Positions 1 to 64,000 of a stretch of 64,000 nt of DNA are shown piece by piece; positions within the stretch are counted from its first letter, which is position 1; every line of letters starts with the position of its first letter. The position numbers were made by a program, and so were the translations under genes. This DNA is from Spirochaetales bacterium (GTDB taxonomy: Bacteria; Spirochaetota; Spirochaetia; SZUA-6; JAFGRV01). The notes beneath the pieces were generated by a model that had not been told where the DNA came from, searched no databases, and worked only from the letters and a program-made list of their open reading frames with translations. The DNA lies in the NCBI GenBank assembly GCA_016937215.1, contig JAFGWI010000009.1, positions 1,703 to 65,702 of the forward strand, read 5' to 3'.

Positions 1-593
1 TCCGGGGCCTGGGGAACACAAAGCCTTTTGAAACTTTCAGCTTGCTCCATATTATCGAAATTATTGCACGGCAACTCAAAGCCACAGATTTTTTAAGCCA
101 TTTCACATCCTTTGCTTCGAACTGGCAATTCATGGTGCTTTTATTTTCCGCCATCATGGTGCTTCTTTCACGCTACAAGCGTCCGAGCCTGGGTCTGAGC
201 CTCATGATTCTGGGCTATTTTCTGGCCTCACCAAAAACCACCGAGTTTCACCTAAGCGCGGCACTGATCATGGGCATTCTTATGCTTTCGGCCCTCACCG
301 CGGAACCCAAAAGCCGGAACAGCCCTATCTACCTGGGGTTTACCCTGGCAGCACTTATCGTGTTGACCTTGCCGAGTCTTTTTGTATTTCTGGACAGGGT
401 AAAAGATGTCTCCCTATATGAAGTCACTACAGAATGGTCATTTTTCCGGAAATTCATGCTCAGCTTTCCCAAGGTTATTGCCACACTGGGGCTCTACCTC
501 ATCGCCTTAATGAAAATGACCTCCATGGGTTTAAAACTCCCCTGGCAGGAATACCGGAAAAAACTTCAGCCCCGGGAACACGGTATTTTTTAA
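1..593 (+). CDS. Polytopic membrane protein, 5'-truncated by the window edge. The reading frame is open back to position 3 and the ORF track starts at a TTG.
   Basis: Continuous ORF with several hydrophobic helices. It is the only substantial plus-strand gene and is convergent with the downstream minus-strand operon. Confidence 0.4.
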   Translation, partial: RGLGNTKPFETFSLLHIIEIIARQLKATDFLSHFTSFASNWQFMVLLFSAIMVLLSRYKRPSLGLSLMILGYFLASPKTTEFHLSAALIMGILMLSALTAEPKSRNSPIYLGFTLAALIVLTLPSLFVFLDRVKDVSLYEVTTEWSFFRKFMLSFPKVIATLGLYLIALMKMTSMGLKLPWQEYRKKLQPREHGIF

Positions 594-624
594 AAAGGCA
601 TCTCATAAATTAGCCAGGTATTTT

Positions 625-1340
625 GGGCGTTGCCTTTTGAAGAGAACTTCAAAAGGCCGGGCTTTCCAGGGCTCCGCTTTGCTTCGAAGTCCTCGGCGCT
701 AAAAAATAGCGCCTCCGGGCTTCAGCCCTCCTTTTTTGAAAAAAAGGAGGGCTGTCCTTCCAATCCCTAACGCCAGAAGCAATACCCTTGGTTCTTCCAA
801 AATCATCGCATCTCAAAAAACAGCACCACCTTCCTTTCCGCGCCAAAATGCTAATTTACTATTTTATAGATAAATAGATAAGGGGCCAGGAAATGCTGGC
901 ACCCTTATTTGCCTCAAAGGATGAAAGCCTTTTATTAAGAACAATTTATTATGGATGAAAAGGGGTTATTTGTTTCTGTAATAGCTGAAACAGGTTTTTT
1001 AACAGGAAGATGGCAAAAAAAAAAGGCAAAAAAAAACGGTATGCCTGGATGTCTTGGTGCATACCGTCTCATGTACATTCGATGTTAAACAGCGCTGTTA
1101 ATAATATTTTCGGCCAGGGGTTTAAAAACATTAAGTGAGTTTTCTTTTTTTTAGCGATTTTTATCAAATAATTCCGCATTCATTCATTGCTGGCCAGGAT
1201 CTATCGCCTTAGGGATTGGAGAGGCAGCAAGGCCTTTTTTCAAAAAGGACTTGCTGAAACCCGCAGGCGCGATTATTCGCGCCGAGGATTTCGAAGCAAA
1301 GCGGAGCCGCGGAAAGCCCGGCCTGCCTTGGGTTTAAGGC
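625..1340. repeat. Palindromic repeat element copy A. A forward unit (625-774) and an inverted unit (1204-1340) flank a ~430-bp A-rich core.
   Basis: It shares the motifs GGGCGTTGCC, GGCCGGGCTTTCC, CCTCGGCGC..AT.GCGCCTCCGGG, TTTTGAAAAAA and CAATCCCTAACGC with loci at 19043, 27749 and 49352. The right arm is the reverse complement of the left arm. Confidence 0.6.
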
Positions 1341-1439
1341 TGGTGAAGCACTAAAAAACTCAGCAACTTACTGTTGATTAAAAAAATTGAAGGCAGGCAA
1401 GGCCCGGATAATTCAATTATTTCAGACTTTTCCTGAAGC

Positions 1440-2066
1440 TCAGGAAAAATACTTTTTGGTGAACAATAACAAGGCCTTTTTCTTCAGGCTTTTTTGGGCG
1501 TCCTTCATGGCAACGATTAAAAGGCTGTTAAATGCCTTGATGTTGGCCATGTTTTCCAGGGTTTCCAGAATGATCATCCGGATCTTCACCGAGCTTCGAA
1601 GGTAGAGCGCGGCCAGCTCGGAGCCGCTTTGCATGATATTCAGCTGCCCCACTGCTGCTATGGCACAGGCCACCACTTTTTCATCATCATCCCACAGGCC
1701 TCGTCGAATAAAGGTATAGGCCGCTTTTTTACGACTGGCGACCAGTTGATTGATGATCTCGATGCGTTTTTTAGAATCATTCTGATGTAAAAAGGATTTT
1801 CCCAGAGTGTATTGCCTGTGAACCGACCGCAATTTGGTTAAAAAGGAATCCTCTGTTGCTGATGTTCCTGTTTCCCCAGGCTGGCTTAATTGTTTTTGAA
1901 GGTTTTCAAAGGCCTTTCGGATTCGGTGAAATTGATTTAGGGCGTTCTGGCCCTTATTCACATCAGGGTGATACAATTTTAGTAAGCGGCGGTAGGATTT
2001 TTTGATTGTTTCAAAGTCAGCTCCTGGCTCCACTTCCAGAATTCGGTAAATTTGCAACATGGTCAC
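1440..2066 (-). CDS. J-domain protein (DnaJ-like N-terminal J domain, HEAT/ARM-like helical C-terminus).
   Basis: The N-terminus reads IYRILEV..DFETIKKSYRRLLKLYHPDVNKG with an HPD motif. It overlaps the upstream SBD gene by 4 nt. It is the last gene of a five-gene minus-strand operon. Confidence 0.75.
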   Translation of the reverse strand: MTMLQIYRILEVEPGADFETIKKSYRRLLKLYHPDVNKGQNALNQFHRIRKAFENLQKQLSQPGETGTSATEDSFLTKLRSVHRQYTLGKSFLHQNDSKKRIEIINQLVASRKKAAYTFIRRGLWDDDEKVVACAIAAVGQLNIMQSGSELAALYLRSSVKIRMIILETLENMANIKAFNSLLIVAMKDAQKSLKKKALLLFTKKYFS

Positions 2067-2671
2067 AGGCTGGCTCTTTTCACAGCCTCGGCCTCGGCAA
2101 TAAGGGTTTCAAGTATCAAGGGCATTTCAATAATGGCCTGCCGATGTTCACGCTTAAGAGCCTCCTGAGCGAGAGTAAGATTTTCATAAATTTCAGAGGC
2201 AAAACTGCCTGAAAGAAGATGATGCTCCTGTGTCATTAACTGACTCAGGTGGCTGATATGCCTTTGAAGCCTGGTTTTTCTGTGATTCAGGTCGTCGCTC
2301 AGAAAATCCAGATTAAACACCTCGTCATAGCTTTCCACTGACAGGGTTTGAATCAGCTGCTTTTCGCTGGCTGTGTCCTCCATTTTGAGGGTGATTAATC
2401 CATGGGAATCAATGTGTATGGTCAGATCAATTTTGGGCTGGCTCTTTTTCTGGGCTTTTAATCCGGAAAGGACAAAGCGACCCAGTGATTTATTTTTGTG
2501 AGCACAGTCGGAATTTCCTTTGAGCAAATGAAGCTCAATGGAAAACTGGTTATCTGAAACAGTTGTTATGCTCTGAAAGGACTTTGCCGGTAATGGCGAG
2601 TTTTTTGGCACAAGTTTATAAAAGACATTTCCATCAATTTCTATTCCAATTGAATAGGGCAATTGATTCAT
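2063..2671 (-). CDS. Hsp70 (DnaK) substrate-binding-domain-only protein with no nucleotide-binding domain.
   Basis: Residues 5-105 align with the DnaK SBD-beta (SIGIE.DG....L..KN..P.K..Q.F.T..DNQ..I.L..G......NKSLG.F.L.G.........I..T..ID..G........EKQ). A helical lid-like tail follows. The N-terminal 380 aa of Hsp70 are absent, and the gene begins 6 nt after the upstream stop. Confidence 0.75.
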   Translation of the reverse strand: MNQLPYSIGIEIDGNVFYKLVPKNSPLPAKSFQSITTVSDNQFSIELHLLKGNSDCAHKNKSLGRFVLSGLKAQKKSQPKIDLTIHIDSHGLITLKMEDTASEKQLIQTLSVESYDEVFNLDFLSDDLNHRKTRLQRHISHLSQLMTQEHHLLSGSFASEIYENLTLAQEALKREHRQAIIEMPLILETLIAEAEAVKRASL

Positions 2672-2676
2672 CGCGG

Positions 2677-3273
2677 CTATTCCTTTGACAATTGTTCGGC
2701 CAGGGAAATAATAAGCTCAACCTCACCCACAGGAAGATCAACTTTCGAGGCAATCATCGCCGGTGTGAAGCCCTCGCTGTAATACATCAAAACTTTGTCC
2801 TTCAAGGGTAATTCCTCACTGATTTTCAGCGAAGGTGAGGGCTCAATTGTAACTGGCCGCTTTTTACTGATAATATCATTATATTCAATAGAGACCGAAG
2901 GCCTTCCTGTGTCACGTTTCAACAGGGCGATCTTTTTATCAGCCAGAATAAGATGCTCTTTTAAAAGACGAATTCTGTCCTCAATCAGCTGAATATTCTG
3001 ATCAGTGGTTGAATTCAGTTCCACTAAAATTTTTTCAACCTCTCCAGAAATATCATTCAAAATTTTTTGAGGGTGTACCATTCTTTTGATCCGTGCCCAG
3101 AGTATAAAATAAAGAATGGCCAAGCCGCTAACAACAATGGCTAGGGTTAGTATAAAGTTTTCCATATCAACTTCTAAAAATGAATTTTTTTTACGACCGT
3201 GACAAACCGCCATGGGCCGTTTCTCTTTTGACTGCTGGGGTTCCGCGAAATCCTGCCGCAGCCATTTTATCAT
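2677..3273 (-). CDS. Membrane-anchored coiled-coil protein. The C-terminal 30 aa weakly resemble a sigma region-4-like HTH.
   Basis: One TM helix (FILTLAIVVSGLAILYFILW) followed by a coiled-coil. The tail KVLMYYSEGFTPAMIASKVDLPVGEVELI parallels the fliA region 4 ([21 protein letters not shown]). The true start is possibly the internal Met before the TM. Confidence 0.5.
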   Translation of the reverse strand: MIKWLRQDFAEPQQSKEKRPMAVCHGRKKNSFLEVDMENFILTLAIVVSGLAILYFILWARIKRMVHPQKILNDISGEVEKILVELNSTTDQNIQLIEDRIRLLKEHLILADKKIALLKRDTGRPSVSIEYNDIISKKRPVTIEPSPSLKISEELPLKDKVLMYYSEGFTPAMIASKVDLPVGEVELIISLAEQLSKE

Positions 3274-3281
3274 AACACCAA

Positions 3282-3611
3282 TCAGGTGGTAATATCAATA
3301 TGCTGTCCCAAATCCGGGTCATGGTACACTTCTTTTTTATTTTTTTCTTCCAATTGTTGCCGCTTGTTATCTTTATTTTTCCGGTTCCTTTGCTCCTGTT
3401 TTTTTTGGCCTTCCTGGTTTACTTTATCGGCCCCCTCACCTATTTCCTGGGATTCATCAACAATGGTATCCTTAATTGCTGCCTGTTCTGCCAGCTCCAT
3501 TCCCTGAACCATCTGGGTATGGGGCAAATTCTCCTTAATATGGGCCTGTTCTTTACCAACCTGATTGATATGAGAAAACATCGTCTGCAAATCGATAGGA
3601 AGCATTGGCAT
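3282..3611 (-). CDS. Small charged hypothetical protein.
   Basis: 109-aa ORF, 4 nt from the FapA-like stop and 9 nt from the next gene. Lys/Glu/Gln-rich tail. No family recognised. Confidence 0.45.
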   Translation of the reverse strand: MPMLPIDLQTMFSHINQVGKEQAHIKENLPHTQMVQGMELAEQAAIKDTIVDESQEIGEGADKVNQEGQKKQEQRNRKNKDNKRQQLEEKNKKEVYHDPDLGQHIDITT

Positions 3612-3614
3612 AGG

Positions 3615-5555
3615 TTAGACAACTCTCCTTTTAAATTCTTCTTCGATGGCTTCGTATTTGGTAATACGAATCGTATTGTGTTCCAAAATAAAGGTAACAA
3701 ATTTGAATTCGTTTTTCACTTCCAAAAAAGCATCCTTAATATATAATTTGACTCCGGGAAAAACCTTTTCCGATGCGGAAATTTTACCGTCTTTTTTAAG
3801 AGCATCAAGATGCTCCCGGATTTCATTCATTTCCACATTCACCTGCTCAAGTTCTGCCAGACAGGTGTCTCTCTTTCCTGTAAGCTCTTGCAGATTGGCT
3901 TCCTTATCTTCTGAAAGCTTTCTTTGAACTTTTTTTAGATTCAAGAGAGTTTTGATATTGAGTTCAATTTCTTCCAGTTCTTTTTCAATTTCCATCTTAT
4001 TCTTTTCACAATTGACCAATTTTTCCTTGCTCAAGGGGTCATAACCCACTTCAAGAACTGTCTCTGTTCCCGCGATGGAGCCCAGGTTTTTCGCGTTAAT
4101 TTCTTCAGCCGCGCGGAGGTTTCCTCCTACAATTGAAGCCCGCCTTCCCTGGCAAATAATTTTTTTATTGGCATCCACATTGGAATGAAGAATACCTTCA
4201 TTAACCATAACATATTCAGAGGCCTCAATTTTGGCATGCTCGATAAATTTGGAGAAAACACTTTTGCCGCTTCTGACTTTACCTCCGTTTTTGCCTAAAA
4301 TACCCTGGTGCACAATAACATCACCCTCGGCATCTAGAATGCATTTACCCACATTACCCTTCACCTCGATATTTCCGGCTGCCTTTACGCTAAACCCATC
4401 CAACACGCTTCCCTTGATTATAACCGTTCCCAGAAAAAGGATATTTCCGGTTTGCAGATTAACATCACCATTAACTGTATAAATGGGTTCAACATTAATG
4501 CGGCCGCTCAAAAGCATAACTTGCCCATTTATTTCCGATATGGCCGTTGTACCGTCTTCAGAGAGCTTAACGTTTTTACCGATTTGGATTACTGTATCAC
4601 TGCCCGATTTGGCCGGTAAATTTTTACCAGTAACTGTTTTCCCATTAACACCCTTTTCAGGCAAGGTTTTTTTTGCCAAAACCTGACCAGCCACAACATT
4701 CTCGATTAAATTCAGCTCTTTAAAATCAACGCGCCCATCCTCTTCTTTAAGACTTACATTCTTGTGATCTGTATTAAAATGATATTGTATCTGAGCATCA
4801 TTACCATTAACAGGTTTCTGCCCCTCGGCAATTAAAATAGAGGTTGAATACTGTGGTCTGTCCTCGAATTCCTTAACAATATCTTCTTTAATTCCAAAAT
4901 AAACACCGTTATTTTCCAGAATCTTCTTGATATTTTCTTTGGATAAGTCAGCTCCACCGAGACGGGGAGGACTTACCTCCATGTAAACCTTCATTTCCAT
5001 ATCAACGATATCAACTGTCATAGTCGCGTCATTGATCGGGTTATAATCAAATTCTCCCACCTTTACCCAACGGTTTTCCGCGCGTTTCACCACCTTGGAT
5101 ATCATGGAGCTATCGTATTTGGTCACACCTCGCTTTAAAACCAAATCCAGGGCATTTTTCTCATTTGCCATCTTTCCCCTGCCAACGGCTTTTGTCACCT
5201 TAATATAAGCGCCATCATGGGTCAGGCGCACAAAAACCTCGCCATTGGCATCGCGTTTCTCGGTAATGTCACCAAAATCCTCAACAGAAAGATTCTCCAC
5301 TACACTATCGGCAGCTACCAGCTCTGTTCCTTCATAGACAAAAAGTTTCCATTCCTTGTCACCCACGCCAAACATGGCTTTCTGTCCTTTTTGGATTACC
5401 TCGTATTCCAAATCCTTTACAGGAATGCCCAATTCAATAGACGCATTGAGCAATGCCTCATTTATACTTTTACCCGTAATTTCAATGGTTTTATTACCCC
5501 TATCTTTTTCAGACTGGCGGTTCATAAATTCCCGTAATTGTGAAAGATTTACCAT
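3615..5555 (-). CDS. DUF342 / FapA-like (flagellar assembly protein A family) beta-helix protein.
   Basis: 646 aa. The central region has repetitive G-N/D-V/I-x-hydrophobic beta-helix repeats (GNILFLGTVIIKGSV..GNIEVKGNV..GDVIVHQG). C-terminal coiled coil. Shine-Dalgarno AAGGA sits 6 nt upstream of the ATG. First gene after fliA. Confidence 0.7.
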   Translation of the reverse strand: MVNLSQLREFMNRQSEKDRGNKTIEITGKSINEALLNASIELGIPVKDLEYEVIQKGQKAMFGVGDKEWKLFVYEGTELVAADSVVENLSVEDFGDITEKRDANGEVFVRLTHDGAYIKVTKAVGRGKMANEKNALDLVLKRGVTKYDSSMISKVVKRAENRWVKVGEFDYNPINDATMTVDIVDMEMKVYMEVSPPRLGGADLSKENIKKILENNGVYFGIKEDIVKEFEDRPQYSTSILIAEGQKPVNGNDAQIQYHFNTDHKNVSLKEEDGRVDFKELNLIENVVAGQVLAKKTLPEKGVNGKTVTGKNLPAKSGSDTVIQIGKNVKLSEDGTTAISEINGQVMLLSGRINVEPIYTVNGDVNLQTGNILFLGTVIIKGSVLDGFSVKAAGNIEVKGNVGKCILDAEGDVIVHQGILGKNGGKVRSGKSVFSKFIEHAKIEASEYVMVNEGILHSNVDANKKIICQGRRASIVGGNLRAAEEINAKNLGSIAGTETVLEVGYDPLSKEKLVNCEKNKMEIEKELEEIELNIKTLLNLKKVQRKLSEDKEANLQELTGKRDTCLAELEQVNVEMNEIREHLDALKKDGKISASEKVFPGVKLYIKDAFLEVKNEFKFVTFILEHNTIRITKYEAIEEEFKRRVV

Positions 5556-6072
5556 AAGTTCCTTCTTGGCTTTATTAAAATCCTCTTCGGGTCTGGACTT
5601 TAAACATCCTCCCCATCTTCAATAATGGCTCCTACCCTTTAAATATAATAAAAAACCAGGAGTGTTGCTATTTATTTACAGTTATTTGCATCATAGTATT
5701 TGTTCAGCCCATTGTTTTCCTGGAGCTTTTTCCTGGCCTCGAAAAGTTTTGAGCCGGTCTTTGGGCTTGCTGGTCATAAAGGCAAGCCAATTTATTGCTC
5801 GATTGTGAGTTTTTAAAACAAGCCCAAAGCCAAATCAGCAAAGTGAGTTTTTATGGCCTGCCTCATCATGGATCCAAAGACCAAGCTATTTTGCCGAAAT
5901 AAAGCATTATGCTAAACAACTTATTTTTTCTCACTCCAGTAGTTGCCCAAAAACAAAAAACATAAAAACCCTGGGTTAAAAGCCGTTAAAACCTTCAATC
6001 AGGTAAAATTGTCTTTGAGCAGCCAAGAAATGAGTGAAAAAGATGCAAAACCTACATTAATTATCGGCTAGT

Positions 6073-6858
6073 TTATATAATACCTTTTTTAATATTGCTT
6101 AATTTTGTACGTAATCGCATGATGGCTTTGGTATGCAATTGGGAAATCCGGGATTCGGTGACACTTAATACTTCACCAATTTCCTTGAGGGTCAAATCTT
6201 CATAATAATATAGCACAAGAACCTTTTTTTCTTTGTCAGGCAGTTCACTGATCGCTTCCACAATAACCCGCTTGATTTCATCTTTTTCCACTATCATGTC
6301 GGGATTCAGACTGGAAGGCGACTCAATACTATCTTCAATCGATATTTTATCACTATCCTCCCCTGTGCTCCACACATCATGAAGCGAGAGAATGGATGTT
6401 CCGCTTAATTTCAGCAAAAGCTGCTGAAATTCGTTTAAATCCATATTCATGGCCTTGGCAATTTCTTCATCAGTGGCCACGCGACCAAGCTGGGCTTCGA
6501 GAATACGTACCGTTTCTTCAAGTTCACGACTCTTTTGACGAACAGAACGAGGCACCCAATCGATTGATCGGAGCTCATCGAAAATAGCCCCACGAATACG
6601 GGTAACCGCGTAAGTCTTGAATTTTACGTGTTTATCAGGATCAAATTTCTCAATGGCATCGAAAAGTCCGAAAACACCATAACCAACAAGATCATCAAAT
6701 TCCACATTATGAGGCATGCCCATGGCAACTTTTCCAGCAACATATTTTACAAGAGGAGCATATTGTTTGACAAAAAAATCCCTGATTTTCGGATCCTTTT
6801 TGCGTTTGTACTGCTTCCAGAGATCCTGTTCTGATTTTCCTTCCAAGGTATTAACCAT
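6073..6858 (-). CDS. fliA: Flagellar sigma factor sigma-28 (FliA/SigD/WhiG family).
   Basis: Region 2 ([19 protein letters not shown]) and region 4 ([27 protein letters not shown]). 261 aa, downstream of flhF-flhG. Confidence 0.9.
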
Positions 6859-6863
6859 ATACT

Positions 6864-7613
6864 CTATCCTTCCTTGTCCCGCTGTAACCAGGTGTGAATT
6901 GCTTGCGCAGATTTACCCGGATCCTGAAGATATTCAGGAACATCCATTTTGGAATTCTTCTTTTCAGATGGTGAACCAATCTCCTCCCCACTGGAGGATT
7001 CAGAATTAAAGGTCGAAAAGGTGCCATCAAAATTATCCAGGGAAGGCATGTCGTCAATACCCATGTTATCAATGGTCGCGACATCATCCATTACCTGGCT
7101 TGGTTGATCATCATCGTCGAAATCAGCATCACTTTCATCATATCCAGAGCCTTTGCCATTATAGGAAACCGATTCAGCAGCGGCTGTTTCCTCAATATTC
7201 GATAAATCGGAAGAATCAAAGGATTCCGCGGCATCCATATCCGCACTATCTTCTGATTCAAGCTTTTTTTTGTTTTTTCGATAGGAACCTGCGGCTGAAG
7301 ATTCCTTTACCATATCCAATTCTTCACCAAAATCAGCCTGATAATCCTCATAGGGATTTTCACTATCGATTATCTCATCAATTTCAGTTCCTTTAGCCGG
7401 TTTCTCGATTGGATTATTTCCCGAAGAAGTTAATTCCGGTAAATAGCGATCGATAATAAAACCAATCCCAAAACCAAGGCCTCCGAAAATAACTGCTCCG
7501 AAAAGGGATCTTACGATAATTTCCCAAAAAGGTACACCGCCTATACCACCTGCCAGTATGGATAAAATCATAGCCACCAGAGCAAAAGCAATGATCACCT
7601 TCAAATTAACCAT
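6864..7613 (-). CDS. Hypothetical two-TM protein with a long acidic Asp/Glu/Ser-rich tail.
   Basis: The N-terminal 65 aa are hydrophobic and Gly-rich ([10 protein letters not shown]). The remainder is acidic low complexity. The gene sits between flhG and fliA, where Bacillus carries its che genes. Confidence 0.55.
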
Positions 7614-7734
7614 AAAATTTCCTCAATTTAAGATTAAAGTAAAAGCCCAAGTCAGTCAAGTTCCGATTTTTCTGTTCATGATTTGCCACTAAGGAATTAT
7701 CCGCGACCTTAGTTACAGTCAACAATCCGGCCAA

Positions 7735-8604
7735 TTATTGCTCTCCTCCGAATAATTTTTTCAAGAACCCGCCTATACCGCTGCCTTCTTTGTATTCAAT
7801 ATTCTCAAGGCGTCCAACAATATGCTTCACACACATCGAAGCCTTGGATTTTCCGTCAACAATCAAAAAGGGACGCTGCTTAACAACAGCAGTATGAACG
7901 ATGGGATCATCAAAAACAAAACCAAGATAATCAACCTTGAGATTCAAAAACTGCCCGGCGATATTAATCACACGTTCAGCGACCTTTCGGCCCTCAGCCA
8001 CACTTTTGACTTTGTTAACCACAAGCTTTAAACCAATATTAATGTTATCAATCTCGGTCGCGATAATCTTGATAATGCCATAGGCATCGGTGATGGCTGT
8101 TGGCTCGGGAGTCGTGATAATCAAGGCATCGTCAGCTGAAGCGATAAAGGACAGCACATTGTTGGAAACACCGGCCCCTGTATCAACAATCAACACATCA
8201 GCCTCGGAAAGGGCGCTGAATTCGGTTATGATATTATTCCGTTCATCCTCTGACAGATTGGCAATTTTGGAAAAGCCCGATGCTCCGGCCACAATCTGAA
8301 TACCGTAATTAGTATTCTGGATGATTTCTCCCATCTTTTTTTGTTTGCGAATAAGATGATAAAGATTATAACGCGGAATAATCCCCAAGACCACATTCAC
8401 ATTGGCTAATCCAAGATCAGCATCCATCACCACCACTTTTTTACCTAACTGGGCATAAGCGATGGCCAAATTGATGGCAATATTGGTTTTGCCAACTCCT
8501 CCCTTTCCACTGGATATGGCAATTATCCGTGTATTTCTGCGTGTACCTGTTTTTCCCATTATTTCTCGTAATTTCTGTGCTTGATCCGCCATTTTTAACT
8601 CCAT
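7735..8604 (-). CDS. flhG: MinD-like ATPase FlhG (YlxH/FleN).
   Basis: Deviant Walker A SSGKGGVGKT. Overlaps flhF by 10 nt. Confidence 0.85.
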   Translation of the reverse strand: MELKMADQAQKLREIMGKTGTRRNTRIIAISSGKGGVGKTNIAINLAIAYAQLGKKVVVMDADLGLANVNVVLGIIPRYNLYHLIRKQKKMGEIIQNTNYGIQIVAGASGFSKIANLSEDERNNIITEFSALSEADVLIVDTGAGVSNNVLSFIASADDALIITTPEPTAITDAYGIIKIIATEIDNINIGLKLVVNKVKSVAEGRKVAERVINIAGQFLNLKVDYLGFVFDDPIVHTAVVKQRPFLIVDGKSKASMCVKHIVGRLENIEYKEGSGIGGFLKKLFGGEQ

Positions 8605-9782
8605 AGGCTATTGATTGGGGAAAGCTTTTTCCCGTATTTTTTATCCAAATACTCCCGGTCAAGATGAAAACCCTCAAGTTTGAGAATCAACTTTAAAATA
8701 GTTGCTTCTTCTATATCCTGGGGAACAACCTGACCATCGGTAAAATATGAAACCGGTTTTTGCTTGAGAATCAAGGAACTGATAACATTACCAATACTGC
8801 TGGTTTCATCAAGCTTTGTTATTATTATCGACTGATATTTAAAGGGCTCAAATTGTCTCAGGATTTCTTCCATATCCGAGGCTTTTACCGAGGCGCTCAT
8901 GGCCAGATGGGTATCATTATCAGAGCCCACAGCCTCCAGTACCTTCTTCATCTCGGCCAGTTTATCATAATCATTGGGACTCTTTCCAATGGTATCGATC
9001 AGGATCAAATCAGTGTCATTATAAAGGGCCAGGGTTTTTTTAAGGTCCTCAAAGGTCTCGACAAAACTCACTGGAATTTGCATGATCTCGGCATAGGTCT
9101 CGATTTGTTTTTTGGCCGCGATTCTGTAATTGTCAATCGTAATCATTCTGACTTTTTTGCAAGCACCTCGCTGTGGATTTATCCCATGAATCGCAGCCAA
9201 TTTGGCAATGGTTGTGGTTTTTCCAACTCCAGTGGGCCCGACGATAGTACAAATATGGGGTTTTCTTGTGCTTTGGGAAAAGGGTTTATGGATTTTTATC
9301 CCATCGGCAATCCAGTCGATCAAAGCCTTGTGCACCATCTCCTTGTTATCCAGCTCCTGAAGAGAAAATTCCGACTCCAGGCGCTGCACCAGTAAAGCGA
9401 TTAATGTTTCGGAAAAATCATTTCGCTTGAGTAATTCAGTGTACTCATCCATGGCAGGATGGGTCCCGCGGCCGTCAAGGGGTTTTTGAGTGCTGATTTG
9501 CTCTTTTAAAGACTGAATTTCCTTTAAAATCATGGACATGGTGGTATCTTTTTTAACATTTTGAAGAATTTTCATTTTTTCAGTTTCAAGATTGAGTTTC
9601 GTCGAAGGACGCGATTCCGCCAGATAACCGGTAATCTCGATCCCCTCCTGGGCAAAAAAGCCTAAAAAACCGCCCCTTTTTATTCCGCGGTGAGTCAAAA
9701 TACGCGCGTTTTCACCATACTGCTCTTTCATGCGGTCGATTGCGTCCTTTAAACTATTTCCCTGCATTGTAAAATACTGCAT
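8595..9782 (-). CDS. flhF: Flagellar SRP-type GTPase FlhF.
   Basis: [22 protein letters not shown] and TKLDET motifs. Confidence 0.9.
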   Translation of the reverse strand: MQYFTMQGNSLKDAIDRMKEQYGENARILTHRGIKRGGFLGFFAQEGIEITGYLAESRPSTKLNLETEKMKILQNVKKDTTMSMILKEIQSLKEQISTQKPLDGRGTHPAMDEYTELLKRNDFSETLIALLVQRLESEFSLQELDNKEMVHKALIDWIADGIKIHKPFSQSTRKPHICTIVGPTGVGKTTTIAKLAAIHGINPQRGACKKVRMITIDNYRIAAKKQIETYAEIMQIPVSFVETFEDLKKTLALYNDTDLILIDTIGKSPNDYDKLAEMKKVLEAVGSDNDTHLAMSASVKASDMEEILRQFEPFKYQSIIITKLDETSSIGNVISSLILKQKPVSYFTDGQVVPQDIEEATILKLILKLEGFHLDREYLDKKYGKKLSPINSLWS

Positions 9783-9792
9783 TCACCGCTCC

Positions 9793-11874
9793 TTACTGCA
9801 CTCTTATCTCGCCAAGGCTTTCAACAGAAACCTCGGATATCATTTCCGGTATGGATAACACAACCAGATGGGGAATTTCCCGATGAGCGCTGGATTTTAC
9901 CAGATAACGTGCTGCTTCCGAACAAAGTATCACAGGATGATAGCCCTGTTCCTGAACAGCCTTGATCGAAGTTGTCAAAGCGCCTATCCATTTTCTTTGA
10001 ACCGAAGGCTCCAGAGCCGCGACCGGACCACTTGTTGTATCCACTTTGGATTCAATAATCTGGTGTTCAAAGGCAGGGGCAATGGTTAACACCCTGAGTT
10101 TTTTTTCTTCGTCAGCGTATTGAAGACAAATCTGCCGCCGCAATGACTGGCGTACTTTTTCTATTATATAAGAGGGATCCTTGGTTACATCACCATAATC
10201 GGTCATGGCCTCAAGAATGGTCACAATATTTCTGATGGAGATCTGTTCATCAAGCAAGCCCTGCAACACCTTGTGAATCTGGCTCAAGGTGAACATCTTG
10301 TTGACTTCATCAACCACAGCAGGATAATCATTTTTCAAAGTATCCAGGATAAGCTTCACTTCCTGACGGCCCAGGATTTCCGAAGCATGCTGCTTGATAA
10401 TCTCGGTAAAATGGGTTGCAATTATCGAAGGCGGGTCGACAACCGTATATCCGATTTGCTCAGCCTGTTCACGATAATCTTCTGACACCCAAATGGCAGG
10501 TAAACCGAATGCAGGGTCAAAGGTCTTTTCACCTGGAACTGTTTCAGTAATTCCGCCAGGATTAATGCAAAGATAATGGCCCATGCGGATCTTACCCTTG
10601 CCGACTTCAACACCCTTTATTTTAAAGGAATATTCCGGCGGCTCAAGGCGCATATTATCAATAATACGAATGCGCGGGACAACAATACCCAGATCCAGAG
10701 CCGATTCCCGGCGAATTCTCGTTATTCGGTTTAGCAACTCAGCACCCTGTTCCTTATCCACAAGAGGAATTAAGCCATAGCCGATTTCCAAAGACAAAGG
10801 ATCCAATGGCACCACAGGTGAAATCTCCTTGGGGGCTTCACCTTCCTTGGCCTTAACCGCCTTTACCTTTTCCGCGTCCTCTTGTGCTATAGCCTTACGC
10901 GACAAGATAATACCCAAAAAGCCGAGCAACAAAGCCAGTGGTACAAGCACATACCAGGGAAATCCGGGCAAAATACTTAAAACAAACAAAATCGCGGCAG
11001 ATATAAAATAAGGCCTTGCCTGCACGGTGAATTGATCGGTGACATCCTGGCCAAAGGATGCCTCTGATACGCTCCGAGTTACGATTATACCAGTTGATAC
11101 GGATACAAGAAGAGCAGGCAATTGCGAAACAAGACCATCACCAATAGCCAGTGGTATATATGTATTCAGTGCCAGATCCATGGATTCGGCATGCATAACC
11201 AGGCCAACTATCATTCCACCGATAATGTTTACCAAGGTGATGATAACACCGACCTTTACATTTCCCGAAACGAATTTTGAAGCACCATCCATGGCTCCAT
11301 AAAAATCAACCTCCCGTTGAAGCTGATGTTTTTTAAAGGTGGCTTCTTCTTCGGTGAGCAATCCTGAGTTATACTCTGCTTCTATGGCCATTTGTTTTCC
11401 TGGCAAAGCATCAAGAGTAAAGCGGGCCGCGACCTCGGCAACCCGGGTCGAACCTTTTGTAATGACCATGAGCTGAACAATCATGATAATAACAAAAATG
11501 ATAAGACCGATGACAATACCTTCAGAAGCAGCCGTACCGACTACAAAGGTCCCGAAAGCTCTGACGATTCGGCCGTCAAAATGGCTTCCTTCAACAAGAA
11601 TCAAGCGTGTTGATGAAATGTTCAGGCCTAATCCGAATACTGTTAAAATCAAAAGCAAAGTGGGGAACACAGAAAATTCAAGGGCATGCTTGGTATAAAG
11701 CACGGTTAAAATTACCAGAAGACTCAGAACCAGATTGATGGTCATAAGTGTATCCAGAATAAAAGTCGGCAATGGAATAATGATCATCATAACAAAAAGG
11801 ACCACTCCAATGGCAACAAACAGTTCCGTGGGTTGTTTAAAAAGATTTTGGGTTATTCTTTGCGCGTCAGCCAT
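9793..11874 (-). CDS. flhA: Flagellar export apparatus protein FlhA.
   Basis: 693 aa with an N-terminal 8-TM domain and a cytoplasmic C-terminus. Conserved FHIPxG-like region. Confidence 0.95.
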   Translation of the reverse strand: MADAQRITQNLFKQPTELFVAIGVVLFVMMIIIPLPTFILDTLMTINLVLSLLVILTVLYTKHALEFSVFPTLLLILTVFGLGLNISSTRLILVEGSHFDGRIVRAFGTFVVGTAASEGIVIGLIIFVIIMIVQLMVITKGSTRVAEVAARFTLDALPGKQMAIEAEYNSGLLTEEEATFKKHQLQREVDFYGAMDGASKFVSGNVKVGVIITLVNIIGGMIVGLVMHAESMDLALNTYIPLAIGDGLVSQLPALLVSVSTGIIVTRSVSEASFGQDVTDQFTVQARPYFISAAILFVLSILPGFPWYVLVPLALLLGFLGIILSRKAIAQEDAEKVKAVKAKEGEAPKEISPVVPLDPLSLEIGYGLIPLVDKEQGAELLNRITRIRRESALDLGIVVPRIRIIDNMRLEPPEYSFKIKGVEVGKGKIRMGHYLCINPGGITETVPGEKTFDPAFGLPAIWVSEDYREQAEQIGYTVVDPPSIIATHFTEIIKQHASEILGRQEVKLILDTLKNDYPAVVDEVNKMFTLSQIHKVLQGLLDEQISIRNIVTILEAMTDYGDVTKDPSYIIEKVRQSLRRQICLQYADEEKKLRVLTIAPAFEHQIIESKVDTTSGPVAALEPSVQRKWIGALTTSIKAVQEQGYHPVILCSEAARYLVKSSAHREIPHLVVLSIPEMISEVSVESLGEIRVQ

Positions 11875-11900
11875 TTACTTCTCCTTTCATGTTGATCATA

Positions 11901-13076
11901 TTATACTGCCTCAGCCCTTTTTCCGCTCATTTTATAAACTTCCGCCAAAATTAAAGCAACCACTTCCCAGTATTTTTCAGGAATGGAATCACCAATTTCA
12001 ACTTCATGATACAAGGCCCTTGCCAAAGGTTTGTTTTCCATCAATGGAATGTTATGCTCATTGGCGATTTCTCGGATTTTAAAAGCCACCTGATCAACGC
12101 CTTTGGCTAAAACAGAGGGACTGATCATTTTAGTCCTATCCCACGCCAAGGCCACGGAAAAATGGGTAGGGTTGGTGATAACCACATCAGCCTTGGGGAC
12201 TTCCTTCAAAACATTCCGCGAAAGCAATTCCCGCATACGCTGACGCATACGGCTCTTTATCAGCGGATCACCTTCATAGGTCTTGCGTTCTTCCTTGATT
12301 TCCTGTTTGGACATTTTCAAGGATTCCAGATGCTGACGTCGCTGAAAAAAATAATCAGGAATGGATAAGGCCAGCATGGCAATAGCCACCTGCAGGAAAA
12401 TACGAAAAGCAATACCGGAAAAAAAACCCAAACTATAACCCACCGGCGCCTTCATTAAAACAGCAATTTCCTTTATTTCCGCTGAAATATTCAAAAAAGC
12501 GATGATCACAACAATGAATACCTTTAAAAAGGATTTTAATAAATTAAAGCCCGCTTCAGCAGACAAAAAAGCCTTTTGCAAAAATTTGCCGAACTTGGGG
12601 ACTATCCTGTTGAAATCCGGTGTGATCGGCTTCACCGTAAAAAGAAAGCCCACCTGGAGCACATTACCGACAACAGCCGTTATAAAGCAAATGATGGTAA
12701 TAGGCAGCACCATGCGCAGAAAAAAATTCAAAAAAACCGGAGTCACCGTACTATTAGTGGCTATATCTATTTCAGTGGCATTTCCGAAAAAATACTTGAT
12801 CAAATCAATGGTATCATGAAGCAGATAGGAGGCCATTAACGCGATGGCGACCACAGCAAAAAGCAAAACAAGAGCGCCTGTCACTTCCTGAGACTTGGCC
12901 ACCTTGCCTTCTTCACGCGCTTTTTTTATTTTATGCTCGGTCGGCTCCTCTGTGCGACCTTCATCGTCTGCGGCAAACCATTGCAAATGCATATCAAAGG
13001 AAGTACCATGATTATCGAGCCAGCTTGGGGAAGCTGTGAGCCATGACCTTTGTGTATCAACGCCAATCTGAATCAT
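11901..13076 (-). CDS. flhB: Flagellar export apparatus protein FlhB.
   Basis: NPTH autocleavage motif (VVITNPTHFSVAL). 4 TM. Confidence 0.95.
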   Translation of the reverse strand: MIQIGVDTQRSWLTASPSWLDNHGTSFDMHLQWFAADDEGRTEEPTEHKIKKAREEGKVAKSQEVTGALVLLFAVVAIALMASYLLHDTIDLIKYFFGNATEIDIATNSTVTPVFLNFFLRMVLPITIICFITAVVGNVLQVGFLFTVKPITPDFNRIVPKFGKFLQKAFLSAEAGFNLLKSFLKVFIVVIIAFLNISAEIKEIAVLMKAPVGYSLGFFSGIAFRIFLQVAIAMLALSIPDYFFQRRQHLESLKMSKQEIKEERKTYEGDPLIKSRMRQRMRELLSRNVLKEVPKADVVITNPTHFSVALAWDRTKMISPSVLAKGVDQVAFKIREIANEHNIPLMENKPLARALYHEVEIGDSIPEKYWEVVALILAEVYKMSGKRAEAV

Positions 13077-13846
13077 ATCTGGTCTCCCTTAATTTCAAGA
13101 ATCAAGCGGCTAATCATTTTAAAACTTGTTTCGATAATCGCCGCGAAAGCTTCCATTAAAAATGGCATGATCGCCAGCATGATGATAAAAGCCACTCCAA
13201 TAGCCAGGGGGAATCCCATCATCAAAAGATTCATCTGGGGAGCGGCCTTGGCCATAAGCCCCATGGATAAACTCACTAAAAACAAAGTGCCCAAAATCGG
13301 AAAGGAAATTGTCAAAGCTGATTCAAAAAGCTGGCCTAAACTACCGGCAAAAGTAGCCAACAGCCGGCCCTGGCTTGAAGCCAGATCCATAGCTGTTATT
13401 GACCTGAAAGACGCGTCAATACCTGCCAAGAAAAATTTCTGAAAACCGCCGATCACCACAAAAACCAGCATGGCAATTAGGTTCAAAAATTGCCCTATAA
13501 GAGGAATTTCTACCTGAGCCAGGGGATCAAAAACCTCGGAAGCACCAAAGCCCATTTGCAATGAAAAAAACTGACCAGCCACTTGAAAAATGTCATAAAT
13601 GACAACCAAAAAAAAACCGAGTATCAAACCTATCAGGACTTCTCCCAGCAGCACCAAGGCATAATGCACGAAATTATCAGGGACAACATAACCACGCTCA
13701 ACAACACCTGGAAAAATAACCATTGCCATAAAAAGAGCCATTCCCACTTTGGCCACCTGGGGGACAGCAGAAGATGAAAACAAAGGCATTACTTCCAATG
13801 TGGCTATAATCCGAAAAAAAACGAGGAAAAATAACTGTAGGTTCAA
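13073..13846 (-). CDS. fliR: Flagellar export protein FliR.
   Basis: 257-aa polytopic membrane protein. Position in the cluster. Confidence 0.9.
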   Translation of the reverse strand: MNLQLFFLVFFRIIATLEVMPLFSSSAVPQVAKVGMALFMAMVIFPGVVERGYVVPDNFVHYALVLLGEVLIGLILGFFLVVIYDIFQVAGQFFSLQMGFGASEVFDPLAQVEIPLIGQFLNLIAMLVFVVIGGFQKFFLAGIDASFRSITAMDLASSQGRLLATFAGSLGQLFESALTISFPILGTLFLVSLSMGLMAKAAPQMNLLMMGFPLAIGVAFIIMLAIMPFLMEAFAAIIETSFKMISRLILEIKGDQI

Positions 13847-13903
13847 AACAAATAATTCGATTGTCAGCCTGCCTTTAACTTACTGAAATTAAAAAGGAAA
13901 AAA

Positions 13904-14173
13904 CTATTTCCCCAAAGAGGGAATTGAGTCAATTAACCTCACAGTGAATTGTGTTAATGAATTTAAAATCCATGGCCCAAGAAAAATAATCGCTCCCAGA
14001 ATAGCCGCGATTTTGGGAACAAAAGTCAATGTCTGCTCCTGAATGGATGTAGTGGCCTGAAAGATAGATATGATCAAACCAACTCCCATTCCGATCAATA
14101 ACAAAGGAGCGGAAATGATCAGCACCTCCAAAATTCCGTTTCTCACCAAATTAACTGCCATTCCAAAATCCAT
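13904..14173 (-). CDS. fliQ: Flagellar export protein FliQ.
   Basis: 89 aa, 2 TM, typical FliQ sequence. Confidence 0.9.
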   Translation of the reverse strand: MDFGMAVNLVRNGILEVLIISAPLLLIGMGVGLIISIFQATTSIQEQTLTFVPKIAAILGAIIFLGPWILNSLTQFTVRLIDSIPSLGK

Positions 14174-14195
14174 TTTTTACACAACCTCCTTTTGG

Positions 14196-14981
14196 CTATC
14201 CAAAACTCTCAATCAACTTCCGCACAATCAAATCCCACCCATCGGCCAAAACAAAAACAATCAATTTAAAGGGCATGGATATCATCACCGGCGGCAGCAT
14301 GATCATGCCCATGGACATTAAAGTGGATGCCACAACCATGTCGATTACAATAAAAGGAATAAACAATAAAATTCCGATTTTAAAAGCATAAGTTAGCTCG
14401 TGGAGCACAAAGGCCGGAATTAAAATATAAGTAGGCACATCCAGATCTGTTTGAGGTTTAGGAAGGTCCTGCATGGTCATAAAGAGCCTGATATTTTCAT
14501 AATCCCCTTCGAGCTGACGAAACATAAACATTCGCAAAGGCCCCTCTACTTTGGTATAAAGCGCGTCAATTCCAATTTCTTCAGCCGCAAAGGGAGCGAA
14601 CCCTTCATCATACATTTGCGTAAAAGTTGGCCACATGATAAAAATGGTCAAAAACAAGGCAATACCCATGAGAACCGTTGTCGGAGGAACTTGTTGAAGC
14701 GAAAGAGCGCGTTTTATGAAATCAAACACAATAGCAATGCGCAAAAAACAGGTTGTCAATATTATCAAGGAAGGTGCAAGGGTCAGAACCGACAGCAACA
14801 AGAGCAGCTGAATTGAAAGAGCCACTTCCTGGTTTGTTTCAGCCTCGCGAACATTAAAATCAACAAAAGGGAAACCGGGAATTGTCACATTATTCTGGGA
14901 ATAGACTGGTCCTATAGCAGTAAAGAGTAATATAATAATACAAAGTGTCAGTCGAAACCTGTTTTTCATTTCCCCTCCCAA
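14196..14981 (-). CDS. fliP: Flagellar export protein FliP.
   Basis: Signal peptide plus conserved FliP core. Confidence 0.9.
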   Translation of the reverse strand: MGGEMKNRFRLTLCIIILLFTAIGPVYSQNNVTIPGFPFVDFNVREAETNQEVALSIQLLLLLSVLTLAPSLIILTTCFLRIAIVFDFIKRALSLQQVPPTTVLMGIALFLTIFIMWPTFTQMYDEGFAPFAAEEIGIDALYTKVEGPLRMFMFRQLEGDYENIRLFMTMQDLPKPQTDLDVPTYILIPAFVLHELTYAFKIGILLFIPFIVIDMVVASTLMSMGMIMLPPVMISMPFKLIVFVLADGWDLIVRKLIESFG

Positions 14982-15026
14982 TGAAAAAAAGAAACACCCT
15001 TTGCCCGAAAAGTGTTTCTTAAGAAA

Positions 15027-15641
15027 CTACTCGCGCAGTCTCTTTAACCTGTCCTGTTGCTTTTTCATAAATTCAACCGGAGATGAAGAAACAGCTGCCG
15101 GTTCTTCAACCCTAGCCGAAGACTGCTTTGGCTGAAACAATCTTGCCAGCAAATCATTAAACCCGAGTTTTCCCTTTTCGGAGTTTTCCGCGGACAAGAG
15201 CCTTAACCGATCAATTGTCTCCTTATCGTCAATCTCCTTCAGAAGACTGACCGATTGATCAGCAGCGCCGATAAGATAAAATTGCGATGCCAATTCAATT
15301 AAATGCAATGCATTATTTCCCTGCAAAGCCAGGGATGATACTATTTTCATCATTTGGTTGTCAGGAGTCTTTAGCCGAGCTGTGCGCTTTAAAAAATGGA
15401 GAAAAACCATCAAAACAGCCACTACCAAAACCAACACAAGGATCATTTTGAAAAAGTCCCAAATCGAAAAAACATCATTCGATGGATTCACCTCTTCACC
15501 AGAACCCCCGGGTTCAGCTTCAGAATCAGGATTTTCGGTTAAAATAAAGGTCGGAACAGTCTTCTCATTATTGCCTGTGTTATCCGGAGTTTCTGAATTG
15601 TCTTGCGAAAAAACAGGAAATGCAGTTATTAAAACAAGCAA
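15027..15641 (-). CDS. fliO: FliO/FliZ-like single-TM flagellar biosynthesis protein.
   Basis: 204 aa with one TM helix. Immediately upstream of fliP, as in Firmicute and spirochaete operons. Confidence 0.6.
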   Translation of the reverse strand: MLVLITAFPVFSQDNSETPDNTGNNEKTVPTFILTENPDSEAEPGGSGEEVNPSNDVFSIWDFFKMILVLVLVVAVLMVFLHFLKRTARLKTPDNQMMKIVSSLALQGNNALHLIELASQFYLIGAADQSVSLLKEIDDKETIDRLRLLSAENSEKGKLGFNDLLARLFQPKQSSARVEEPAAVSSSPVEFMKKQQDRLKRLRE

Positions 15642-16113
15642 AATTCCTAAAAGGAATTTGCCGTGAGTCGTGATGTTCAGTTGTCCCTCCCAGATAAAAG
15701 CATAATTATATTATGCTCCTCTTTGTTATAAAACATTTTTTAAAATTTTTCAAGGGTTAACTAAAAAAAACTTGACTTATTGAAGCTCTTGCAAAAACGG
15801 AGTTTCACACAAACCATGAAAATGGCGGATAAGTATTTTTTTACCAGTGTTTAAGATATTATTCCACAGCTTTCATTAAATTGCTTATGCCTGGACATTT
15901 GCAATCATATCAATTGTGACAAGTTAAAAAACGAAAAAAACCATGAAAAATAATAGCAGAGGCTAGTATTCTTCCAAAAAAACAAAACATCCAACATCCA
16001 GACAACAAAAAAGCAGAAAAGTTTTCAAATAACACAAATTCCGGCCAAAACAGAGAACTGGCTCTAGCACGATCGTAAAAATGTTCGAAAAAGCAGAGAA
16101 TAATCCTGTGTTA

Positions 16114-17238
16114 TCAGGTCATATCATTCATACGGTCCATGGGAGATACAATTTCGGTAACACGCACACCGAAATTTTCATCAATAACAACCACTTCACC
16201 CTTGGCAATCAATTTGTGATTCACCAGAATATCAACAGGTTCTCCAGCCAGTTTGTCCAGCTCGATAATTGTTCCTTCACCGATTCCCAGAATATCCTTA
16301 ATCAATTTTTTGGTGCGCCCCAGTTCAACAGTCATTTCCATATAAACATCCATGAGCAATCCAATGTTTCCCTGCTCATGGGATATGTTCTGCCCCTGAA
16401 GGTTTGGGAATTGAACAGATTGAACACTGGGAGAACCCAAACCAGGATTACCACCGCCCATTAAACCAGACAAGCCGTTGCCATTCATTTTAGGTTGACC
16501 ACTCTGACCACCCATAACATCGTTGCCTCCAAGACCACCGCCAAACATGGCATCCAGATCACCTGTATCCATAATTGAGGTTTCAGCGCCACCACCACTG
16601 TGTCCGCCGGTAACCTGTTTAACCACATCAGTGGAATATATTTCAAAAAGCTTTGACGTGCCTCCGTTCACCTTTACCTTATACTCTGCCACAACAATCT
16701 GGTCACCCTGGGGCAATGAAATAGCCGCCTTGGGGATACGCTTTGCCTCGGGAGGCTCTGTTGTTACAGTCTGATTAATTTTGTTGCCAATCGCTGTTAA
16801 GGCCGGGCTGGATATATTGGAAACAGCCTCGGACAAGGTGGACAAAGCCATTTCGTCAAGTTCAACACCTTCCTGGCCAAGCATCATTTCAGCGGTTTTC
16901 AATGCAAAATCCGTATCCATGATGGAAGAATGCTCGCCGCTCAAACCGCCGCTAAAATCAGCCTTTACTTCCACTACACTGTCGGGCAGCAAACCAAGCA
17001 ACTGATCGCCAGGCATAATACTCAAGGTCGGACCGCTTATAGCGATAGTCTGACTGGTCAGCATCGAAATATTGGAGGATTGAGACTCCACAACACCCTG
17101 CAAAATGCCTAAAAACGCGCTTTTATCCTGATCAGACAAGCCGCCGCCCACATCCTGAAAACCCGAGTCAAAATCTATATTATCAGTTCCCTGCAATAAA
17201 GCATCAATTTCGTCTTGCGACAAAGATCCGTCACTCAT
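16114..17238 (-). CDS. fliY: Flagellar motor switch protein FliY (FliN-type C-terminal SpoA domain with a CheC-like N-terminal region).
   Basis: N-terminal MSDGSLSQDEIDALLQG. C-terminal SpoA domain (GEGTIIELDKLAGEPVDILVN). Confidence 0.9.
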   Translation of the reverse strand: MSDGSLSQDEIDALLQGTDNIDFDSGFQDVGGGLSDQDKSAFLGILQGVVESQSSNISMLTSQTIAISGPTLSIMPGDQLLGLLPDSVVEVKADFSGGLSGEHSSIMDTDFALKTAEMMLGQEGVELDEMALSTLSEAVSNISSPALTAIGNKINQTVTTEPPEAKRIPKAAISLPQGDQIVVAEYKVKVNGGTSKLFEIYSTDVVKQVTGGHSGGGAETSIMDTGDLDAMFGGGLGGNDVMGGQSGQPKMNGNGLSGLMGGGNPGLGSPSVQSVQFPNLQGQNISHEQGNIGLLMDVYMEMTVELGRTKKLIKDILGIGEGTIIELDKLAGEPVDILVNHKLIAKGEVVVIDENFGVRVTEIVSPMDRMNDMT

Positions 17239-17241
17239 AGA

Positions 17242-18267
17242 CTACTCCTCCACATCTGTTGAGAGCTCTTCAAAATCCTGTTTGCTAACATCCTCAAGGC
17301 GCTTTGTTACCTGAACAGCCACCTTATTTGCCACCATACCCGGCCGGCATAGAAATTTCTTCCGGTTCCCAATTTTCAGCACCATGGGGTCGCCCTTGCG
17401 CACACTGTACAAACGAATAACATCACCAGGCGTCAGGGCCAACACATCCCTGACCTTCAGATTGATGCTGCCAATCTCGGCGACCAAAGGGACTTCGATT
17501 TTTGAAAGCCGCTCCCGTAAAATATTCAAATTCTCCGTTGTCGTTCCCCTGCGCACCGATGAATACCAGTACTGAGCCGACAACTTGGAAATAATCGGTT
17601 CGATGGTCAAATAGGGAATACAAAAGTTCATCATACCCTCGACCTCGCCGACCTTTGTTTCCAGAGTAACCAGAACAACCATTTCAGTTGGAGGCACAAT
17701 CTGGGCAAACTGGGGGTTGGTCTCAATTTGACCTAATCTCGGCCTTAAGTCAATCACCGTACTCCAGGCTTCACGCATATTTCCCAAAATTCTTACGATA
17801 ATACCTTCCATAACCGACTGTTCAATATCGGTGAGGTCCCGGGAAAATTTGGTGCCCTCCCCCTGGCCGCCGAACAAACGGTCGATAATGGAAAAAGTAA
17901 CAGCCGGGTCTATTTCCAGAATAGCCGAACCTTTCAAAGGATCCATATTTATAACCGCCAGGGTCGTGGGATTAGGAATGGACCGGATAAATTCCTCATA
18001 GGTCAGCTGATCAACCGAAGCCACATGCACATGAACCAGAGAACGAAGCTGGGCTGAAAGCGAGGTGGTTGTTAATCGCGCGAAGGTTTCATGCATAATG
18101 GAAACCGTTCGTATCTGATCTTTGGAAAATTTGTCAGGACGCTTGAAATCATAAATCTTGATTTTCTTCTGATCAGCCGCCTGAGTAATTTCCTGTGTTT
18201 CAACCTCGCCGGAAGAAATCGCTGTTAAGAGCTGGTCAATTTCATCCTGCGACAATACTTCAGTCAT
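17242..18267 (-). CDS. fliM: Flagellar motor switch protein FliM.
   Basis: N-terminal LSQDEIDQLL motif. 341 aa. Confidence 0.9.
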   Translation of the reverse strand: MTEVLSQDEIDQLLTAISSGEVETQEITQAADQKKIKIYDFKRPDKFSKDQIRTVSIMHETFARLTTTSLSAQLRSLVHVHVASVDQLTYEEFIRSIPNPTTLAVINMDPLKGSAILEIDPAVTFSIIDRLFGGQGEGTKFSRDLTDIEQSVMEGIIVRILGNMREAWSTVIDLRPRLGQIETNPQFAQIVPPTEMVVLVTLETKVGEVEGMMNFCIPYLTIEPIISKLSAQYWYSSVRRGTTTENLNILRERLSKIEVPLVAEIGSINLKVRDVLALTPGDVIRLYSVRKGDPMVLKIGNRKKFLCRPGMVANKVAVQVTKRLEDVSKQDFEELSTDVEE

Positions 18268-18333
18268 TTAAAACCCCTTAAAAGCAGCCATGTTTTATTT
18301 ACAAAACAAAGGTCCATATTTGAAATTGTTGCC

Positions 18334-18888
18334 TTAAAAGGCCTGTAATTCATTAAAAAGCACCACATTAATACGTTCAATCATTAATTCAATGATCATC
18401 TCCTTTAATTCATTCTGGAGCTTTTCAGCATTGGAAATACTCAATTCCTCTGCCTCTTTGCTTCCCAAATGAATCAAAATAAGATTCTGGATCTGAATAC
18501 GCCTGTCCAGAAGTTCCTGCTGAACCGCGTTATTCCCCGGTACATAACCAATAGACACCGAAGCAATAAAATTCTTGGCCGGCTTATCAGCAGTTAATCC
18601 CCGAATCGTATCAAGATTGTTAAACCAGGCATACATTTCCTTTTTATTGGAATACTGCTCGGAAATTGATTGAGGAGGCTGGGTCACAGTTCCCTTAATC
18701 AAGTTCTGAAACATGAAATAGGAAATAGTCACAATCAAAATAATCAAGAGCGCGATAATGGCCAACCATTGTAGAATCTTGATGACAATAGCCGGTAAAA
18801 AACCGACCTTTTGCCCCACCTCTACATCGTCCGAACCACCGGTCTCTTCATCTTCCAAAAAACTGTCATCATCAGCCATAAAGGGCAA
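18334..18888 (-). CDS. fliL: Flagellar basal-body-associated protein FliL.
   Basis: Single TM plus periplasmic domain. Position after motB. Confidence 0.85.
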   Translation of the reverse strand: MPFMADDDSFLEDEETGGSDDVEVGQKVGFLPAIVIKILQWLAIIALLIILIVTISYFMFQNLIKGTVTQPPQSISEQYSNKKEMYAWFNNLDTIRGLTADKPAKNFIASVSIGYVPGNNAVQQELLDRRIQIQNLILIHLGSKEAEELSISNAEKLQNELKEMIIELMIERINVVLFNELQAF

Positions 18889-19042
18889 TCTCCTTTAGCT
18901 TATTTTATCAAAGAAAAAAACTTTAATCAAACCCTAATCATGTGAGCCATGTTATTAACATTGGCCAAATCAAATCAATTAAGCACAAACATAGAATGGC
19001 TTTTAACAGAAAACAAAATGGCCTGTTTCAAAGTGACTGTTC

Positions 19043-19451
19043 GGGCGTTGCCTGCTGCCACAGCCCTATTCACTCCCGACAGCCTTTTTTAATAAAAATG
19101 TTCAGATGCTGAATAGCAAGCGGCAGCAGGCCAGGCTTTGCGCGGCTCCGCTGTTGCTTCGAAAGCCTGGAGCGCGAAATAATCGCGCCCCAGGCTTTTT
19201 GTGAATGTTTTTTGAAAAAAACATTCACCACCGCTCCAATCCTTAACGCTTTACACCAGATGTCCTTGCCAGGCTTAAAGCGCCATCCCTGTTTCACGCG
19301 TTAGGGATGGTTGCCATGGCTTGCCATTTTTTCAAAAATGGCAAGCCAAAGCGTTTTCGCGCGGATTATTTCCGCGCGAAAACCTTCGAAGCGCCTAGTG
19401 GAGTGGCAACAAGCCCGGCCTGAAAGCCCCCGGGCTTATCAGGCAACGCCC
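19043..19451. repeat. Palindromic repeat element copy B. A 409-bp imperfect palindrome with a perfect 12-bp terminal inverted repeat GGGCGTTGCCTG / CAGGCAACGCCC.
   Basis: The two arms are inverted copies of the same ~190-bp unit and meet at CAATCCTTAACGC...GCGTTAGGGAT. GC-rich hairpins. The copy sits between motB and fliL. Confidence 0.75.
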
Positions 19452-19507
19452 AACAAGATCCACAGAACAAATAAACAGAAAGCCGGCTTTCACAAGAAGC
19501 AGGAATT

Positions 19508-20251
19508 CTATAAATGCCCTGATGTCAAAACAACAATATCAACCCGGCGGTTCAGAGCCCTTTGCTCGGCTGTACTTTCATCCATGGAATAGGGAACCGT
19601 GTCGGCAAAACCAGCCACCTGAAACTTTTTCTCGTCCACGCCATACTGCACAAGATAATGCAGCACATTGGTGGCGCGGGCTGTTGAAAGCTCCCAGTTG
19701 GAAAAAAACTCATCCCCAGGATCAGTGGGAATGGAATCAGTATGGCCTTCTATCCTGAATTTGGTTAAGGGGTCTGAAAGGTCAGGGTCATTAAAAAGCT
19801 TGGCCAGATTCTGGAGAACATCCCGGGTTTCCTCAATATTCACATCAGAGGACCCCACATCAAAGAACAAATCCCCGGCAAGGGAGATGATTAATCCCCG
19901 CTCATCCTCCTTTACCCTGAGTTTTTGGGTCTTTTGGGCCATTTCAAACAAGGCCTTGGCCCGTTTCCTTGCCTTATCCAATGCCCGCCCCTGCTCCATG
20001 GAAGGCAGGCTCATGATGGTGTTGCCAAGTTCAGCCAGTTTTCCTTCCTGCAGAGTGTTTCCGCCGCGCATTGTTCCCAGTCCCTGAAACGCGGCCAGAA
20101 TCATTCGAAGTTCGCTGCCGTCAATTTCCGCTGTGGTGAACATCATGATAAAAAAGGTCAAAAGCAGGGTGGTCATGTCTCCATAGGTCAAAAGCCAGTC
20201 AGGAGCACCCTCAGAGACCTTTTTTTTCTTCTTTTTGCGTTCTTCAGCCAT
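19508..20251 (-). CDS. motB: Flagellar stator protein MotB (OmpA-like C-terminus).
   Basis: TM plus plug region. C-terminal OmpA/peptidoglycan-binding motif (NWELSTARA..NRRVDIV). Confidence 0.9.
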   Translation of the reverse strand: MAEERKKKKKKVSEGAPDWLLTYGDMTTLLLTFFIMMFTTAEIDGSELRMILAAFQGLGTMRGGNTLQEGKLAELGNTIMSLPSMEQGRALDKARKRAKALFEMAQKTQKLRVKEDERGLIISLAGDLFFDVGSSDVNIEETRDVLQNLAKLFNDPDLSDPLTKFRIEGHTDSIPTDPGDEFFSNWELSTARATNVLHYLVQYGVDEKKFQVAGFADTVPYSMDESTAEQRALNRRVDIVVLTSGHL

Positions 20252-20259
20252 GGTTTCTC

Positions 20260-21042
20260 CTATTCGGCCACTGATTCCTGCTGTATGGCTTCACGCTTTG
20301 ATGGAGGCAAAAATGACAGCAATTTTTCCTCAAGAATACGGGGATTATCGCCTGATTGAATGGACAATATCCCTTCTATCATAATTTCCTTAACCAAAGC
20401 CTCGGCCTCATCTTTTACGGTCAATTTTTCCTTAAAGGGAATAAGCAGAAGGTTGGCAAAAAAGGCTCCATAAAGGGTTGTAATCAAGGCAACGGACATA
20501 CCAGCACCAATGGCTGACTTGTCTTCAATTTTTACCATCATGGCAATCAGACCGATCAAGGTCCCTATCATTCCAAAGGCTGGGGCGAATTTTCCCCAGT
20601 TATCAAACAAAGTGATTCCCTGGGCGTGCCGCTCCTGGATTTTATTCAACTCGGTATTTAGCACATTCTTGATAATATCAGGATCAGTACCGTCAACCAC
20701 CAGCTGAATGCCTTTGCGTAAAAAATCTTCCTCAACACTTTCCAGATCATCTTCAAGAGCCAGAATACCGTCACGCCGTGCTTTTTCTGAAAAAGCCACC
20801 AGACTTTGAATCAGTTTTTCCTCTTCATAGCTGCGAATTGTAAAAAGCTGTCCGAAATAGGAAAAAATCATCATAACCCGGTTCAAAGGAGTCGCGACCA
20901 TGATGGCCCCGAATGATCCAATAATCGTGATCAAAAAAGAAGGAAGGTCAACAAACATTATTGGATTGGCTCCGTTACTGATAACACCAATAACAACAGC
21001 CAGAGCGCCCAAGGCTATTCCTAATATCGTACTAAGATCCAT
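20260..21042 (-). CDS. motA: Flagellar stator protein MotA.
   Basis: 4-TM MotA/TolQ/ExbB family. Confidence 0.9.
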   Translation of the reverse strand: MDLSTILGIALGALAVVIGVISNGANPIMFVDLPSFLITIIGSFGAIMVATPLNRVMMIFSYFGQLFTIRSYEEEKLIQSLVAFSEKARRDGILALEDDLESVEEDFLRKGIQLVVDGTDPDIIKNVLNTELNKIQERHAQGITLFDNWGKFAPAFGMIGTLIGLIAMMVKIEDKSAIGAGMSVALITTLYGAFFANLLLIPFKEKLTVKDEAEALVKEIMIEGILSIQSGDNPRILEEKLLSFLPPSKREAIQQESVAE

Positions 21043-21049
21043 TTTTCAC

Positions 21050-21247
21050 TTACTCCTCGTTTTTAAAGGCGCCGATCAGGCGCCTGTATTGGACTATTCG
21101 TTTATAAACCAGTTCATATTCTTCTTTCACAATCAAACGCTTGCCGGAAAGCATAACCAATGTGGTATCGGGATTGGATTCAATGTATTCTATCTGATGA
21201 GGATTGATGTAATATTCTGTTCCGTCCAGTTTTGTTACTTTGATCAT
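21050..21247 (-). CDS. flbD: Flagellar protein FlbD.
   Basis: 65 aa, MIKVTKLDGTEYYINPHQIEYIE, typical FlbD, upstream of motA. Confidence 0.8.
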   Translation of the reverse strand: MIKVTKLDGTEYYINPHQIEYIESNPDTTLVMLSGKRLIVKEEYELVYKRIVQYRRLIGAFKNEE

Positions 21248-21267
21248 TTACTTATTCATCCTAGGGC

Positions 21268-22635
21268 TTATCGCTTTAATGTCAAGAGCTCCTGCAGCAT
21301 CTGGTCGCTGGTTGTTATGGTCTTTGAATTGGCCTGAAAACCTCGCTGAGTGACAATCATATCGGTGAACTGTTCGGCCAGGTCCACATTGCTCATTTCA
21401 AGAGCGCCGGCAATAATCTTACCCCGGCCTTCGGTTCCGCTTGTGCCAACCATGGCATTTCCGGAATTATTGGAAACCACATAATTATTTTCACCCGCTT
21501 TTTCAAGGCCGCCGGGATTGGTAAAACTGGCCAAAGCCACTTGTCCCAATGCCCTGTTCGCGCCATTTGAATACACACCGGTTATAACACCAGATTGGTC
21601 AATCTTGAAGGTTTCCAGATAGCCCATGGTATAACCGTTTTGCTCACGAATCTTGGTTGAAAAATTTTCAGCATACTGGGTGATACTGTCCAGCGGAGAA
21701 CCTACTGTTCCCAGGTTTAGATTAAAGGTTTGGCGGTATATACCTCCGCCCGCGTCAGGATCCGCGTCTGCCACATCAAAGGCAACCGAAACATTCAAGG
21801 CATCGGTATCCAAGGTGTCTCCCTGGGCATCAAGCACAGATTGCAGCACACCATTGTTGTCAAAATCCAGCAAAAAGGTATTGTTCGTTCCATTAGCCGC
21901 GCCAACATCGGCGATCACATTGGTGTCAACTGCCGCCTGGGGATCGACCACTACCGTGGCCTGCCAACGGTTGGCGACAGCGGCATCTTTTTGAAATCGC
22001 ACCTCAAGGCGGTGTGTGCGGCCAAAGGAATCATATACATCAAAACTGGTTTGCCACTGCCCTTCCGTGCCAATCTGGGGCGCGTTTTTATCCAGATTAC
22101 ATGCCAATCGAACATCGGTTGTCGCGAAAGCAGGGTCCTTGGAACCAACAGGAATAATTAGATCTTCACGATTTCCAGCCGTATTGATCACCACATTTCC
22201 CTGTTCATCGACCTGCGACATCCATCCCTGAACCTTTAAACCATTGGCAGGATTCACCAGATAACCATCCTGATCAAGGCCAAAGGCCCCGTTCCGGGTA
22301 TAAAAGGTTTTCTCACCCTCGGAAAGAATAAAAAAGCCGTTTCCCTGCAAGGCTATATCGGTCATGACACCGGTTGTCTGCAAAGCGCCTTGGGTGTGGA
22401 TCGTGTCGATGGAATTAACATTCATTCCTAATCCGACCTGTTTCGGGTTAATACCTCCCACATCGTCGGTGGGCTTAGCCGCGCCGGACATGGTTTGAGA
22501 AAGCATATCCTGAAAAGTCACACGGCCTTTTTTAAAGCCATTGGTGTTAACATTAGAAATATTGTTACCGATCACATCCATTCGGACCTGATGATTCTGC
22601 AATCCGGAAACACCGGAATAAAGTGATCTCATCAT
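21268..22635 (-). CDS. flgE: Flagellar hook protein FlgE.
   Basis: N-terminal [12 protein letters not shown] and C-terminal conserved rod/hook domains. Confidence 0.9.
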
Positions 22636-22651
22636 AAGCTATGCCTCCTGT

Positions 22652-23101
22652 TTAATTTTCAATAATATTTTGGACCTGTGAGATTTCAAAGGACTGCCCA
22701 TCAATGTATATCAACCCTAATTCGGCATTTGAAATTTTATCAACCTTGCCGGTAAGCATTTCTTTGCCGTCAAAAACCTCGACGGTTTTACCAAGCATGG
22801 AAATAGCGGAATTCTGATTCACCATCTGGGAAATCTTGGCCATTTCAGCTGTCATGTTTTTCATTTGTTCAAGTGATGAAAACTGGGCCATCTGGGCGAT
22901 AAATTCCTTATCTTCCATGGGTTTGGTGGGGTCCTGATGAGTCAGCTGCTGAAGCAGGATGGTTAAAAAAGCATCTTTATCCAGTTCCTGTTTCATTTCA
23001 CGGCCTTGCCCTACTGTTTTATTATAATTATCGACTTGCATTTTAAGTCGATTGTAATTTTCACCGCTGATTCTCGGTGTATCAAAACTAATATCAGACA
23101 T
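22652..23101 (-). CDS. flgD: Hook capping/assembly protein FlgD.
   Basis: DKDAFLTILLQQLTHQDP motif. Confidence 0.85.
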   Translation of the reverse strand: MSDISFDTPRISGENYNRLKMQVDNYNKTVGQGREMKQELDKDAFLTILLQQLTHQDPTKPMEDKEFIAQMAQFSSLEQMKNMTAEMAKISQMVNQNSAISMLGKTVEVFDGKEMLTGKVDKISNAELGLIYIDGQSFEISQVQNIIEN

Positions 23102-23112
23102 ATTTTTTCTCC

Positions 23113-24321
23113 TTACACAACAACATTAACCAAGGCCACTCCGGCCGCGTTTTCGTCATATTCAATCTGGTTCTTGTCAAATTCTTCCTGCACCGATTTG
23201 CTGTCAGTAAAGGGTAAAACCTGAGGTTGATGGTTGGATCGATCCTGATCCTGATACTGCTGCCCCACCGACACCTCCAAGGCCACACTTTCATAACCTC
23301 CGCTTTTTAAAGAATCGGCAAGAGTGCTTAATGAAGAATTAATAATCTCCTTCACAGTATTATTTTCGACAAAAATCCGGCCTTCTATATGATTTTGATT
23401 TAAATTTACACGCATTGTCACACGGCCCAGGTTTTCGGGTTTAAGCACCAATCTGATCTCTCCCTGGTTGCCTTCTTTAAGAACAAATTTGGTATGCCGC
23501 ACCAGATCAGTTTGAAAGCGTTCTTTCAGGCTTTGCAGCATTTCGGAATTCTTAAGGCTAAAGCCTTCCTGTTTGCCAAAGGACTTAAAACTTTCGGCGC
23601 CTTGATTCAAATCCATCGTGTCCTTTATAAGCACTTGAAAATCACGGCTTTCTTTCTGGCTTACCTGCTTTTGAGCTTCGGTTTCAGGTAAAGCATTTTT
23701 TACCTTAACATCATTAGAGTTTTCATCTGCTTTGACTTTCTTTGCCAAGGCAGCACTCTCTTTCGGGTTTTTTCGCAAATCCACAAGTTCAACCTTGTTT
23801 TTAATGACTTCAAGGGCTTCCCTATTGTTTTTGCCATCAGATTCCCTTACCGCTGGTTTTAGCTCGCCGATTTTTCCCAATTCCAGGGCATTGAGCCATG
23901 ATTTTACCGCGGCAAAGGCATCGGTTTCAGAAGATTCACCTGATTCCGATAGATTCAGCTTTTTTTTCAACAATTGCACCACATCCTTGAGCCCGGAATC
24001 ATCAGGGAGTTCTGTCTTCATCAAGGATTTTAACAGCTTTTGAAGGATTTGCTTGTTTTCAGGCGATTTCTGGATTTCAGAAAAATCTCCCCCCTTGGCT
24101 AATAATTGCTTCAGCTGCTGCAGAATTTCGCCAAGTGACATCTTGTTAATGGGAATTTTTGATTTTTGCTCGATTTTTTTTTCAAACCCGGCCAGCAATT
24201 CGGAGAAAAGCCCCTTTTGTTCATGGTCCTTTACATACTTGTGCCTGATGGCTTGATTACCCTCTGAAAGTTGTTTCGGACTTTCCGCCGATAACAGGTT
24301 TTTTGGAGCAGTATCAACCAC
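23113..24321 (-). CDS. fliK: Hook-length control protein FliK (Tap1-like).
   Basis: Conserved C-terminal FliK domain (GRVTMRVNLNQNHIEGRIFVEN). Position before flgD. Confidence 0.75.
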   Translation of the reverse strand: MVDTAPKNLLSAESPKQLSEGNQAIRHKYVKDHEQKGLFSELLAGFEKKIEQKSKIPINKMSLGEILQQLKQLLAKGGDFSEIQKSPENKQILQKLLKSLMKTELPDDSGLKDVVQLLKKKLNLSESGESSETDAFAAVKSWLNALELGKIGELKPAVRESDGKNNREALEVIKNKVELVDLRKNPKESAALAKKVKADENSNDVKVKNALPETEAQKQVSQKESRDFQVLIKDTMDLNQGAESFKSFGKQEGFSLKNSEMLQSLKERFQTDLVRHTKFVLKEGNQGEIRLVLKPENLGRVTMRVNLNQNHIEGRIFVENNTVKEIINSSLSTLADSLKSGGYESVALEVSVGQQYQDQDRSNHQPQVLPFTDSKSVQEEFDKNQIEYDENAAGVALVNVVV

Positions 24322-24343
24322 TGCTGCCTCCTTGATATACCGG

Positions 24344-24955
24344 TTATCGTGCTAAAAGCCGTGTCAGCGTTGAAGCCCTTTCAGTCGGCATTAAAGATAA
24401 CCAGTAAGATACCAGCGAAACAGCACCCTGCCTGCTGGCTTCTTCCTCAGTAACCCTGAGTATATCTATTATATCGGCATCTTGAAGGCCAAGCATAATA
24501 TTTACTGCATCTTTCGGAGGCATTCCTGTTAATTTTTCACTAATTAATATCAGATTTTTGCTTCTGTCATTAACTTCCTGCAATTTAAGGGCAAAGGCTT
24601 CCTGTTGCTCGGTAATATTCTGTTGTTGCTGCTCGATTTCAGCGGATATCTGCTCAATTTCTTCCTGCTTTGTCACAATACTTTGTTCTTTTTTATCAAG
24701 CTCCTCTGCCCGTAAATCCAGAGCTTCCATCTGCTTCAGCAGATTTTCTTTTTCAAGCAACAGAGGATCGTTTATATCCACATTAGCAGCTGGTTGGCGC
24801 ACACCCACAAGATTAAAAAGAGGGTTCAGAAGGTTTTTACTTTCAATTATACCCATTGAATCAAACCACCACAGGCCAAATATTACCAGCGCGATTAATA
24901 AAAGAATCAATACCAGTATTCGGGTACCAGTGCTCACAAAACTATATCTGGCCAC
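24344..24955 (-). CDS. YlxF/FlbB-family flagellar protein.
   Basis: TM plus coiled-coil. Sits between fliJ and fliK exactly as ylxF does in Bacillus and flbB in Borrelia. Confidence 0.55.
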   Translation of the reverse strand: MARYSFVSTGTRILVLILLLIALVIFGLWWFDSMGIIESKNLLNPLFNLVGVRQPAANVDINDPLLLEKENLLKQMEALDLRAEELDKKEQSIVTKQEEIEQISAEIEQQQQNITEQQEAFALKLQEVNDRSKNLILISEKLTGMPPKDAVNIMLGLQDADIIDILRVTEEEASRQGAVSLVSYWLSLMPTERASTLTRLLAR

Positions 24956-24958
24956 TTT

Positions 24959-25420
24959 TTATTCTCCTTTTAAATCAAGATTAAGGTTTCGCGCATACTT
25001 CTGGGTCGTTAAGTCATCCATTTCCTTAAAAGCCGCTCGAAGTTCTTCCTGATAATACTCATCCTGCCGTTTTTCCTTAAGTTTTTCAAGAACCTTGCGC
25101 TTCTGGGAAGCCTCAATATATTTCTTCTGGATTTCCTGGCGCTTTTTTTCTTTTTGCTCCAGCATGATCGTCTTTGTCTTTATTTCCTGAACAAGCTTGT
25201 CCGCGAAAAGCTGATGACTCTGAAGCAGTTCAAAACTCAATTGATTGCTGTATTTTGCCAGGTCCTCAAGATTCAGCTGCTTTTGTTTTTCCATAAACTG
25301 GATATTGTTTTGAATCACCATGCATTCTCCGGAAATCTCGGCAAGCCTTAATTCCCACTCCCGCTCGGTGTGGCGACGCATTTGCAGAACACGTTCAAGT
25401 GGAAACTGAAAGCGCTTCAT
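24959..25420 (-). CDS. fliJ: Flagellar export chaperone/stalk protein FliJ.
   Basis: 153-aa coiled-coil protein (MKRFQFPLERVLQMRR). Overlaps fliI by 26 nt. Confidence 0.75.
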   Translation of the reverse strand: MKRFQFPLERVLQMRRHTEREWELRLAEISGECMVIQNNIQFMEKQKQLNLEDLAKYSNQLSFELLQSHQLFADKLVQEIKTKTIMLEQKEKKRQEIQKKYIEASQKRKVLEKLKEKRQDEYYQEELRAAFKEMDDLTTQKYARNLNLDLKGE

Positions 25421-26753
25421 GGCCCAACTCCTCCGGCGGAATTTCCATACCCGCTATTTCGGCTATTCGTAAAAATATTTCGCTCAAGCTGTTTTTTTCA
25501 TGGGTACCCTGAATCAGAAAATCATTAATGGCCGATATTTTGGAAACAGCTTCATCAATCTGGGGGTTTGAACCCTTTACATAGGCCCCCACATTAATCA
25601 AATCCTCGGAATCAGCGTACATCGCCATCATGCGGCGAATATAAGCGGCAACTTTTTTTGTTTGCGGCCCTGTTATCTGATTACAAAGCCTTGAAATAGA
25701 GCGCAAAACATCAATTGCCGGATAATGGTTCCGTTGGGTAAGCTTTCGTGATAAAATAATGTGGCCATCGAGAATACCGCGAACCGTATCTGAAATCGGT
25801 TCATCCATATCATCACCTTCGACAAGTATGGTATAAAAAGCGGTAATGGTTCCCTTTGAGCCTGTTCCGCTTCGCTCAAGCAGCTTGGGTAATGTGGAGA
25901 AAACAGAAGGCGTAAAACCGCGGTTGGCAGGAGGTTCTCCAATAGCCAGTCCGATTTCCCGCTGGGCCCGCGCGAATCGGGTAAGAGAATCGAACATCAG
26001 CATAACATCCTTGCCCTGGTCCCTGAAATACTCGGCTACTGTGGTTGCCACATAGGCCCCGCGCATACGGGCTATTGCCGGCTCGTTTGAAGTAGCCACA
26101 ATAATAACCGAACGCTTCAGACCTTCTTCGCCAAGGTCGTTTTCAATAAACTCCCGCACTTCCCTGCCTCGTTCACCTATCATGGCAATCACATTTATAT
26201 CGGCTGAAGTATTTCTGGCTATCATTCCCAGCAAGGTCGATTTTCCATAACCAGACCCTGAAAAAATACCCATACGCTGGCCCTTGCCCATGGTCAGCAA
26301 AGCATCGATGGACCTGACACCGGTTGAAATAACCTCGGTTATACGTTTTCGCTCAAGCACATTAGGCGGTTCGGAAAAAACCCCTCGCCAGACGCTGGAA
26401 CCAATATCCCCTTTGTTGTCCAGGGGTTTACCGCGGGAATTAAGAACACGGCCCAGCAATTTGTCCGATACCGGAATCTCCAAAGGAGTCCCCCCGGCAA
26501 TCACCTGGCTTCCGACCTCAATGCCGCCTAATTCATCATAGGCCATAAGTTGGGTAATTTCATCTTTTAAGCCGACCACTTCGGCCCAGGCGGTTTTACT
26601 ATTTTCCTCACACACAATCTGACAGATTTCGCCGACCTTGGCGCGAGGGCCATGGCTTTCAACCAGCAAACCCTGGACTCTGCGGACAACACCGGTATAT
26701 TTGATTGGGTCCACTTTTTCCAGCAAAGCGGAGTATTTTTCAAAAAGGCTCAT
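25395..26753 (-). CDS. fliI: Flagellum-specific ATPase FliI.
   Basis: Walker A GSGYGKSTLL. F1-ATPase beta-like. Confidence 0.95.
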   Translation of the reverse strand: MSLFEKYSALLEKVDPIKYTGVVRRVQGLLVESHGPRAKVGEICQIVCEENSKTAWAEVVGLKDEITQLMAYDELGGIEVGSQVIAGGTPLEIPVSDKLLGRVLNSRGKPLDNKGDIGSSVWRGVFSEPPNVLERKRITEVISTGVRSIDALLTMGKGQRMGIFSGSGYGKSTLLGMIARNTSADINVIAMIGERGREVREFIENDLGEEGLKRSVIIVATSNEPAIARMRGAYVATTVAEYFRDQGKDVMLMFDSLTRFARAQREIGLAIGEPPANRGFTPSVFSTLPKLLERSGTGSKGTITAFYTILVEGDDMDEPISDTVRGILDGHIILSRKLTQRNHYPAIDVLRSISRLCNQITGPQTKKVAAYIRRMMAMYADSEDLINVGAYVKGSNPQIDEAVSKISAINDFLIQGTHEKNSLSEIFLRIAEIAGMEIPPEELGHEALSVST

Positions 26754-26755
26754 GG

Positions 26756-27694
26756 TTATCCTTCCTTTTTGATTTTTATGGGCATCATTTCAAGAATTTT
26801 AGATTCCAGTTCATGGAGCTGACTTGAAATTCGCGCGTCAATTTGGCCGAAATCGGTTTCAATAATACAACCGCCCCGATCCACCGAGGAATCCTCAAGA
26901 ATGGAAATGTTTTTAACATTTTCTACCATATTCTGAAACTGGGTCATATTTTCAGAAGCCAGTTCAAGATCAGCCATGTTTACTCGCAAAACAACATCGC
27001 CCCGGCCTTTCAGTTTTCGCAAAGCCTGAACCACATTATTAATCACCACATTCTTCTGATTTTCTGAAATAACCTTGATGACCTTTTTCGATATCTGAAG
27101 CACAAGATTGATCAATTGCGTTTCAGATTCCTCAACAATTTCGTTCCGCCTATCAATGGCTTTGGTCAATATCAAATGCAGCCGGTCTACCAGACGCTGA
27201 ACCTCATTTTTACCCGCGTCAAAACCCTTATCATGGCCTTCCTTGTAGCCCCGCTCATAAGCACCTGATTCAATTTCACCGATTTTTTCTTTGGCTTCAG
27301 ATAAAATTTCATTGGCTTCAGCCTTAGCTTCGTCTACCAGGCGTTTGGCTTCATCCTGAGCTTCCTGCCTTGTTTTCTGCACCTGGTTTGTTTTTTTCTG
27401 AACCTCATCAAAGGCCACTTGCTCCGCATCCTTGATTATTCTTTCAGCCTCAGCCTTGGCCAATTGAATCATCTGGGCCTTTTCCTCTTCCCACCTTTGT
27501 TTATATTCTTCTATTTCAAGCTTAACATCCTCAAGGCTCTCGGTTGGCAAATCATCGATGGGTTCAATCTCTTCTTCAACCTCCACCTCGAATTTCGGGG
27601 GATCGATGGCCACTTTCTGCGCGAGATTATGAATTTCTGTTGGTCTGAAAACATGCTTTGCCACAGTATGCTCCTTGCGCTGGTTTTCACACAA
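26756..27694 (-). CDS. fliH: Flagellar assembly protein FliH.
   Basis: Charged coiled-coil N-terminus plus FliH C-terminal domain. Position between fliG and fliI. Confidence 0.8.
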   Translation of the reverse strand: MCENQRKEHTVAKHVFRPTEIHNLAQKVAIDPPKFEVEVEEEIEPIDDLPTESLEDVKLEIEEYKQRWEEEKAQMIQLAKAEAERIIKDAEQVAFDEVQKKTNQVQKTRQEAQDEAKRLVDEAKAEANEILSEAKEKIGEIESGAYERGYKEGHDKGFDAGKNEVQRLVDRLHLILTKAIDRRNEIVEESETQLINLVLQISKKVIKVISENQKNVVINNVVQALRKLKGRGDVVLRVNMADLELASENMTQFQNMVENVKNISILEDSSVDRGGCIIETDFGQIDARISSQLHELESKILEMMPIKIKKEG

Positions 27695-27748
27695 AAACCT
27701 TATCTTCGGAAAGCCGATAAAATAACAGCTTTCAATTTATATTTTGTT

Positions 27749-28074
27749 GGGCGTTGCCTGCCTCCCCTTCGGTCCGGCAGGCCGGGCTTTCCGCGGTATA
27801 AAATCCTCGGCGCGATTTTTTCGCGCCTCCGGGTTTCAGGCGCCCCTTTTTGAAAAAAGGAGCGCCTGCCGCTGCAATCCCTAACGCGCTACAGCGGGAT
27901 AATCGATTCACTATCCGCTTACGCTGTTATAATGGGTTAGGGATCGGAGCGATGCTTCGTCTCTTTTTCAAAAGTGACGAAGCAAAGCGTTTTTGGACGG
28001 ATAATTTCCGTCCAAAAACCTTCGAAGCGAAAGCGGAGTCGCCTAGAGCCCGGCCCGAGCCCCTTAAGGAATGC
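27749..28074. repeat. Palindromic repeat element copy C (326 bp). The left unit ends CAATCCCTAACGCGC and the right unit is inverted with a diverged terminus.
   Basis: Same motif set as copies A, B and D. Located in the fliG-fliH intergenic spacer. Confidence 0.7.
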
Positions 28075-28237
28075 CATTTTATATTTTGACATTTCCCATG
28101 ATATACAAAGTTTCCCCACCTATCAGGGTAGCTTAATAATTGGACAAATGCAAAATGGCCGTTCCTTGAACTAAAAAAAACGCGATTTTACGCGGCCGGG
28201 CAACCCCCGAATAACAATCACAAATCAAATACAAACA

Positions 28238-29296
28238 TCAAACAACCAGTTCGTCCTCGCCGGCGCGGGCAACGACGATTTCACCCTGTTCCTCGAGCTT
28301 GCGAATAATCGATACGATTTTTTGCTGGGCCTCTTCAACATCCTTCAAGCGGATGGGTCCCATATAATCCATGTCTTCTTTCAAAAGGGTAGCGGCGCGC
28401 TTGGACATATTCCGAAAAATCTTGTCCTGCACCTCGGAATCCACCGCTTTGAGGGCTTTGGCCAGTTCCTGAGTATCGACCTCGCGAAGAACCTTCTGAA
28501 TGGCGCGGTCGTCAAGCAGCACGATGTCTTCGAATATGAACATGCGCTTTTTGATTTCTTCGGCCAACTCAGGATCGTCTTCCTCAAGTGATTCGATAAT
28601 GGTTTTTTCCGTGGAACGGTCAACCAGGTTAAGAATATCAACAATGCTTTCAACACCGCCGGCTGCTGTGTAGTCTTCACTCGAGAGAGTGGACAATTTT
28701 TTCTCGAGCACCCGCTCTACCTCGCGTAAAACTTCAGGCGAGGTCCTGTCCATGGTGGCAATTCGCTTAGCAACATCGGACTGGATTTCATGAGGCAGAC
28801 TACCCAAAATAATCGAAGCTTTTTGAGGTTCCAAATAAGCCAGAATCAAGGCAATGGTTTGGGGATGCTCCTGCTGGATAAAGTTTAACAAATGGGCCGG
28901 GTCGGTGCGTCGTATGAAATCAAATGGCCGAACCTGCAACGAAGATGTCAGACGGTTGATGATATCCACGGCTTTTTGAGGCCCCAAGGACTTTTCCAAA
29001 AGTTCACGGGCATAGTCAATACCGCCGGAGGAAATGAAATCCTGGGCCATCATGAGTTCCTGGAATTCCATGAGCACTTGATCGCGATCAGCGGCTTCTA
29101 TATTTTCAAGACGCGCGATTTCAAAAGTAAGCTGTTCAATCTCGTCTTCCCGAAGGTGCTTGAAAATTTCAGCGGATATTTCACTCCCCAGAGTAACAAG
29201 AAAAATAGCAGCCTTTTGACGACCGTTTAAAGCTTTCTTGCCTCCGCCTTTTTTGGGAGGCCCGCTGCTGGCTTGAGCGTGGGCTTTCTTTGCCAT
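28238..29296 (-). CDS. fliG: Flagellar motor switch/rotor protein FliG.
   Basis: 352 aa, conserved FliG middle and C-terminal domains. Confidence 0.95.
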   Translation of the reverse strand: MAKKAHAQASSGPPKKGGGKKALNGRQKAAIFLVTLGSEISAEIFKHLREDEIEQLTFEIARLENIEAADRDQVLMEFQELMMAQDFISSGGIDYARELLEKSLGPQKAVDIINRLTSSLQVRPFDFIRRTDPAHLLNFIQQEHPQTIALILAYLEPQKASIILGSLPHEIQSDVAKRIATMDRTSPEVLREVERVLEKKLSTLSSEDYTAAGGVESIVDILNLVDRSTEKTIIESLEEDDPELAEEIKKRMFIFEDIVLLDDRAIQKVLREVDTQELAKALKAVDSEVQDKIFRNMSKRAATLLKEDMDYMGPIRLKDVEEAQQKIVSIIRKLEEQGEIVVARAGEDELVV

Positions 29297-29300
29297 AATC

Positions 29301-31019
29301 CTATTCCTCCATTAACCAGGTTCTGATAAGCTGAGCCACATCCTCAGGATGCTCGCGGGCCATGTTGATGGCATTTTCCTGCATCTCCATCCTGGCCCTC
29401 TCCTCAACAGTAAGCTCAACATCCATGCCCTGCTCTTCAGCGCTCTTAAGAGCTGCTTCACGCATGGCCTGGTGCTGTCTGGCCAATTCTTCTTCTTTCT
29501 CACGACGCTTTCTTTCAATATACTTCGAAAGCATTCTTAATACAACTGCCATGAAAATAACAATTCCAAGCCCGATGAGTATCCAGAAAACCGTTTGGGC
29601 CATCTGTCGTCCCTGACGATATTTGGCATCTTCCGCTTCAAACAGGGCACGCCGATCGACGGGAATATGTTCAACCGTCACCGAATCACCTCGGGCTGGG
29701 TCAGCTCCTATGGAATCCTCTATCAAGCGCTGGACCTTACGAAGGGTTTCACCATCTACCGGAACATAAGAGCGTTTCACCTTTGAAGGATTATTCTCTT
29801 CAAACATGATTTCACCCTTGGAATCATAGTGCTTTTCCCAGTAACCATCAACATTTATACCAATGGTTAAACGCTTAATTTTATAAGGTTGTTCCTGACG
29901 CTCGGTGTTTTTTTCACCGACTTCGTAATTGGTGGTCTCGGAATTCTGATCATACTGGCCAACCAGAGTAGACAAATCCTTGTAAGCAGGAGGCACCTGC
30001 CCTTCCTGGCCCGGAGGGCCTTCAGGAGTAAAACCGGTCCCCTTAAAGGATTCCGCGCTTGTCTGTTTTGACCGGACAATATTGTCCTTTATTTCCAATT
30101 CGCTGTAAGGTGTTTTGGGATCGTCAGAACGGAGGGTAACCGGAATAATCTCTTTTAAGGTGCTGCTTTCCTTGCTGGTATCCAGTTCGATTTCCAGTTT
30201 TGGAATACTGACTCGATCGGGTGTGAAAATATTTCCCAAGGATTTAATAATTTCACCATGGTATTTCCGTTCCAGCTTTTCTTTCAAAGCCATTTCACGG
30301 CTGATAAGATCAAGACGGTCCTGCTCCGCGTAATTTTCAAAATCATTCAACTGAAGTCCGTATTGATCAGTAATAACAAGATTTTCATGGGTCAGACCGC
30401 TGATAGACGACATGATCAGGCGTTCGATACCTTCTACCTTGTAACGCTCTTCATGAAGGTCCACCCCGGGCTTGGCCGTGAGCTGAACAGATGCGGTAAA
30501 GGGTTTTTGATCAGCCTGGAAAAGTTCATTCTCGGGCATATCGACAACAACAGATACCGCGTCAATATCATCAAGCGCCATGATATGCTGCTCCAGATTG
30601 CGGGTGATGGAACGGCGTAGATTTATCTTGCGGTCAAAATCGGTTAATGTCCATCGTTCAACATCGAAAAGGTCCCAGGGATCGGAATCCTCGGGAACAA
30701 GATCCTCGCTGACCAAAAGGCTCCGCATTCTCTGAGCCTTTTTAGGATCACGTACCTGAATAATATTATCAGTGGTCAATTCATAATCGCCCGGAAATTC
30801 TTCGTCAAGCCGGGTCGTAATACGCGCGAGAAGATTATCATCTTTTATGGGTACTTGATAAAGCCGGACCATGGTTGGTCTTGAGCTAAAGGATAATAAC
30901 AGCACGATGGCAATGAGTACCACGCCTATCACACTGAAAAATATCACTTTTTGAACAGTCGACCATTTTGCCCAGATAGTCTTAATCTGTTCCATCATTT
31001 TTTTAAAGAATTCGTTCAT
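29301..31019 (-). CDS. fliF: Flagellar MS-ring protein FliF.
   Basis: 572 aa, N- and C-terminal TM helices with a periplasmic ring-building domain. Confidence 0.95.
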   Translation of the reverse strand: MNEFFKKMMEQIKTIWAKWSTVQKVIFFSVIGVVLIAIVLLLSFSSRPTMVRLYQVPIKDDNLLARITTRLDEEFPGDYELTTDNIIQVRDPKKAQRMRSLLVSEDLVPEDSDPWDLFDVERWTLTDFDRKINLRRSITRNLEQHIMALDDIDAVSVVVDMPENELFQADQKPFTASVQLTAKPGVDLHEERYKVEGIERLIMSSISGLTHENLVITDQYGLQLNDFENYAEQDRLDLISREMALKEKLERKYHGEIIKSLGNIFTPDRVSIPKLEIELDTSKESSTLKEIIPVTLRSDDPKTPYSELEIKDNIVRSKQTSAESFKGTGFTPEGPPGQEGQVPPAYKDLSTLVGQYDQNSETTNYEVGEKNTERQEQPYKIKRLTIGINVDGYWEKHYDSKGEIMFEENNPSKVKRSYVPVDGETLRKVQRLIEDSIGADPARGDSVTVEHIPVDRRALFEAEDAKYRQGRQMAQTVFWILIGLGIVIFMAVVLRMLSKYIERKRREKEEELARQHQAMREAALKSAEEQGMDVELTVEERARMEMQENAINMAREHPEDVAQLIRTWLMEE

Positions 31020-31075
31020 TTCCCCTCCCTGAATGAACCCATTCTAGCTAATTAACATTTCACATCAAAAGCTGT

Positions 31076-31402
31076 TTATCGCGTTGAAATGATCTCCCTG
31101 TAAGCTTTGATGGCTCCATCAACGATGGATTTTGTCATGCTTAAAGCCATATTGGCTTCCGCGATAGCTATGGTTACATCATGAACATTCACAGAATCAG
31201 GGTTAGTTATCATCTGCTGACTCAGTTCATTTGAATGCCCCTGAAGATCGTTAACTTGATTAAAGGCGTTTAAAAGCATTTCGCCAAAGGCCTTTTCCGT
31301 TGTTTCAGGTTCTTTTACCTCACCGCGGCCAGTCAAGTGTTCCTGACTGGTTCTGGCCATCTGGACATTTAACCCATTTGTATCAGCTGCCGAATAAAAC
31401 AT
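31076..31402 (-). CDS. fliE: Flagellar hook-basal body protein FliE.
   Basis: 108 aa, conserved C-terminus. Confidence 0.85.
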   Translation of the reverse strand: MFYSAADTNGLNVQMARTSQEHLTGRGEVKEPETTEKAFGEMLLNAFNQVNDLQGHSNELSQQMITNPDSVNVHDVTIAIAEANMALSMTKSIVDGAIKAYREIISTR

Positions 31403-31407
31403 CTATA

Positions 31408-31869
31408 CTACCTCCCGATTTCCAAAGCTTTCATAAACATACTTTTTGATCCGTTTACAACCGCCACATTGGCTTCATAAGAACGTGAGGCGGAAATCAT
31501 ATCCACCATTTCACTGACAACATTCACATTGGGATACTCCACATAACCCTTTTTTTCGCCTGTTTTATATGCATCGGGATGTGTGGGATCATAAACCAGA
31601 CGAGTGGAAGCGTCCATATCTTTTTCAATGGTATTAATTCGAACACCCTTGCCCACTCCATTATCCAGATAATCGGGTAAAAAAGGACTTCGCCAATAGG
31701 GCTGGTCCACTTTTGGCCGAAAAACCACACGGCTTCTGCGAAAGACCCCGCCTTCACTGGTCCGGGTTGTATTCACATTAGCAATATTGTCGGCGATCAC
31801 ATCCAGCCTGGTTTGCTGAGCAGTCAGACCGGTTGACGCTGTATTAATGCTTGAAAAAATTCCCATCAT
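31408..31869 (-). CDS. flgC: Flagellar proximal rod protein FlgC.
   Basis: GLTAQQTRLDVIADNIANVNTT motif. Confidence 0.95.
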   Translation of the reverse strand: MMGIFSSINTASTGLTAQQTRLDVIADNIANVNTTRTSEGGVFRRSRVVFRPKVDQPYWRSPFLPDYLDNGVGKGVRINTIEKDMDASTRLVYDPTHPDAYKTGEKKGYVEYPNVNVVSEMVDMISASRSYEANVAVVNGSKSMFMKALEIGR

Positions 31870-31877
31870 TCACCTTC

Positions 31878-32297
31878 CTATGGTTTTAACACAATATTTA
31901 TTCTGGAAAATTCACTTTGGACCACCTGCACCATGGTTTGATAGAGCAATTGGTTTTCCAAAGCTGACATCATTTCAACTTCAACATCAACATTATTGCC
32001 GTTGTTTTTTGATTGTGTTAAATAATCAAGTACCCTATTGGCTTTTACATCGCGGTAATCCATGGGTGCGTCAAAGGCAATATGCCGTTTATCTGTCATA
32101 AAATTGGGAAAGGATTGTTTTTTTTCGGAATCCAAAGCCCTCTTTAACTGGCTTTCAAAAGTTACATCGGTCCGTTTGAAATTAGGCGTCTCGGCATTGG
32201 CGATATTATTGGCAATAACATCGCGCCTTAAAAGACTGACATCCATGGAACGCTTGAGAATATCCATATTTTTTCCAAAACTGCCTGATAAAAACAT
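31878..32297 (-). CDS. flgB: Flagellar proximal rod protein FlgB.
   Basis: VIANNIANAETPNFKR motif. First gene of the flagellar operon. Confidence 0.9.
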   Translation of the reverse strand: MFLSGSFGKNMDILKRSMDVSLLRRDVIANNIANAETPNFKRTDVTFESQLKRALDSEKKQSFPNFMTDKRHIAFDAPMDYRDVKANRVLDYLTQSKNNGNNVDVEVEMMSALENQLLYQTMVQVVQSEFSRINIVLKP

Positions 32298-32311
32298 CTC
32301 TTATACCTCTG

Positions 32312-32345
32312 ATTATATGATCGGCATTTTTACACCAGCCATAAG
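32312..32345 (-). promoter_or_regulatory. Candidate sigma-70-type promoter for the flgB operon. There is a perfect TATAAT about 20 nt upstream of the flgB ATG, but the -35 is weak.
   Basis: The minus strand reads ...GGCTGGTGTAAAAATGCCGATCATATAATCAGAGGTATAAGAG-ATG. Inferred from sequence only. Confidence 0.25.
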
Positions 32346-32364
32346 CCTTTTCTAGAATTTTAGA

Positions 32365-33741
32365 CTATAAAATGAAACGCGTCAAATCCCTGTCTTCGAT
32401 TATTTCATTCAAACGTTCATTTACATAATCTTTTGTCACTTTTATGGTCTGTCCTTTGATATCAGTAGCATTAAAGGATATATCTTCAAGAAGATTCTCC
32501 ATGATGGTATGAAGCCGACGGGCGCCAATATTTTCGGTTTTTGAATTCACATCCATGGCAATTTCACTTATGCGATGAATGGCCGCTTCATCAAACTCAA
32601 GAGTAACTTCTTCTGTTTTTAAAAGCTCGACATACTGAGTGATCAATGCATTTCGCGGCTGAGTCAGGATTTTGACAAAATCCGCGGCTGACAGGGCCTG
32701 AAGCTCGACTCGCAAGGGGAAACGCCCTTGTAATTCAGGAATCAGATCCGAAGGCTTGGACATATGAAAGGCTCCGGCCGCTATAAACAAAATATGAGAG
32801 GTGTCAATGATTCCATATCGTGTATTTACTTGTGACCCTTCCACAATCGGAAGAATATCACGCTGAACACCCTCCCGGGAAACATCAGCGCCCTGCCGGT
32901 TGGCTGAACCAGCTACTTTATCAATTTCATCAAGAAAAATAATACCCATTTGTTCACAGCGATGTTTTGCGATATCAGCGACCTGGTCCATATCAATCAA
33001 TTTATCCATTTCCTCGGCCAAAATGATTTCACGGGCCTGCTTTATGCTCACCTTTTTTTTCTTCTTTTTATTTCCGAAAATATTTCCCAGACTCCCGAGC
33101 TGAATATCCATCTCCTCAAAATTGGTGCCTGAAAATATCTGCATGGAAGGAGAATTACGCTTAACCACATCTACTTCGACCTGTTTATCCTCAAGCTCGC
33201 CTTTTTGCAGTTTTTCCCGGAATTTCTCGCGAGTCGACACAGCCGCATCCGAGGCAGGTGTAACGGTAACACTGTTATTCTGTGAACCCATGGCCGCGTC
33301 GGGCTTCCCAGGTTTTACACCAGGTAAAAGCAAATCGAGCAAAGCTTCTTCTGTTCGGCTTTCAGCTGTTTTTCTAACATTTTCCTGCATTTCGTTTTTC
33401 ACCATGGACATGCTAACAGAGAGAAGATCACGCACCATGGATTCCACATCGCGTCCCACATAGCCGACTTCAGTGTATTTGGTGGCTTCAACCTTAATAA
33501 AGGGCGCGCCGCTCAATTTTGACAAACGCCGGGCTATTTCCGTTTTTCCAACACCGGTCGGCCCTATCATAATAATATTCTTGGGGGCCACTTCATCGCG
33601 TAAATCATCGGGCAATTTTTGTCTTCGCTGCCGATTCCTCAAAGCAATGGCCACCAGTTTTTTGGCCTTATCCTGACCCACGATATATTTATCCAGCTCC
33701 TGAACTATCTCCTTGGGAGTCAAATTATCAAAATCAATCAT
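32365..33741 (-). CDS. hslU: ATP-dependent protease ATPase subunit HslU.
   Basis: Walker A GPTGVGKT. ClpY family. Confidence 0.95.
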
Positions 33742-34276
33742 TATTAATTACCTCGCTATAAATTTGAGAATTAGTGTAAATACAAACACGGGATGCGATT
33801 TCCAGTGACTTCAGGGCGATTTCATTGGCAGATAAATCCGACCCGTCAAGATAGGCCAAGGCCGCGGAATAAGCATAGGTACCACCACTGCCGATTCCAA
33901 TCACACCTTCTTCGGGCTCCACTACATCACCTGTGCCTGAAATGAGCAGTGTTTTATCTTTATCAGCAACAAGAAGCAGGGCTTCCAAACGCCGAAGGGC
34001 CCTGTCAGTGCGCCAATCCTTGGCCAGTTCCACTGCCGCGCGGGTCAAATCACCGCCATACTCTTTTACCTTGCCTTCAAAACGCTCGAAAAGAGTAAAG
34101 GCATCGGCAGTAGCTCCCGCGAAACCGACAATTATTTTATTATCGAAAATACGACGTACCTTCTTTGCATTACCCTTCATCACCGTATTGCCAAGAGTGA
34201 CCTGACCATCGCCGGCCATGGCAACCTGATTTCCTTTTCGAACCGCCAAAACGGTTGTACCTCTGAATTGACTCAT
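33734..34276 (-). CDS. hslV: ATP-dependent protease subunit HslV.
   Basis: N-terminal Thr after Met (TTVLAVRK). 180 aa. Confidence 0.95.
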
Positions 34277-35301
34277 TTTACTACCTGTCCTTCGTTTTTA
34301 ATATCATTTTCAAATTTGCCCTTAGCATGGGGGTGGGCTTTATTATATATCTTCTGCAATCCTTCAAGACTAACATGAGTATAAATCTGGGTAGTGGATA
34401 AATTGGAATGGCCCAATAATTCCTGCACAATCCGGATATCCAGTCCTCGATTTAAAAGATGAGTGGCAAATGAATGCCGAAAACTATGGGGCGTCAACTT
34501 TTTGGTTAATTGCATCAATTTAAGATATTTCTCCAAAATATACCTGACACCTCGGTCTGTAATTCGCGCGCCGCGGTTATTTACAAAAAGAGCCTTGGCA
34601 TTATCTTTAAGGTCTTTGATATCCCGCGTATTTCGCTTCAATATATAATCTTCCAAAGCTCCAAGAGCTTCATCACCCAAAAACACCAGCCTCTCTTTTC
34701 TGCCTTTTCCCATGACACGGCAAGATCTGGATTTGAAATCCAGATCGAACAAATTCATTGCAACCGCCTCACTGATACGGCAGCCTGTTGAATAAAGAAA
34801 TTCAAAAACAGCCCTGTCCCTTTTCCCCAAAAAAGAATCCTCAGGATAGGATAATAATTCCTCAACTTCTTTCTCAAAAAGAAAACCAGGCAGTTTTTTG
34901 TTCTTCTTCAACGATGATATGATACCAAATGGGTTAAGGGATAAATAATCCTGCTGAACACAAAACCTGAAAAACCCCTTACATGCCGATAAAATACGAT
35001 TACAACTCGCTGATGATAAATTTTTCCGTCTAAGCGAATAAATAAACTGGTGAGCATCGATGGTTTTCATCTCTTGAAAAGTCTTTTTGTTCTCATCGAG
35101 AAATTCGGACAGTAAATCCAAATCTCCCTGATAAGAGACAAGGGTGTGTTTAGATAATTTACGGATTTCCGCCAAATAAAGCAGATAATCCTTAATCGCT
35201 TTCACCGTCGTTCTCGTCTTCCTTTTCATCTTCTTTTTTGAGGTGAATATAATCGCATGCAGCGTTTGAACACACCTTGAAATCACCCCGTTTCTTATCA
35301 C
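34273..35301 (-). CDS. xerC: Tyrosine recombinase XerC-type (CodV-like). The annotated start overlaps topA by 110 nt, so the true start is probably the internal Met at about 35229.
   Basis: C-terminal [26 protein letters not shown] catalytic motif. Confidence 0.85.
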
Positions 35302-37330
35302 TTTTTTCCACCAAAAAATAGCCGCATTGGGGGCATTTGATATCCACTGGCGGCGCGTATGTCACAAAATCACAGTCAGGGAAATTGGTGCAGCCATAAA
35401 AGGTCTTTCCCCTTGAGCCCTGCCGGCTTTTGGCCACAATTTTCCCGCCACAGCCTTCCTTCGGGCAATCGGCCAAAGGCACAGGCTTCGAATTCATGCA
35501 CTCGGGGAATCCTGAACAGGCCAGAAAAAAACCGTAGCGTCCCAGCTTTTTTACCATCATTTTTCCGCATTTTTCGCAGGTGTACTCGGTTTCTTCATCA
35601 AGAACACCTTTTATAGATTCCAGATTTTCCATTACATGTTCAACCTGTTCATTAAAGGGAGTGTAAAAATCCCTGAGCATCTGAACCCAATCCTGCTGCT
35701 CTTCTTCAACCTGATCTAGACGCTCTTCCATGGCTGCGGTAAATTGTAAATCAACAATATCGGGAAAGGATTTATTCAATAATTCATCAATAATTTTACC
35801 CAACACAGTTGCCATGAGTTTTTTATTTTTACGCACAACATAATAGCGATCCAGAAGAACCGAAATAATCGGAGCGTAAGTTGAAGGCCGGCCAATGCCG
35901 TTTTCTTCCAGAGCTTTGATTATGGAAGCATCGGTGTAATGGGCAGGGCCTTGGGTATAATGCTGTTCCGGTAAAAACTGAACCAATTCCAATGTTTCGC
36001 CCTCCTTTACAACAGGAAGAGCCTTGGACTTTTCTTTTGGTGCCAATTGTTTTAAAACAGCCTGAAAGCCCTTTTCAAGAACCACGCTGGCATTGGCCCT
36101 GAACAACGCGTCTTTGCACTCAACTTCTATGGTTTTTAAAATGGATTTTGCCGGTGTCATTTGAGAAGACACAAAACGTTCCCAGATAATTGAATAGAGT
36201 TTGAATTGTTCCGAAGAAAGATGGGATTTTAAGGACGCTGGTGTTTTATCAGCGTAAGTCGGCCTGATGGCTTCATGAGCATCCTGGGCCTTTTTTCCTG
36301 TAGTGTAATTATTAGGCTTTTCCGGCAAGGCTTCGGGATAATTCTCGCCTAAATACTTGCGAACAGCCTCAATAGCTGTGTCGGACACTCGTGTAGAATC
36401 GGTACGCATGTAAGTGATCAAACCAACGCGTTCTTTGCCTATATTGATGCCTTCGTACAAGGATTGAGCAACCCTCATGGTTTTTCGTGAAGTAAAACCA
36501 AGACGGTTGGCCGCTACTTGCTGCAGCTTGGATGTTGTGAAGGGAGCCTGAGGTTTCAAGGTTTTGGCCTTTTCCTTGATAGACACAACCTTGAAGAGAT
36601 TGCCTTTCAGGTTTTCGAGAATCCTTTGCGACTCCTTCTCAGAATTAATAACAGGCTTTTCTCCGTTCAAAGCCACCAGCTGGGCAATAATATTCTTCTT
36701 ACCCTTTGCCAATTCCGCGTCGATGGTCCAGTATTCCTGAGGAACGAATTCATCCACCAGTTTATCCCGGTCACAGATCAGCTTTAAGGCAACAGACTGC
36801 ACTCGTCCCGCGGAAAGTCCATTCTTTACCTTTTTCCACAAAATGGGCGACAAACGGTATCCTACCAGGCGGTCCAGGATACGCCTCGCCTTTTGAGCGA
36901 TAACCTTGGGTTCGTCAATCTCGCCAGGGTGATTAACCGATTCACGGATGGCAGTGGGTGTGATTTCGTTAAAAACAATACGCTTGATATCCATGTCCGG
37001 ATATTTCTTCAGAATCGCGTTTTTTAAATGAAAGGCAATAGCCTCCCCTTCACGGTCATTATCACTTGCCAGCAATATTGATTCAGCTTTTTTCGCTGCT
37101 TTATATAATTCCTTCAGAATTTTTGCCTTGCCTCTGATGGTGATATATTCAGGTTCAAAATCGTGCTCTATATCAATGGCCATCCTTGAACGGGGAAGAT
37201 CAAATAAGTGACCAATAGAAGCAGCTACCTGATACCCCTCACCCAAATATTTTTCAATTGTATTGGCTTTTGCCGGAGATTCCACAATCAACAGTTTTAC
37301 TTTGTTGTTCTTCTTGCTGTTCTTCGCCAT
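35192..37330 (-). CDS. topA: DNA topoisomerase I (type IA) with C-terminal zinc ribbons.
   Basis: Toprim plus topoisomerase IA core. Multiple CxxC Zn-finger repeats at the C-terminus. Confidence 0.95.
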   Translation of the reverse strand: MAKNSKKNNKVKLLIVESPAKANTIEKYLGEGYQVAASIGHLFDLPRSRMAIDIEHDFEPEYITIRGKAKILKELYKAAKKAESILLASDNDREGEAIAFHLKNAILKKYPDMDIKRIVFNEITPTAIRESVNHPGEIDEPKVIAQKARRILDRLVGYRLSPILWKKVKNGLSAGRVQSVALKLICDRDKLVDEFVPQEYWTIDAELAKGKKNIIAQLVALNGEKPVINSEKESQRILENLKGNLFKVVSIKEKAKTLKPQAPFTTSKLQQVAANRLGFTSRKTMRVAQSLYEGINIGKERVGLITYMRTDSTRVSDTAIEAVRKYLGENYPEALPEKPNNYTTGKKAQDAHEAIRPTYADKTPASLKSHLSSEQFKLYSIIWERFVSSQMTPAKSILKTIEVECKDALFRANASVVLEKGFQAVLKQLAPKEKSKALPVVKEGETLELVQFLPEQHYTQGPAHYTDASIIKALEENGIGRPSTYAPIISVLLDRYYVVRKNKKLMATVLGKIIDELLNKSFPDIVDLQFTAAMEERLDQVEEEQQDWVQMLRDFYTPFNEQVEHVMENLESIKGVLDEETEYTCEKCGKMMVKKLGRYGFFLACSGFPECMNSKPVPLADCPKEGCGGKIVAKSRQGSRGKTFYGCTNFPDCDFVTYAPPVDIKCPQCGYFLVEKSDKKRGDFKVCSNAACDYIHLKKEDEKEDENDGESD

Positions 37331-38359
37331 TTACTCACTCCTATATAATGATCCATTGTGCCTGATCGCCTGCCCCTTTAATTCCTTATCCAGGGCCTTT
37401 GCCAGTTCAAGGCCAAAATGAATTTTTTCTTCCTTCGATTCTGAACCACTAAAACCAGGGTCATAGGTGGGATCAGACCCAAAGCCCCATTTTCTTAAAA
37501 TATCCTCTGCTCTGTCAATCACCGGAGCCCCTGTTTCAGCCAATTTTTTTCCCCCTTGGCCATTATTTGCGTTCATCCCCTTTGAATATACAAAAAGATC
37601 ACGCCCTTGGTCGAGGGCGAAATCCGCTGTGATTAAAGCACCTGATCGAACAGGAGCCTGTACCACCAAAGTTGCCTTGGCCAGGCCGCTGACAATGCGA
37701 TTTCGCGCTGGAAAATGATGTTTCATGGGCGGAGTACCGGGCGCGTACTCGGAAACAAGAACTCCCCCTTTATCAAGAATAGCATGGGCGGTTTTTAAGC
37801 AAACCTGGGGATAAATCTGGTCTATTCCATTTCCTAAAACCGCGGCTGTAAAACCCTGCCCGCTTAGGGCACCTTCATGACACTCTTTATCAATACCCTT
37901 GGCCAATCCAGAAACAATAGCTACTCCCCTGACAGCGAGATCCCTGGCAAGACAAAAAGCAGCGCTCCTTGCTTCACCTGTTGGAAAACGGGTGCCGACC
38001 ATGGCCAGGCTATCAAAAGAAGACCACTCCGGCCACTGGCCCCTATAAAAAAGCAATAAAGGCGGATCATAGATTTCTTTTAGCAATCCGGGATAATGGG
38101 GATCACCATAGGCCACCAAGCTGATGGAAGACTGACCGAGCATATGGGCAATTTTTTCAGCATCGGCTATGGCTTTTTGAGGATTCCATGAAGATTTATT
38201 CACCCTCCGCCTCAGAATACCCCCAATATCATGAACATCAAGGAGGGTCAATTGATCAACCTTGCTGAAGAGCTCAAAAAGAAGAATGCGTTCAGCTGGT
38301 TTTAAAAAACCAAGCTGGTTAAGGGTCAGAATATAATGCAATACCTCACCGGATGCCAT
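37331..38359 (-). CDS. dprA: DNA processing protein DprA (Smf).
   Basis: Rossmann-like DprA core. Position upstream of topA, as in Firmicutes. Confidence 0.85.
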   Translation of the reverse strand: MASGEVLHYILTLNQLGFLKPAERILLFELFSKVDQLTLLDVHDIGGILRRRVNKSSWNPQKAIADAEKIAHMLGQSSISLVAYGDPHYPGLLKEIYDPPLLLFYRGQWPEWSSFDSLAMVGTRFPTGEARSAAFCLARDLAVRGVAIVSGLAKGIDKECHEGALSGQGFTAAVLGNGIDQIYPQVCLKTAHAILDKGGVLVSEYAPGTPPMKHHFPARNRIVSGLAKATLVVQAPVRSGALITADFALDQGRDLFVYSKGMNANNGQGGKKLAETGAPVIDRAEDILRKWGFGSDPTYDPGFSGSESKEEKIHFGLELAKALDKELKGQAIRHNGSLYRSE

Positions 38360-39227
38360 ATATTTCCTCGGCGATCTGCTTTTTTAATTCACCGGCCCTT
38401 ATGGTGCTTGTCTGGTCAAAATCGAGTGTAATGATTTCATCGTATTGATCCATGGCTTTTTCAAGATAAGTTAAGGGCTCGGCTGTCAGGGAAGCCAATT
38501 GATAATAAATAATGGCCCTCAGAAAAAGGGCATCCCGGTGTCGTGATTCCTGGGCAATCAGTTTATCAAGATATTCCAAAGCCTTGCCGGGCATTCCCAA
38601 TTCCATGGAATATAATATGGCAATACCATATAAACTATCCCTGTTTTTCGGATCCAATTCAAGAGAACGCTGATAATAGACACGCGACAAATCGAACCAC
38701 TGGTCTTTTTTGTTCCCATCAGCCGGATCAAGATAGGATTTGCCCACCCATCCCGCTGACGCTCCAGCGAGTTGATACAAGATCGCGTTTTTGGGAAAAG
38801 CCAGAATTGCCTTTTTTAAAGCCTCAAAGGCTTTCTCATACATTTCGCGGTCTATAAAAGCAAGAGCCAGCACTTTGTAATAATCACCCTCAGTTTCACT
38901 ATAATTCTCAACTTCACTAGCCGCTTCCAGCCGTCCGATTTCATATAATAAGTCGCCTGTTTTAATAAAACTATTGGCCAACTGTTTATATTTAAGCTGG
39001 TACTCTTCTGTTTCCTTGACCTTGGCGCTTATTTTTTTTTCCAGAGAAGCGAGTTTTTCCTGAAATTCCTTTTTGATTTCCTCCGATGCGCTATCCATGG
39101 ATAGGCCGTCAACTTCCATAAAAGACCGGGTTAATGAATTAGATTTAGCGGAATCACAGGATGACCCGAGGAAAAAATACAAAAGAATAATCGTGACTAA
39201 GAAATAGTCTTTTTTCAGCAAAAACAA
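38346..39227 (-). CDS. TPR-repeat lipoprotein.
   Basis: Signal peptide with a lipobox (LGSSC). TPR-like repeats. Confidence 0.6.
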   Translation of the reverse strand: MFLLKKDYFLVTIILLYFFLGSSCDSAKSNSLTRSFMEVDGLSMDSASEEIKKEFQEKLASLEKKISAKVKETEEYQLKYKQLANSFIKTGDLLYEIGRLEAASEVENYSETEGDYYKVLALAFIDREMYEKAFEALKKAILAFPKNAILYQLAGASAGWVGKSYLDPADGNKKDQWFDLSRVYYQRSLELDPKNRDSLYGIAILYSMELGMPGKALEYLDKLIAQESRHRDALFLRAIIYYQLASLTAEPLTYLEKAMDQYDEIITLDFDQTSTIRAGELKKQIAEEIYGIR

Positions 39228-39547
39228 GCAATACCTCCTGAAACTTTAGACTTGATTATCAATTCCTGGCTTGTATAAACCTTTTGTCCAAAACATGGGC
39301 TTAAGGTCATAACAAAAAAATTTTTTCAGAAAATCCATATCAAAGCGCTTTATCCCTGATTATACAAGAAATAAAACCAACAAAGGCGCGGCAAACTATA
39401 GATACAGGCTAAACCTCAGTGAAAAAGGCTAAGCTATGATCTGTTGCCGCTTGTCCACACTTCCTTGGATCTACAAACCGCCAAGTCCAAAAAAAAACAT
39501 AAAAAAAATAAAGCATCCATTTTATTATCTATAATACCAAGGAAATT

Positions 39548-40459
39548 TCATCCTGCTTTGCCTTTTTTGGCACGGGGATGAAAATGCTGATGATATTCCT
39601 TTAATTCTTCTTCTTCCACATGAGTATAAATTTGGGTTGTACTGATATCGGCATGGCCCAAAAGCTCCTGAACACTTCGAAGGTCGGCTCCACCCTTAAG
39701 CAGGTGAGTGGCAAAGGAATGACGAAGAGTGTGGAGTTTTCCATCCAAACTATGAAGAGATAGCAGATCCTTGTAACGCTTCCACAAACCTTTTCGGGAC
39801 AGGGCTTTACCGCGCTGGTTTAAAAACAGGGCGGAATTCTTTAAAATTCCCTTCAATAAAACAGGACGGCTTTCGGCTATGTATTTTTTAAGCCAATAAA
39901 CTGCCGCATCGCCCAGGGGAATTATTCTTTCCTTGCTGCCTTTTCCCAAAACCTTGATCAGTTTTTGATCGAGAAAAAGATGATTCATCTCCAGGCCAAG
40001 GGCTTCTGACACTCTCAGGCCGCAGGAATAAATCAATTCCAGGATAGAACGGTCACGAATACCGCCGGAATTTGAAGTATCAATTTGATCAAGCAGTGAA
40101 TCTATCTGCTCCAGGGAAAAAACCTTGGGTATGTTTCTCGACACTTTGGGTAATTCCACTTGCTCAAGAGGGTTAACTTCCAGCCATTCTTTTTCCATGG
40201 CGAATTTAAAAAAACTACGAAGGCTCGAAATGATTTTAGCGCTGGTGCGGCTGGAAAGGCCGGCAAGGTTTCTTTCCACCACATAGTTTATGCAGTCTTT
40301 TCGGGTTATTTCAGCCAAGGTTTTAAGGCCCCGGCTTTCCATATGTTCTAAAAAGGATCGGGTTTCTCCCAAATAGGTTTCAACAGTGGTGGCCGCTAAT
40401 TTAAGGCCAAGAACCAAGTGATATTCATATTCTGTGTATAGGGGAAAAAACCGCTTCAT
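39548..40459 (-). CDS. xerD: Tyrosine recombinase XerD-type.
   Basis: [26 protein letters not shown]. Confidence 0.85.
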
Positions 40460-40464
40460 TTGAC

Positions 40465-41667
40465 CTAAGCGTCTCCTCCGTTGGCGATTTTTTTGTCTCT
40501 TAAAACAGTGGGAACAAAAAGATCAGCTTCCGAATAATTTCGGCCCATTAAAAAATCATGGGATGACTTTTTCTCACTCTGACCCTTACTCAGTTTGATC
40601 CATTCATCATAAGAGATGATATCATTCTGGTCCTGCTTTTTTTCCTCAACTTCTTTAGGCTGAATGGTCTCGTTTTCCTGATTAAAACCCGTCGCAATCA
40701 CAATAACCTTGATTCTATCCTCCATGGTTTCATCAAAATTATTACCCGATATAATCAAGGCATCATTATCAGCATTGGCTGTGATAATTTTCAGGACTTC
40801 TTCGTATTCGGTTAAAGCAAGGTCGCTTCCGCCAGTGACATTCACAAGAATTCCCTTGGCCCCTTCAATTTTGGCATCTTCCAAAAGCGGATTATTGATG
40901 GCATTGGTAGCCGCGTCAACCGCGCGGTTATCACCGGCACCCACTCCAATACCCATAAGGGCGTCTCCCTTGCCTTTCATAATGGTTCTGACATCGGCAA
41001 AGTCGATATTAATCTCACCCGGCGTTGTGATCAGATCACTGATACCCTGAACCCCCTGTTTCAACACCTCATCAGCCATAATAAAGGCCTCTTTTATAGG
41101 TGTACGTCGTTCAACGATTTTTAACAGATATTGATTCGGAATCACAATGAGAGTATCCACTGCGGCCCGTAATTTAGATATTCCGTCATCTGCCAGCTTT
41201 TTCTTGCGCTGCCCTTCAAAATCAAAGGGTTTGGTAACAACCGCTACCGTAAGGATATCCATTTCACGCGCCAGTTGAGCAATCACAGGAGCCGCGCCAG
41301 TGCCTGTACCGCCGCCCATACCCGCGGTGATGAACACCATATCAGAGCCACGGATCAATTCCTTGAGGCTGTCCTTGTCTTCAAGAGCGGCTTTTTCACC
41401 TACTTCAGGTACACCTCCGGCGCCCAATCCCTGGGTTACCTTTTTACCGATAGGGAATTTTGTTTCAGCTTTAGATGACTCCAGTGCCTGGATATCGGTA
41501 TTCACTGAAATAAAATCCACATTTTTCAAACCCGCCGCGATCATCCGGTTCACGGCATTATTTCCGCCGCCGCCCACACCAATAACCTTGATGGCTGTCA
41601 GATTCTGAGATTTCTCCTCAAGATATTCAATATTCATACTCCCCTCCCACAAAAAGTATTGAATCAA
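40465..41667 (-). CDS. ftsZ: Cell division GTPase FtsZ.
   Basis: [13 protein letters not shown] tubulin signature. The true start is likely at MNIEYLEE. Confidence 0.95.
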
Positions 41668-41735
41668 TATAAAAATAAACCTTTAACCAAGAGAGTACAA
41701 AGACCTAAAACAGTCACGACCCCTTTTCAAAGGCA

Positions 41736-42974
41736 CTAGATAAATTCCTTAAACCAATCCTTCATTCTATCAAAGACATTTTTGAAAGAACCTTTTTTTT
41801 CTTTCGGTTTTTTTATCTCCCGAATTTCTGTTTGATTATCAGCATACATAACAAGTCCTACACCTGTTGAAAAGGCCGGATGGCGGTATTCTTCCACCAG
41901 GCCGCCCATTTTAACAGGATAACCAAGCCGCGTTGGCAGACCGAAAATCTCCATAGCCAATTCAATGGCGCCAGGCAAGAGGGCTCCGCCGCCAGTCAAA
42001 ACAACGCCTCCGCCAAGCATCTTCAGAAAACCCTTCTCATCAACCTTGGAACGAATAAGACCGTAGATTTCCTGCATTCGCGATTGAATGATTTCCGTTA
42101 AATCGCTTCGCATGATGCGTCTCGGCGCTCTGCCACCAACACTGGGAATCAGGACCTCTTCTTCGGGTTGAATCAATTCCTGATAACAACAGCCCGATTG
42201 AAGCTTGATTTTTTCGGCAGCCTCAATGGGGGTTTTCAGCATGATGGATAAATCATTGGTGACCTGTTCACCACCCAGAGGAAAAACCTCGGTATAATAG
42301 GGCGCGCCATTCAAAAAAACCATGACATCGGAGGTTCCGCAACCCAGGTCAATCAACAGAACACCCAGTTCCTTTTCATCATTAGAAAGCACTGCCCGCG
42401 CAGAAGCCAGGGGTTCCAGAACCAGATCGCAGGCTTTAAAACCAGAACGATTGATGCATTTGACTATATTCTGCGCCGATGAAATGGCACCGGTTATAAT
42501 ATGCACTTCAGCTTCCAAGCGGACACCCATCATTCCAATAGGATTTTTGACCCCGCCTTGATTATCCACAATAAATTCCTGGGGAATCACATGCAAAACT
42601 TCCCTGTCCATGGGAATCACGATGGTCTTAGCCGCGTCAATCACCCTTTCCACATCCTCGTTAGCGATTTCCCTGCCCCTTCCGGTTACAGCTACCACAC
42701 CACGGGAATTAATGCCTTCAATATCACCACCGGCCAGGCCGCTATATACTTCATCCACTTCGCGCCCGCTCATTAACTCGGCCGCTTCAATCGCGGTGAT
42801 GATGGATTTCACAGTGGCTTCAATATTAATGACTACGCCCCGCCTTAATCCTCGGGAAGGCGCGGTTCCGACACCGGTGATTTCAAGCATACCATTATGG
42901 TTATACTCACCAATGACAGCGCAAATTTTTGAAGTGCCGATGTCCAGACCAACAATGACTTCTTGTGCACTCAC
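41736..42974 (-). CDS. ftsA: Cell division protein FtsA.
   Basis: Actin-like ATPase fold motifs (VGLDIGTSKI). Confidence 0.95.
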   Translation of the reverse strand: MSAQEVIVGLDIGTSKICAVIGEYNHNGMLEITGVGTAPSRGLRRGVVINIEATVKSIITAIEAAELMSGREVDEVYSGLAGGDIEGINSRGVVAVTGRGREIANEDVERVIDAAKTIVIPMDREVLHVIPQEFIVDNQGGVKNPIGMMGVRLEAEVHIITGAISSAQNIVKCINRSGFKACDLVLEPLASARAVLSNDEKELGVLLIDLGCGTSDVMVFLNGAPYYTEVFPLGGEQVTNDLSIMLKTPIEAAEKIKLQSGCCYQELIQPEEEVLIPSVGGRAPRRIMRSDLTEIIQSRMQEIYGLIRSKVDEKGFLKMLGGGVVLTGGGALLPGAIELAMEIFGLPTRLGYPVKMGGLVEEYRHPAFSTGVGLVMYADNQTEIREIKKPKEKKGSFKNVFDRMKDWFKEFI

Positions 42975-43843
42975 TCTCCCTCTCCTCCCTTAGATCGGTA
43001 GACCACTTCTTTGGTCCTGAAATCAATTTCATGCTCAGGGCTATCCATACCTTTTTGCGATAGAACATCAAGCATCATCAATGCGTATTTGATATCACCG
43101 GAGTTGATCCGGTCTCCCAATCGAAGACGAGTCCGATAGGGAATCAAATACACAGCCAATTCGAAATCCCTTTGGCTAACCGGGATAAGCTCAACCTCGG
43201 ATAATACATCAAAAAGCGGAGAATTCGCTTCGCGTAAACGCTGAAGATCCGCAACCAAATTCACAAGATTATCAGGTAAATATTTGCCGATTCTGACTTC
43301 CTGGGTCTTTAAGCCTGATATAACAGGCATATCCCAGGACAATTCACCTTGGGCGATTTTAAAAACCATCCCTTTTTCATCAAACAAAAGGGGTATATGC
43401 CTCTTATCCTGTTTAAAAAGGTAACACCCTAAGGGCTTTCGCTCCCACAATTTGATTTTCAAGGTACTTGGAAAATGCTTTTCCACCCTTGCCAAAGCCA
43501 CAGGTGGATATTTTTCCAGATTATCACAAATCTCCTGAGCATTTAATGCAAAATAATACTCGCTTTTTGTTAATCCTGCAAGATCTAAGACTTCATCTTT
43601 GGAAAGATTTAATTCGCTTTCAATAAAGATATTCTCTATTCTGATATTAGGGGCCACTAAAAATTGAAATACCACTTCAACAATAATAACAATAATCAAA
43701 ATGATAATAATTGTCCAAAGGATTTTATTCAAGCGCTTATTATCAGCAACTTTCTTTTTATCCTGACCAAAGGATTTAAAAAGATAGACCTCAGACATAG
43801 AAACGCCCCTCTTCAAGGGGAAGGCGCCTTGAAATATTAACAA
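42971..43843 (-). CDS. ftsQ: Cell division protein FtsQ/DivIB.
   Basis: Single TM plus POTRA-like domain. Position between ftsW and ftsA. Confidence 0.7.
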   Translation of the reverse strand: MLIFQGAFPLKRGVSMSEVYLFKSFGQDKKKVADNKRLNKILWTIIIILIIVIIVEVVFQFLVAPNIRIENIFIESELNLSKDEVLDLAGLTKSEYYFALNAQEICDNLEKYPPVALARVEKHFPSTLKIKLWERKPLGCYLFKQDKRHIPLLFDEKGMVFKIAQGELSWDMPVISGLKTQEVRIGKYLPDNLVNLVADLQRLREANSPLFDVLSEVELIPVSQRDFELAVYLIPYRTRLRLGDRINSGDIKYALMMLDVLSQKGMDSPEHEIDFRTKEVVYRSKGGEGE

Positions 43844-44915
43844 GAATCCCCAGCATGATGAGATTAATCAGCAGACTGGAACCTCCCAAAGAGAAAAAAG
43901 GCAAAGGTATTCCTGTTGCCGGAATCAGACCAATCACAACGGTAATATTCAGTAAAGCCTGCAGCACAATGGAGGAAGTAATGCCAAAGGCAAGGTAATA
44001 TTCAAAACGGTCTTCACACCGAAAGACGATTCGATACCCCCGATAGGCAAGCAATACAAAAGCAGTCAGAATAATCAAGAGGCCCAAAAACCCCATTTCT
44101 TCACCAATCACGGCAAAAATAAAATCCGAATCAGCCTCAGGTAATGGCCCCAGTTTTTTTGTTCCCAGTCCAAGCCCCTGGCCCAGAAAACCACCCTGAA
44201 TCAAAGCCATATTGGCCTGGGACACCTGATAACCTGAACCCGAAGGATCATCCATCAATTTCAAAAAAACCATGATCTTCTCAATCCAATAACGCCTGGT
44301 AAAGAGCAAAAACACACTCAATGGAATCATGATTCCGCCCAGAAGAAAAAAATAAACCAATTTCACATTGGCGATAAAAAAAATTGAAAGGGCGATCAGG
44401 AAAATAATAAAGGCGGTTGAAAAATCGTTTTGAAAATAAACAATCACAATATAGATTAAGACAATCAATAATGGCGGAAGTAAAGAATTAAAGGCATCAT
44501 TAAGCCGTTTTTCTTTTCGAGCCAGAATATACGAAAGATAAACAATCATGGATAGTTTTATATACTCCGAGGGCTGGAAGGTCTGTCCAAAAAGAAAAAT
44601 CCAGCGGCGGGCACCGGACAACTCCCTGCCAAAAACAGGAAAAAAGGGCAGAACAGCCAAAATAAGGGAACTAAAAAGAATCAGGGGAACAGCGCGCTTA
44701 AGAAGCTCCAGAGGGATATGAGAGATAATATAAGCCGCAACACAACCAAACAAAAGCCAGATCAATTGACGCCTGAAAAAATAAGCCCCATCTTTTCCCA
44801 ATTTTTCAGCATGATAAGAGGACGCGGAAAAGAGCATGGCCAAACCAACACCTAACAAAAGAGTCAGAATGATGACTAAAACAAAATCACCGCTTTTTCC
44901 TTTAATCCTTTCCAT
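43791..44915 (-). CDS. ftsW: Lipid II flippase/peptidoglycan polymerase FtsW (SEDS family).
   Basis: 10-TM SEDS protein. Confidence 0.9.
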   Translation of the reverse strand: MERIKGKSGDFVLVIILTLLLGVGLAMLFSASSYHAEKLGKDGAYFFRRQLIWLLFGCVAAYIISHIPLELLKRAVPLILFSSLILAVLPFFPVFGRELSGARRWIFLFGQTFQPSEYIKLSMIVYLSYILARKEKRLNDAFNSLLPPLLIVLIYIVIVYFQNDFSTAFIIFLIALSIFFIANVKLVYFFLLGGIMIPLSVFLLFTRRYWIEKIMVFLKLMDDPSGSGYQVSQANMALIQGGFLGQGLGLGTKKLGPLPEADSDFIFAVIGEEMGFLGLLIILTAFVLLAYRGYRIVFRCEDRFEYYLAFGITSSIVLQALLNITVVIGLIPATGIPLPFFSLGGSSLLINLIMLGILVNISRRLPLEEGRFYV

Positions 44916-44942
44916 GTTTTTCCTTATTACCCTCTAGCCCCA

Positions 44943-46022
44943 TTATTGAATCTTCAAAGTGGATAAACCTAAAAGAGCAAAAAGCCCGCCCAAAAGCCAA
45001 AATCGAATAACTACCTTGCTCTCTTTCCATCCGCTTAATTCAAAATGATGATGCAAAGGCGCCATTTTAAAAACCCTTTTTCCGGTTAATTTGAATGATA
45101 GCACTTGAATAATCACCGACAATATTTCCATGGCAAAAACACCACCGATTATAATCAGCAAAATCTCTTTCTTGATAATCAGGGCAATCACTCCAATAAC
45201 CCCGCCAAGCGAAAGGCTTCCTGTATCACCCATCCAAACCTCGGCAGGGTGGGTATTGAACCACAAAAAGCCCACAGCAGCACCGGTTAAGGCAGCGCAC
45301 ATAATGGTAATCTCACCGGTTCCAGTGATAAAGGGAATCTGAAAATACTCTGTCCAGTCAACACGACCGGTCAAATAACTGAGAATCGTGAAAGATATTC
45401 CCACAAGAATAATCAGACCCGAGGCTAAACCGTCAAGGCCATCGGTAAAATTGACAGCGTTTGAATAGGACATAAGCAAAATCACAGCAAAGGGAATATA
45501 AAAAATGCCCAAATCCACAACAGGGCCTTTTATAAAAGGCAAATAAAGCATTGTTGTGAATTCGTTTTTGTTAAAATACAGTATCAGAACAATAATGAGA
45601 GAAAATGTAAATTGACCAATAAGTTTGAAAACAGCCTGCATACCATCGGAATTCTTTCGGGAAATCTTGATGTAATCATCAAGAAAGCCGATCATCCCGA
45701 ATCCAATAACTCCAATCAGCAGTAACCAGGTATAAAAAGTATCCCAATCCTGCCAGAGCAATACAGAAATCACAATACTGGTAATAATCAGTATGCCTCC
45801 CATGGTTGGCACACCGGTTTTGGTCAAATGGGATTTAGGCCCTTCAAGCCGTATTACCTGCCGAGCCTTCAATGCATGGAGTTTTTTTATAAGCCAGGGG
45901 CCGAAAAGAAAGGAGATCAACAATGCCGTAATCGCCGCGTAGGCTGCCCTGAAAGTGATGTACCGAAAGATATTGAACCCGGAAAAATAATCAACTAATG
46001 GGTACAGGAATTTGTAGAACAC
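44943..46022 (-). CDS. mraY: Phospho-N-acetylmuramoyl-pentapeptide transferase MraY.
   Basis: Conserved MraY motifs. 359 aa. Confidence 0.95.
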   Translation of the reverse strand: MFYKFLYPLVDYFSGFNIFRYITFRAAYAAITALLISFLFGPWLIKKLHALKARQVIRLEGPKSHLTKTGVPTMGGILIITSIVISVLLWQDWDTFYTWLLLIGVIGFGMIGFLDDYIKISRKNSDGMQAVFKLIGQFTFSLIIVLILYFNKNEFTTMLYLPFIKGPVVDLGIFYIPFAVILLMSYSNAVNFTDGLDGLASGLIILVGISFTILSYLTGRVDWTEYFQIPFITGTGEITIMCAALTGAAVGFLWFNTHPAEVWMGDTGSLSLGGVIGVIALIIKKEILLIIIGGVFAMEILSVIIQVLSFKLTGKRVFKMAPLHHHFELSGWKESKVVIRFWLLGGLFALLGLSTLKIQ

Positions 46023-47452
46023 AGAGGCCCCCTTGATTCATAAAGCTTCAAGGCAGGAACAAGTCGTTCTAATGCAACACCGCGGGAACCCTTAAGAAGG
46101 ACAAAATCTCCCGGCTCTAAAATTGCCAGAATTTGCTTTTCAAGGTCCTGATAGTCATGGGTAAAATAAATATGCGCATCCGGTGCCAAAGCCATAAAAG
46201 AGCGAAAAGCGCTCTCCATCTCCTTACCGAATAAAAAAAGCCTGTCATGGCTTGTACCAGCCAATTCTTCACCCAGCTCCTGATGAATCAGGTGACTTTT
46301 TTCACCCAACTCAAACATGCTGCCCAAAACCAGGATCTTCTGTCCATCCCAGACCAGCGATGACACAAAGGACAATACTTTTTTTACCGAATCGAGATTG
46401 GCATTATAACAATCCACCAGAAGAGTTATTTTACCTCTTTCAATCTGCGACCGCCCGAATAGGGGCTTAAACTGTTCCAAACCTTTTTTAATATTTTCCT
46501 TTTTATACCCCAAATCCATGGCCAATGTAAGGCCTGCCAGGGCATTATTGAGATTATATCGTCCTAAAAGGGGAAACAGAACCTGGAGATCCTCCCAGTC
46601 AACAGCATAGCCGTCTAGCCCCAGGTCCTTTACCTGTGTCACCCCTCTGGATGTTTTCTGTCCAAAAAAAACAATTTCTCCTTGAACATTTTCAGATAAA
46701 AATGATAAATAAGGCTCATCTTCGCAAATATAAGCCCTTTGCCTGCCCTTAAAATGCTTAAAAATCTTTTTTTTCTCAGCCGCGATATTATCCTGAGTCC
46801 CCATAAATCCGATATGGGCTGTGCCAATATTGGTAATAACAGCCAAATCCGGTTTTAAAGTATCTGCCAGCAAATCCATTTCACCGGGATGATTCATCCC
46901 CATCTCGAACACAGCATATCGATGCTCTTCCCTTATCAAAAAAATGGATAAAGGTAAACCAATCTCTGAATTATAATTGCCCGGCGTCATCACTGTCGGC
47001 GCTTCGGTAGATAAAATCGAAGCGATGATTTCCTTGGTTGTGGTTTTCCCATTACTTCCGGTTATCCCGATTTTTACCAAATCAGGAAATTTCGCGAGGT
47101 AATAACGGGCGCAATCGTGGAGCGCCATCAAAACATCATCAACTACCACAATTGAACAGCGGTAATTTTCGCCCAAACGGAGAAGCTCGGCTTCATGGTC
47201 CTGAGCATAAAGCATACTCACCAATCCAAGCACCGCGCCCTTTTGAAAGGCTGATTCCAGAAATCGGTGGCCATCGGTATTTTCACCGGGAAGAGCCAAA
47301 AAACAGCAACCCTCTTTACACTTCCTAGAATCATATTCAAAACCAAGGATTTCATTTGAACCAAATTCACAAAGCACCCTCCCCCGGGCTGCTTTGTGAA
47401 TTTCTTCAAGAGTCAATAGAACTGTCTTATCAGCCTGTTTTTCCTGGTTCAA
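45995..47452 (-). CDS. murF: UDP-MurNAc-tripeptide--D-Ala-D-Ala ligase MurF.
   Basis: GITGSNGKTTT P-loop and VITNIGTAHIGFMG motif (MurF-type rather than MurE-type). Confidence 0.85.
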   Translation of the reverse strand: MNQEKQADKTVLLTLEEIHKAARGRVLCEFGSNEILGFEYDSRKCKEGCCFLALPGENTDGHRFLESAFQKGAVLGLVSMLYAQDHEAELLRLGENYRCSIVVVDDVLMALHDCARYYLAKFPDLVKIGITGSNGKTTTKEIIASILSTEAPTVMTPGNYNSEIGLPLSIFLIREEHRYAVFEMGMNHPGEMDLLADTLKPDLAVITNIGTAHIGFMGTQDNIAAEKKKIFKHFKGRQRAYICEDEPYLSFLSENVQGEIVFFGQKTSRGVTQVKDLGLDGYAVDWEDLQVLFPLLGRYNLNNALAGLTLAMDLGYKKENIKKGLEQFKPLFGRSQIERGKITLLVDCYNANLDSVKKVLSFVSSLVWDGQKILVLGSMFELGEKSHLIHQELGEELAGTSHDRLFLFGKEMESAFRSFMALAPDAHIYFTHDYQDLEKQILAILEPGDFVLLKGSRGVALERLVPALKLYESRGPLCSTNSCTH

Positions 47453-47730
47453 AAACCATCACTCCTCGTAAATTCAATTTTTCTGGTCTCATGGGAATCC
47501 CTTTTTTCAAGACCCAGTTTATTTTTTGCCAAATCGTAAATCCTCTTTGGCGAACTATTCACCGCTATATCCCTAAGCACATCTTTGTTTTCTTCGAGCG
47601 CCATCACTTGCTCCTTCTGCAGAGTATCAATCTCTTTCTGAAGTTTCTTAAAGTCATAGACCCGCCAGATTTCCAAAAAAGTAAACACAGGAACCAGCAA
47701 GACAATCAAAACCAAAAGCATCTTTTTCAT
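47449..47730 (-). CDS. ftsL: FtsL-like cell division protein.
   Basis: 93 aa, N-terminal TM plus coiled-coil. Position after rsmH. Confidence 0.6.
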   Translation of the reverse strand: MKKMLLVLIVLLVPVFTFLEIWRVYDFKKLQKEIDTLQKEQVMALEENKDVLRDIAVNSSPKRIYDLAKNKLGLEKRDSHETRKIEFTRSDGF

Positions 47731-48695
47731 TTGCCCTCCAGGGGAAGTTTTTCAACCACCCTCAGCTTGGCGCTGCGGGCAGCCCTGTTTTCTGCTATTT
47801 CATCCTCACTTGCCGTTAAAGGCCTTTTGGTCAAAATTTGCAGTTCTCTTTGTCCCCTACATTGACATATCGGCATTTCCGGAGGGCAGATACACTCCCG
47901 GTTCTTTTCTTTGAAAAAATGCTTGGCGATTCTATCCTCCAGGGAATGATAAGAGATCACCGCCATACGGCCATGATCAGCTAAAACATCAAAAGCCGCC
48001 TCAATACCACTTTTCAAATTTTCCAGCTCATTATTTACCTCTATCCTGACAGCCTGAAAACAACGCGTCGCCGGATGAATACGCGACTTGGCCTTGTTTT
48101 TGATCGGCACGGCCGATGCGATAATGTCAGCCAGCTCTTTGGAAGACCCGATGGCCTTAACATTCCGACGGGCGATAATCTTTTTGGCAATGGCAAAGGC
48201 AAATCGCTCTTCGCCCAGCTCCCTGAAAACCCGCGTCAAATCCCGTAACTCATAGGAGTTTACAAGGTCATAGGCCGTAAAATCCTCTTTTGAGGAAATC
48301 CTCATATCCAGATCTTCATCACGCACAAAGGAAAACCCCTTGCCGCTTTCCTCGTAATGAAACATGGAAATGCCCAAATCAAATAGAATAAAAACCGGTC
48401 GTTCATAAGCAGTATCAAGAAAACCCTTAAAAAAATCACTGAACCAGCCATTATAAAAACTCACCCGGGAACCAAATTCTTCAAGCCGGATTTTGGCCTT
48501 TTCCATAATTCCTTCATCAGCATCAATACCCAAAAGGCGCAATGCCGGAAAAGCAGCTAAAAAAGCCGCGCTATGTCCCCCCTCGCCCAAATTGGCATCA
48601 ATCATAAAACCATTGGCCCGGGAAGCTGGAAAAAAATCGAGAATCTCTTTAATCAAAACCGGTTTATGACTGATATTCACGGCGCTTTTTACCAT
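47727..48695 (-). CDS. rsmH: 16S rRNA m4C1402 methyltransferase RsmH (MraW).
   Basis: Conserved SAM-binding motifs. Confidence 0.95.
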   Translation of the reverse strand: MVKSAVNISHKPVLIKEILDFFPASRANGFMIDANLGEGGHSAAFLAAFPALRLLGIDADEGIMEKAKIRLEEFGSRVSFYNGWFSDFFKGFLDTAYERPVFILFDLGISMFHYEESGKGFSFVRDEDLDMRISSKEDFTAYDLVNSYELRDLTRVFRELGEERFAFAIAKKIIARRNVKAIGSSKELADIIASAVPIKNKAKSRIHPATRCFQAVRIEVNNELENLKSGIEAAFDVLADHGRMAVISYHSLEDRIAKHFFKEKNRECICPPEMPICQCRGQRELQILTKRPLTASEDEIAENRAARSAKLRVVEKLPLEGK

Positions 48696-48707
48696 ACTCC
48701 CTCAAGC

Positions 48708-49139
48708 TCAGGATAAATCAAGCTCTTCCACAGCCTCCTGGAACTCATCTTCATTTTCCAGGCAATACTGCTGATATAAATCAGCATCCCAAATTTCAAT
48801 GGAACGCTCAACTCCCAAAACCACACAATCCTTTTTTAAACCCGCGTAATCCCGCAAAGTAGGCGGAACCATAATCCGGCCGGATTTATCAATTTCGATT
48901 TCCTGGGCCGGCGCGATAATGCGTCGCCGGATCAACCTGGCCCGCTTCTGAAACAATGAAGTCGCGTTCAGCAAATTCTCCGAAACACGCTTCCATTCAT
49001 CCAGGGGAAAAAGCCACAGGCATTGATCCACACCCCGGGTCAAAATCAGGAGATTTCCAATAATTTCGTTTCTCATTTTGACTGGCACCATCAATCGACC
49101 CTTGTCATCAAGAGAACACTTGAATTCCCCTGTAATCAT
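48708..49139 (-). CDS. mraZ: Transcriptional regulator MraZ.
   Basis: Duplicated MraZ/SpoVT-AbrB-like halves. 143 aa. Confidence 0.9.
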   Translation of the reverse strand: MITGEFKCSLDDKGRLMVPVKMRNEIIGNLLILTRGVDQCLWLFPLDEWKRVSENLLNATSLFQKRARLIRRRIIAPAQEIEIDKSGRIMVPPTLRDYAGLKKDCVVLGVERSIEIWDADLYQQYCLENEDEFQEAVEELDLS

Positions 49140-49351
49140 TCACAACCCGCCACTAATTTCTAAAATTTCCCACTTTTCCCCACTTTTGCTTTAATAGTAA
49201 CCTTTATAAATAAAAAGTCAATATTTTTTTTCTAATTAATAGAAGTTTTTTCACATTTAGCAAAAAGACTACTCAACAAACAACGAGTAAATGTGGTAAA
49301 AGCATGTTTTTATCGAGTCATTACATTAAATTTTACTGAATTTTTAGATCA

Positions 49352-49505
49352 GGGCGTTCCCTGCCTCCCTTTCAGTCCGGCAGGTCGGGCTTTTCAGCAC
49401 TAGGCCTGTCGGCTCCGGAAGCCTCGGCGCGAAATTATCGCGCCTCCGGGTTCAAACCAGCCAATTTTGAAAAATTGGCTGGTTTTGCTTACAATCCCTA
49501 ACGCG
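49352..49505. repeat. Palindromic repeat element copy D. A single unit beginning GGGCGTTCCCTG and ending CAATCCCTAACGCG.
   Basis: Shares the full motif set with copies A-C. Lies in the divergent region upstream of mraZ. Confidence 0.6.
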
Positions 49506-49681
49506 TCTCTCGCGGAAAAAAAGCAGACACCGCGCCCTGCGGCACTATTCTGGCCAAAGATAGCAAAAAGAAAGCTGCCAAAAGCCAAAAAGGACAGCCC
49601 TCTATTTCAACACAGGAGAAACAACTTGACTTTCTTCAAGCGAAAAGTTATTTTGAAACTCGTAAATAAAGGAGACAAGCT

Positions 49682-49969
49682 GTGTCAGTTTATCGCGTAT
49701 ACTTCAAATGGAAAAACAAGGATATTCATCTCACTGCCAAAAACCTTGATCTCACCCACCCCTATTTCGTTTCCATAATGGATCTGGTATTTCAAAAAGA
49801 ATCGGCCATCATCATCAATCCTCAGGACGATGAAATCCAGAAAGCCTTTGGCCAGACTAAAAACCTGATGCTGCCCTTTAACAGCGTAAACTATATTGAA
49901 GAGCTAAAAGAAGAAGAAACCAAAAAAGTCATGCCCTTTTCACTGATCAACGAAAAAGATTCAGAATAA
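49682..49969 (+). CDS. Hypothetical small protein (95 aa).
   Basis: GTG start preceded by AAAGGAG at 7-nt spacing. Convergent with tlyA and overlaps it by 23 nt. No family recognised. Confidence 0.4.
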   Translation: MSVYRVYFKWKNKDIHLTAKNLDLTHPYFVSIMDLVFQKESAIIINPQDDEIQKAFGQTKNLMLPFNSVNYIEELKEEETKKVMPFSLINEKDSE

Positions 49970-50729
49970 TTTCTTCGGCAACCATAAAATCCTGAACTCC
50001 TGATTTTAACAGAAAAAAATACTCCTGATTCCCCTTGGTTCCTTTTTGCGGCGATTCGATTGCTTTTACAAGTTGAAGAGCTTCATTGTTCAACAGCCTT
50101 GAGGTTTGAAGCAAAACCTCTTTTATCACTTCTTTATCAAAAATCACACCTTTAAAATTCTCATCAGGGGTTTTCCACTCAAACTGAGGCTTTATCAGAG
50201 CCAAAAGCCAGGCGCCTTCCTTACAAAGGGAAAGAATATGACCGGCTGCTCCGGAAATAGAACGAAAAGATAAATCACAAACAGCACCATCAGGACGGCT
50301 TTCAAAATCGCCATGCCGAAGATCCATAATATTCCTTCGCTCCCAAACAACAACCCTTTGGTGACAACGCAGGGAATAGGCCAACTGGTTGTAACCTACG
50401 TCCACGGCATAAACCCTGGCAGCCCCCCTTTGAAGCAGACATTGGGTAAAACCGCCGGTGGAAGCCCCCGCGTCAATAAACCTAAACCCCTGAATATCAA
50501 GCTCCAGCTCGTCTAGAACAGGAGCCAATTTTAAAGCGCCCCGTGAGAAAAAATTATTTTTCACCAGAATTTCTAGCTGAGCGGCATAATCGACAAGCTC
50601 GCCTGGTTTAATTCTTTTTTCACCATTCACATAAACCTGGCCCTGTATAATGCGCGACCTTATTTCAGCTTCAGAAAGGTGAGAATATTTTTGAATACAT
50701 AAAGTTATTAATGGAATTTTTTTAGCCAT
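49947..50729 (-). CDS. tlyA: TlyA-family rRNA 2'-O-methyltransferase (S4 domain plus FtsJ-like methyltransferase).
   Basis: FIDAGASTGGFTQCLLQRGAARVYAVDVGYNQL motif. Confidence 0.85.
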   Translation of the reverse strand: MAKKIPLITLCIQKYSHLSEAEIRSRIIQGQVYVNGEKRIKPGELVDYAAQLEILVKNNFFSRGALKLAPVLDELELDIQGFRFIDAGASTGGFTQCLLQRGAARVYAVDVGYNQLAYSLRCHQRVVVWERRNIMDLRHGDFESRPDGAVCDLSFRSISGAAGHILSLCKEGAWLLALIKPQFEWKTPDENFKGVIFDKEVIKEVLLQTSRLLNNEALQLVKAIESPQKGTKGNQEYFFLLKSGVQDFMVAEEIILNLFR

Positions 50730-50886
50730 TGTTAAAAGACAAAAATCAAAGAAAAACCTGTTGATTACCCGAATTTCAAAAACACTGCCTGAAAATCCAG
50801 ATGATTTTCAGGCCAGGCTTTTATCTACCCAGCTGTTTTAAGCCAAACTAATAAGCAACTATCAAAAAAAACAGCAAAGTACTTCG

Positions 50887-51678
50887 CTAAAAACTCCTGT
50901 CCACCACACGTTCAATAGACAAGGATTTTCCGGAATTAGCATCAATAACACAAAGGATACCCATTATATCAGCGTTATTATGCGATGTTTCCATTTTAAG
51001 AGGCATTTGCGTCAGGTTTTTCTTGATAATGATAGCCGGATCCATGCCTAGAACAGAATCCCTTGCGCCTGTCATGCCTATGTCACTGATATAAGCTGTT
51101 CCATTAGGCAATATCCTTTCATCGGCCGTTTGAATATGAGTGTGGGTTCCCGCCACAACAGACACCTGACCATCGAGATAAATACCCAGAGCTTCCTTTT
51201 CAGCTGTAGATTCAGCATGAAAATCAATGATAATAATATTGCATTTATTTCTAAGCCTCTGAACAACTTCCTTCCCAACAGCAAAAGGAGAACGAATGTT
51301 AGGGAGCTCACACAGGCCTTGCAGGTTAAGCACAGCAACAGTTTTGTCACCAACTGTGACTTGAGTCACACCCTTGCCATCAACTCCAGCAGGATAATTT
51401 TCAGGACGAAGCAAACGCTTATCAGAATTCAAAAAGGGATAGATTTCCTTTTTTTGCCATATGTGATTTCCAGAAGTGATAATATCAGCGCCCGATTGAT
51501 AGAACATATTCAGAACATCAGGGGTAATACCATGGCCTTCAGTCGCGTTTTCACCATTCAGAACACAAAGATCTGCGTTCATTCGTTTTTTTAGGGTTTT
51601 GAGGCGGGTAAAAACAGCCACACAGCCCGATTTACCCACCACATCACCAATCATTAGTACACGGATAGTTTCACTCAA
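50887..51678 (-). CDS. ymdB: YmdB-family metallophosphoesterase (2',3'-cNMP phosphodiesterase).
   Basis: IRVLMIGDVVGKSG N-terminus. Immediately downstream of rny, as in Bacillus. Confidence 0.85.
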   Translation of the reverse strand: MSETIRVLMIGDVVGKSGCVAVFTRLKTLKKRMNADLCVLNGENATEGHGITPDVLNMFYQSGADIITSGNHIWQKKEIYPFLNSDKRLLRPENYPAGVDGKGVTQVTVGDKTVAVLNLQGLCELPNIRSPFAVGKEVVQRLRNKCNIIIIDFHAESTAEKEALGIYLDGQVSVVAGTHTHIQTADERILPNGTAYISDIGMTGARDSVLGMDPAIIIKKNLTQMPLKMETSHNNADIMGILCVIDANSGKSLSIERVVDRSF

Positions 51679-51696
51679 AACATCATTTTCCTAAAA

Positions 51697-53226
51697 CTAC
51701 CGGGCATATTCCAATATCCTGGTTTCACGAATAATTGTAACCTTGATTCGTCCCGGATATTTCAATTCATTCTCAATACGCTTCGCAATATCCTTGGCCA
51801 TTTGCCGTGCCTGGGCATCGTCCACTGCTTCGTTGTTTACGATAATACGCAGCTCACGTCCAGCTTGAATGGCATAGGTTTTTTCAACACCTTCAAAGCT
51901 CTCGGCGATTTTCTCAAGATTCTCTAAACGCTTTAGATAATTATCAAGAGTCTCTCGACGCGCGCCTGGCCTTGAAGCAGAAATCGCGTCGGCAATCTGA
52001 ACAATAACCGACTCGATGCAAATCGGCTCCACATCATTATGATGCGAACCAATAGCATTAATGACACGGGGATCCTCACCCAGTTTTTTGGCTAATTCCA
52101 TCCCGATTTCAGCATGATTTCCCTCATTATTGGTTTCAATACCTTTGCCAATATCATGAAGAAGCGCGCCTCGTTTGGCAATATTCACATCTGCACCAAG
52201 CTCCGAAGCAATCATGCCCGCAACTACAGCTACCTCTTTTGAGTGAAACAATACATTCTGGCCGTAACTTGTTCGGAAGTACAAGCGCCCCAGGGCCTTA
52301 ATGCCTTCAGGCCTGAAATTATGAATACCTAACTCAAAAAGAACCTTTTCACCTTCTTCATAAATCTTTTGACTGATTTCCTTGGTCACTTTTTGAACCA
52401 CTTCTTCAATTCGTGCCGGATGAATCCGTCCATCGGAAATCAAACGCTCGAGCGATGTTTTAGCGATTTCCTTACGTATCGGGTCAAAGCATGAAATAAC
52501 TACGGCCTCAGGTGTATCATCGATGATAATATCCACACCTGAAAGTGTTTCCAGGGTACGGATATTTCGCCCTTCACGCCCGATTATTCGACCTTTCATT
52601 TCATCATTTGGCAGACTGACCGAAGTCACTGCCATTTCCGAACTGACATCTGTCGCAATTCGCTGCACTGTAGATACAATGATTTCTCTGGCTTTTTTTT
52701 CAGCCGTTATTTGCGCATCATGTTCTATCCTGTTAATAAGAATTTGCGCGTCATGCTTGGCTTCGTTCTCCAGGCTTTGAATAATTAAATCTTTTGCTTC
52801 TCCAGCAGAAATTCCAGAAATCTTTTCCAGTTCATGTCGCCATGTATCTAGACTCTTGGATACTTCCTCTTCCCTTAATGTTAATTCTTTCTCACGGTCT
52901 GAAATGCCTCTTTCCTGATCCTCTACATGAGACATTTTTCTTTCTAGATTTTCCTCTTTATTGATTAACCGTCGTTCGAATCTTTGCAGTTCGTTACGGC
53001 GTTCTCGTGTTTCCCTCTCCAGCTGATTTCGTTCTTTTATTATCTGGTCCTTTGTTTCCAAAAGGGCCTCACGTTTTTTTGCTTCAGCTTCTTTAATGGC
53101 TTCCTGTATAAGCCTCTGAGCTTTTTGCTCAGAGGACGAGAGTCGAAATCTGGCTACTAGCCATCTTATAATCCAACCTAGAACAATACCGATGAGAGAA
53201 AGAAGAAATCCAATAAGAATGTTCAT
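51697..53226 (-). CDS. rny: Ribonuclease Y.
   Basis: N-terminal TM, coiled-coil, KH domain ([11 protein letters not shown]) and HD domain (HDIGK). Confidence 0.95.
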
Positions 53227-53323
53227 CGTCTTTCCTCCACATCCTAGTATAAATTACAATATAAAACGTTTTTACTAAAATTGTCAAGAATAAATAATAT
53301 CTTCTTTTAAATGACAGGATTTA

Positions 53324-56300
53324 TTAGGATTTGATATGAAGTTTCTCAAATATTTTGAAAATATCTACCGGTTCATTTCCAATAAATGAAAAAAAGAGGT
53401 AAGAGGCTTTAAGATTATACATAACAGGCAAAAAAACCGCTGAAGCAACATATTTTATATCCATCTCAGAAAATTTATCATTGAAAATTTCAGTTTTTTC
53501 TGGAGATTGATTCAATACCAGTATATGCCTTTGGGCAAAAATAGCCTGATAAATTTCTTCATTAGTATCAAATACCAAATTATGATGATCGCGATTTGAA
53601 AAACCCACAGAAAACACTGGCTTAAATTGATTTTCTTCAAGACTGAGAACAGCCGCACATATAGAAGCCAGATCGCGGGAAAGCTGTATAAGGGATTTGG
53701 TGATAACCAATTCGTCGTCCTTTTTTCCCAGTGCGCTTATATAACCATCCAAATCAATACCTTTATTTGACAGACCTATTTGAATGAATTTTTTTTGATG
53801 CTTGAATGGACGGTAGATTTTTTCATCATCAACAGCTTCATTGATCACTCGACTTGTTGTTTTGGTTTCAACCGCTTCCACAAGGCTTTTAAATTTAGGA
53901 TTAAACTTAGACAAAGAATGGCTGCCTGCAGTCTTGGCAACCTTATAAACACCCTTTTCTTCAATTATCGCCTTAAAATCTTCACTTTTTGACTCCAATA
54001 TATAACTTAAGGGATAAATATTGATAACTTTTCGTTTCATTGCATTTGAAACTTGTGGAAAGTTTAGTAATTTTATTAAAATATCACTTGCCGGTTCATG
54101 GTTTTTATTGTCATTTCTCAGATATAGCCGCTTTTGCGAATTCTTAATTAAGTAATACTTTCCTGCCTGCTCAAAAAAGTACTGGGACTCTTCATCAATA
54201 ACAGGCTCCAGCTCTTCCATTGATTCAGATTCCTTCGCCTGCCTATCGATCACTTCAAGCCCTGACAGGCCAGCCGAGACCACTGACTCTGATACTGATG
54301 CGCTTTCCTCCAGATCTCGACTCATGTCTTCAAATAAACCCTGAAGTCGATCACTCTGTTCTTGGGTCATCATGATGTCTTTATCATCATATTCTTCCAA
54401 AAGCTCAGGTATTTCATTGTCTTCAATCTCATCAAGATCTTCAAGGAGCTCACCTTCTTCAAGGGCTTTTACTTCCTCAATAATAGTTGGCTTTTTTAAG
54501 CTAGTATTTGCTTGTTTTTCTACCAGGTCTGCATCCTCAAGTTCTTCAAGCTCTAAAAGCTCATCAGATTCCTCAAAACTGTTATCTGCTTGTAAATCTT
54601 CAAGCTCCTGCAATTCTTCAAGACCATCATCCATTTCAGCCAACAATTCATTTTCAGTTTCTTCTTCAAGGCTCCGGGCCTCAGAAACTTCATCCAGCTC
54701 CTCCATTTCCTCCAGGTCTTCTATCTGGTTGGCTTTTTCCAGCTCTGCATTTGAAACATTACGTTTATCTTCTTCAAGCCTATCTTCAGAATCAGGATCT
54801 ATACTCGCCTTATCACGGCTATTGACTTTATTAGTTTTTTCTAAAATACCATCTCGACTCGCCTCAGCAAGCTCAAGATCATCGCCATCTAAGACTTCTG
54901 TTAAATCATCGTGTTCTTCATGGTTTAACTTATTTTCTTCAGGTGTCGCTATTCGGACTCCATCATCAGCTGATTCGATTTCTTCAAGATCTTCGATTTC
55001 ATCGAGATCTTCATTTTCCTTATCCAGATGATTTGAAAGAAGCTGCACATCCTCATCTGCATTAAGCTCGGCAACATCTATTTCCTCAAGCTCACCAGTC
55101 GCACTCTCTTGATCGTGGGAAGATTCAAGTTCCCTTACTTCATCGAGCTCATCAATATCTTCATTTGCTCTATCCGTTTCATTTACAGAAATTGATCCTA
55201 CTTCATTATTCTGAACAGAATTCTGACCTTTGGTTATTGATTTTTCACTGCCATGTTGTATCAAATTTTGTTGCGATGGTAAAACAAATTGACCGTTTTT
55301 CAATGCCTTGGCCAACATACTTTGAATCTGCCCAATGGCATCATCTCCAATGGAACTCTTAGCTGCCTTTTTTTCTAATATAATCAGAATTTCGTCCCAA
55401 CTCTTATCAATAAGATTATTGACCAATTCTTTTTTGGCTTTACCTACGCGGCCGATCCCCTTTTTTAGCTCTTTCTTAATTTCAGCCTCACGAGCAACCA
55501 TTTCCCTTTTCCATTTTTTCCAGTTCACTTCGATATCAGCTTCAATAAAGGTATTGAGCAACTCGATTTGAAAGCGCTTTATCCGGCGAGAAACTATCAG
55601 AACCGAATCCTCTTTAATATTGAATATAAAAAAGAAAATCAAATAAATAGTTACCAGTAGAATGATATTGATTAATAATTTAATGGAATCTGCAAGGCGA
55701 AAAAGGTTTTGCTTTAATAAAATACTGATAATGCCATAGTTTTCATCATGCACATTAAACAATAAAAAGGAACTGGCTGATTCTTCATCAACGGCATTTT
55801 CAAGAACATCAACATAAGCTTCGGTAGAAGAATTTCGGTTCCACATTTCTTTTATCAATGGAACCAATTCCTCATTTACCGAAAGAGGCAGATTCAAAAC
55901 CAATCCTTCATCTTCAACCAGGACCAAATTTTGAGCAAGGGAAATATCATTTTCATTAACTAAAAATCTCTGTAATTCCTTATAATTGATATAAATAAGA
56001 GCCGTTCCCTTGTAAATGTCAAATTCATCGATCATGGGAAAGCAATAAATAAATCGATTGTTATATCCGTCTAGGTAGATATAAGGCTCATCAGATTTGG
56101 CAACAATCAAACGTGAATCAGGAACTCTTTCACCAAGTTGGTCATAATTATAATATACAATTTCACGATCAGTACGAGATTTAATATCACCATCCCTGGT
56201 ACTGAAATGAATCGTTTTCCCTTTTTCACCCAGCAATCTGATAAACAGAAAGTCTGGCATGTTGTTCTTCAACAACTCAAATTTTTCAGACCTTCTAAAT

Positions 56301-56584
56301 ATGTCCTCTGAAGATTTTCGCTGATCAGAAACATAAGCAGAAATGACAAAAGGATTGGCCAGTATGTTTTGAAATAATTCGATGTTATTTTTATGATACA
56401 ATCGAACCTCATCCGCAACAAGTAAAGTTCGCTTCAAATATTCATTTCGCAAATTCTGATTAAAAAATTGTGTTTCTATGACATTAAAAAGATTAATGGA
56501 AAAAAACAACAAATATAGGGTAAATAGGAGTATTGTAAGAAATAGACTTAATGCTATTTTTAAACCTTGATTCATGAACCTCAA
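53324..56584 (-). CDS. Giant two-TM membrane protein. It has a ~270-aa extracytoplasmic domain, a ~400-aa acidic D/E/L-rich low-complexity linker and a ~300-aa C-terminal globular domain. Function unknown.
   Basis: TM1 at aa 10-33 and TM2 at about aa 300-320. Repetitive EELEDLEE/DELDEVxE stretches. No catalytic motif recognised. Confidence 0.7.
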   Translation of the reverse strand: MRFMNQGLKIALSLFLTILLFTLYLLFFSINLFNVIETQFFNQNLRNEYLKRTLLVADEVRLYHKNNIELFQNILANPFVISAYVSDQRKSSEDIFRRSEKFELLKNNMPDFLFIRLLGEKGKTIHFSTRDGDIKSRTDREIVYYNYDQLGERVPDSRLIVAKSDEPYIYLDGYNNRFIYCFPMIDEFDIYKGTALIYINYKELQRFLVNENDISLAQNLVLVEDEGLVLNLPLSVNEELVPLIKEMWNRNSSTEAYVDVLENAVDEESASSFLLFNVHDENYGIISILLKQNLFRLADSIKLLINIILLVTIYLIFFFIFNIKEDSVLIVSRRIKRFQIELLNTFIEADIEVNWKKWKREMVAREAEIKKELKKGIGRVGKAKKELVNNLIDKSWDEILIILEKKAAKSSIGDDAIGQIQSMLAKALKNGQFVLPSQQNLIQHGSEKSITKGQNSVQNNEVGSISVNETDRANEDIDELDEVRELESSHDQESATGELEEIDVAELNADEDVQLLSNHLDKENEDLDEIEDLEEIESADDGVRIATPEENKLNHEEHDDLTEVLDGDDLELAEASRDGILEKTNKVNSRDKASIDPDSEDRLEEDKRNVSNAELEKANQIEDLEEMEELDEVSEARSLEEETENELLAEMDDGLEELQELEDLQADNSFEESDELLELEELEDADLVEKQANTSLKKPTIIEEVKALEEGELLEDLDEIEDNEIPELLEEYDDKDIMMTQEQSDRLQGLFEDMSRDLEESASVSESVVSAGLSGLEVIDRQAKESESMEELEPVIDEESQYFFEQAGKYYLIKNSQKRLYLRNDNKNHEPASDILIKLLNFPQVSNAMKRKVINIYPLSYILESKSEDFKAIIEEKGVYKVAKTAGSHSLSKFNPKFKSLVEAVETKTTSRVINEAVDDEKIYRPFKHQKKFIQIGLSNKGIDLDGYISALGKKDDELVITKSLIQLSRDLASICAAVLSLEENQFKPVFSVGFSNRDHHNLVFDTNEEIYQAIFAQRHILVLNQSPEKTEIFNDKFSEMDIKYVASAVFLPVMYNLKASYLFFSFIGNEPVDIFKIFEKLHIKS

Positions 56585-56643
56585 ACCATTGTCAGGATAT
56601 TCTTCTTATCTCTTATCGACACAATTTTTAGGATACTAAATAA

Positions 56644-56673
56644 ATGAAAAGCTTTATTTTTTAGGCTTTTCAT
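56644..56673 (-). terminator. Perfect 9-bp stem hairpin ATGAAAAGC-N12-GCTTTTCAT followed on the minus strand by TTATTT. Candidate terminator downstream of the rplQ-to-201-aa unit.
   Basis: Read directly from the sequence. Confidence 0.3.
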
Positions 56674-56940
56674 TAGATTGAAAATGCCAGGCATAAATAT
56701 ATCGACAATTTTCCTTCACCATGATTGTTATCACATTTAATCGACAGTGAATTCAGGCAATTGCTAAGATTTTTTAGAGTTCGGAAATTGCGGCATACAA
56801 AAAAACCTTTCTGTTTCGCGTTATATATGAAATTTCAATTTCAGTGCGGAGAATGAATTTAAAAACCCTATAAAATCGACAGCACTAACAAACTTCATAT
56901 TTTGACAAAACAAGTCCTATATCTCTCAATATCTTGATTT

Positions 56941-57546
56941 TTAAAAAAAAAGCGAGATCTTTGAAACAAAACAAACTATCCACACAAGAATAATAATATA
57001 GAAATAAAATAAAAAGGCAAAATTTAAGCGGAAAATCTTATTTGTATTCATGGCTCGATGGTTGTCCCAGAGATTCAGCAACAAATTATCAACATACTTG
57101 AAAAAGTCAACTTTTTTTGACTTTTTCTGAATGCTTTGAAACATCTGATTCATAAATTCCAAGGAATTTTGAATCATCAAACCAATAGGGCCGTGTAACG
57201 CAACTGGCTGAGCAAGACTAAAATTTGAAACTAAAATCAGACTATCAAAAAGAAGGGCCTTATAAATGCCCTTAACAAGGGCACCTGTCGTAACAGGAAA
57301 ATGAAGAATTCTTAAAAAAACACGCCCATTTGGTATACTGAGATTAAGAATAACAATAGCCCCTGTAAATAAAAAGAGTCTTAACAGCGATATTTTTTGC
57401 TTAAAAAATATATTTAGCAGAAGATAAAAGACAGTAATTATCAATAATATCAAAGAATCTGAGCTAAGTATAACTGGAATAATAAAGAAACTATGAATAA
57501 AAAGAAAAGGCTGACGTAGATCATCAGCCTTCATTATTTGATTCAT
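56941..57546 (-). CDS. Hypothetical polytopic membrane protein (201 aa).
   Basis: 5-6 hydrophobic helices. Sits 14 nt downstream of rplQ. Possibly ECF-transporter T-component-like, but too short to say. Confidence 0.45.
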   Translation of the reverse strand: MNQIMKADDLRQPFLFIHSFFIIPVILSSDSLILLIITVFYLLLNIFFKQKISLLRLFLFTGAIVILNLSIPNGRVFLRILHFPVTTGALVKGIYKALLFDSLILVSNFSLAQPVALHGPIGLMIQNSLEFMNQMFQSIQKKSKKVDFFKYVDNLLLNLWDNHRAMNTNKIFRLNFAFLFYFYIIILVWIVCFVSKISLFF

Positions 57547-57560
57547 ACGCTTTTCAGAAA

Positions 57561-57977
57561 TTATCCGATTTTTGGCATCTGTTGGTTTTCCGCTTTTTTT
57601 CTTCGTTTTTTGATTCGATCTTCACGGTCAACTAATTCCAAAAACACCATTTCTGTTGCATCAGCAGGTCTTTGTCCAATTTTCAAAATACGTGTATAAC
57701 CACCAGCGCGTTCATTAAAACGCGGTGCAACGTCTGTGAACAGTTTGGCAACCATATTTTTTGAATAAAGTGTTTTTGCAGCCATTCTTCGATTGTGCAC
57801 AGAATCCACCTTAGCTCTTGTAATAAGTTTTTCAGCAGTTTTCCGGATTTCTTTTGCTTTAGTTATGGTTGTTTTTATTCTCTCATATTTTATTAATGCC
57901 ATAACCATATTTCTATGCAACGACTGTCTATGGGCATAATTACGACCTAATCTTTTAAAACCTAGTTTATGTTTCAT
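57561..57977 (-). CDS. rplQ: 50S ribosomal protein L17.
   Basis: Conserved L17 sequence. Confidence 0.95.
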   Translation of the reverse strand: MKHKLGFKRLGRNYAHRQSLHRNMVMALIKYERIKTTITKAKEIRKTAEKLITRAKVDSVHNRRMAAKTLYSKNMVAKLFTDVAPRFNERAGGYTRILKIGQRPADATEMVFLELVDREDRIKKRRKKAENQQMPKIG

Positions 57978-59022
57978 CGCTCTTTTCCTTATCTAAATCT
58001 TGATTCTTAAGAGTTCTTAGCACGCTATAGTCAACCATTCCAAGACTCAAGTTCCATTCGGACAATTTTTCTTTAATTTCCTGTAAAGACTTTTTGCCGA
58101 AATTTCTGGTTTTTACCAGATCTTCTTCAGACTTTTTGGTCAAATCACCTATTGTTCTAATGTTCGCATTTTTCAAACAATTACTTGACCGAACGGATAA
58201 TTCCAATTCCTCAACAGGAGTTTCTAAAAATTTCCTGATTCGTTCTTCCTCATCATCCTTATCATCTTCTCTCATAATTTCATTTTCATCAAAATTGATA
58301 AAAACGGTAAAATGTTCTTTTGCGATTTTAGCAGCTTCGGCCAGGGCATCTGGAGGCGCTATACTTCCATCTGTCCACAGTTCAATACTCAATTTATCAT
58401 AATCTGACCGTTGTCCAACTCTAGCGTTTTCCACATTATATCTTACTTTTCTAATAGGTGAAAATATAGCATCAATAGGTATTGTTCCTATTGTTTCTAT
58501 GTGTTCAGCATTTCTTTCAGCTGAGACATATCCTCTTCCTAAATCGATTTGAATTTCAAATTCAACATGGGCTTTTTCAGATAGTGTTGCTATATGCAAT
58601 TCTGGGTTTACAACTTTAATTTTGTTGCTTTTTTCAATATCCTTTGCTGTAAAATCGCAAGGGCCTTTTAATTCAACCGAGATAGTTTCACTTTCTACTT
58701 CGTCTAAAAGAAATAATTGAATTTGTTTTAAACAATTGATGATTTCAGGTGTGTCTTCAACAACTTCCGGTATGGCTTCATATTCACTGGATACAACCAT
58801 ACTAGTACCATCATCATTATAATGTGTTATTCGAATCGCAGTAATTGCATACCCCTGAATGGATGATAACAGCACACGACGCAAAGTATTACCAACAGTA
58901 ACCCCATATCCCCGTTCAAAGGGATATGCTGTGAATTTACCATAAAAGGGATCTACCTCTTTGTGATCAAATGTTATGCCTTTTGGTCTTTTAAATCCCT
59001 TTAATAAATTTTTAACAGCCAT
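57967..59022 (-). CDS. rpoA: DNA-directed RNA polymerase alpha subunit.
   Basis: N-terminal dimerisation domain plus C-terminal alpha-CTD. Confidence 0.95.
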   Translation of the reverse strand: MAVKNLLKGFKRPKGITFDHKEVDPFYGKFTAYPFERGYGVTVGNTLRRVLLSSIQGYAITAIRITHYNDDGTSMVVSSEYEAIPEVVEDTPEIINCLKQIQLFLLDEVESETISVELKGPCDFTAKDIEKSNKIKVVNPELHIATLSEKAHVEFEIQIDLGRGYVSAERNAEHIETIGTIPIDAIFSPIRKVRYNVENARVGQRSDYDKLSIELWTDGSIAPPDALAEAAKIAKEHFTVFINFDENEIMREDDKDDEEERIRKFLETPVEELELSVRSSNCLKNANIRTIGDLTKKSEEDLVKTRNFGKKSLQEIKEKLSEWNLSLGMVDYSVLRTLKNQDLDKEKSDET

Positions 59023-59032
59023 TAGCTCTCCC

Positions 59033-59668
59033 TTATTTTGAATAAAGTTCGACGATTAATTGCTCTTTAATATGTGCCAAGTCTGTCACATCAGATCTTC
59101 TTGGTAATGAAGTGACAGTTCCTATCATATTATCAGGATCAATATTTAACCATGGTACTATACCAGATTTTGAATACTCTTTTAAAGCCTCTTTAATGAC
59201 TATCAATTTCTTGCTGCTATCACGTACTTCGATTTTATCGTTTTCTTTAACATGGTATGAAGGAATATTTACACGTCGTCCATTAACATAGATATGTCCA
59301 TGCGAAACAATTTGCCTTGCCATTTTTCGAGAAGGTGCGAATCGCATACGATATACTATATTATCTAACCGACTTTCTAATAATCTGATTAGATTTTCAC
59401 CAGTAATACCTGTTTGTCTTGCAGCATGGTTAAAGACAATCTTAAATTGCTTTTCCAGCATTCCGTATAATCTTTTTAATTTCTGTTTTTCACGTAACTG
59501 CACACCGTAATCAGATATTTTTTTCATACGTGTTCGAGGTCCTCTACCTGGAGGCCCCATTTTTTTTGTAATGGGACATTTGGGTCCCTTACATCTATCA
59601 CCCTTTAAAAATAATTGAGCTCTTTCTGCTCTGCATAATCTGCAACTAGGTCCCGTATATCTCGCCAT
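59033..59668 (-). CDS. rpsD: 30S ribosomal protein S4.
   Basis: MARYTGPSCRLCRAE N-terminus. Confidence 0.95.
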   Translation of the reverse strand: MARYTGPSCRLCRAERAQLFLKGDRCKGPKCPITKKMGPPGRGPRTRMKKISDYGVQLREKQKLKRLYGMLEKQFKIVFNHAARQTGITGENLIRLLESRLDNIVYRMRFAPSRKMARQIVSHGHIYVNGRRVNIPSYHVKENDKIEVRDSSKKLIVIKEALKEYSKSGIVPWLNIDPDNMIGTVTSLPRRSDVTDLAHIKEQLIVELYSK

Positions 59669-59687
59669 AATTTAAACTCTCCTTTGA

Positions 59688-60077
59688 TTATACTCTTCTG
59701 CTCTTTTGAGGTCGACAACCATTGTGCGGTATAGGGGTGATATCCTTTATGGATCGTACTCTTATTCCAAGAGCTCCCAATGCTCTTATGGCAGATTCTC
59801 GGCCAACACCTGGGCCTTTGACATAAACATCGACTTCTCTGAGTCCATGTTCTACAGCTCTTGATGCTGCAGATTCAGCCGTACTTTGAGCAGCAAAGGG
59901 TGTAGATTTTTTAGCACCCTTAAAACCTAAACCACCAGCAGAGGCCCAGGAAATGGCGTTACCTTTTTGATCAGTAACAGTTACAATAGTGTTATTAAAT
60001 GTAGCCTGGATATAAACACATCCATAGGGAATATTCTTTTTTTTATCTTTTTTAGTCTTACGCTTAGCCAACTTCAA
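59688..60077 (-). CDS. rpsK: 30S ribosomal protein S11.
   Basis: Conserved S11 sequence. Confidence 0.95.
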
Positions 60078-60092
60078 TTTCCTCCCAGAAAA

Positions 60093-60458
60093 TTACTTCT
60101 TCTTACCTGCTACAGTTTTTGCTCTTCCTTTTCGTGTTCGAGCATTTGTTTTTGTGCGTTGTCCTCTAACAGGCAAACCTCGTCTATGTCTTAAACCACG
60201 ATTACACCCAATATCCATCAATCGTTTGATATTTAAGGCAATTTCTGTTCGAAGTCGCCCTTCCACCTTATATTCACTTTCGATTACAGTTCTAAGATTA
60301 TTGATTTCATCAGCAGCTAAATCATTAATCTTAGTTTTTGGGTCTATTCCAGTTTTAGAACAAATGTCCATTGCTGAAGTTCTGCCTATTCCATAAATAT
60401 ATGTTAATGCAATATCAACATTTTTATTTGGTAAGTCTACACCTGCTATACGTGCCAT
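60093..60458 (-). CDS. rpsM: 30S ribosomal protein S13.
   Basis: [11 protein letters not shown]-terminus. Confidence 0.95.
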
Positions 60459-60469
60459 TCATTACTCCT

Positions 60470-60582
60470 TAGCGTTGTCTCTGCTTGTGTTTTGGGTTTT
60501 GACAAATAATTCTTAACACACCGCGACGTCTAATAATTTTACATTTTTCACAAATTGGTTTTACACTAACTCTTACTTTCAT
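60470..60582 (-). CDS. rpmJ: 50S ribosomal protein L36. As given, it is interrupted by a 1-nt deletion in an A-run (A4 to A3) after codon 15.
   Basis: The ATG at 60582 gives [15 protein letters not shown], then the frame is lost. The -1 frame continues [22 protein letters not shown]-stop. It is too short to appear in the ORF track. Confidence 0.6.
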
Positions 60583-60593
60583 ATAAAAACCCT

Positions 60594-61916
60594 CTATAAA
60601 TTTCTTGATTTGATTCGGCCTTTTTTCAAGAGACCATCATGATGATGCATTCGTAAATGCCCTTCGATTTGGGACATGGTATCCAGATCCACTCCAACCA
60701 GAATCAGCAATGATGTTCCACCCAGTAACATGGCTACTGAATGAGGAAAATTAAACACAAGCGTAATTACTGTTGGAATAATCGCAATAAATGCCAAGAA
60801 TAGTGAACCTGGTAAAATTATCCTCTGTAGAATTCGGTTAAGATAACCTTCCATTTTTTCACTTCTTATCCCTGGAATTGAACCACCATGTTCTCTTATA
60901 TTTTTGGATATTTCATAAGGATTTAAAGTTACTTGCGTATAAAAGTAACTAAAAAATATAATCATTAAAGCATAAATAATATTGTAAGGCAGTTTATCCC
61001 AGGCTAAAAAGGATACCATGCCTTGTAGCCAATCAATATTCTTGAAACTTTGAGCTATTTGAATTGGAAATGTCAAAACTGCGCTTGCAAAAATAACCGG
61101 AATTACTCCTGAAGGATTGATTTTAAAGGGAAGATAAGTATTTTGTGCTCCATATACTTTTCTTCCAACAACCCGTTTCGCATAGTGAACTGGAATTTTT
61201 CTTTGGCCCTGTTGTTCATAGATAACTAAGGCAATAACAACAACGAAAATAAACATTACAACAAAGAGGAACACTGGATTTAAATTTGAATTGGGATTTC
61301 TAATTTCTTCTACTAATGTAACAACGGCTTGCGGCATTCGCGCTACAATACCAGCAAAAATTAGAATTGAAATACCATTTCCAACACCTCTATTTGTTAT
61401 CTGCTCACCCAACCAAACCAAAAATATTGTTCCCGTTGTTACAGTCAAAACCGCAATCAATCTAAATTGCAACTCATTCATACCAGTTAAGGCATTGGGT
61501 ATACTAAGAGGCAAGGTGATAGATGCCATGGTTTGCAAAATACATACAGGTATTGTCAAATAACGAGTATATCTTTGAATTTTTTTCTTGCCGCCCTCTT
61601 CTTCTGAAATCTTTTTTAATTTCGGAAAAATAATAGTTAATAAATTCATTATAATGGACGTTGTTATGTAAGGCATAATCCCTTGCATAAAAATAGAGAC
61701 ATTACTAAAAGCACCACCTACGAAGAAATCTATAAAATCAAAGATTCCTCCAGCTCCAGATCCTTGGTTAAAATATGCAATAACAGCGTTTCTATCTATG
61801 CCGGGAATAGGAATGAATACACCTAATCGAAAAATTATTAACGCAAAAATTGTAAATAAAATTCGATTTCTCAGGTCTTTGATTCGAAAAATATCAACAA
61901 GGGAGTTACTAGCCAT
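60594..61916 (-). CDS. secY: Preprotein translocase SecY.
   Basis: 10-TM SecY. Followed directly by rpmJ. Confidence 0.95.
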
Positions 61917-62389
61917 TATTTTTCCGCCTCTTTCTTAGCTTCTTCTAAAATTTCTACAGCTCCACCTGCTTTTTCAATTTTATCCTTTGCGGATTTTGAT
62001 ATCTTATCAATCTTAACATTCAATTTGATAGTTAATTCACCGCGGCCTAAAATCTTCACAGGATAGCGATTAGCATGGATCAATCCCATTGCTTTAAGAC
62101 TGTCTTTGGTTATGCTGTCGCCAGCCTTAAAAACACCAAGATCTTCAATGTTAATAATGTTGTAAGTTTTTTTGAAAGGACAGTTAGAAAAACCTCTTCT
62201 CGCTACGCGTCGATAAAGGGGCATTTGTCCGCCCTCAAAGCCTGGTCTAACGCCACCGCCAGATCGCGCATTCTGACCTTTATCACCACGACAGGCTGTT
62301 CCGCCATGTCCTGTACCTACACCTCTTCCAATTTGTTTTTTATTTCTATTAGCACCTTTTGGAGCTAATAAAATTATTTTTTCAACCAT
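61916..62389 (-). CDS. rplO: 50S ribosomal protein L15.
   Basis: Gly/Arg-rich N-terminus typical of L15. Confidence 0.95.
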   Translation of the reverse strand: MVEKIILLAPKGANRNKKQIGRGVGTGHGGTACRGDKGQNARSGGGVRPGFEGGQMPLYRRVARRGFSNCPFKKTYNIINIEDLGVFKAGDSITKDSLKAMGLIHANRYPVKILGRGELTIKLNVKIDKISKSAKDKIEKAGGAVEILEEAKKEAEK

Positions 62390-62405
62390 TAGTCTCTCCT
62401 ACTTT

Positions 62406-62600
62406 TTATAACTCGGTAACTTCAACTAAATGAGAAATACAGCTTACCATTCCCATAATTGTGGGCGTTGCTTCTTTTTTGACAGTTCGATCAATTTTCT
62501 TTAACCCCAATGCCATTGCTGTAGCCCGTTGATTAGGTTTACTTCCAATTATACTTTTTATTAATTTTATTTCAATCTGTTTTGCCATTGTTAACCCCAC
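62406..62600 (-). CDS. rpmD: 50S ribosomal protein L30. The true start is probably the MAKQ four codons inside the ORF.
   Basis: MAKQIEIKLIKSIIG...RATAMALGL. Confidence 0.85.
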   Translation of the reverse strand: MGLTMAKQIEIKLIKSIIGSKPNQRATAMALGLKKIDRTVKKEATPTIMGMVSCISHLVEVTEL

Positions 62601-63097
62601 ATCTCACTAATCTTTTTGCCTCGGTTTTGTGCGATTTCTTTAGCACTCATAAGATTTTCCAAACCATTAAAAACAGCTTTTAAAATATTCATCGTATTTT
62701 TAGACCCAAGGGATTTGCTTAAAATATCACTTACCCCTACCGCTTCAAGAGCTGCTCTTACTGGACCACCGGCAATAATTCCTGTACCAGGTGCAGCAGG
62801 TTTAAGCATAACTTTAGCACTTTTGTATTCTCCGTAAATCAAATGCGGAATGGTATTTTTTTTCAAATTTATACTTATAATATTTCTCTTTGCTTTATCA
62901 AGACTTTTTTTAATAGCCTCAGACACATCATTTGCTTTGCCAAATCCTAGTCCGATCTTGCCCTTTTGATCACCAACAACAACAAGTGCTGAGAATGAAA
63001 ATCGGCGTCCACCTTTAACAACTTTGGCTACTCGATTTAATCGAACAAGCTTTTCAACAAATTCTTTTTCCATTTTTGCTTCTTTGCGATTATCCAT
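62591..63097 (-). CDS. rpsE: 30S ribosomal protein S5.
   Basis: Conserved S5 dsRBD and C-terminal domain. Confidence 0.95.
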
Positions 63098-63106
63098 ATG
63101 AGCCTC

Positions 63107-63466
63107 CTAAAATTCGATTCCCGATTTTCTGATTGAATCTGCAATAACTTTTACTACACCATGATATTTATAACCATTTCGATCGAAAATTAAGGTCGAT
63201 ATTTTCTTGTCTTTTAAGCGTTTACCCAAAATCTCGCCCAACTTGGCTAATTCTTTTTGATTATTTTTTATACCCCTCGTTTCTTCTTCTGTATTAGAAA
63301 TTGAACACAGGGTATTTCCTTTTGTATCATCTATTGCTTGTAAATAGGTATATTTGTTACTTTTGAAAATGCTTAATCTAGGTCGTTCTGCCGTACCTGA
63401 AATTTTTTTTCTGATACGTACTTTCCTTCTATTTCGCCGATTAATTTTATCTTTTATTCTGTTCAT
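63107..63466 (-). CDS. rplR: 50S ribosomal protein L18.
   Basis: Conserved L18 sequence. Confidence 0.9.
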   Translation of the reverse strand: MNRIKDKINRRNRRKVRIRKKISGTAERPRLSIFKSNKYTYLQAIDDTKGNTLCSISNTEEETRGIKNNQKELAKLGEILGKRLKDKKISTLIFDRNGYKYHGVVKVIADSIRKSGIEF

Positions 63467-63475
63467 AGTGCTATC

Positions 63476-64000
63476 CTATTTGACTCCTGTCTTTCCAACT
63501 TTCTTACGAACCAGTTCATTTTCGTATCGAATACCTTTACCTTTATAGGGCTCTGGCGGTTTATATGCTCTTATTTCAGCACACATCTGGCCAATTTGTT
63601 GTTTATTAATACCAGATACAATAATCTTTGTGTTTGCATCAACACTAACAGTAATACCATTAGGTATGGGATATTCTACTGGGTGGGCGAATCCAAGATG
63701 TAATATAAGATTGTTACCTTTAACCTCAGCTTTATATCCTACTCCGATTATTTGAAGATTGCGTGAAAAGCCCTGAGAAACCCCAATTATCATATTATTG
63801 AGAAGATTCCGATACAAACCATGCATACTCTTAGCTCGTTTACTTTCATTTAAACGATCAACCATCACTTGATTTTCCTGAATATTAAATTTAACTTCAG
63901 GTTTATAGTCCTGTGATAATTTTCCCTTTGGCCCTTCAACATTCATCAAATTATTATTTATATTGATCTTTACTCCAGCGGGTATTTTAATTGGTTTAAA
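63476..64000 (-). CDS. rplF: 50S ribosomal protein L6. The N-terminus runs off the window edge, and the frame stays open to 64000 as ..KPIKIPAGVKININNNLMNVEGPKG.
   Basis: Conserved L6 sequence. The ORF track starts at an internal TTG. Confidence 0.9.
   Translation of the reverse strand, partial: FKPIKIPAGVKININNNLMNVEGPKGKLSQDYKPEVKFNIQENQVMVDRLNESKRAKSMHGLYRNLLNNMIIGVSQGFSRNLQIIGVGYKAEVKGNNLILHLGFAHPVEYPIPNGITVSVDANTKIIVSGINKQQIGQMCAEIRAYKPPEPYKGKGIRYENELVRKKVGKTGVK

Follow-up and report, generated by a model that had tools for sequence, protein, structure and literature searches.

The gene block downstream of fliA and its genomic setting

The 64,000-nt stretch of DNA analyzed here (the window) stems from a MAG of the Spirochaetales and represents one long flagellar superoperon, with a flhB-flhA-flhF-flhG-FlgV-like-fliA array on its minus strand that is followed by a block of five tightly packed genes (Table 1). 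This upstream array bears out the flagellar setting that a preliminary description of the region had proposed; all five open reading frames lie where that description had placed them, and its distance of 517 nt between the sigma-28 gene and fapA is exact. Among the shorter distances that it listed, the 4-nt overlap of the start of the J gene with the SBD gene stands, whereas the reported gaps of 4, 9 and 6 nt measure 3, 8 and 5 nt, respectively. The hairpin past the J gene probably marks the 3' end of the transcription unit; no minus-strand gene is present downstream of the J gene, and cheW, cheA and cheY are found nowhere within the window.

Table 1. Features of the fliA-linked block (positions are those of the window).
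Feature	Position	Strand	Remarks
FlgV-like 2TM protein	6864-7613	−	upstream neighbor of fliA
fliA (sigma-28)	6073..6858	−	NCBIfam FliA/WhiG 7e-87; PRK06288 2e-128; Sigma70 r2/r3/r4 domains
fliA-fapA spacer, 517 nt	5556..6072	−	peculiar to this window
fapA (DUF342), 646 aa	3615..5555	−	Jag_N + FapA_N + FapA beta-solenoid
small protein, 109 aa	3282..3611	−	at the position of BB0266 and of 'YjfB' in the FlgV paper
TM + coiled-coil + C-terminal HTH-like protein, 198 aa	2677..3273	−	DUF6115/DUF2802-like; positional equivalent of BB0265
Hsp70 SBD-only protein, 202 aa	2063..2671	−	SBD-beta + helical lid; without NBD and interdomain linker
class-C J-domain + HEAT-like protein, 208 aa	1440..2066	−	N-terminal J domain, C-terminal helical repeats
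weak terminator-like hairpin	1394..1406	−	directly past J gene stop; consensus scan only

The fliA and fapA genes are adjacent or overlapping in approximately 75 related loci, and the block is therefore the 3' tail of the flagellar superoperon. The distance between the two genes amounts to 207 nt in locus L085 and to at most 36 nt, or a 4-nt overlap, in most other loci; judged by this comparison, the 517-nt 'leader' is a peculiarity of this window. The spacer contains a perfect sigma-28 -10-like octamer (GCCGATAA; 6061-6068) and has a fold z-score of −1.45, while searches within it for the full TAAA-N15 sigma-28 consensus, for an Rfam match and for a credible open reading frame were negative.

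The conserved sub-module of fapA and its two neighbors

Profile searches recovered the FapA, Hsp70-SBD and J-domain assignments of the preliminary description. The FapA protein matches the Pfam models FapA (6e-75), FapA_N (3e-49) and Jag_N (4e-13), and it covers PF20250 and PF03961 fully and above their gathering scores. It has 1977 homologues at E<=1e-10, the best of which are 54-72% identical; among the matches listed, all named ones are from spirochaetes. The gene is the orthologue of Borrelia burgdorferi bb0267, which carries the name fapA in PMC11607428.

In an alignment, the 109-aa protein possesses conserved termini (MPxxPIDLQTLF at the N- and DPDLGxxIDIxG at the C-terminus) that enclose a charged, variable middle part. 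It is without a match in the PDB, and a search with the YjfB_motility model (PF14070) detected only one of 25 orthologues, and that weakly (E 0.098), with the window protein not among the matches. The 198-aa protein has weak Pfam matches to DUF6115 (4e-4) and DUF2802 (0.04) and an NCBIfam match to SpiroCoCo_C (8e-5); its alignment comprises a TM helix, a coiled coil and the motif GFSxxxIAxxxGxPxGEVELIISL, and the description of this gene as TM+HTH is that of PMC11607428. Its start is ambiguous and may lie at 3273 or at M37 (3165), the position at which the orthologues begin. Both proteins are encoded in every related locus with sufficient downstream sequence, and the order fapA, 109-aa and 198-aa gene after fliA is common to all of the more than 80 related loci. 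Across these loci, the first three genes of the block thus present themselves as a universal sigma-28-linked sub-module.

An Hsp70 substrate-binding domain without its ATPase partner domain

The product of the fourth gene matches the Pfam HSP70 model at positions 391-492 only (9e-21). It begins three residues ahead of the position that corresponds to DnaK T395 and lacks the canonical residues of the Hsp70 nucleotide-binding domain (NBD; D8, K70, E171, D194, T199, D201); no residues of the interdomain linker (VLLLDV) precede the substrate-binding domain (SBD), since the protein starts with MNQLP-YSIGIEI. The SBD-beta sandwich, its hydrophobic pocket and an alpha-helical lid are all present. The AF2 model (pLDDT 90.1) contains eight strands and a three-helix bundle, its best Foldseek matches are DnaK SBDs (1e-16), and it superimposes on 4ani_C with an rmsd of 1.2 Å over 114 columns; the orientation of the lid differs from that of closed DnaK. 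The pocket positions I401, F426(I), Q433, V436(I) and I438(L) are either unchanged or carry conservative replacements, while the arch residues are altered (M404D, A429V).

Many spirochaetes encode a full-length Hsp70, a DnaK paralog of the Borrelia DnaK-1 type, at the very same position. The full-length paralogs match the Pfam HSP70 model over positions 1-526 (1.9e-153), retain all six of the NBD residues named above and are followed by a DnaJ+HEAT_2 gene. They have the signature T403I, M404D/E, A429V/I in common with the SBD-only proteins, and a profile built from the latter gives them 139-221 bits as compared with 112-124 bits for canonical-like DnaKs. A neighbor-joining tree of the SBDs was poorly resolved, with outgroups that are not monophyletic. 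The gene order provides a further link, as the SBD gene, too, lies at the superoperon end directly after fapA, the small-protein gene and the TM+HTH gene. The shared signature and pocket residues, together with purifying selection (see below), argue that the window protein is a truncated derivative of the flagellar-operon Hsp70/J pair; in identity and evolutionary origin, it is very probably orthologous, in shortened form, to the Hsp70 paralog that spirochaetes encode in the flagellar operon. The pairing of a J protein with an NBD-less Hsp70, at first sight puzzling, thus arose when a domain was lost from a regular pair of Hsp70 and J protein, and it is not a designed two-component module.

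The J-domain and HEAT-repeat protein

The fifth gene encodes a J domain (Pfam DnaJ 3e-15, residues 6-58) with PDB counterparts, in which the HPD tripeptide and the basic helix II are intact (KKSYRRLLKLYHPDV). It is a class-C protein: DnaJ_C and CXXCXGXG matches are absent, and a HEAT-like domain is present instead. The HEAT assignment is weak in the window protein itself (HEAT_2 0.008), clearer in the orthologue from L060 (1.3e-7), and accompanied by an NblB-like HEAT match (3e-5); a single-sequence model is all-helical (pLDDT 67). In 29 loci, a J+HEAT orthologue comes directly after the gene for the Hsp70 or the SBD, and the identity of the J domains among NBD-less lineages is about the same as that among full-length ones.

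Distribution of the fourth and fifth genes among spirochaetes

Counts for these two positions refer to loci with at least 3.5 kb of downstream sequence. A full-length Hsp70 gene with a J+HEAT gene is present in 19 loci (plus two that are broken by assembly gaps), whereas 33 loci, about half of all, possess neither an Hsp70-derived nor a J/HEAT gene. The SBD-only plus J+HEAT arrangement is found in five loci, a scattered minority that includes the window; other partial forms also exist, and in one subclade (L030/L035/L042/L051) an SBD-only gene is accompanied by a HEAT-only gene (~140 aa) that has lost the J domain. Hsp70-derived and HEAT genes strongly co-occur (29, 2, 3 and 33 loci; Fisher p = 2.5e-13, phylogeny ignored). 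The sole other contig of the sub-lineage of the window, the 1.5-kb Logan contig L086, has the same layout of p198-tail, SBD (203 aa) and J gene (208 aa), and the same architecture is present in L003 and in a JGI contig. A check of gene neighborhoods in related genomes, as suggested in the preliminary description, finds the same gene order in independent genomes; the arrangement is not due to chance.

The NBD seems to have been lost independently at least two to three times, as indicated mainly by the FapA tree and by the differing truncation boundaries. Within the compared loci, positions four and five appear as an accessory, lineage-variable chaperone pair from which the NBD and linker were apparently deleted in the lineage of the window. 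The pair is dispensable in evolution: both genes are absent from about half of the loci, and also from the three closest relatives of the window (L005, L006 and L085; FapA 69-72% identical).

Possible function of the reduced pair

We suggest, at slightly better than even confidence, that the block is the 3' end of the superoperon and ends in a reduced Hsp70/J pair in which an SBD holdase is partnered with the J+HEAT protein. The isolated SBD of DnaK remains in the closed, high-affinity state. The SBD-only protein may serve as an ATP-independent, high-affinity client-binding holdase or adaptor subunit that would work with the HEAT domain of its neighbor and act on the client, related to the flagellum or to chemotaxis, that the ancestral paralog served. 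The retained HPD-containing J domain would then recruit the housekeeping DnaK in trans for the ATP-driven step; a hand-over of clients to the housekeeping DnaK had already been considered in the preliminary description, and it is still our best mechanistic guess, but a doubtful one. Such a division of labor would resemble that of the yeast RAC complex, in which Zuotin is bound to the atypical Hsp70 Ssz1 and uses its J domain to activate another Hsp70 (PMC13580251).

One has to ask whether the two genes are functional at all. An artefact, with an NBD frameshifted, split or lost in the MAG, is effectively refuted: although apparent 'partial' forms in L015 and L084 are caused by runs of N, the window has no such runs, leaves just 5 nt between the p198 stop and the SBD start and thus no space for an NBD of ~1.1 kb, and its layout recurs in the independent contig L086, in L003 and in the JGI contig. 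Gene decay, in which the SBD-only and J genes would be remnants of a pair in the process of being lost and without current function, is improbable, even though the patchy occurrence of the pair, the fact that it has repeatedly disappeared altogether, even among the nearest relatives, and intermediate wrecks such as L049 (degenerate NBD), L078 (truncated), L025 (137-aa fragment without J) and L080 (44-aa NBD stub joined to the HEAT part) are what one would expect from it. The SBD-only lineages also evolve faster, with SBD identities of 0.22-0.33 as opposed to 0.35-0.62 for full-length proteins at similar FapA divergence. However, dN/dS is low for the SBD-only gene (0.15-0.17; L030/L035/L042/L051) as well as for the full-length paralogs (0.07-0.09). 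The open reading frames of the window and L086 are both intact (202/203 and 208/208 aa) and their 4-nt overlap is preserved at amino acid identities of 57% (SBD) and 52% (J+HEAT), with pN/pS values, at saturated synonymous sites, of 0.29 (CI 0.24-0.36) and 0.37, respectively. In an SBD-only clade other than that of the window, dN/dS is 0.15 at a dS of 0.6; the maintained pocket and the confidently predicted fold speak against decay as well. The SBD-only protein is thus under purifying selection and likely to be functionally retained.

A functional pair could still operate differently from the scheme outlined above. The SBD-only protein and the HEAT domain might form an autonomous, static and ATP-independent adaptor or holdase complex that is located at the base of the flagellum and perhaps anchored there by the TM+HTH protein; the J domain of the window would then be a structural remnant, or a surface on which the SBD docks, instead of a recruiter of DnaK. 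We regard this as unlikely, but it draws on the subclade L030/L035/L042/L051: because these lineages lost the J domain yet kept the SBD-only and HEAT-only proteins at the dN/dS given above, the J-DnaK step is not essential to the role of the pair. The HEAT part kept on its NBD stub in L080 fits such a module, as do the p198 and Hsp70 genes, which overlap or directly adjoin each other in many loci (Borrelia BB0265/BB0264 among them), and a p198-SBD fusion in L042, although the latter could be a single-indel error in the MAG. Against it stand the intact HPD motif and basic helix II in the window, L086, L003 and L026; moreover, the J domain is conserved there as much as the HEAT part (identities of 0.32-0.50 versus 0.29-0.62), which suggests that J function is still selected for in these lineages.

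A wider reading of the SBD-holdase scheme can be offered only tentatively. The ancestral pair may be a flagellum-dedicated Hsp70/J+HEAT chaperone in which the NBD was recurrently deleted, yielding a selected SBD holdase in a RAC-like complex that borrows DnaK, with one subclade managing entirely without ATP; the client would then belong to the FlgV/FapA/TM+HTH module of flagellar assembly. If this were true, no functional Hsp70 that naturally lacks the NBD would have been described before, and it would be a natural dissection of those Hsp70 activities that need the ATPase.

Relationship to known systems

The tail of the Borrelia burgdorferi flgB superoperon (defined as bb0294-bb0264) has its genes bb0267-bb0264 in the same order and strand as in the window, with an Hsp70-family gene, annotated as dnaK-1 and the counterpart of the fourth gene, as the last one. 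The proteins are of similar size (FapA, 634 versus 646 aa; small protein, 102 versus 109 aa; TM+HTH protein, 173 versus 162-198 aa), and BB0264, compared by coordinates and annotation only, is with 491 aa long enough to include an NBD. Unlike the window, Borrelia lacks fliA, and dnaK-1 is followed not by a J gene but by lepB-3 on the opposite strand. Zamba-Campero et al. 2024 (PMC11607428) described the first three genes, located after FlgV and sigma-28 in the order seen in the window, as the sigma28-FapA-YjfB-(TM+HTH) sub-module; its main text mentions neither an Hsp70 (zero occurrences of 'Hsp70') nor a J protein. The preliminary view of the five genes as an unrecognized, self-standing system is consequently not supported. 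The closest counterparts of the reduced Hsp70/J pair are the loci with a full-length paralog and J+HEAT gene (L060, L057, L073, L083), which share the orthologous SBD, the HPD-containing J partner and the position, but possess an intact NBD with a modified linker; they usually continue with a CheA-like Hpt+HATPase_c gene that the window lacks.

The likeness to RAC is restricted to the way of working, i.e., a non-cycling atypical Hsp70 and a J protein activating a canonical Hsp70 in trans. In Ssz1 it is the SBD that is truncated while the NBD is retained, which is the opposite polarity, and the protein is eukaryotic and ribosome-bound, with only the Hsp70 and J folds in common. YegD and the Myxococcus 'derivates' (PMC13580251) are, like the window protein, domain-missing DnaK paralogs alongside a canonical DnaK, but in all of them the NBD persists and the SBD, lid or linker is missing, whereas the window protein has lost the NBD. 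An NBD-less form is mentioned in neither of two reviews, one of them PMC13580251.

Genes for diverged Hsp70 proteins are also found beside those of dedicated class-C J proteins in the HscA-HscB and HscC-DjlC systems, where the C-terminal domain of the J protein is thought to bring the client. HscA and HscC retain the NBD and serve Fe-S assembly or stress responses, whereas the window system is flagellar. Membership in the HscA/HscC group was rejected: on the HscA model, with its cut-off of 709, the window SBD protein reaches 85 bits and its full-length relatives 401-408 bits, and the latter perform best on DnaK models (559 bits; cut-off 648).

Gene content and flagellar setting of the block

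The Hsp70 derivative encoded downstream of fliA, which retains the substrate-binding domain (SBD) and is devoid of the nucleotide-binding domain (NBD), is a selected, truncated variant of an uncharacterized Hsp70/J pair of the spirochaete flagellar operon. The five minus-strand open reading frames lie where the preliminary description had placed them (see the table), and profile searches recovered its FapA, Hsp70-SBD and DnaJ domain calls. The 4-nt overlap that it reported was found as well, while the three gaps measure 3, 8 and 5 nt instead of 4, 9 and 6 nt. Scans for promoters and terminators yielded background levels only. Compared with its orthologues, the TM+HTH protein (198 aa) carries 36 additional N-terminal residues ahead of the TM helix; these either represent a lineage-specific cytoplasmic extension, in which case the start at 3273 leaves the usual gap of 8-9 nt, or translation in fact begins at M37 (3165).

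Coordinates of the features discussed, all in the window
Feature	Position	Strand	Annotation
FlgV-like protein, 249 aa	6864-7613	minus	between flhG and fliA
sigma-28 -10 octamer GCCGATAA	6061-6068	minus	5 nt past the fliA stop
fliA-fapA spacer	5556-6072	minus	517 nt
fapA, 646 aa	3615-5555	minus	Jag_N + FapA_N + FapA (profile search)
109-aa small protein	3282-3611	minus	no significant Pfam or PDB match
TM+HTH protein, 198 aa	2677-3273	minus	weak C-terminal DUF6115/DUF2802/SpiroCoCo_C matches
SBD-only protein, 202 aa	2063-2671	minus	HSP70 match confined to profile positions 391-492
J-domain protein (J+HEAT), 208 aa	1440-2066	minus	DnaJ domain, then HEAT-like repeats
intergenic repeat	654-773	plus	
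intergenic repeat	1202-1324	inverted	
intergenic repeats	19157-19249 / 19296-19393		
intergenic repeats	27795-27891 / 27936-28029		
intergenic repeat	49412-49506		

Since the 64-kb window is one minus-strand gene array throughout, flhB, flhA, flhF, flhG, a gene for a FlgV-like protein with two TM helices and fliA lie directly upstream, and the source is a member of the Spirochaetales, the block is assigned to the 3' end of the spirochaete flagellar superoperon; cheA, cheW, cheY and a second Hsp70 gene were not found within the window. The flgB superoperon of B. burgdorferi comprises bb0294-bb0264, its bb0267 gene has been named fapA, and sigma28, FapA, YjfB and the TM+HTH protein form a conserved sub-module (PMC11607428). 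An STM screen in mice showed attenuation of Tn mutants in BB0264, BB0266 and BB0267. The cluster is the known tail of this superoperon; its reading as an unrecognized, self-standing system is not supported, and the initial interpretation is partly supported. The Hsp70/J pair of the superoperon has been annotated as 'dnaK-1' ever since the Borrelia genome, and no functional study of it was found in the literature.

The FlgV-like protein possesses two N-terminal TM helices (the second with an Arg residue), a disordered tail of acidic character and, at its C-terminus, a short hydrophobic/basic peptide, features that agree with FlgV (BB0268 family) as described in the literature. The protein had no match in Pfam or NCBIfam, and is kept at the same position in nearly all related loci.

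Distribution of the Hsp70/J pair among related loci

FapA is strongly conserved, with 54-72% identity to the best of its 1977 homologues (E<=1e-10), and it was chosen as the anchor because locus scans with SBD alignments had no conserved stretches. Through FapA, 80 species-level spirochaete loci (L-numbers) and several contigs were gathered and annotated by phmmer/hmmsearch. In every related locus, fliA is succeeded by fapA and the genes for the 109-aa and TM+HTH proteins. What stands at positions 4 and 5 was tallied only in loci with at least 3.5 kb of downstream sequence: 19 encode a full-length Hsp70 (533-607 aa) and a J+HEAT protein, usually followed by a CheA-like gene (Hpt+HATPase_c); 5 encode an SBD-only protein (186-239 aa) with a J or HEAT-only partner, followed by cheW-cheA-cheY; 3 have J+HEAT (or HEAT) without an Hsp70-derived gene; 2 have an Hsp70-derived gene without a partner; and 33 have neither. 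Loci outside these five states are partial forms. The Hsp70/J module is evolutionarily dispensable, and its Hsp70-derived and HEAT genes strongly co-occur (29 loci with both, 2 and 3 with one, 33 with neither; Fisher 2.5e-13, uncorrected for phylogeny).

The CheA-like gene (about 600 aa) stands directly after J+HEAT in L019, L053-L065, L070, L075, L076, L082 and others (e.g., L060, 7454-9268), and in this full-length Hsp70+J clade Pfam recognizes just Hpt and HATPase_c in its product; in the other clade, ordinary cheW-cheA-cheY genes come next. The pair is therefore placed at the junction of flagellar and chemotaxis genes. Real intermediates also occur at this position, to which sequencing errors in MAGs may have contributed: an Hsp70 of 426 aa whose NBD is degenerate (K70 lost, E171R, T199R, D201A) in L049 (12845-14125), the first 44 aa of the NBD joined straight to HEAT, with the remaining Hsp70 and the J domain deleted, in L080 (12892-13419), and a TM+HTH-SBD fusion in L042 (2700-3962). 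The 'partial NBD' forms that L015 and L084 seemed to show were set aside, being due to assembly gaps.

Origin of the SBD-only protein

The full-length proteins at position 4 are genuine Hsp70s: they match Pfam HSP70 over 1-526 (1.9e-153) and conserve D8, K70, E171, D194, T199 and D201, as numbered on an E. coli reference whose register was verified at 14 positions. They are DnaK-like, score below the NCBIfam DnaK cut-off (559 vs 648 bits), and were rejected as HscA by NCBIfam model comparison. A profile built from SBD-only proteins alone gives these paralogs 139-221 bits and canonical-like DnaKs 112-124 bits; both SBD-only and full-length groups display the signature T403I, M404D/E, A429V/I and keep the pocket residues I401, F426, Q433, V436 and I438. 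Hence, the SBD-only protein of the window is very probably a truncated orthologue of the flagellar-operon paralog.

In the FapA tree, the SBD-only forms are dispersed (the window, L026, L003 and the L030 group). Their large clade also includes the full-length form L018, and the Hsp70/J pair is missing from L005, L006 and L085, to which the window is most closely related. This scatter, together with the differing truncation boundaries of the SBD-only forms, indicates at least two to three independent losses of the NBD and many losses of the whole pair; in a neighbor-joining tree of the SBD region, the noise is too high for NBD losses to be counted. With the SBD protein as sole query, a word-indexed search for homologues returned only two proteins; an exhaustive HMMER search gave mostly ordinary Hsp70s. 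Its top 'two-stretch' matches were discarded as Hsp70s with duplicated SBDs or kinase fusions that are unrelated to the locus; P0140, P0142, P0128 and P0133, encoded outside the window, belong to the Hsp70 family, are large and have their SBD-beta domains duplicated, and several also carry fused Ser/Thr kinase, GrpE-like or DnaJ_C domains. Metagenome scans gave no closer relatives of the SBD.

Constraint and structure of the two proteins

In the L030/L035/L046/L051 clade, the dN/dS of the SBD-only gene is 0.15-0.17 (dS down to 0.60), as compared with 0.07-0.09 for full-length paralogs and 0.08-0.11 for FapA. The only relative of the window, the 1.5-kb Logan contig L086, shares its layout of p198 tail, SBD and J genes and encodes SBD and J+HEAT proteins that are 57% and 52% identical to those of the window. 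Synonymous sites (NG86 dS) are saturated in this comparison, and bootstrapped, uncorrected pN/pS was therefore used (SBD 0.29, CI 0.24-0.36; J+HEAT 0.37). At equal FapA divergence, SBD-only lineages evolve faster than full-length ones. Taken together, these values argue that constraint on the SBD-only gene is relaxed yet clearly present. The AF2 model of its product (pLDDT 90.1) consists of an eight-stranded SBD-beta sandwich and a three-helix bundle with a non-canonical lid pose; in the PDB, it is matched best by SBDs of DnaK (1e-16; 1.2 Å across the beta domain).

Among the partner proteins, those of the window, L086, L003 and L026 and all that accompany full-length Hsp70s have an intact HPD tripeptide and basic helix II, and the J domain is conserved to a similar degree in NBD-less and full-length lineages. 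The L030/L035/L042/L051 subclade has lost the J domain and encodes a HEAT-only protein of about 140 aa beside the SBD-only gene; HEAT is the piece retained most persistently. A single-sequence AF2 model of the J+HEAT protein (pLDDT 67) is too weak for a fold search.

Possible mode of action

On its own, an Hsp70 SBD binds peptides in a closed state with slow exchange, and class-C J proteins select their clients via a non-J domain, as HscB does with IscU. In the most economical reading, the ancestral pair may have been an ATP-driven, client-specific chaperone for a flagellar or chemotaxis component, and after loss of the NBD, the SBD and HEAT parts would still bind the same client or one another. 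In lineages that retain the HPD J domain, the window included, this domain might recruit the housekeeping DnaK in trans, a tentative proposal with an analogue in the yeast Zuotin-Ssz1 complex, which serves Ssb in trans. Its main rival, which we consider less likely, is a fully ATP-independent mode of the SBD/HEAT module; the J-less subclade shows that such a mode is also viable. That the SBD-only and J genes are in pure decay is unlikely in light of the selection and synteny data, and the same data render an artefactual absence of the NBD exceedingly improbable. Given the translational coupling or fusion with the TM+HTH gene and the acidic arch residue, we speculate that the client of the proposed module could be the TM+HTH protein or else the tail of FlgV, which is basic-hydrophobic.

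Two reviews of bacterial Hsp70s (one of them PMC13580251) recognize DnaK, HscA, HscC and NBD-retaining derivatives; spirochaete flagellar Hsp70s and NBD-less forms are absent from them. While the truncated DnaK derivatives catalogued there keep the NBD, the form in the window, which is under purifying selection with an HPD J partner, is their mirror image. The finding opens no long-standing question; the NBD-less form with its partner is a natural case in which SBD function independent of ATP and J action in trans can be tested. The comparative series, from full-length Hsp70 with J, through SBD-only with J and SBD-only with HEAT-only, to nothing, reveals which parts travel together and yields concrete constructs for tests in Borrelia or Treponema.

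The fliA-fapA spacer and dispersed repeats

The distance between the fliA stop and the fapA start is as long as initially described; it is 207 nt in L085, and at most 36 nt or a 4-nt overlap in most related loci. The long spacer is thus peculiar to the window, as the two genes adjoin or overlap in about 75 related loci. It contains no credible ORF or unusual fold, and an Rfam search of 1-12000 gave no match, either here or for the repeats described below. The -10 octamer past fliA is perfect and lacks a canonical -35 element, with no match to the full sigma-28 consensus. The octamer is enriched in the window (six copies, two expected), but four of the copies are on the non-coding strand and one is within a gene, and the copy past fliA is consequently treated only as a lead towards a possible lineage-specific internal promoter.

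Gaps in the co-directional flagellar operon are occupied by copies of a dispersed repeat of about 110 nt, frequently as two facing inverted copies, and two copies bound the 3' end of the J gene. The repeat resembles a REP/MITE-like element or a structured RNA. It comprises a conserved tail (CCAATCCCTAACGC), a GC-rich hairpin (GCGCGAAATAATCGCGC) and a second hairpin with a conserved loop (TTTTTGAAAAAA), the stems of which vary among copies with complementarity kept (CCCTCC/GGAGGG, GAATG/CATTC, CCAGCC/GGCTGG).

Follow-up and report, generated by a model that had tools for sequence, protein, structure and literature searches.

Can the substrate-binding half of an Hsp70 chaperone persist as a gene of its own, and what might it do without an ATPase attached? 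Accounts of Hsp70 function usually invoke allosteric coupling of the ATPase or nucleotide-binding domain (NBD) to the substrate-binding domain (SBD), and a 64-kb stretch of a Spirochaetales bacterium contig (hereafter the window) raises this question close to one of its ends. There, a gene for a 202-amino-acid protein (positions 2063–2671, minus strand, TGA stop at 2063–2065), annotated by NCBI as 'MAG: Hsp70 family protein [Spirochaetales bacterium]', had been described in a sequence-only reading as a stand-alone Hsp70 SBD with no NBD.

An Hsp70 substrate-binding domain without an ATPase domain

The product of this gene is a complete Hsp70 SBD, consisting of a beta sandwich and a helical lid, that lacks both the NBD and the interdomain linker. 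The Pfam HSP70 profile (PF00012) aligns residues 5–106 with profile positions 391–492 of 599 (E = 9.3e-21, 74 bits), a significant similarity on the very point at which the sequence-only reading had exposed itself to refutation. Across Pfam and NCBIfam, coverage is confined to profile positions ~387–580, and the NCBIfam DnaK and HscA models match in their SBD portion only, neither reaching its cut-off (85.9 bits against 648 for the DnaK equivalog PRK00290, and 85.2 bits against 708.55 for HscA, over residues 3–180). A phmmer search of the PDB returned DnaK SBD chains, 1DKZ among them, over query residues 4–156 (E ~1e-19); the alignment to 1DKZ is ungapped, with query residue i corresponding to DnaK residue i + 391, and the whole protein corresponds to DnaK residues ~395–600. 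Each of the DnaK SBD-beta motifs named earlier is found between residues 7 and 105: SIGIE (7–11), KN..P.K (23–30), DNQ (40–42), NKSLGRFVLSG (60–70), I..T..ID..G (81–91), and EKQ (103–105). Identity as an HscA was rejected, given the score far under the cut-off and a flagellar rather than isc/hscB context.

The boundaries of the gene agree with the earlier claim that the protein begins where the SBD begins. Its N-terminus, MNQLPYSIGIE, aligns from DnaK T395, with N2 at the position of D393, so that translation starts exactly at beta-strand 1 and the linker (389-VLLLD-393 in DnaK) is missing from the alignment. ORF analysis found no in-frame start upstream of 2671. The preceding gene, on the same strand in another frame, ends at a TAG (2677–2679) separated by a gap of 5 nt from the ATG (2669–2671), and a Shine-Dalgarno-like AAGGAA (2680–2685, minus strand), recognized by consensus resemblance, lies 8 nt 5' of the ATG within the end of that gene. 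A tblastn search of the whole 64 kb with two orthologous NBDs revealed no NBD remnant, the best match (E = 0.007) falling in ftsA at 42291–42446. Together with the 5-nt gap, this rules out a decayed NBD in the window and upholds the statement that no NBD sequence lies upstream. The possibility that the gene is a decayed dnaK paralog, named in advance as the finding that would count against a stand-alone domain, thus receives a divided answer: it does not apply in the window, which shows a clean truncation of a conserved gene, but it does apply historically at the level of the family, in which two relatives carry frameshifted NBDs. An ORF artifact was also ruled out, because synteny is conserved and pN is far below pS.

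Structure prediction and comparison with the DnaK SBD, as the sequence-only reading had proposed, led to the same assignment. The AlphaFold2 model (pLDDT 87.1, pTM 0.71) contains eight beta strands between residues 7 and 111, then a low-confidence tether (residues 118–125) and three long helices (128–152, 155–174, and 177–201). On the basis of these strands and the 1DKZ alignment, we place the SBD-beta sandwich at 2336–2662 (minus strand; residues 4–112, DnaK 395–503) and, from the model and Foldseek, the helical lid at 2066–2335 (minus strand; residues 113–202). The best Foldseek matches in the PDB are DnaK SBD crystal structures (E = 5e-16), and since the alignment runs through both sandwich and lid over ~210 columns, the C-terminal extension of ~95 residues, previously termed lid-like, is a real lid homologous to that of DnaK. 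However, against closed structures of the DnaK SBD the overall TM score is only ~0.54, which does not establish that the lid closes as in DnaK.

Within the sandwich, the predicted peptide cleft is lined by I10, I12, D13 (the arch position, M404 in DnaK), I35, V38, I45, L47, and I81. Five of these, I10, I35, I45, L47, and I81, occupy the positions of DnaK I401, F426, V436, I438, and I472; at the F426 position the window protein has isoleucine in place of the phenylalanine of the family. As judged from the aligned residues, the hydrophobic peptide pocket is kept.

Full-length, truncated, and broken forms in a flagellar operon slot

The SBD-only gene is the second-to-last gene of the spirochete flgB flagellar superoperon, and the entire window is syntenic with bb0264–bb0300 of Borrelia burgdorferi, including hslUV and ftsAZ. 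Local gene order is fliA, fapA, a gene for ~107–109 amino acids, a DUF6115 gene, the SBD-only gene, and a gene for a J-domain/HEAT-repeat protein (J-HEAT); the order upstream of the Hsp70 slot is identical in the 12 related loci that reach that far. The first gene after fliA, fapA (3615–5555, minus strand), encodes Jag_N, FapA_N, and FapA domains (Pfam E = 6e-75 and 3e-49). It is followed by the conserved hypothetical gene of ~107 codons (3282–3611, minus strand), which matches no Pfam or NCBIfam family and has orthologs of 105–111 amino acids at the same position in those related loci that reach so far upstream. The product of the DUF6115 gene (2677–3273, minus strand) has a transmembrane helix, a coiled coil, and a C-terminus resembling DUF6115/SpiroCoCo_C (Pfam DUF6115, E = 4e-4, plus NCBIfam SpiroCoCo_C). 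M37 (3165) is probably the true start; from there the protein has ~162 amino acids, as do its orthologs, which lie directly upstream of the Hsp70 slot and measure 148–182 amino acids (most 157–169; 204–274 at three loci). Searches of the window for Rfam families and tRNA genes found nothing.

In relatives, the same slot is occupied either by a full-length Hsp70 of 551–585 amino acids or by an SBD-only form of 202–226 amino acids. The full-length proteins fall into about 105 clusters at 90% identity, every named one from a spirochete (for example, Spirochaeta africana), and their ATPase motifs are intact; the SBD-only forms make up 12 clusters in five sequence groups. Synteny of SBD-only forms was seen at L001/L002, L004, L006, L087, L089, L092, and a JGI contig, and a full-length Hsp70 sits in the identical slot at L007, L008, L090, and L091. 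Besides the genome of the window, assemblies with an SBD-only form include GCA_040961665.1, GCA_011052965.1, GCA_964512945.1, and GCA_004196315.1. Two further loci, L005 and L088, carry frameshifted NBDs, although both are MAG assemblies in which sequencing errors are possible. Recovery of these forms depended on the query: a full-length profile retrieved the full-length members, whereas a search with an SBD profile missed them and gave mostly short DnaK fragments; a scan with a three-sequence alignment was dominated by canonical dnaK through the motif EIHVLQGE, its two best loci, L007 and L008, being informative; and a single-protein scan of genome contigs gave no match. The window gene is the NBD-less form of a spirochete-specific, flagellar-operon Hsp70 paralog, in the slot of BB0264/dnaK-1. 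The gene is no isolated oddity, and the sequence-only reading missed the full-length relatives at the same operon position. Its claim that ATPase-less Hsp70 modules are rare stands insofar as they are uncommon, but they are not unique, since the same database search returned other NBD-less architectures (see below).

Apart from the closest relative, at 58%, SBD-only clusters are merely 22–33% identical to the window protein, and their branches in the trees are long. Several of the groups share a start codon placed right at beta-strand 1. Neighbor-joining trees with weak deep nodes, of which the one with 76 full-length members is unbootstrapped, and nearest-neighbor identities suggest that the NBD was probably lost independently three or more times in the flagellar-slot Hsp70.

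The residues retained and lost follow the missing domain. D393, N415, Q442, and F476 (DnaK numbering) are present in at least 96% of the 76 non-redundant full-length proteins and in at most 25% of the 12 SBD-only ones. D393, K414/N415, Q442, L454, and D481 are listed among the experimentally known sites of interdomain allostery in DnaK (PMC5240922). The window protein has lysine at Q442 and histidine at D481 but keeps K23-N24, the equivalent of K414-N415. SBD-only forms keep G400, E402, P419, F426, T427, T428, Q433, R456, I472, and D490, and an acidic residue occupies the M404 position in 71 of the 76 full-length and all 12 SBD-only members. Family signatures in the window protein are D13 at this position, I12 at T403, and the lid motif L-E-T/A-x-x-x-E, here L187-E188-T-L-I-A-E193; the columns of L187, E188, E193, and E160 are conserved in full-length and SBD-only members alike. 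At the level of aligned residues, then, SBD-only forms have lost the NBD-docking residues and kept the peptide cleft, acidic arch, and lid motifs, a pattern that makes the functional distinctness from DnaK proposed earlier plausible.

A J-domain partner and a possible mode of action

Immediately downstream lies the J-HEAT gene (1440–2066, minus strand, 208 amino acids), a neighbor that the sequence-only reading overlooked. Its GTG start overlaps the stop of the SBD-only gene by 4 nt (GTGA). Residues 6–58 match Pfam DnaJ (PF00226, E = 2.9e-15), and the HPD motif of this J domain, H33-P34-D35 (1962–1970, minus strand, CAC CCT GAT), is invariant in 11 aligned orthologs from SBD-only and full-length lineages. 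The HEAT-repeat domain (1452–1805, minus strand, residues ~88–205) is marked by a weak Pfam HEAT_2 match (residues 93–161) and an NCBIfam NblB-like match (residues 105–198); the ortholog alignment contains a conserved block, LG.SGKKSAYAFLRKAL…QSAGEL, and a linker region that is not conserved. In all 11 related loci in which the downstream gene is visible, a J-HEAT ortholog follows the Hsp70 gene. Given the 4-nt overlap with an HPD-intact J-HEAT gene, the SBD-only protein is part of a conserved two-gene chaperone module. It may have a role in assembling the flagellum or the chemotaxis apparatus. In B. burgdorferi, which causes Lyme disease, transposon mutants of BB0264/dnaK-1 show reduced infectivity (PMC3485029).

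A J domain docks at the interface of NBD and SBD-beta and stimulates the ATPase (PMC11019930). The SBD-only lineages retain the J protein beside a partner that has no such interface. Isolated DnaK SBD is able to bind peptides without the NBD, as in the crystal structures 1DKZ, 4EZP, and others. To our knowledge, an HPD-containing J domain can act on the Hsp70 ATPase domain only, so that in SBD-only lineages J-HEAT would have to recruit the housekeeping DnaK. The best explanation, which we consider somewhat likelier to be right than wrong, is that the SBD-only protein is a nucleotide-independent client clamp working with J-HEAT and the housekeeping DnaK. As a peptide clamp, either holdase or adaptor, it would bind the same dedicated client or clients as the full-length paralog, probably parts of the flagellar or chemotaxis assembly whose genes are co-expressed in the operon, and ATP-driven loading, release, or remodeling of clients would be supplied in trans. 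The module would thereby have shifted from a dedicated Hsp70/J-protein pair to an SBD clamp, a J protein, and a general DnaK. We propose more tentatively that this constitutes a trans Hsp70, in which the ATPase has been repeatedly discarded and J-HEAT couples the free SBD clamp to DnaK for loading or unloading.

Alternatively, the SBD-only protein could be a regulatory decoy or sequestering factor that competes with DnaK, or with the client site of J-HEAT, for a specific motif and so keeps a regulator or subunit of the flagellar or chemotaxis system inactive until it is cued to assemble; in a variant, it would bind J-HEAT as a pseudo-substrate and thereby gate its activity. A clamp whose NBD is absent should have no nucleotide switch and no built-in release, regulatory genes adjoin (fliA, fapA, and flhF/flhG), and the tight translational coupling implied by the GTGA overlap suggests joint action with J-HEAT. 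Nevertheless, the linker of J-HEAT, a possible pseudo-substrate, shows no conservation, nothing in the data points to a sequestered target, and the intact ATPase motifs of the full-length orthologs imply that the ancestor ran an active chaperone cycle and did not serve in sequestration. We regard this alternative as unlikely, and consider it less likely still that the gene is a slowly decaying relic, a functionless SBD ORF persisting inside a constrained, translationally coupled operon. Decay would fit the frameshifted NBDs at L005 and L088, which mark the locus as prone to it, and the viability of B. burgdorferi bb0264 transposon mutants. Constraint has indeed weakened, as indicated by the long branches and by a dN/dS in one SBD-only pair (L002 versus L092) of 0.57 for the SBD gene, compared with 0.20 for the J gene and 0.20–0.22 for flanking genes. 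Yet relaxation is concentrated at NBD-interface positions instead of being evenly spread, and in the clade of the window itself pN (0.26, window versus L004) is far under a saturated pS of 0.92. In addition, the ORFs remain intact and of constant length in all 12 clusters despite their low identity, the motifs of pocket, arch, and lid do not vary, and a start right at beta-strand 1 recurs in several groups.

The least probable of the explanations, to which we give very little credence, is a split Hsp70, in which an NBD-only protein encoded elsewhere docks non-covalently onto the SBD and restores an ATP-regulated, J-HEAT-stimulated chaperone. In its favor are the retained J domain with its HPD motif and the K23-N24 that the window protein keeps. 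The interdomain linker, including D393, is however absent, most SBD-only forms no longer have N415, Q442, and F476, with the window protein itself altered at Q442 and D481, and no NBD-like gene (PF00012 or MreB-like) was found in the SBD-only neighborhoods examined, each up to ~15 kb, or, apart from ftsA, in the 64-kb window.

The wider interest of these genes lies in the conservation of SBD-only proteins in at least five sequence groups, always beside an HPD-intact J-domain protein. Full-length, frameshifted, and truncated states at one locus form a natural experiment on an SBD without its own ATPase and on a J protein changing Hsp70 partners. If the trans Hsp70 proposal is true, the substrate-binding and ATPase functions of Hsp70 would be separable onto different polypeptides in vivo, and a dedicated chaperone step in the assembly of the periplasmic flagellum or the chemoreceptors would have been identified. 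The locus also draws attention to the Hsp70/J-HEAT module with which the spirochete motility superoperon ends and which has hardly been studied. In the limited open-access literature, we found nothing specific on NBD-less bacterial Hsp70s or on an Hsp70 in the flgB superoperon, and no account of the NBD-less form or of the J-HEAT partner, which does not by itself prove novelty.

Comparison with known chaperone systems

A known counterpart by position is BB0264 of B. burgdorferi (DnaK-1, 'heat shock protein 70'). It closes the flgB motility superoperon and occupies the same slot after fapA (bb0267), bb0266, and bb0265, downstream of flhA-flhF-flhG-flgV. Both it and the window protein are non-housekeeping Hsp70 paralogs, their orthology being assigned by position and annotation. 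Unlike the window protein, BB0264 (491 amino acids, 277090–278565) retains its NBD; judging by its length alone, most of the lid is probably missing. It is not followed by a J-HEAT gene, the next gene, BB0263 (lepB-3), being on the opposite strand. Hence, membership of the family does not require pairing with J-HEAT. The full-length paralogs of S. africana, S. dissipatitropha, and loci L007, L008, L090, and L091 have both the identical neighborhood and the J-HEAT partner. Their SBDs are 33–44% identical to the SBD-only forms (36% for the window protein) and share the acidic arch (DnaK M404 to D/E), isoleucine at T403, and the lid motif ALET..GE, but they differ in possessing an NBD of ~375 amino acids with intact ATPase motifs, the linker, and the docking residues D393, N415, and Q442.

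HscA and HscB form a dedicated Hsp70/J-protein pair for Fe-S cluster assembly. The module described here resembles this pair in that a specialized Hsp70 paralog with a narrow client set lies beside its own small J-domain co-chaperone; it differs in that the partner has HEAT repeats and not the HscB C-terminal domain and that there is no isc context. We also know of no HscA without an NBD. Other NBD-less SBD proteins from the same database search (P0010, P0011, P0015, P0019, and P0012) belong to a different lineage: they are 420–550 amino acids long and carry two tandem SBD-beta copies, their N-terminus being either signal/lipobox-like or an unrelated domain, and P0012 has a SHOCT domain as well. 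Combinations of Hsp70 NBD/SBD with HEAT repeats also occur in CoCoNuT proteins, but their context differs from that of the flagellar module.

Compared with the SBD of Escherichia coli DnaK (residues 389–607, 1DKZ), the window protein has the same fold and boundaries at about 26% identity over ~210 columns, and the positions of the DnaK pocket stay hydrophobic. It departs from DnaK in having aspartate at M404 and valine at A429, in lacking the disordered C-terminal tail, and in the modeled orientation of the lid, to which the modest TM score refers. Whereas 1DKZ is part of a full-length chaperone that was isolated by engineering and crystallized on its own, the window protein is the product of a natural stand-alone gene.

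An Hsp70 substrate-binding domain near the end of a flagellar operon

The minus-strand gene at 2063-2671 (609 nt) encodes a 202-aa protein that is an Hsp70 substrate-binding domain (SBD) by fold and homology. Residues 5-106 match positions 391-492 of the 599 in the Pfam HSP70 profile (E 9.3e-21), and phmmer against the PDB returns DnaK SBD chains (E ~1e-19 to 2e-20), with query residue 4 at T395 of E. coli DnaK and no gaps, so residue i is DnaK i+391 across the beta domain. NCBIfam DnaK and HscA models align through their C-terminal parts alone, some reaching residue ~180-196. An AlphaFold2 model built from a 16-sequence family alignment (pLDDT 87.1, pTM 0.71) comprises eight strands (residues 7-111) joined by a short tether of low confidence (118-125) to three long helices (128-201). 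Its best Foldseek matches in the PDB are isolated DnaK SBD crystals with beta domain and lid (E 5e-16, ~210 columns, 25-28% identity); the TM score is only ~0.54, owing to a different lid orientation in the model. These matches bear out the sequence-only reading of an SBD-beta followed by a helical lid-like extension, and this extension is the homologous Hsp70 lid.

The protein departs from a canonical Hsp70 in lacking both the nucleotide-binding domain (NBD) and the hydrophobic interdomain linker, beginning directly at beta-strand 1, and in scoring far under the NCBIfam equivalog cut-offs (85.9 vs 648 bits). Its ORF starts at the first start codon available after a stop, with AAGGAA 8 nt upstream of the ATG and the TAG of the preceding gene (2677-2679), in another frame, only 5 nt away. 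When the NBDs of two full-length orthologues are compared with all 64 kb by tblastn, no NBD is found apart from a marginal match (E 0.007) within ftsA (42291-42446), FtsA being another actin-fold ATPase. Together with the 5-nt gap, this search upholds the earlier claim that no NBD-coding sequence lies upstream.

That reading overlooked the setting of the gene. The genes from ~1440 to ~32000, all on the minus strand, form the spirochaete flgB motility superoperon, which from high coordinates downward includes fliF, flgE, a fliK-like gene, fliM/N, fliO, fliP, fliR, flhB, flhA, flhF and flhG, and continues toward its 3' end with a gene for a 249-aa protein, fliA, fapA, a 109-aa gene, a DUF6115-like gene, the SBD-only gene and J-HEAT, a J-domain and HEAT-repeat gene (1440-2066, minus strand). 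The flanking hslUV, topA, ftsA/ftsZ, RNase Y and secY mirror the bb0264-bb0300 region of B. burgdorferi, where the superoperon has been defined as bb0294-bb0264 (PMC11607428) and BB0264/dnaK-1 comes after bb0267 (fapA), bb0266 and bb0265. The 249-aa protein (6864-7613, minus strand), lying between flhG and fliA, has TM helices at its N-terminus and a low-complexity acidic tail, and matches no Pfam or NCBIfam family; by position only, it is assigned to the place described for FlgV (bb0268; PMC11607428).

The operon is tightly packed except between fliA and fapA, where a non-coding gap of 517 nt (5556-6072) may hold an internal promoter for a sub-operon running from fapA to J-HEAT; a sigma-70 scan gives weak sigma-70-like matches only. 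The ORF-poor stretch just 3' of J-HEAT (600-1440), where relatives have cheW-cheA, contains a long imperfect inverted repeat (654-773 and 1206-1324, ~430 nt apart) with adjacent arms of 52 nt (90% complementary) and 72 nt (75%). It has no Rfam match and may be what is left of a mobile element or the scar of a rearrangement. Further away, a 1086-aa ORF (53324-56584, minus strand) adjoins the RNase Y gene and has no Pfam match at E <= 1e-5.

Full-length, SBD-only and broken relatives

An exhaustive HMMER search of 1.84 billion representatives yields nothing above the 1e-30 level other than the protein itself. Weaker matches include short full-coverage proteins of 203-218 aa, and word-indexed and profile searches added further relatives, bringing the SBD-only forms to 12 clusters at 90% identity, which fall into five sequence groups. 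On the contigs looked up, their neighbourhood is alike every time, flhA-flhF-flhG-x-fliA-fapA-~107aa-DUF6115-[SBD-only, 202-226 aa]-J/HEAT (~210 aa), often with cheW-cheA-cheY next; this order is seen for the database proteins P0034 (loci L001/L002), P0152 (L092), P0110 (L087), P0073 (L089), P0161 (a JGI contig), P0002 (L004) and P0068 (L006).

In four other loci, L007 (Rectinemataceae), L008, L090 and L091, the same slot is filled by a full-length 551-570-aa Hsp70 with an NBD. A full-length profile search returns ~105 clusters (550-585 aa) ahead of the canonical DnaKs, and all the named ones are spirochaetes, including Spirochaeta africana and S. dissipatitropha. The SBD-only protein is, by position, signatures and partner, an architecture variant within a spirochaete flagellar-slot Hsp70 paralogue group. 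The linker of the full-length members (L007, L008, P0027, P0028) reads IALQD, IEIRD, LRIRD or IFTD vs VLLLD in DnaK, a divergence hinting that allostery is altered even in NBD-bearing members. Two related spirochaete MAGs have a disrupted NBD, with one frameshift in L005 (5808-6931) and, in L088 (5467-7162), a split into three pieces that lie in two reading frames and include a duplicated segment; the L088 gene call covers the C-terminal 230 aa alone. These breaks could represent stages of NBD loss, or else MAG assembly or sequencing errors.

Every SBD-only group shows higher identity with at least one full-length protein than with the SBD-only proteins of the other groups (for example 44% vs 35-36%; for the window protein, 36% vs 28%). 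In neighbour-joining trees, SBD-only forms branch at three or more separate points among the full-length proteins; deep nodes are weakly supported and long-branch effects likely.

Of the columns conserved to at least 85% across 76 non-redundant full-length members, SBD-only forms retain, in DnaK numbering, G400, E402, P419, F426 (Ile in the window clade), T427, T428, Q433, E437, H439, S453, G455, R456, F457, L459, G461, P470, I472, D479, G482 and D490. They have lost D393 and N415 (Gly in 9/12), most have lost Q442 and F476 (each retained in 3/12), and N451 and L454 are partly lost. A published list of DnaK sites known from experiment to act in interdomain allostery includes D393, K414/N415, Q442, L454 and D481, with contacts N415-D326/T221, Q442-D148 and D481-I168; the N415G substitution impairs coupling (PMC5240922). 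Four of the eight relaxed columns fall on this list, which covers seven conserved columns (p ~0.025, hypergeometric estimate). The window protein keeps K23-N24, but positions D393, Q442, D481 and F476 are occupied by N, K, H and I, respectively. Shared by full-length and SBD-only members are an acidic residue at the M404 arch position (71/76 and 12/12, respectively), Ile at T403, Val/Ile at A429, and the lid residues E160, L187, E188 and E193. Because cleft and lid columns are kept and docking columns lost, the paralogue's characteristic client-binding surface is, as judged from these alignments, preserved in SBD-only forms, and the NBD-docking surface is not.

Constraint, partner and possible function

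The gene might be a slowly decaying relic. Against its 58%-identical L004 relative, pN is 0.26 and pS a saturated 0.92, with similar values for the J genes (0.30 and 0.80). In the closer pair L002 and L092, dN/dS is 0.57, vs 0.20 for J-HEAT and 0.22 for the DUF6115 gene, and the departure from neutrality is marginal (chi-square ~4.8, calculated by hand from counts). Constraint on the SBD-only gene is real, weaker than on its neighbours, and the gene itself is a real feature. Another rival, a split Hsp70 with its NBD supplied in trans, is opposed by the loss of the docking surface and by the lack of an NBD-like gene in the SBD-only neighbourhoods examined.

J-HEAT encodes 208 aa, its GTG start overlapping the SBD-only TGA (GTGA); its J domain is canonical (E 2.9e-15), and HPD occupies residues 33-35. 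HPD is kept in all orthologues compared, from five SBD-only, four intact full-length and the two frameshifted loci (L005, L088); the HEAT block is conserved as well, and the linker joining the two domains is variable. The J domain works at the NBD/SBD-beta interface, triggering ATP hydrolysis (PMC11019930), so in SBD-only lineages J-HEAT must have a different Hsp70 as its target, the simplest candidate being the housekeeping DnaK.

In the mechanism we propose, the ancestor would have had a dedicated Hsp70/JDP pair co-expressed with late flagellar and chemotaxis genes. In the derived state of the window, the SBD alone would hold the same client motif as a clamp independent of nucleotide, and J-HEAT would bring in DnaK for ATP-driven steps. 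Isolated DnaK SBD does bind peptides, as in many SBD-peptide crystal structures among the PDB matches. That the acidic arch residue favours basic-hydrophobic segments is speculation; candidate clients, nominated by proximity only, are the translationally coupled DUF6115 membrane/coiled-coil protein, the 109-aa protein, FapA and chemotaxis proteins. Alternatively to such a clamp, the protein could be a sequestering or regulatory decoy.

Comparison with known Hsp70 systems

The sequence-only reading held an ATPase-less client-binding module to be rare; it is uncommon but not unique, since databases also contain apparently exported proteins with tandem SBDs and a form fused to SHOCT. The set P0010, P0011, P0015, P0019, P0012, P0003 and P0006 includes an NBD-less class of 420-450 aa (signal/lipobox-like N-terminus, two tandem SBD-beta copies and a lid), a form that carries SBD-beta twice and ends in a SHOCT domain, and a full-length Hsp70 with duplicated SBD-beta, all unrelated to the flagellar-slot family. 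A literature search of limited scope found no description of an NBD-less flagellar-operon Hsp70 or its J-HEAT partner.

The SBD-only form would represent a natural separation of Hsp70 functions. The ancestral pair would be similar in logic to HscA/HscB. Unlike the window gene, BB0264 has no J gene following it; bb0264 transposon mutants are viable, one with reduced tissue colonisation (PMC3485029, supplement). At 491 aa, BB0264 fits an NBD and SBD-beta with little room for a lid and, from this length alone, spirochaete lineages seem to have trimmed different modules of the flagellar-slot Hsp70 paralogue.

Follow-up and report, generated by a model that had tools for sequence, protein, structure and literature searches.

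Which Hsp70 does a J-domain protein serve when the Hsp70 gene beside it no longer encodes an ATPase domain? This question is raised by a gene pair in a 64-kb stretch of DNA from a Spirochaetales bacterium (the window, that is, the whole stretch analysed), in which a J-domain protein with a HEAT-like C-terminus (J-HEAT) follows a protein consisting only of the SBD of an Hsp70, with no NBD. The features of the pair are as follows.

1440..2066, minus strand: J-HEAT gene (open reading frame list, Pfam, NCBIfam and the identical NCBI protein P0001)
1884..2060, minus strand: J domain, residues 3-61 (PF00226, AF2 model, identity to E. coli DnaJ)
1962..1970, minus strand: HPD motif, H33 P34 D35 (codons CAC CCT GAT)
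1860..1883, minus strand: inter-domain linker, residues 62-69 (low model confidence, fast-evolving)
1446..1859, minus strand: alpha-solenoid, residues 70-207 (profile against alphaRep, AF2, Foldseek, NblB model)
2063..2671, minus strand: SBD-only gene, 202 aa (PF00012, alignment to DnaK and paralogs, AF2, Foldseek)
2063..2066, minus strand: GTGA overlap of the J-HEAT start with the SBD-only stop (sequence)
1394..1406, minus strand: weak terminator-like hairpin with T-run (consensus scan, pattern match only)

Read from the GTG start at 2066, the J-HEAT product has 208 aa; an alternative ATG at 2060, 6 nt downstream, gives 206 aa and is the choice of NCBI for P0001, which is identical to the window protein and is named 'J domain-containing protein [Spirochaetales bacterium]'. 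Its N-terminus is matched by the Pfam DnaJ family (PF00226) over residues 6-58 (E=2.9e-15; 56.5 bits, gathering cut-off 27.8), and the AF2 model places helices at residues 3-9, 18-32 and 40-61 with pLDDT >94. The HPD motif at residues 33-35 is kept in 47/48 family members and at every one of the 13 loci, the helix II residues Y25, R26 and R27 are retained in the window protein, and 17 of the 21 family-conserved J positions are kept there, including Y25, R26, H33, P34 and D35. The canonical J domain with an HPD motif that a sequence-only reading of this DNA had proposed is therefore borne out, and the HPD region scores as a J domain in a profile search. When compared with E. coli proteins, this domain is 40% identical to that of DnaJ versus 26-27% for HscB and DjlC, and we assign it to the DnaJ type, not the HscB or DjlC type. 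The resemblance ends with the J domain: DnaJ equivalog models reach 44 bits against a cut-off of 377, the CbpA model covers residues 2-58 only (45.7 bits against 403), and the HscB model TIGR00714 covers the J part only (E=0.046, 13.8 bits against 46.75). No PF01556, PF00684 or G/F region was found in J-HEAT with Pfam at E<=0.1, in agreement with the earlier statement that the G/F region, zinc finger and client-binding domains of DnaJ are absent. By its domain content, J-HEAT is classed as a class C (type III) J-domain protein, and stimulation of Hsp70 ATP hydrolysis is its predicted co-chaperone activity.

The remainder of the protein is helical and repeat-like. The linker is modelled poorly (pLDDT = 59 for residues 61-70), and homologues carry inserts of up to ~130 aa at this point. 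Using the window protein alone, the repeats are barely detectable, as a single-sequence phmmer search against the PDB returned no HEAT match, HEAT_2 (PF13646) stayed sub-threshold (E=0.0083, 16.8 bits against 27.7), and the NblB model gave E=2.6e-5 and 23.9 bits against a cut-off of 300. The orthologue of Spirochaeta africana (locus L088, a complete genome) lies above the HEAT_2 gathering score with 44.4 bits, and with a profile built from 48 family sequences, alphaRep chains (PBS-HEAT consensus) are recovered over residues 95-205 at E values between 5e-44 and 1e-11. The AF2 model of J-HEAT (pLDDT 94.7) consists of a long helix and eight further helices, with pLDDT of 85 for residues 71-80 and >93 in each 10-residue block from residue 81, and Foldseek aligns it to alphaRep with an rmsd of 2.5-3 Å over ~123 columns. 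In the solenoid, four HEAT-like hairpins of the PBS-lyase/alphaRep type come after a capping helix (residues 70-94). In summary, the predicted HEAT-like repeats, which the sequence-only reading had described from the letters, are weak in the single sequence yet clear for the family and in a confident AF2 model, a robust assignment.

An exhaustive profile search of representative proteins found 65 with E<=1e-30, most of them full-length J+HEAT proteins of 195-240 aa, and all source names in the family are Spirochaetia, Spirochaetaceae or Spirochaetales. As judged from these homologues, J-HEAT represents an uncharacterised family, so far seen only in Spirochaetia, including Spirochaeta africana. 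Two narrower searches are to be read differently: generic J-domain words flooded a word-indexed search with the profile of 48 sequences, which yielded 9 proteins only, and a scan of genome contigs by J-domain peptide patterns only gave at least four spirochete loci, a count that is not the true distribution.

The gene occupies a fixed place. Upstream of the pair in the window lie three further genes:

2677-3273, minus strand: 198-aa TM protein gene, p198 (weak DUF6115 match in Pfam)
3282-3611, minus strand: 109-aa protein gene (small protein of the conserved sub-module)
3615-5555, minus strand: fapA-like gene (Pfam Jag_N, FapA_N and FapA)

This sub-module (2677..5555, minus strand) has an identical order in 11 related loci and has been described before (PMC11607428). 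The complete order is flhA-flhF-flhG-(FlgV-like)-fliA-fapA-small protein-TM/HTH protein-Hsp70-J-HEAT, with p107 as the small protein, p160/275 as the TM/HTH protein and an Hsp70 of 554-567 aa in related loci, and it is kept, as far as the contigs reach, in L001, L003-L006, L083-L085, L087, L088 and L089. A CheA-like gene comes next after J-HEAT in loci with a full-length Hsp70. In 13/13 loci the J-HEAT gene is adjacent to and co-oriented with a gene for a specialised Hsp70 that is not DnaK. On this conserved order, we place J-HEAT at the end of an extension of the flagellar superoperon that is specific to spirochetes. A terminator-like hairpin stands 34 nt past the J-HEAT stop, and the operon probably ends there (1394..1406), as judged by pattern match. 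No Rfam match was obtained in the entire 64-kb window. A sigma-28 promoter for the sub-operon was considered and rejected, as GCCGATAA occurs at 6061-6068 and 3424-3431 (minus strand) without a correctly spaced TAAA. Candidates for Rosetta-stone fusions were likewise discarded: P0170, of 952 aa, contains Hsp70 in tandem, P0136, of 679 aa, carries several J domains, and in neither is an Hsp70 or client fused to J-HEAT.

The invariant position also bears on whether J-HEAT could be a generic stress co-chaperone, a CbpA- or DnaJ-like helper of DnaK whose flagellar location is incidental. Some automatic annotations name family members 'curved DNA-binding protein CbpA', and the CbpA J domain is the top PDB match of a single-sequence J-HEAT search (E=2e-8). 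However, J-HEAT has no CbpA or DnaJ C-terminal domains, its position behind fapA and the Hsp70 gene is the same in 11 loci among which FliA identity is only 71-91%, and L001 has a separate grpE-dnaK-dnaJ operon near the locus. We consider this explanation very improbable.

The gene preceding J-HEAT encodes an SBD and nothing else. Its product matches the Pfam HSP70 (PF00012) profile at positions 391-492 only; alignment to DnaK and the paralogs of other lineages shows a beta-sandwich and helical lid that begin exactly after the interdomain linker. AF2 models it with a pLDDT of 91, and Foldseek matches the model to the DnaK SBD with E ~1e-16. Its stop TGA (2065..2063) overlaps the J-HEAT start GTG (2066..2064), with an SD-like GAAAAGAG ~8 nt upstream. 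The start/stop overlap noticed by the sequence-only reading is thus present, but the codons read GTGA, not ATGA; the same position reads ATGA in the two closest relatives, L002 and L086. An overlap of 4-17 nt between the Hsp70 and J-HEAT genes was seen in 13/13 loci examined. The 4-nt overlap supports a predicted co-translation or coupling of the two proteins, but 'stoichiometric co-expression', as had been claimed, reads too much into it, since a fixed ratio does not follow.

To place the partner, we turn to other lineages, where the gene upstream of J-HEAT encodes a full-length, DnaK-derived Hsp70 paralog of ~560 aa (10/10 other loci with a complete gene). Its NBD motifs are intact and the R167-equivalent J-contact residue is usually kept. 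Its scores do not reach the equivalog cut-offs of DnaK and HscA, and it is 37-44% identical to DnaK (~366-410 bits) versus 31-35% to HscC (~228-277 bits), with bit scores ranking DnaK > HscA > HscC. Alignment to E. coli hscC, dnaK and hscA also showed that the HscC-type L1,2 insertion of SBD-beta is absent. An HscC- or HscA-type partner was rejected on the comparison with E. coli dnaK, hscA and hscC. As a full-length paralog stands beside J-HEAT elsewhere, its ancestral and usual target would be the ATPase domain of this neighbour, not DnaK, and J-HEAT is most likely a dedicated class C co-chaperone of the flagellar-operon Hsp70.

In the window lineage, this target has disappeared. An NBD-less partner occurs only in the window and two close relatives, L086 and probably L002; L086 carries the same SBD-only gene (203 aa), and its J-HEAT is 53% identical to that of the window. 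No Hsp70 NBD is encoded anywhere in the 64-kb window, and the gap between the p198 and SBD-only genes is 5 nt, which leaves no room for one. By comparison of the loci, the NBD loss is real and inherited. Because all other sampled lineages have the full-length paralog, the SBD-only state appears to be a derived deletion; the direction of change is inferred from the paralog-specific lid features of the SBD, which can only have come from a full-length gene. In a tree of FliA, FapA and FlhG, the deep branching order of the lineages is weakly supported, with 32-49% bootstrap for the placement of the NBD-less lineage. The CheA-like gene that normally follows J-HEAT was lost in the window lineage together with the NBD. 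The literature searched contained nothing relevant on natural NBD-less bacterial Hsp70s or on Borrelia bb0263-bb0266. In Borrelia, an Hsp70 gene (bb0264, 'dnaK-1') may be the last of the flgB superoperon.

With the cognate NBD missing, a canonical J-domain function in this lineage would have no partner in cis. One way out would be a split Hsp70, in which the paralog NBD is encoded as a separate gene elsewhere in the genome and is still the target of J-HEAT. This would account for the ongoing selection on the J domain, and our view of the genome is 64 kb only. Yet the SBD-only protein starts right after the interdomain linker and lacks it, and this linker is required for J-stimulated Hsp70 allostery. 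In addition, no NBD fragment was found near the locus in either the window or L086, and the literature searched offered no precedent, so that we hold a split Hsp70 to be improbable.

We then compared substitution patterns between domains and clades. As synonymous sites are saturated in the J-HEAT comparisons (pS 0.77-0.88), dN/dS proper is unusable and only pN was compared. In the J domain, pN is 0.22-0.34 in NBD-less versus 0.29-0.38 in NBD-keeping lineages, and the linker region (residues 61-85) has pN of 0.44-0.57 versus 0.18-0.34 for the domains. These values show that purifying selection still acts on the J domain although the neighbouring gene has lost its NBD. They also bear on the idea that both genes are decaying into pseudogenes after the NBD deletion, to which the missing NBD and CheA-like gene might point. 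Across three lineages with 53-61% identity, both ORFs remain intact and keep their lengths and the 4-nt overlap; pN stays at 0.18-0.34 where pS is saturated, and AF2 models each protein with high confidence. Decay is barely credible, as the selection and overlap data already largely refute it.

Other parts of the pair have changed more. SBD-beta and HEAT of the NBD-less clade have diverged from the family more than FliA or FapA, and substitutions cluster at HEAT positions that are conserved elsewhere in the family (A104I, G109V, G112R), suggesting that the function may have shifted. J-HEAT and the SBD-only protein might form an ATP-independent holdase or regulatory pair, with the J domain repurposed to bind SBD-beta or another partner. 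The divergence beyond that of housekeeping flagellar proteins and the localised HEAT patch agree with this, as do the locus and 64 kb without an NBD and the joint loss of the CheA-like gene, which suggests re-purposing of the whole module. In the DnaK-DnaJ complex (PDB 5NRO), the J domain reportedly contacts SBD-beta as well. Against it, the very residues required for triggering ATP hydrolysis (HPD, Y25, R26/R27) persist in each of the three NBD-less lineages despite saturated synonymous sites, and we know of no role of the HPD motif beyond NBD activation. A repurposed J domain is in our view rather unlikely.

Conservation of the J domain after the neighbouring NBD loss speaks instead for a target Hsp70 whose gene lies elsewhere, probably DnaK. 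We therefore prefer the reading, with a probability of roughly 60%, that J-HEAT arose as the dedicated J protein of the superoperon Hsp70 and, after the NBD deletion, recruits an Hsp70 encoded elsewhere, most likely DnaK. In this proposed mechanism, J-HEAT would be co-translated with the preceding Hsp70 gene, its DnaJ/CbpA-type J domain would switch on the Hsp70 ATPase, and the short variable linker would join it to a rigid HEAT-like alpha-solenoid acting as a targeting or client-binding module. A specific partner related to the flagellum or chemotaxis would be bound by the HEAT domain and clamped by the Hsp70 upon J-triggered ATP hydrolysis. A clean deletion of the NBD and linker left a stand-alone SBD in the window lineage, and present-day J-HEAT, probably together with the SBD-only protein, would recruit an Hsp70 from elsewhere, most likely housekeeping DnaK. 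It is from the conserved gene order alone that a flagellar or chemotaxis client is suggested, and cross-talk of J-HEAT with DnaK is predicted from the conserved J domain. The earlier proposal of an adaptor that brings full-length DnaK to the cargo of the SBD-only or FapA-like protein is a reasonable hypothesis on the present sequence evidence. A bolder version, possible though doubtful, is a split and rewired Hsp70 in which J-HEAT links an SBD holdase, with its client from the flagellum or chemotaxis, to the DnaK ATPase, spirochetes then having an undescribed Hsp70/J-protein/CheA-like module dedicated to the flagellum or chemotaxis.

If the preferred reading holds, chaperones would govern a step in the assembly of periplasmic flagella, in sigma-28 control or in the biogenesis of chemoreceptor arrays, the neighbours of the pair in the superoperon being sigma-28, FapA and a CheA-like kinase. 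The window lineage offers a natural experiment, in which an ATPase domain was deleted and the J domain conserved, that bears on the re-targeting of a J protein to another Hsp70 and on the in vivo role of an isolated SBD. The cultured Spirochaeta species in the family provide a starting point for experiments.

Specialised Hsp70/J pairs known from bacteria include HscA/HscB, which serves Fe-S assembly, and HscC/DjlC. The literature searched contained no description of an Hsp70/J pair hard-wired into a spirochete flagellar superoperon, but specialised pairs encoded side by side have precedent (PMC8215388). Among motility-organelle J proteins, TopJ of the Mycoplasma terminal organelle is also of class C. 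Yet it exceeds 800 aa with unrelated downstream regions, and the NCBIfam TopJ models match J-HEAT in the J domain only (E=7e-11, 41 bits against a cut-off of 300). DnaJ and CbpA (class A/B) share the J sequence, including the numbering-equivalent Y25, R26, R27, H33, P34 and D35, but J-HEAT lacks a G/F region, a zinc finger and C-terminal beta-sandwich client-binding domains. Conversely, the ~31-residue helical hairpin repeated in the C-terminal 110-135 residues of J-HEAT recurs in the PBS-lyase HEAT-like repeat proteins NblB and CpcE/F and in the alphaRep designs derived from their consensus, none of which has a J domain. HscC with DjlB/DjlC of E. coli resembles the paralog pair in combining a short-lid Hsp70 of ~556 aa with class C J-proteins encoded nearby (PMC8215388). 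DjlB/DjlC are, however, tail-anchored membrane proteins of 475-483 aa without HEAT repeats, and the spirochete paralog is closer to DnaK and lacks the L1,2 insertion of HscC. HscB-HscA differs in pathway and in gene order, which is reversed relative to that of the spirochetes, where J-HEAT comes after the Hsp70 gene; the HscB C-terminus is a three-helix bundle instead of a HEAT-like solenoid, and the J domain of J-HEAT is 26% identical to that of HscB versus 40% to that of DnaJ. Like J-HEAT, HscB is nevertheless a class C protein of ~170-210 aa in which the J domain is N-terminal and the partner-binding C-terminal domain is all-helical, and its gene adjoins that of a specialised Hsp70 within the operon of the pathway served (PMC8215388).

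J-HEAT, a protein with an N-terminal J domain and a HEAT-like C-terminal tail, is encoded by a real open reading frame at the place given by the sequence-only reading, except for the strand, which is minus (1440..2066; a GTG start gives 208 aa). The NCBI entry P0001 is the same protein, starting at an ATG two codons inward and deposited as 'MAG: J domain-containing protein [Spirochaetales bacterium]'. The canonical J domain proposed from the sequence was borne out by Pfam, which placed a DnaJ domain at residues 6-58 (E=2.9e-15, 56.5 bits vs gathering score 27.8), and the HPD tripeptide is read in the sequence at residues 33-35 (nt 1962-1970, minus strand). As had also been claimed, the Pfam search found no G/F region, zinc finger or DnaJ_C client-binding domain. 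Numbering from the GTG start equals E. coli DnaJ numbering, and Y25, R26, R27, H33, P34 and D35 are all kept. The J domain is 40% identical to that of E. coli DnaJ vs 26-27% to those of HscB and DjlC, and is DnaJ-type. Membership of the whole protein in HscB, DnaJ, CbpA or TopJ was rejected because each model matches the J domain only, far below cut-off.

The helical, repeat-like C-terminus of the earlier proposal held up, although the HEAT call needs a profile or a structure: with the single sequence, HEAT_2 matches the C-terminal half below threshold (Pfam, E=0.0083), the NblB model reaches E=2.6e-5, and phmmer found no PDB match beyond the J domain. Over residues 95-205, a 48-sequence family profile matched chains of alphaRep, a set of designs based on the PBS-lyase HEAT-like consensus (E 5e-44 to 1e-11). 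In the AlphaFold2 model (mean pLDDT 94.7) the J domain is joined through a low-confidence linker (62-69) to a long capping helix (70-94), behind which eight further helices pair up as four hairpins. Foldseek fits this tail to alphaRep structures with an rmsd of 2.5-3 Å over ~123 columns. At the family level, the HEAT-like assignment of the tail is solid.

The gene belongs to a flagellar superoperon that runs on the minus strand throughout, from ~1440 to beyond 30 kb.

Features of the superoperon next to J-HEAT
9793-11874, minus strand, flhA
8595-9782, minus strand, flhF
7735-8604, minus strand, flhG
6864-7613, minus strand, 249-aa protein between flhG and fliA with two TM helices and an acidic tail
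6073-6858, minus strand, fliA/sigma-28
3615-5555, minus strand, FapA-like protein with a Jag_N head
3282-3611, minus strand, 109-aa protein
2677-3273, minus strand, 198-aa TM protein with a weak DUF6115 match
2063-2671, minus strand, 202-aa Hsp70 substrate-binding domain (SBD)-only gene
2063-2066, minus strand, GTGA overlap of the J-HEAT start with the upstream SBD-only stop, read in the sequence

The overlap with the SBD gene had been described as ATGA-type; it is present but reads GTGA, with ATGA at the same position in the two closest relatives, and start and stop overlap by 4-17 nt in 13 of 13 loci examined. The sub-module present here, FlhF/FlhG-FlgV-sigma28-FapA-YjfB-'TM+HTH', is conserved across flagellated bacteria according to the FlgV paper, and Hsp70 and J-proteins are absent from that paper's account of it (PMC11607428). 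The 249-aa protein, which has an Arg in its second TM helix, a long acidic disordered tail, a short hydrophobic/basic C-terminus and no Pfam or NCBIfam match, fits FlgV by published description and position (PMC11607428). The FapA-like protein carries Jag_N (E=4e-13), FapA_N and the FapA beta-solenoid in that order, an architecture common to all related loci. From the fliA stop to the fapA start there is a 517-nt non-coding spacer (5556-6072) vs only ~2-22 nt in all related loci; it matched no Rfam family. The octamer GCCGATAA, the sigma-28 -10 consensus, lies 4 nt past the fliA stop (6061-6068, minus strand), and TAAA is absent at the proper spacing from it.

A pattern scan found a weak terminator-like hairpin after the J-HEAT stop. 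Directly downstream, two inverted copies of a ~120-nt element (654-773 and 1206-1324; 52 nt at 90% and 72 nt at 75% complementarity) flank ~430 nt of non-coding, AT-rich sequence that includes long A-runs (~1013-1040). Each copy contains a small hairpin of its own, e.g. 723-754, and the 64 kb hold no other copies. The pair could be a MITE-like element, or a rearrangement scar at the site where a CheA-like gene was lost.

A word-indexed search returned three close homologues only (58%, 53% and 31% identical), and 65 proteins at E<=1e-30 came from an exhaustive HMM search across 1.84 billion cluster representatives. Full-length J+HEAT proteins of 195-240 aa make up the majority of the best 150 matches; in some variants, 260-340 aa long, a low-complexity insert separates the two domains, and the remainder are giant generic HEAT-repeat proteins. 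The source names of family members are all Spirochaetia, Spirochaetaceae or Spirochaetales; automatic pipelines label some 'CbpA' or 'HEAT repeat protein', and 47 of the 48 aligned members carry HPD. No model in Pfam or NCBIfam covers the whole protein, and the literature searched yielded no description.

Ten related loci have a complete upstream gene (L001, L003-L006, L083/L084, L085, L087, L088 from the Spirochaeta africana complete genome CP003282, and L089, which carries an S. isovalerica protein). As far as contigs reach, their order is flhA-flhF-flhG-x-fliA-fapA-~107 aa-~160-275 aa-Hsp70-J-HEAT-CheA-like. A full-length Hsp70 of 554-567 aa, hereafter the paralog, precedes J-HEAT in all ten, and a CheA-like gene directly follows it in all ten; the latter is absent from the window and L002, the two assessable loci lacking the Hsp70 nucleotide-binding domain (NBD).

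CheA-like gene in related loci
L001, 10617-12464
L083, 10681-12558
L088, 10335-12089
Seven other loci, equivalent position

Its product has Hpt, a weak P2 and HATPase_c, and matches CheA models partially. The apparent co-loss of this gene and the NBD may indicate that the kinase is connected with the ATPase cycle. Judged from sequence, J-HEAT is a J-domain co-chaperone of class C whose tail is HEAT-like, and its family, so far uncharacterised, is a Spirochaetia one linked to a flagellar-operon Hsp70; that it acts instead as a generic stress co-chaperone is very improbable.

The paralog keeps intact NBD motifs (DLGTTNS, DLGGGTFD, NEPTAAALAY, GGSxRIP) and usually has an Arg equivalent to DnaK R167, which contacts the J domain; its linker is less hydrophobic and its lid short. 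Its similarity to E. coli DnaK (37-44% identity, ~366-410 bits) exceeds that to HscA and HscC, yet it scores below the NCBI equivalog cut-offs for DnaK and HscA, and in L001 a normal grpE-dnaK-dnaJ operon is also present a few genes downstream. These features mark the paralog as a distinct, specialised Hsp70; it is widespread in Spirochaetia. An HscC-type assignment was rejected, as the L1,2 insertion is missing and the similarity is closer to DnaK.

The SBD-only form occurs, among the loci compared, only in the window, in L086 (198-aa-protein tail, 203-aa SBD-only gene, J-HEAT) and probably in L002, whose contig begins inside the SBD. The window protein starts exactly past the interdomain linker, MNQLPYSIGIEID aligning with DnaK ...DVTPLSLGIET, and forms a complete domain of beta-sandwich and three-helix lid (AF2 pLDDT 91) that matches DnaK SBD crystal structures (Foldseek, E ~1e-16). 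Paralog-specific features in its lid show that it arose from the paralog through a deletion. Only 5 nt separate the stop of the 198-aa TM protein from the SBD start, too few to conceal an NBD, and the 64-kb window holds no Hsp70 NBD, second J domain or GrpE; a separately encoded NBD seems unlikely. The model has a low-confidence break (residues 119-127) between helix A and the lid, and its rmsd to closed DnaK SBD structures is ~16 Å despite the E-value, so docking of the lid may differ from that in DnaK.

Comparison of the three NBD-less lineages shows saturation at synonymous sites (pS 0.77-0.88), and pN is 0.22-0.34 in the J domain, 0.18-0.24 in the HEAT domain and 0.44-0.57 in the linker. 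J-domain pN in NBD-keeping lineages is 0.29-0.38, so constraint on the J domain was not relaxed after NBD loss; decay of the gene is hardly credible. Of the positions that the rest of the family conserves, the NBD-less clade fully retains 17 of 21 J-domain sites and 42 of 52 HEAT-domain sites. FliA and FapA of the NBD-less clade are 74-81% and 46-51% identical to those of relatives, the same range as among relatives themselves. SBD-beta identity to relatives is 31-40%, against 44-70% among relatives, and J-domain identity 28-48% against 25-59%, a divergence that is not unusual; the SBD-beta and HEAT parts are unusually diverged relative to these housekeeping flagellar proteins. Substitutions are concentrated at the first HEAT repeat turn, where the family 'LGNSGK' has become 'LVASRK' (A104I, G109V, G112R). 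The altered patch, residues 104-112 (window 1757-1730; family 'R.FAAR.LGNSGK'), stands out in that nearly all other conserved positions are kept; it is a candidate surface for the change that accompanied loss of the NBD and the CheA-like gene.

Docking of an HPD-bearing J domain on the Hsp70 NBD/linker sets off ATP hydrolysis, and in class C J-proteins client or location specificity comes from the part outside the J domain (PMC10410713; PMC8215388). On this basis, we infer that J-HEAT is a dedicated co-chaperone of the flagellar-operon Hsp70: the HEAT solenoid would hold a specific partner, and the J domain would cause the Hsp70 to clamp it. The conserved neighbours sigma-28, FapA, the TM/HTH protein and the CheA-like kinase are obvious candidate clients or regulators, and DnaK/DnaJ/GrpE are positive factors for enterobacterial flagellar gene expression, as cited in PMC2782266.

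What is unusual in the window lineage is the NBD-less partner together with a still-constrained J domain. The simplest reading is that with the cis NBD gone and the J domain maintained, J-HEAT was re-targeted to another Hsp70 from elsewhere in the genome, probably DnaK, and that the SBD-only protein would serve as a holdase or competitor. The link to DnaK agrees with the sequence-only reading. Repurposing of the J domain within an ATP-independent pair is a less probable reading.

In Borrelia burgdorferi the flgB superoperon spans bb0294 to bb0264, with fapA as bb0267; its last gene, bb0264, is presumably the one annotated 'heat shock protein 70 (dnaK-1)'. DnaK-1 of this species is non-essential and a candidate infectivity factor. 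The proposed pairing is like HscB/HscA and DjlC/HscC, where a specialised Hsp70 and a specialised class C J-domain protein are encoded side by side, and J-HEAT would serve its Hsp70 as HscB serves HscA.

Follow-up and report, generated by a model that had tools for sequence, protein, structure and literature searches.

Repeat units in the window

The window, by which we mean the whole 64-kb stretch of DNA analyzed, carries seven homologous units and no more, a number returned alike by BLAST with the element, by a profile HMM and by a covariance model with its filters off. The units are arranged as three convergent pairs with their 5' ends outward (625-1405, 19043-19451 and 27749-28208) and one solo (49352-49504). 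One pair separates motB from fliL, another fliG from fliH, and the third (625-1405) is placed between two convergent genes; the solo unit is flanked by mraZ and a small DUF1820 gene. Unit length ranges from 139 to 275 nt, the distances between 3' ends within the pairs are 432, 48 and 46 nt, and a three-block pattern yielded 8 matches in the window versus 0.00 expected from shuffles.

No unit overlaps a supported gene; since ORFs cover ~91% of the window, four independent loci would all be intergenic by chance with a probability of ~1e-4. The five short ORFs called over the units, which the initial annotation considered artefacts, lack Pfam support, and a genuine 95-aa DUF1820 gene adjoins the solo unit at 49682-49969. 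The units are also more GC-rich (0.47-0.63) than the window (0.42). Our results support the view of that annotation that this is a non-coding, GC-rich, structured, multi-copy intergenic repeat without a transposase.

Each unit has an invariant core (5' GGGCGTT, TCGGGCT, ATCCCTAACGC 3') which is predicted to form a terminal stem and a junction stem and carries three variable hairpins: P1, where large inserts are tolerated, P3, and P4 with a TTTTGAAAAA loop. Two sub-types, I and II, differ in the P3 arm. Unit A (type I; 625-773, plus strand; 149 nt) runs from 5' GGGCGTTGCC to ATCCCTAACGC 3' and scores 132 bits with the covariance model; its partner, unit B (type I; 1206-1405, minus strand; 200 nt; 123.7 bits), has an insert of ~60 nt in P1. 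The 432 bp between their 3' ends (774-1205) are AT-rich, and neither an ORF of at least 100 aa nor a repeat was found in this filler. Unit C (type I; 19043-19249, plus strand; 207 nt; 109.3 bits), with an insert of ~70 nt in P1, faces unit D (type II; 19298-19451, minus strand; 154 nt; 117.6 bits). The terminal stem of C pairs GCGTT (19045-19049) with AACGC (19245-19249), and its hairpins P3 and P4, the latter with the TTTTGAAAAA loop, occupy 19162-19198 and 19201-19228; in D, P4 lies at 19317-19348 and P3, which is terminator-like on the gene-sense strand, at 19353-19383. The third pair joins unit E (type I; 27749-27887, plus strand; 119.7 bits), at 139 nt the shortest in the window, and unit F (type II; 27934-28208, minus strand; 275 nt), whose P1 holds an AT-rich insert of ~130 nt and whose covariance-model match of 110.2 bits extends over 27928-28214. 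The spacers between the 3' ends of C and D (48 nt, 19250-19297) and of E and F (46 nt, 27888-27933) are not conserved when compared by eye, sharing only a short ATCCC/GGGAT match. The solo unit G (type I; 49352-49504, plus strand; 153 nt; 137 bits) stands in the divergent mraZ/DUF1820 intergenic region.

The initial annotation had counted at least four loci, all of which are real and intergenic, although their anatomy was misread, as they hold seven units. Two of the loci had been drawn too short (625-1340 instead of 625-1405, and 27749-28074 instead of 27749-28208); units B and F carry inserts of 60 and 130 nt in their first hairpin and have their 5' ends at 1405 and 28208. The four blocks it named are indeed conserved across loci, namely GGCCGGGCTTTCC, a GGCGCGA-AT-TCGCGCC hairpin, the TTTTGAAAAA-centred hairpin and CAATCC(C/T)TAACGC. 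It had further described 19043-19451 as an imperfect palindrome with arms of ~190 bp and a perfect 12-bp terminal inverted repeat. The inverted repeat is present, its left arm GGGCGTTGCCTG (19043-19054, plus strand) being the 5' end of unit C and its right arm CAGGCAACGCCC (19440-19451, minus strand) the 5' end of unit D, but the two halves of the 409-bp element measure 207 and 154 nt and are 60% identical. Identity within the other pairs is 49% (E/F) and 72% (A/B), and some identities between loci (73% for B/E, 66% for D/F) are above those of C/D and E/F; both tight pairs consist of a type I unit facing a type II unit. The 409-bp element is a pairing of two sub-types and not a fold-back duplication.

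A conserved and covarying fold

RNAalifold returned the same fold from the seven window units and from a set of 23 sequences, composed of these seven and 16 from public genomes. The fold has four helices and a branched core: a 5-bp terminal stem, P0 (GCGTT/AACGC), the hairpin P1 directly after the 5' strand of P0, and a junction stem (GGG.CT...GGGG / CCCC...AT.CCC) with the inner hairpins P3 and P4. The TTTTGAAAAA tip of P4 is invariant, which outside the window is partly imposed by our search patterns, as is the conservation of the blocks in the external sample. P0 was present in 47 of 47 complete instances; 26 of these were metagenome hits found with a pattern that did not cover their 5' half. 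Only two variants of P0 were seen, both in the window and both compensated: GGGCCTT/AAGGC in unit B, GGGGGTT/AACCC in unit F.

Among the 23 sequences, both sides changed in 28 of 42 pairs. Standard pairs made up 93.3% of the cells, versus 72.8% when shuffled and 37-51% when the partners were slid, and cells with a double change numbered 179 versus 52 expected. Predicted fold energies are very stable (-65 to -104 kcal/mol). Long-range covariation of the junction stem and an invariant loop are also expected of a functional RNA, and count against interpreting the units at the level of DNA. The units might function as RNA, either as multi-copy sRNAs or as cis-acting mRNA structures (stabiliser, processing site or attenuator) that are under selection at every site and would make expression differ among genes of the flagellar and dcw operons; the very strong covariation, long-range junction pairs included, and the conserved loop and junction nucleotides would suit such a role. 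Taking into account the strand, orientation and distribution data presented below, we consider it unlikely, while plausible enough to be taken seriously.

Relationship with the Rfam motif Flavo-1

The core motif of the units is already known: it is Flavo-1 (RF01705), an orphan Rfam family without an assigned function since 2010. The sequence looked unfamiliar to the initial annotation, as is explained by the failure of the Rfam Flavo-1 model itself to reach the window units. That annotation held that its claim would be refuted if the element matched an annotated family of repeats or ncRNAs; such a match exists, at a distance, and was reached by way of a spirochete-only model. The Rfam search it had suggested gave no match at gathering thresholds in the whole window, Flavo-1, TD-1 and TD-2 included, and the link to Flavo-1 comes via metagenome intermediates only. 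A permissive scan (E<=10) of 18900-19600 gave no Flavo-1 match either; direct identification of the units with Rfam was discarded, there being nothing at gathering score and only noise at E<=10. Unit E is the only one in the window to which the Rfam Flavo-1 model aligns, weakly, in one co-linear full-length match of 15.4 bits (27776-27894, minus strand; gathering score 42). ARAGORN detected no tRNA-like or tmRNA sequence, and a tRNA-like, tmRNA or other known RNA was discarded on this result.

The three-block pattern led to the family in Treponemataceae genomes, and a looser two-block pattern to 28 metagenome loci. We then used a covariance model, R1, built from spirochete units only (window and Treponemataceae), which matched 26 of the 28 loci. 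The matches fell into two groups, one of long sequences (139-267 nt) on Treponema contigs and another of minimal sequences (85-104 nt) from ocean and lake metagenomes. R1 scored the minimal sequences (n=14) at 25.6-60.3 bits, with E values of ~4e-5 to 2e-15, over the full model. Ten of these 14 were scanned with Rfam, and all ten passed the Flavo-1 gathering score of 42 bits, at 46.8-65.1 bits, with the caveat that these loci were fetched with a pattern holding two of the blocks. Their Flavo-1 matches fall on the strand opposite to the arbitrary unit orientation used here, the strand on which the core conserved among the units reads GCGTTAGGGAT...AGCCCGACC, as in Rfam Flavo-1.

All seven units contain ATCC(C/T)TAAC(G/C)C (ATCCCTAAGGC in B) and GG(C/T)C(G/A)GGCT, which are the reverse complements of the Flavo-1 blocks GCGUUAGGGAU and AGCCCGACC, in the right order and with the right junction pairing. 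In the seed alignment of Weinberg et al. (2010, PMC2864571) the blocks GCGUUAGGGAU ... AGCCCGACC recur, flavobacterial genomes are represented by many copies each, and one member comes from Treponema denticola; their text mentions a few Flavo-1 members in Spirochaetes, with no further detail. On sequence grounds, the window units are greatly enlarged, sub-threshold members of the Flavo-1 family, of a spirochete type.

Like Flavo-1, a motif without known function found in Bacteroidota with a few Spirochaetota members, the units combine the same blocks, a junction stem and a covarying terminal hairpin of variable length, in many copies per genome. Unlike it, they are 2-3.5 times longer (139-275 nt versus about 76-100 nt), have the additional hairpin P3, which comes in two sub-types, frequently hold an insert of 60-130 nt in P1, stand in convergent pairs, and score at most 15.4 bits against a gathering score of 42. 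The closing stem GCGTT/AACGC and the hairpin P1 are absent from the Rfam/Weinberg model, which ends short of P1 and of the 5' strand of P0, and the Rfam model misses every P3-containing unit, including the long units at loci L001-L016, L036 and L043. Our analysis extends the Flavo-1 model by the closing stem and the P1 hairpin, found in 47 of 47 complete instances; current Rfam models miss the large spirochete variants.

Strand, orientation and transcription

Functional RNAs usually show several per cent of G.U pairs on the transcribed strand. Among ~1,790 stem cells, 93% of them strict Watson-Crick, we counted 19 G.U versus 23 A.C (each ≈1%, leaving out one conserved T.G position), and G.U was not above A.C on either strand, which argues against a function as RNA. 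Fold energies were alike for sense and antisense. The scarcity of G.U could partly reflect a recent spread of perfect-stem master copies, a point that weakens its value for an interpretation as DNA. No strand assignment of the units was possible, given the similar energies of both senses and G.U not above A.C.

The units occur in both orientations with respect to the flanking genes as well as in inverted pairs, again not as expected if they acted as RNA; in one MAG, seven units are co-oriented after a stop codon and eight are divergent from a start codon. Their 5' boundary is sharp, the upstream flank beyond it is not conserved, and promoter-like and terminator-like matches at the units were not above shuffles, so that no conserved promoter or terminator supports an RNA gene. 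On these data an sRNA gene with its own promoter and terminator was rejected. More in keeping with an RNA role, start codons follow several units at a distance of 29-95 nt when these are read in the Rfam orientation. In addition, the P3 hairpin of type II units, with GCTTTGG behind it, resembles a terminator on the gene-sense strand at two places, directly after motB and after fliG. The same can be said of published data in which Flavo-1 matches coincide with some of the 5' transcribed regions of F. psychrophilum, as well as with Leptospira transcripts. Against this, in the F. psychrophilum transcriptome the Flavo-1 matches lie sense or antisense to transcribed regions "indistinctly", and many are untranscribed (PMC9723704).

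Rfam classes Flavo-1 as Gene; sRNA. This typing, and the transcription of some instances, run counter to a reading of the units as DNA repeats.

Distribution in related genomes

The nearest MotB relatives of the window organism are 71-74% identical. The syntenic flagellar loci of three relatives (~62 kb) contain no units, and the gap between fliG and fliH measures 15-70 bp in them versus 543 bp in the window; these operons function without units, which is a further argument against a role as RNA. No units were found in 42 kb of T. socranskii. Moreover, independent short-read assemblies of the window organism break inside or at units, a behavior typical of high-copy repeats.

A locus of rumen Treponema carries a unit in all strains tested, including a 98% relative, and no empty site was found there, every strain being occupied and T. 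socranskii not being syntenic at that place. No strain-level empty site was found for the window lineage, for which there is no relative above 74% MotB identity and the other assemblies are of the same strain. A search for an empty site at L027, one of the loci with an accessory gene described below, was likewise negative, with no relative above 79% identity. Viral contigs gave 0 matches, and an association with phages was discarded on that basis. No recurrent neighboring protein was found near the units. Literature on MITE or REP elements of spirochetes yielded nothing relevant.

Module re-assortment, TD-2 arrays and accessory genes

Within one genome, P1 and P3 each come in discrete perfect-stem variants, and all four combinations of these are seen. 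P1 takes from 0 to 130 nt of unrelated sequence, and the P1 domain can be inverted between copies, with 90.6% identity on the minus strand versus 75% on the plus strand. Tolerance of 60-130-nt unrelated AT-rich inserts and of inversions would be odd in units that function as RNA.

In a Treponemataceae MAG, a unit heads an array with hairpin modules of Rfam TD-2 (RF03162). TD-2 modules abut the 3' end of a unit in seven instances at six loci of this MAG, and gathering-level TD-2 matches were seen only beside units there. TD-1 (RF03155) and TD-2, both from T. denticola, resemble the units in being multi-copy, hairpin-rich motifs of modular stems, ambiguous strand and no known function; unlike them, they have no match in the window, and their sequence and fold differ from those of the unit. 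Weinberg et al. (2007, PMC1950547) described both as multi-copy T. denticola motifs of ambiguous strand.

On two other Treponema contigs (L027 and L035), convergent units with their 5' ends outward bracket one accessory gene each. One of these genes is a frameshifted restriction-modification gene of the MmeI type, located between two convergent housekeeping genes, and the other is a Fic gene. Both pairs mirror the composite at 625-1405 with its 432-bp AT-rich interior.

Comparison with mobile elements and other repeats

The initial annotation had suggested a search for target-site duplications. None was found at the corrected ends of the three composites (625-1405, 19043-19451 and 27749-28208) or of the solo unit (49352-49504). 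The 5' flank of the units is T-rich and might represent a target motif. An 11-13-bp direct repeat, ATTT(T)ATATTTTG, at the E/F pair was considered as a target duplication and rejected, since the covariance model puts the true end at 28208 and the right copy thus lies inside the P1 insert of unit F. In 476 kb of related DNA no HUH/Y1 transposase was detected (tblastn with IS200 TnpA and the E. coli RAYT as queries), no autonomous IS with the same termini was found in the window or in the 476 kb of related loci, and no integrase was seen beside any unit.

The convergent pairs could be read as classical MITEs, that is, deleted derivatives of a DDE-transposase IS moved by cut-and-paste in trans, the units being their long structured ends. 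In line with this, the pairs are non-coding, intergenic and of 409-781 bp, and those at L027 and L035 bracket cargo genes; the perfect 12-bp terminal inverted repeat at 19043/19451 is accompanied by similar outward 5' ends at 625/1405 and 27749/28208. Such an origin is nevertheless improbable given that target-site duplications are lacking at the three composites and the solo, that the arms are 49-60% identical and of two sub-types, that the stems co-vary instead of decaying, and that no related transposase was found in the 476 kb of related loci; in addition, solos are common, and the complementarity between their ends is limited to the 5 bp of GCGTT/AACGC. Correia elements of Neisseria duplicate TA. 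The initial annotation had likened the repeat to MITE, Correia and BIME elements. Its architecture is akin to that of BIME/REP/MITE-type elements; with MITEs and Correia elements it has in common short size, non-coding and intergenic nature, composites with terminal inverted repeats and the capacity to fold when transcribed, but that part of the likeness is weak, as the units lack target-site duplications, the solos lack a long inverted repeat and the stems co-vary.

The core of attC sites follows the consensus RYYYAAC / GTTRRRY, which the unit termini (...CCCTAAC / GTTAGGG...) resemble, and integrons are known in Treponema denticola. Together with the preservation of structure while sequence and length vary, and with single accessory genes (MmeI-type restriction-modification, Fic) between inverted units, this could suggest that a tyrosine recombinase uses the units as attC-like sites, in a structure-dependent way, and that they delimit gene cassettes. 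However, an attC site is a single hairpin of 57-141 bp that follows each cassette, always in direct orientation, in the neighborhood of intI. The units, instead, are multi-branched, inverted or solo, and dispersed in housekeeping operons such as the flagellar and dcw ones, no integrase is seen beside them, and the order of GTT and AAC within the unit, read from the sequence, is the reverse of that in attC. We therefore regard this explanation as very improbable.

The units also resemble the REP, BIME and REPIN sequences of proteobacteria and the BOX elements of Streptococcus pneumoniae, repeats that are extragenic, relatively GC-rich and palindromic, are built of mosaic modules, form inverted doublets, are found inside operons and after stop codons, and keep their structure on both strands. 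The units are likewise extragenic, multi-copy and mosaic and form inverted doublets. They differ in size, being several times as long, and in having a branched fold and a three-way core that is invariant. REP-type elements are short (20-40 nt) single hairpins with a conserved 5' tetranucleotide, unlike the window units, which have 139-275 nt, four helices and no GTAG-type tetranucleotide, and no RAYT-type (Y1/HUH) gene was detected for them in the 476 kb. Properties of REP, BIME and BOX elements were in part taken from a review (PMC3184786).

Proposed nature of the units

On balance, we think that the units are probably DNA-level, mosaic, REP/BIME-like repeats and not sRNA genes, a view held with moderate confidence. 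It is based on their strand symmetry and mixed orientation, the empty syntenic loci of relatives, the assembly breaks, the re-assortment of modules and the pairs around accessory genes; the failure to find a mobilising enzyme in 476 kb counts against it. The units would act as non-autonomous elements of the REP/BIME/REPIN kind, folding on either strand as single-stranded DNA or cruciforms, with the invariant junction recognized by a putative structure-specific protein acting in trans. As to propagation, we infer that they may spread and recombine as DNA within the lineage, coming to rest between genes, either singly or in convergent pairs whose 5' ends point outward. Their perfect and yet interchangeable stems could be the product of a templated DNA process or of exchange among copies. 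As neither target duplications nor a strain-level empty site was found, it is only the patchy distribution that suggests mobility. Where units are transcribed through, as in the flagellar operons, they would form very stable structures that probably punctuate the mRNA by attenuation, processing or 3'-end protection, as a secondary effect.

A bolder proposal, which we put forward as a speculation with a rather small chance of being right, is that the invariant Flavo-1 junction (GGGCGTT / TCGGGCT / ATCCCTAACGC) might be the module that a structure-specific recombinase or transposase recognizes, as part of an undescribed system common to Bacteroidota and Spirochaetota. Flavo-1, TD-1 and TD-2 would then be modules of a single class of mosaic DNA elements instead of sRNAs, convergent pairs would mobilise or capture cargo such as restriction-modification and Fic genes, and the interchangeable complementary stems would come from a templated process at the DNA level.

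We found no earlier description, in the sources consulted, of the large spirochete form of the units, of the closing stem, of the pairs and their arrangement around cargo genes or of the fusion with TD-2, nor of evidence for DNA-repeat behavior of these "RNA motifs". A seemingly novel repeat is in this way tied to an orphan Rfam family, and for Flavo-1, and for the TD-2 modules fused to it in treponemes, there is evidence at the sequence level that favors mosaic DNA repeats over sRNA genes. Should this be confirmed, several annotations as "sRNA" in genomes of Bacteroidota and Spirochaetota would need re-typing, and the mobilising enzyme would be worth seeking. In practical terms, the units fragment short-read assemblies and yield spurious ORF calls.

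Flavo-1-like units and other treponemal motifs

In the Treponemataceae MAG A13_2001-4 the Flavo-1-like units are directly abutted at their 3' end by modules matching the Rfam motif TD-2 (RF03162), as seen in contigs L001 (2288-2409), L002 (156-257), L005 (4084-4203), L013 (233-349), L014 (926-1045 and 6941-7044) and L016 (2270-2370). These modules lie on the strand of Rfam's Flavo-1 orientation and consist of one to three repeats followed by a conserved tail; therefore, two orphan Rfam motifs are, in this MAG, components of a single mosaic repeat. Another treponemal motif, TD-1 (RF03155), was detected twice in tandem (71.9 bits each) on the minus strand of L036 (3075-3403); this metagenome contig is Treponema-like, and Flavo-1-like units are present on it as well.

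Rearrangement within units and unit pairs around accessory genes

Comparison of the units at L027 5028-5292 and L028 5793-6059 with that at L037 1570-1833 revealed that the P1 hairpin domain (~125 nt) is inverted between them, its identity being 90.6% on the minus strand and 75% on the plus strand, which suggests that this domain is flipped through recombination between the hairpin arms. In L027 a convergent pair of units with their 5' ends outward (5028-8376) brackets one accessory gene, a frameshifted restriction-modification gene of the MmeI type, the flanking genes (ABC-F and amidase) being convergent. A convergent pair in the same arrangement encloses a Fic_N and Fic gene pair in L035 (3006-4852). 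These gene-bracketing pairs may reflect the mobilisation or capture of cassettes. The unit at L027 8183-8376 is degenerate, half of its P4 hairpin (CTTGCCTCAAGTTTTGAAAAA) being present in three tandem copies.

Assembly breaks and contig binning

Independent short-read assemblies stop at or within units: L017 ends 84 nt past motB, L053 starts at unit G, the solo unit of the window, and both L055 and L058 start within a unit. These breaks indicate that the units have a high copy number and that they fragment spirochete MAGs. L008 (JAFGUD010000496.1), a 4.5-kb contig binned as Bacteroidales (Zodletone), begins within a type II unit closely resembling units D and F of the window; judging by the name of the isolate, ZodW_maxbin.137, the sample probably came from Zodletone spring, and the contig may be a spirochete one placed in the wrong bin.

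The window from 53000 to 64000 displayed a lower GC content (0.31-0.39) than the first 53 kb (0.41-0.50). It contains the ribosomal cluster secY/rpsM/rpsK/rpsD/rpoA/rplQ and a 1086-aa ORF (53324-56584) with no Pfam match; no repeat units were detected in it, and this segment may have been joined to the rest as a MAG contig chimera.

The DUF1820 gene

An ORF at 49467-49778 was without family support; the shorter reading frame that it overlaps (49682-49969, plus strand) is a real DUF1820 gene of 95 aa (PF08850, 47 bits), convergent with an FtsJ-like methyltransferase gene, whose 3' end it overlaps by ~23 nt.
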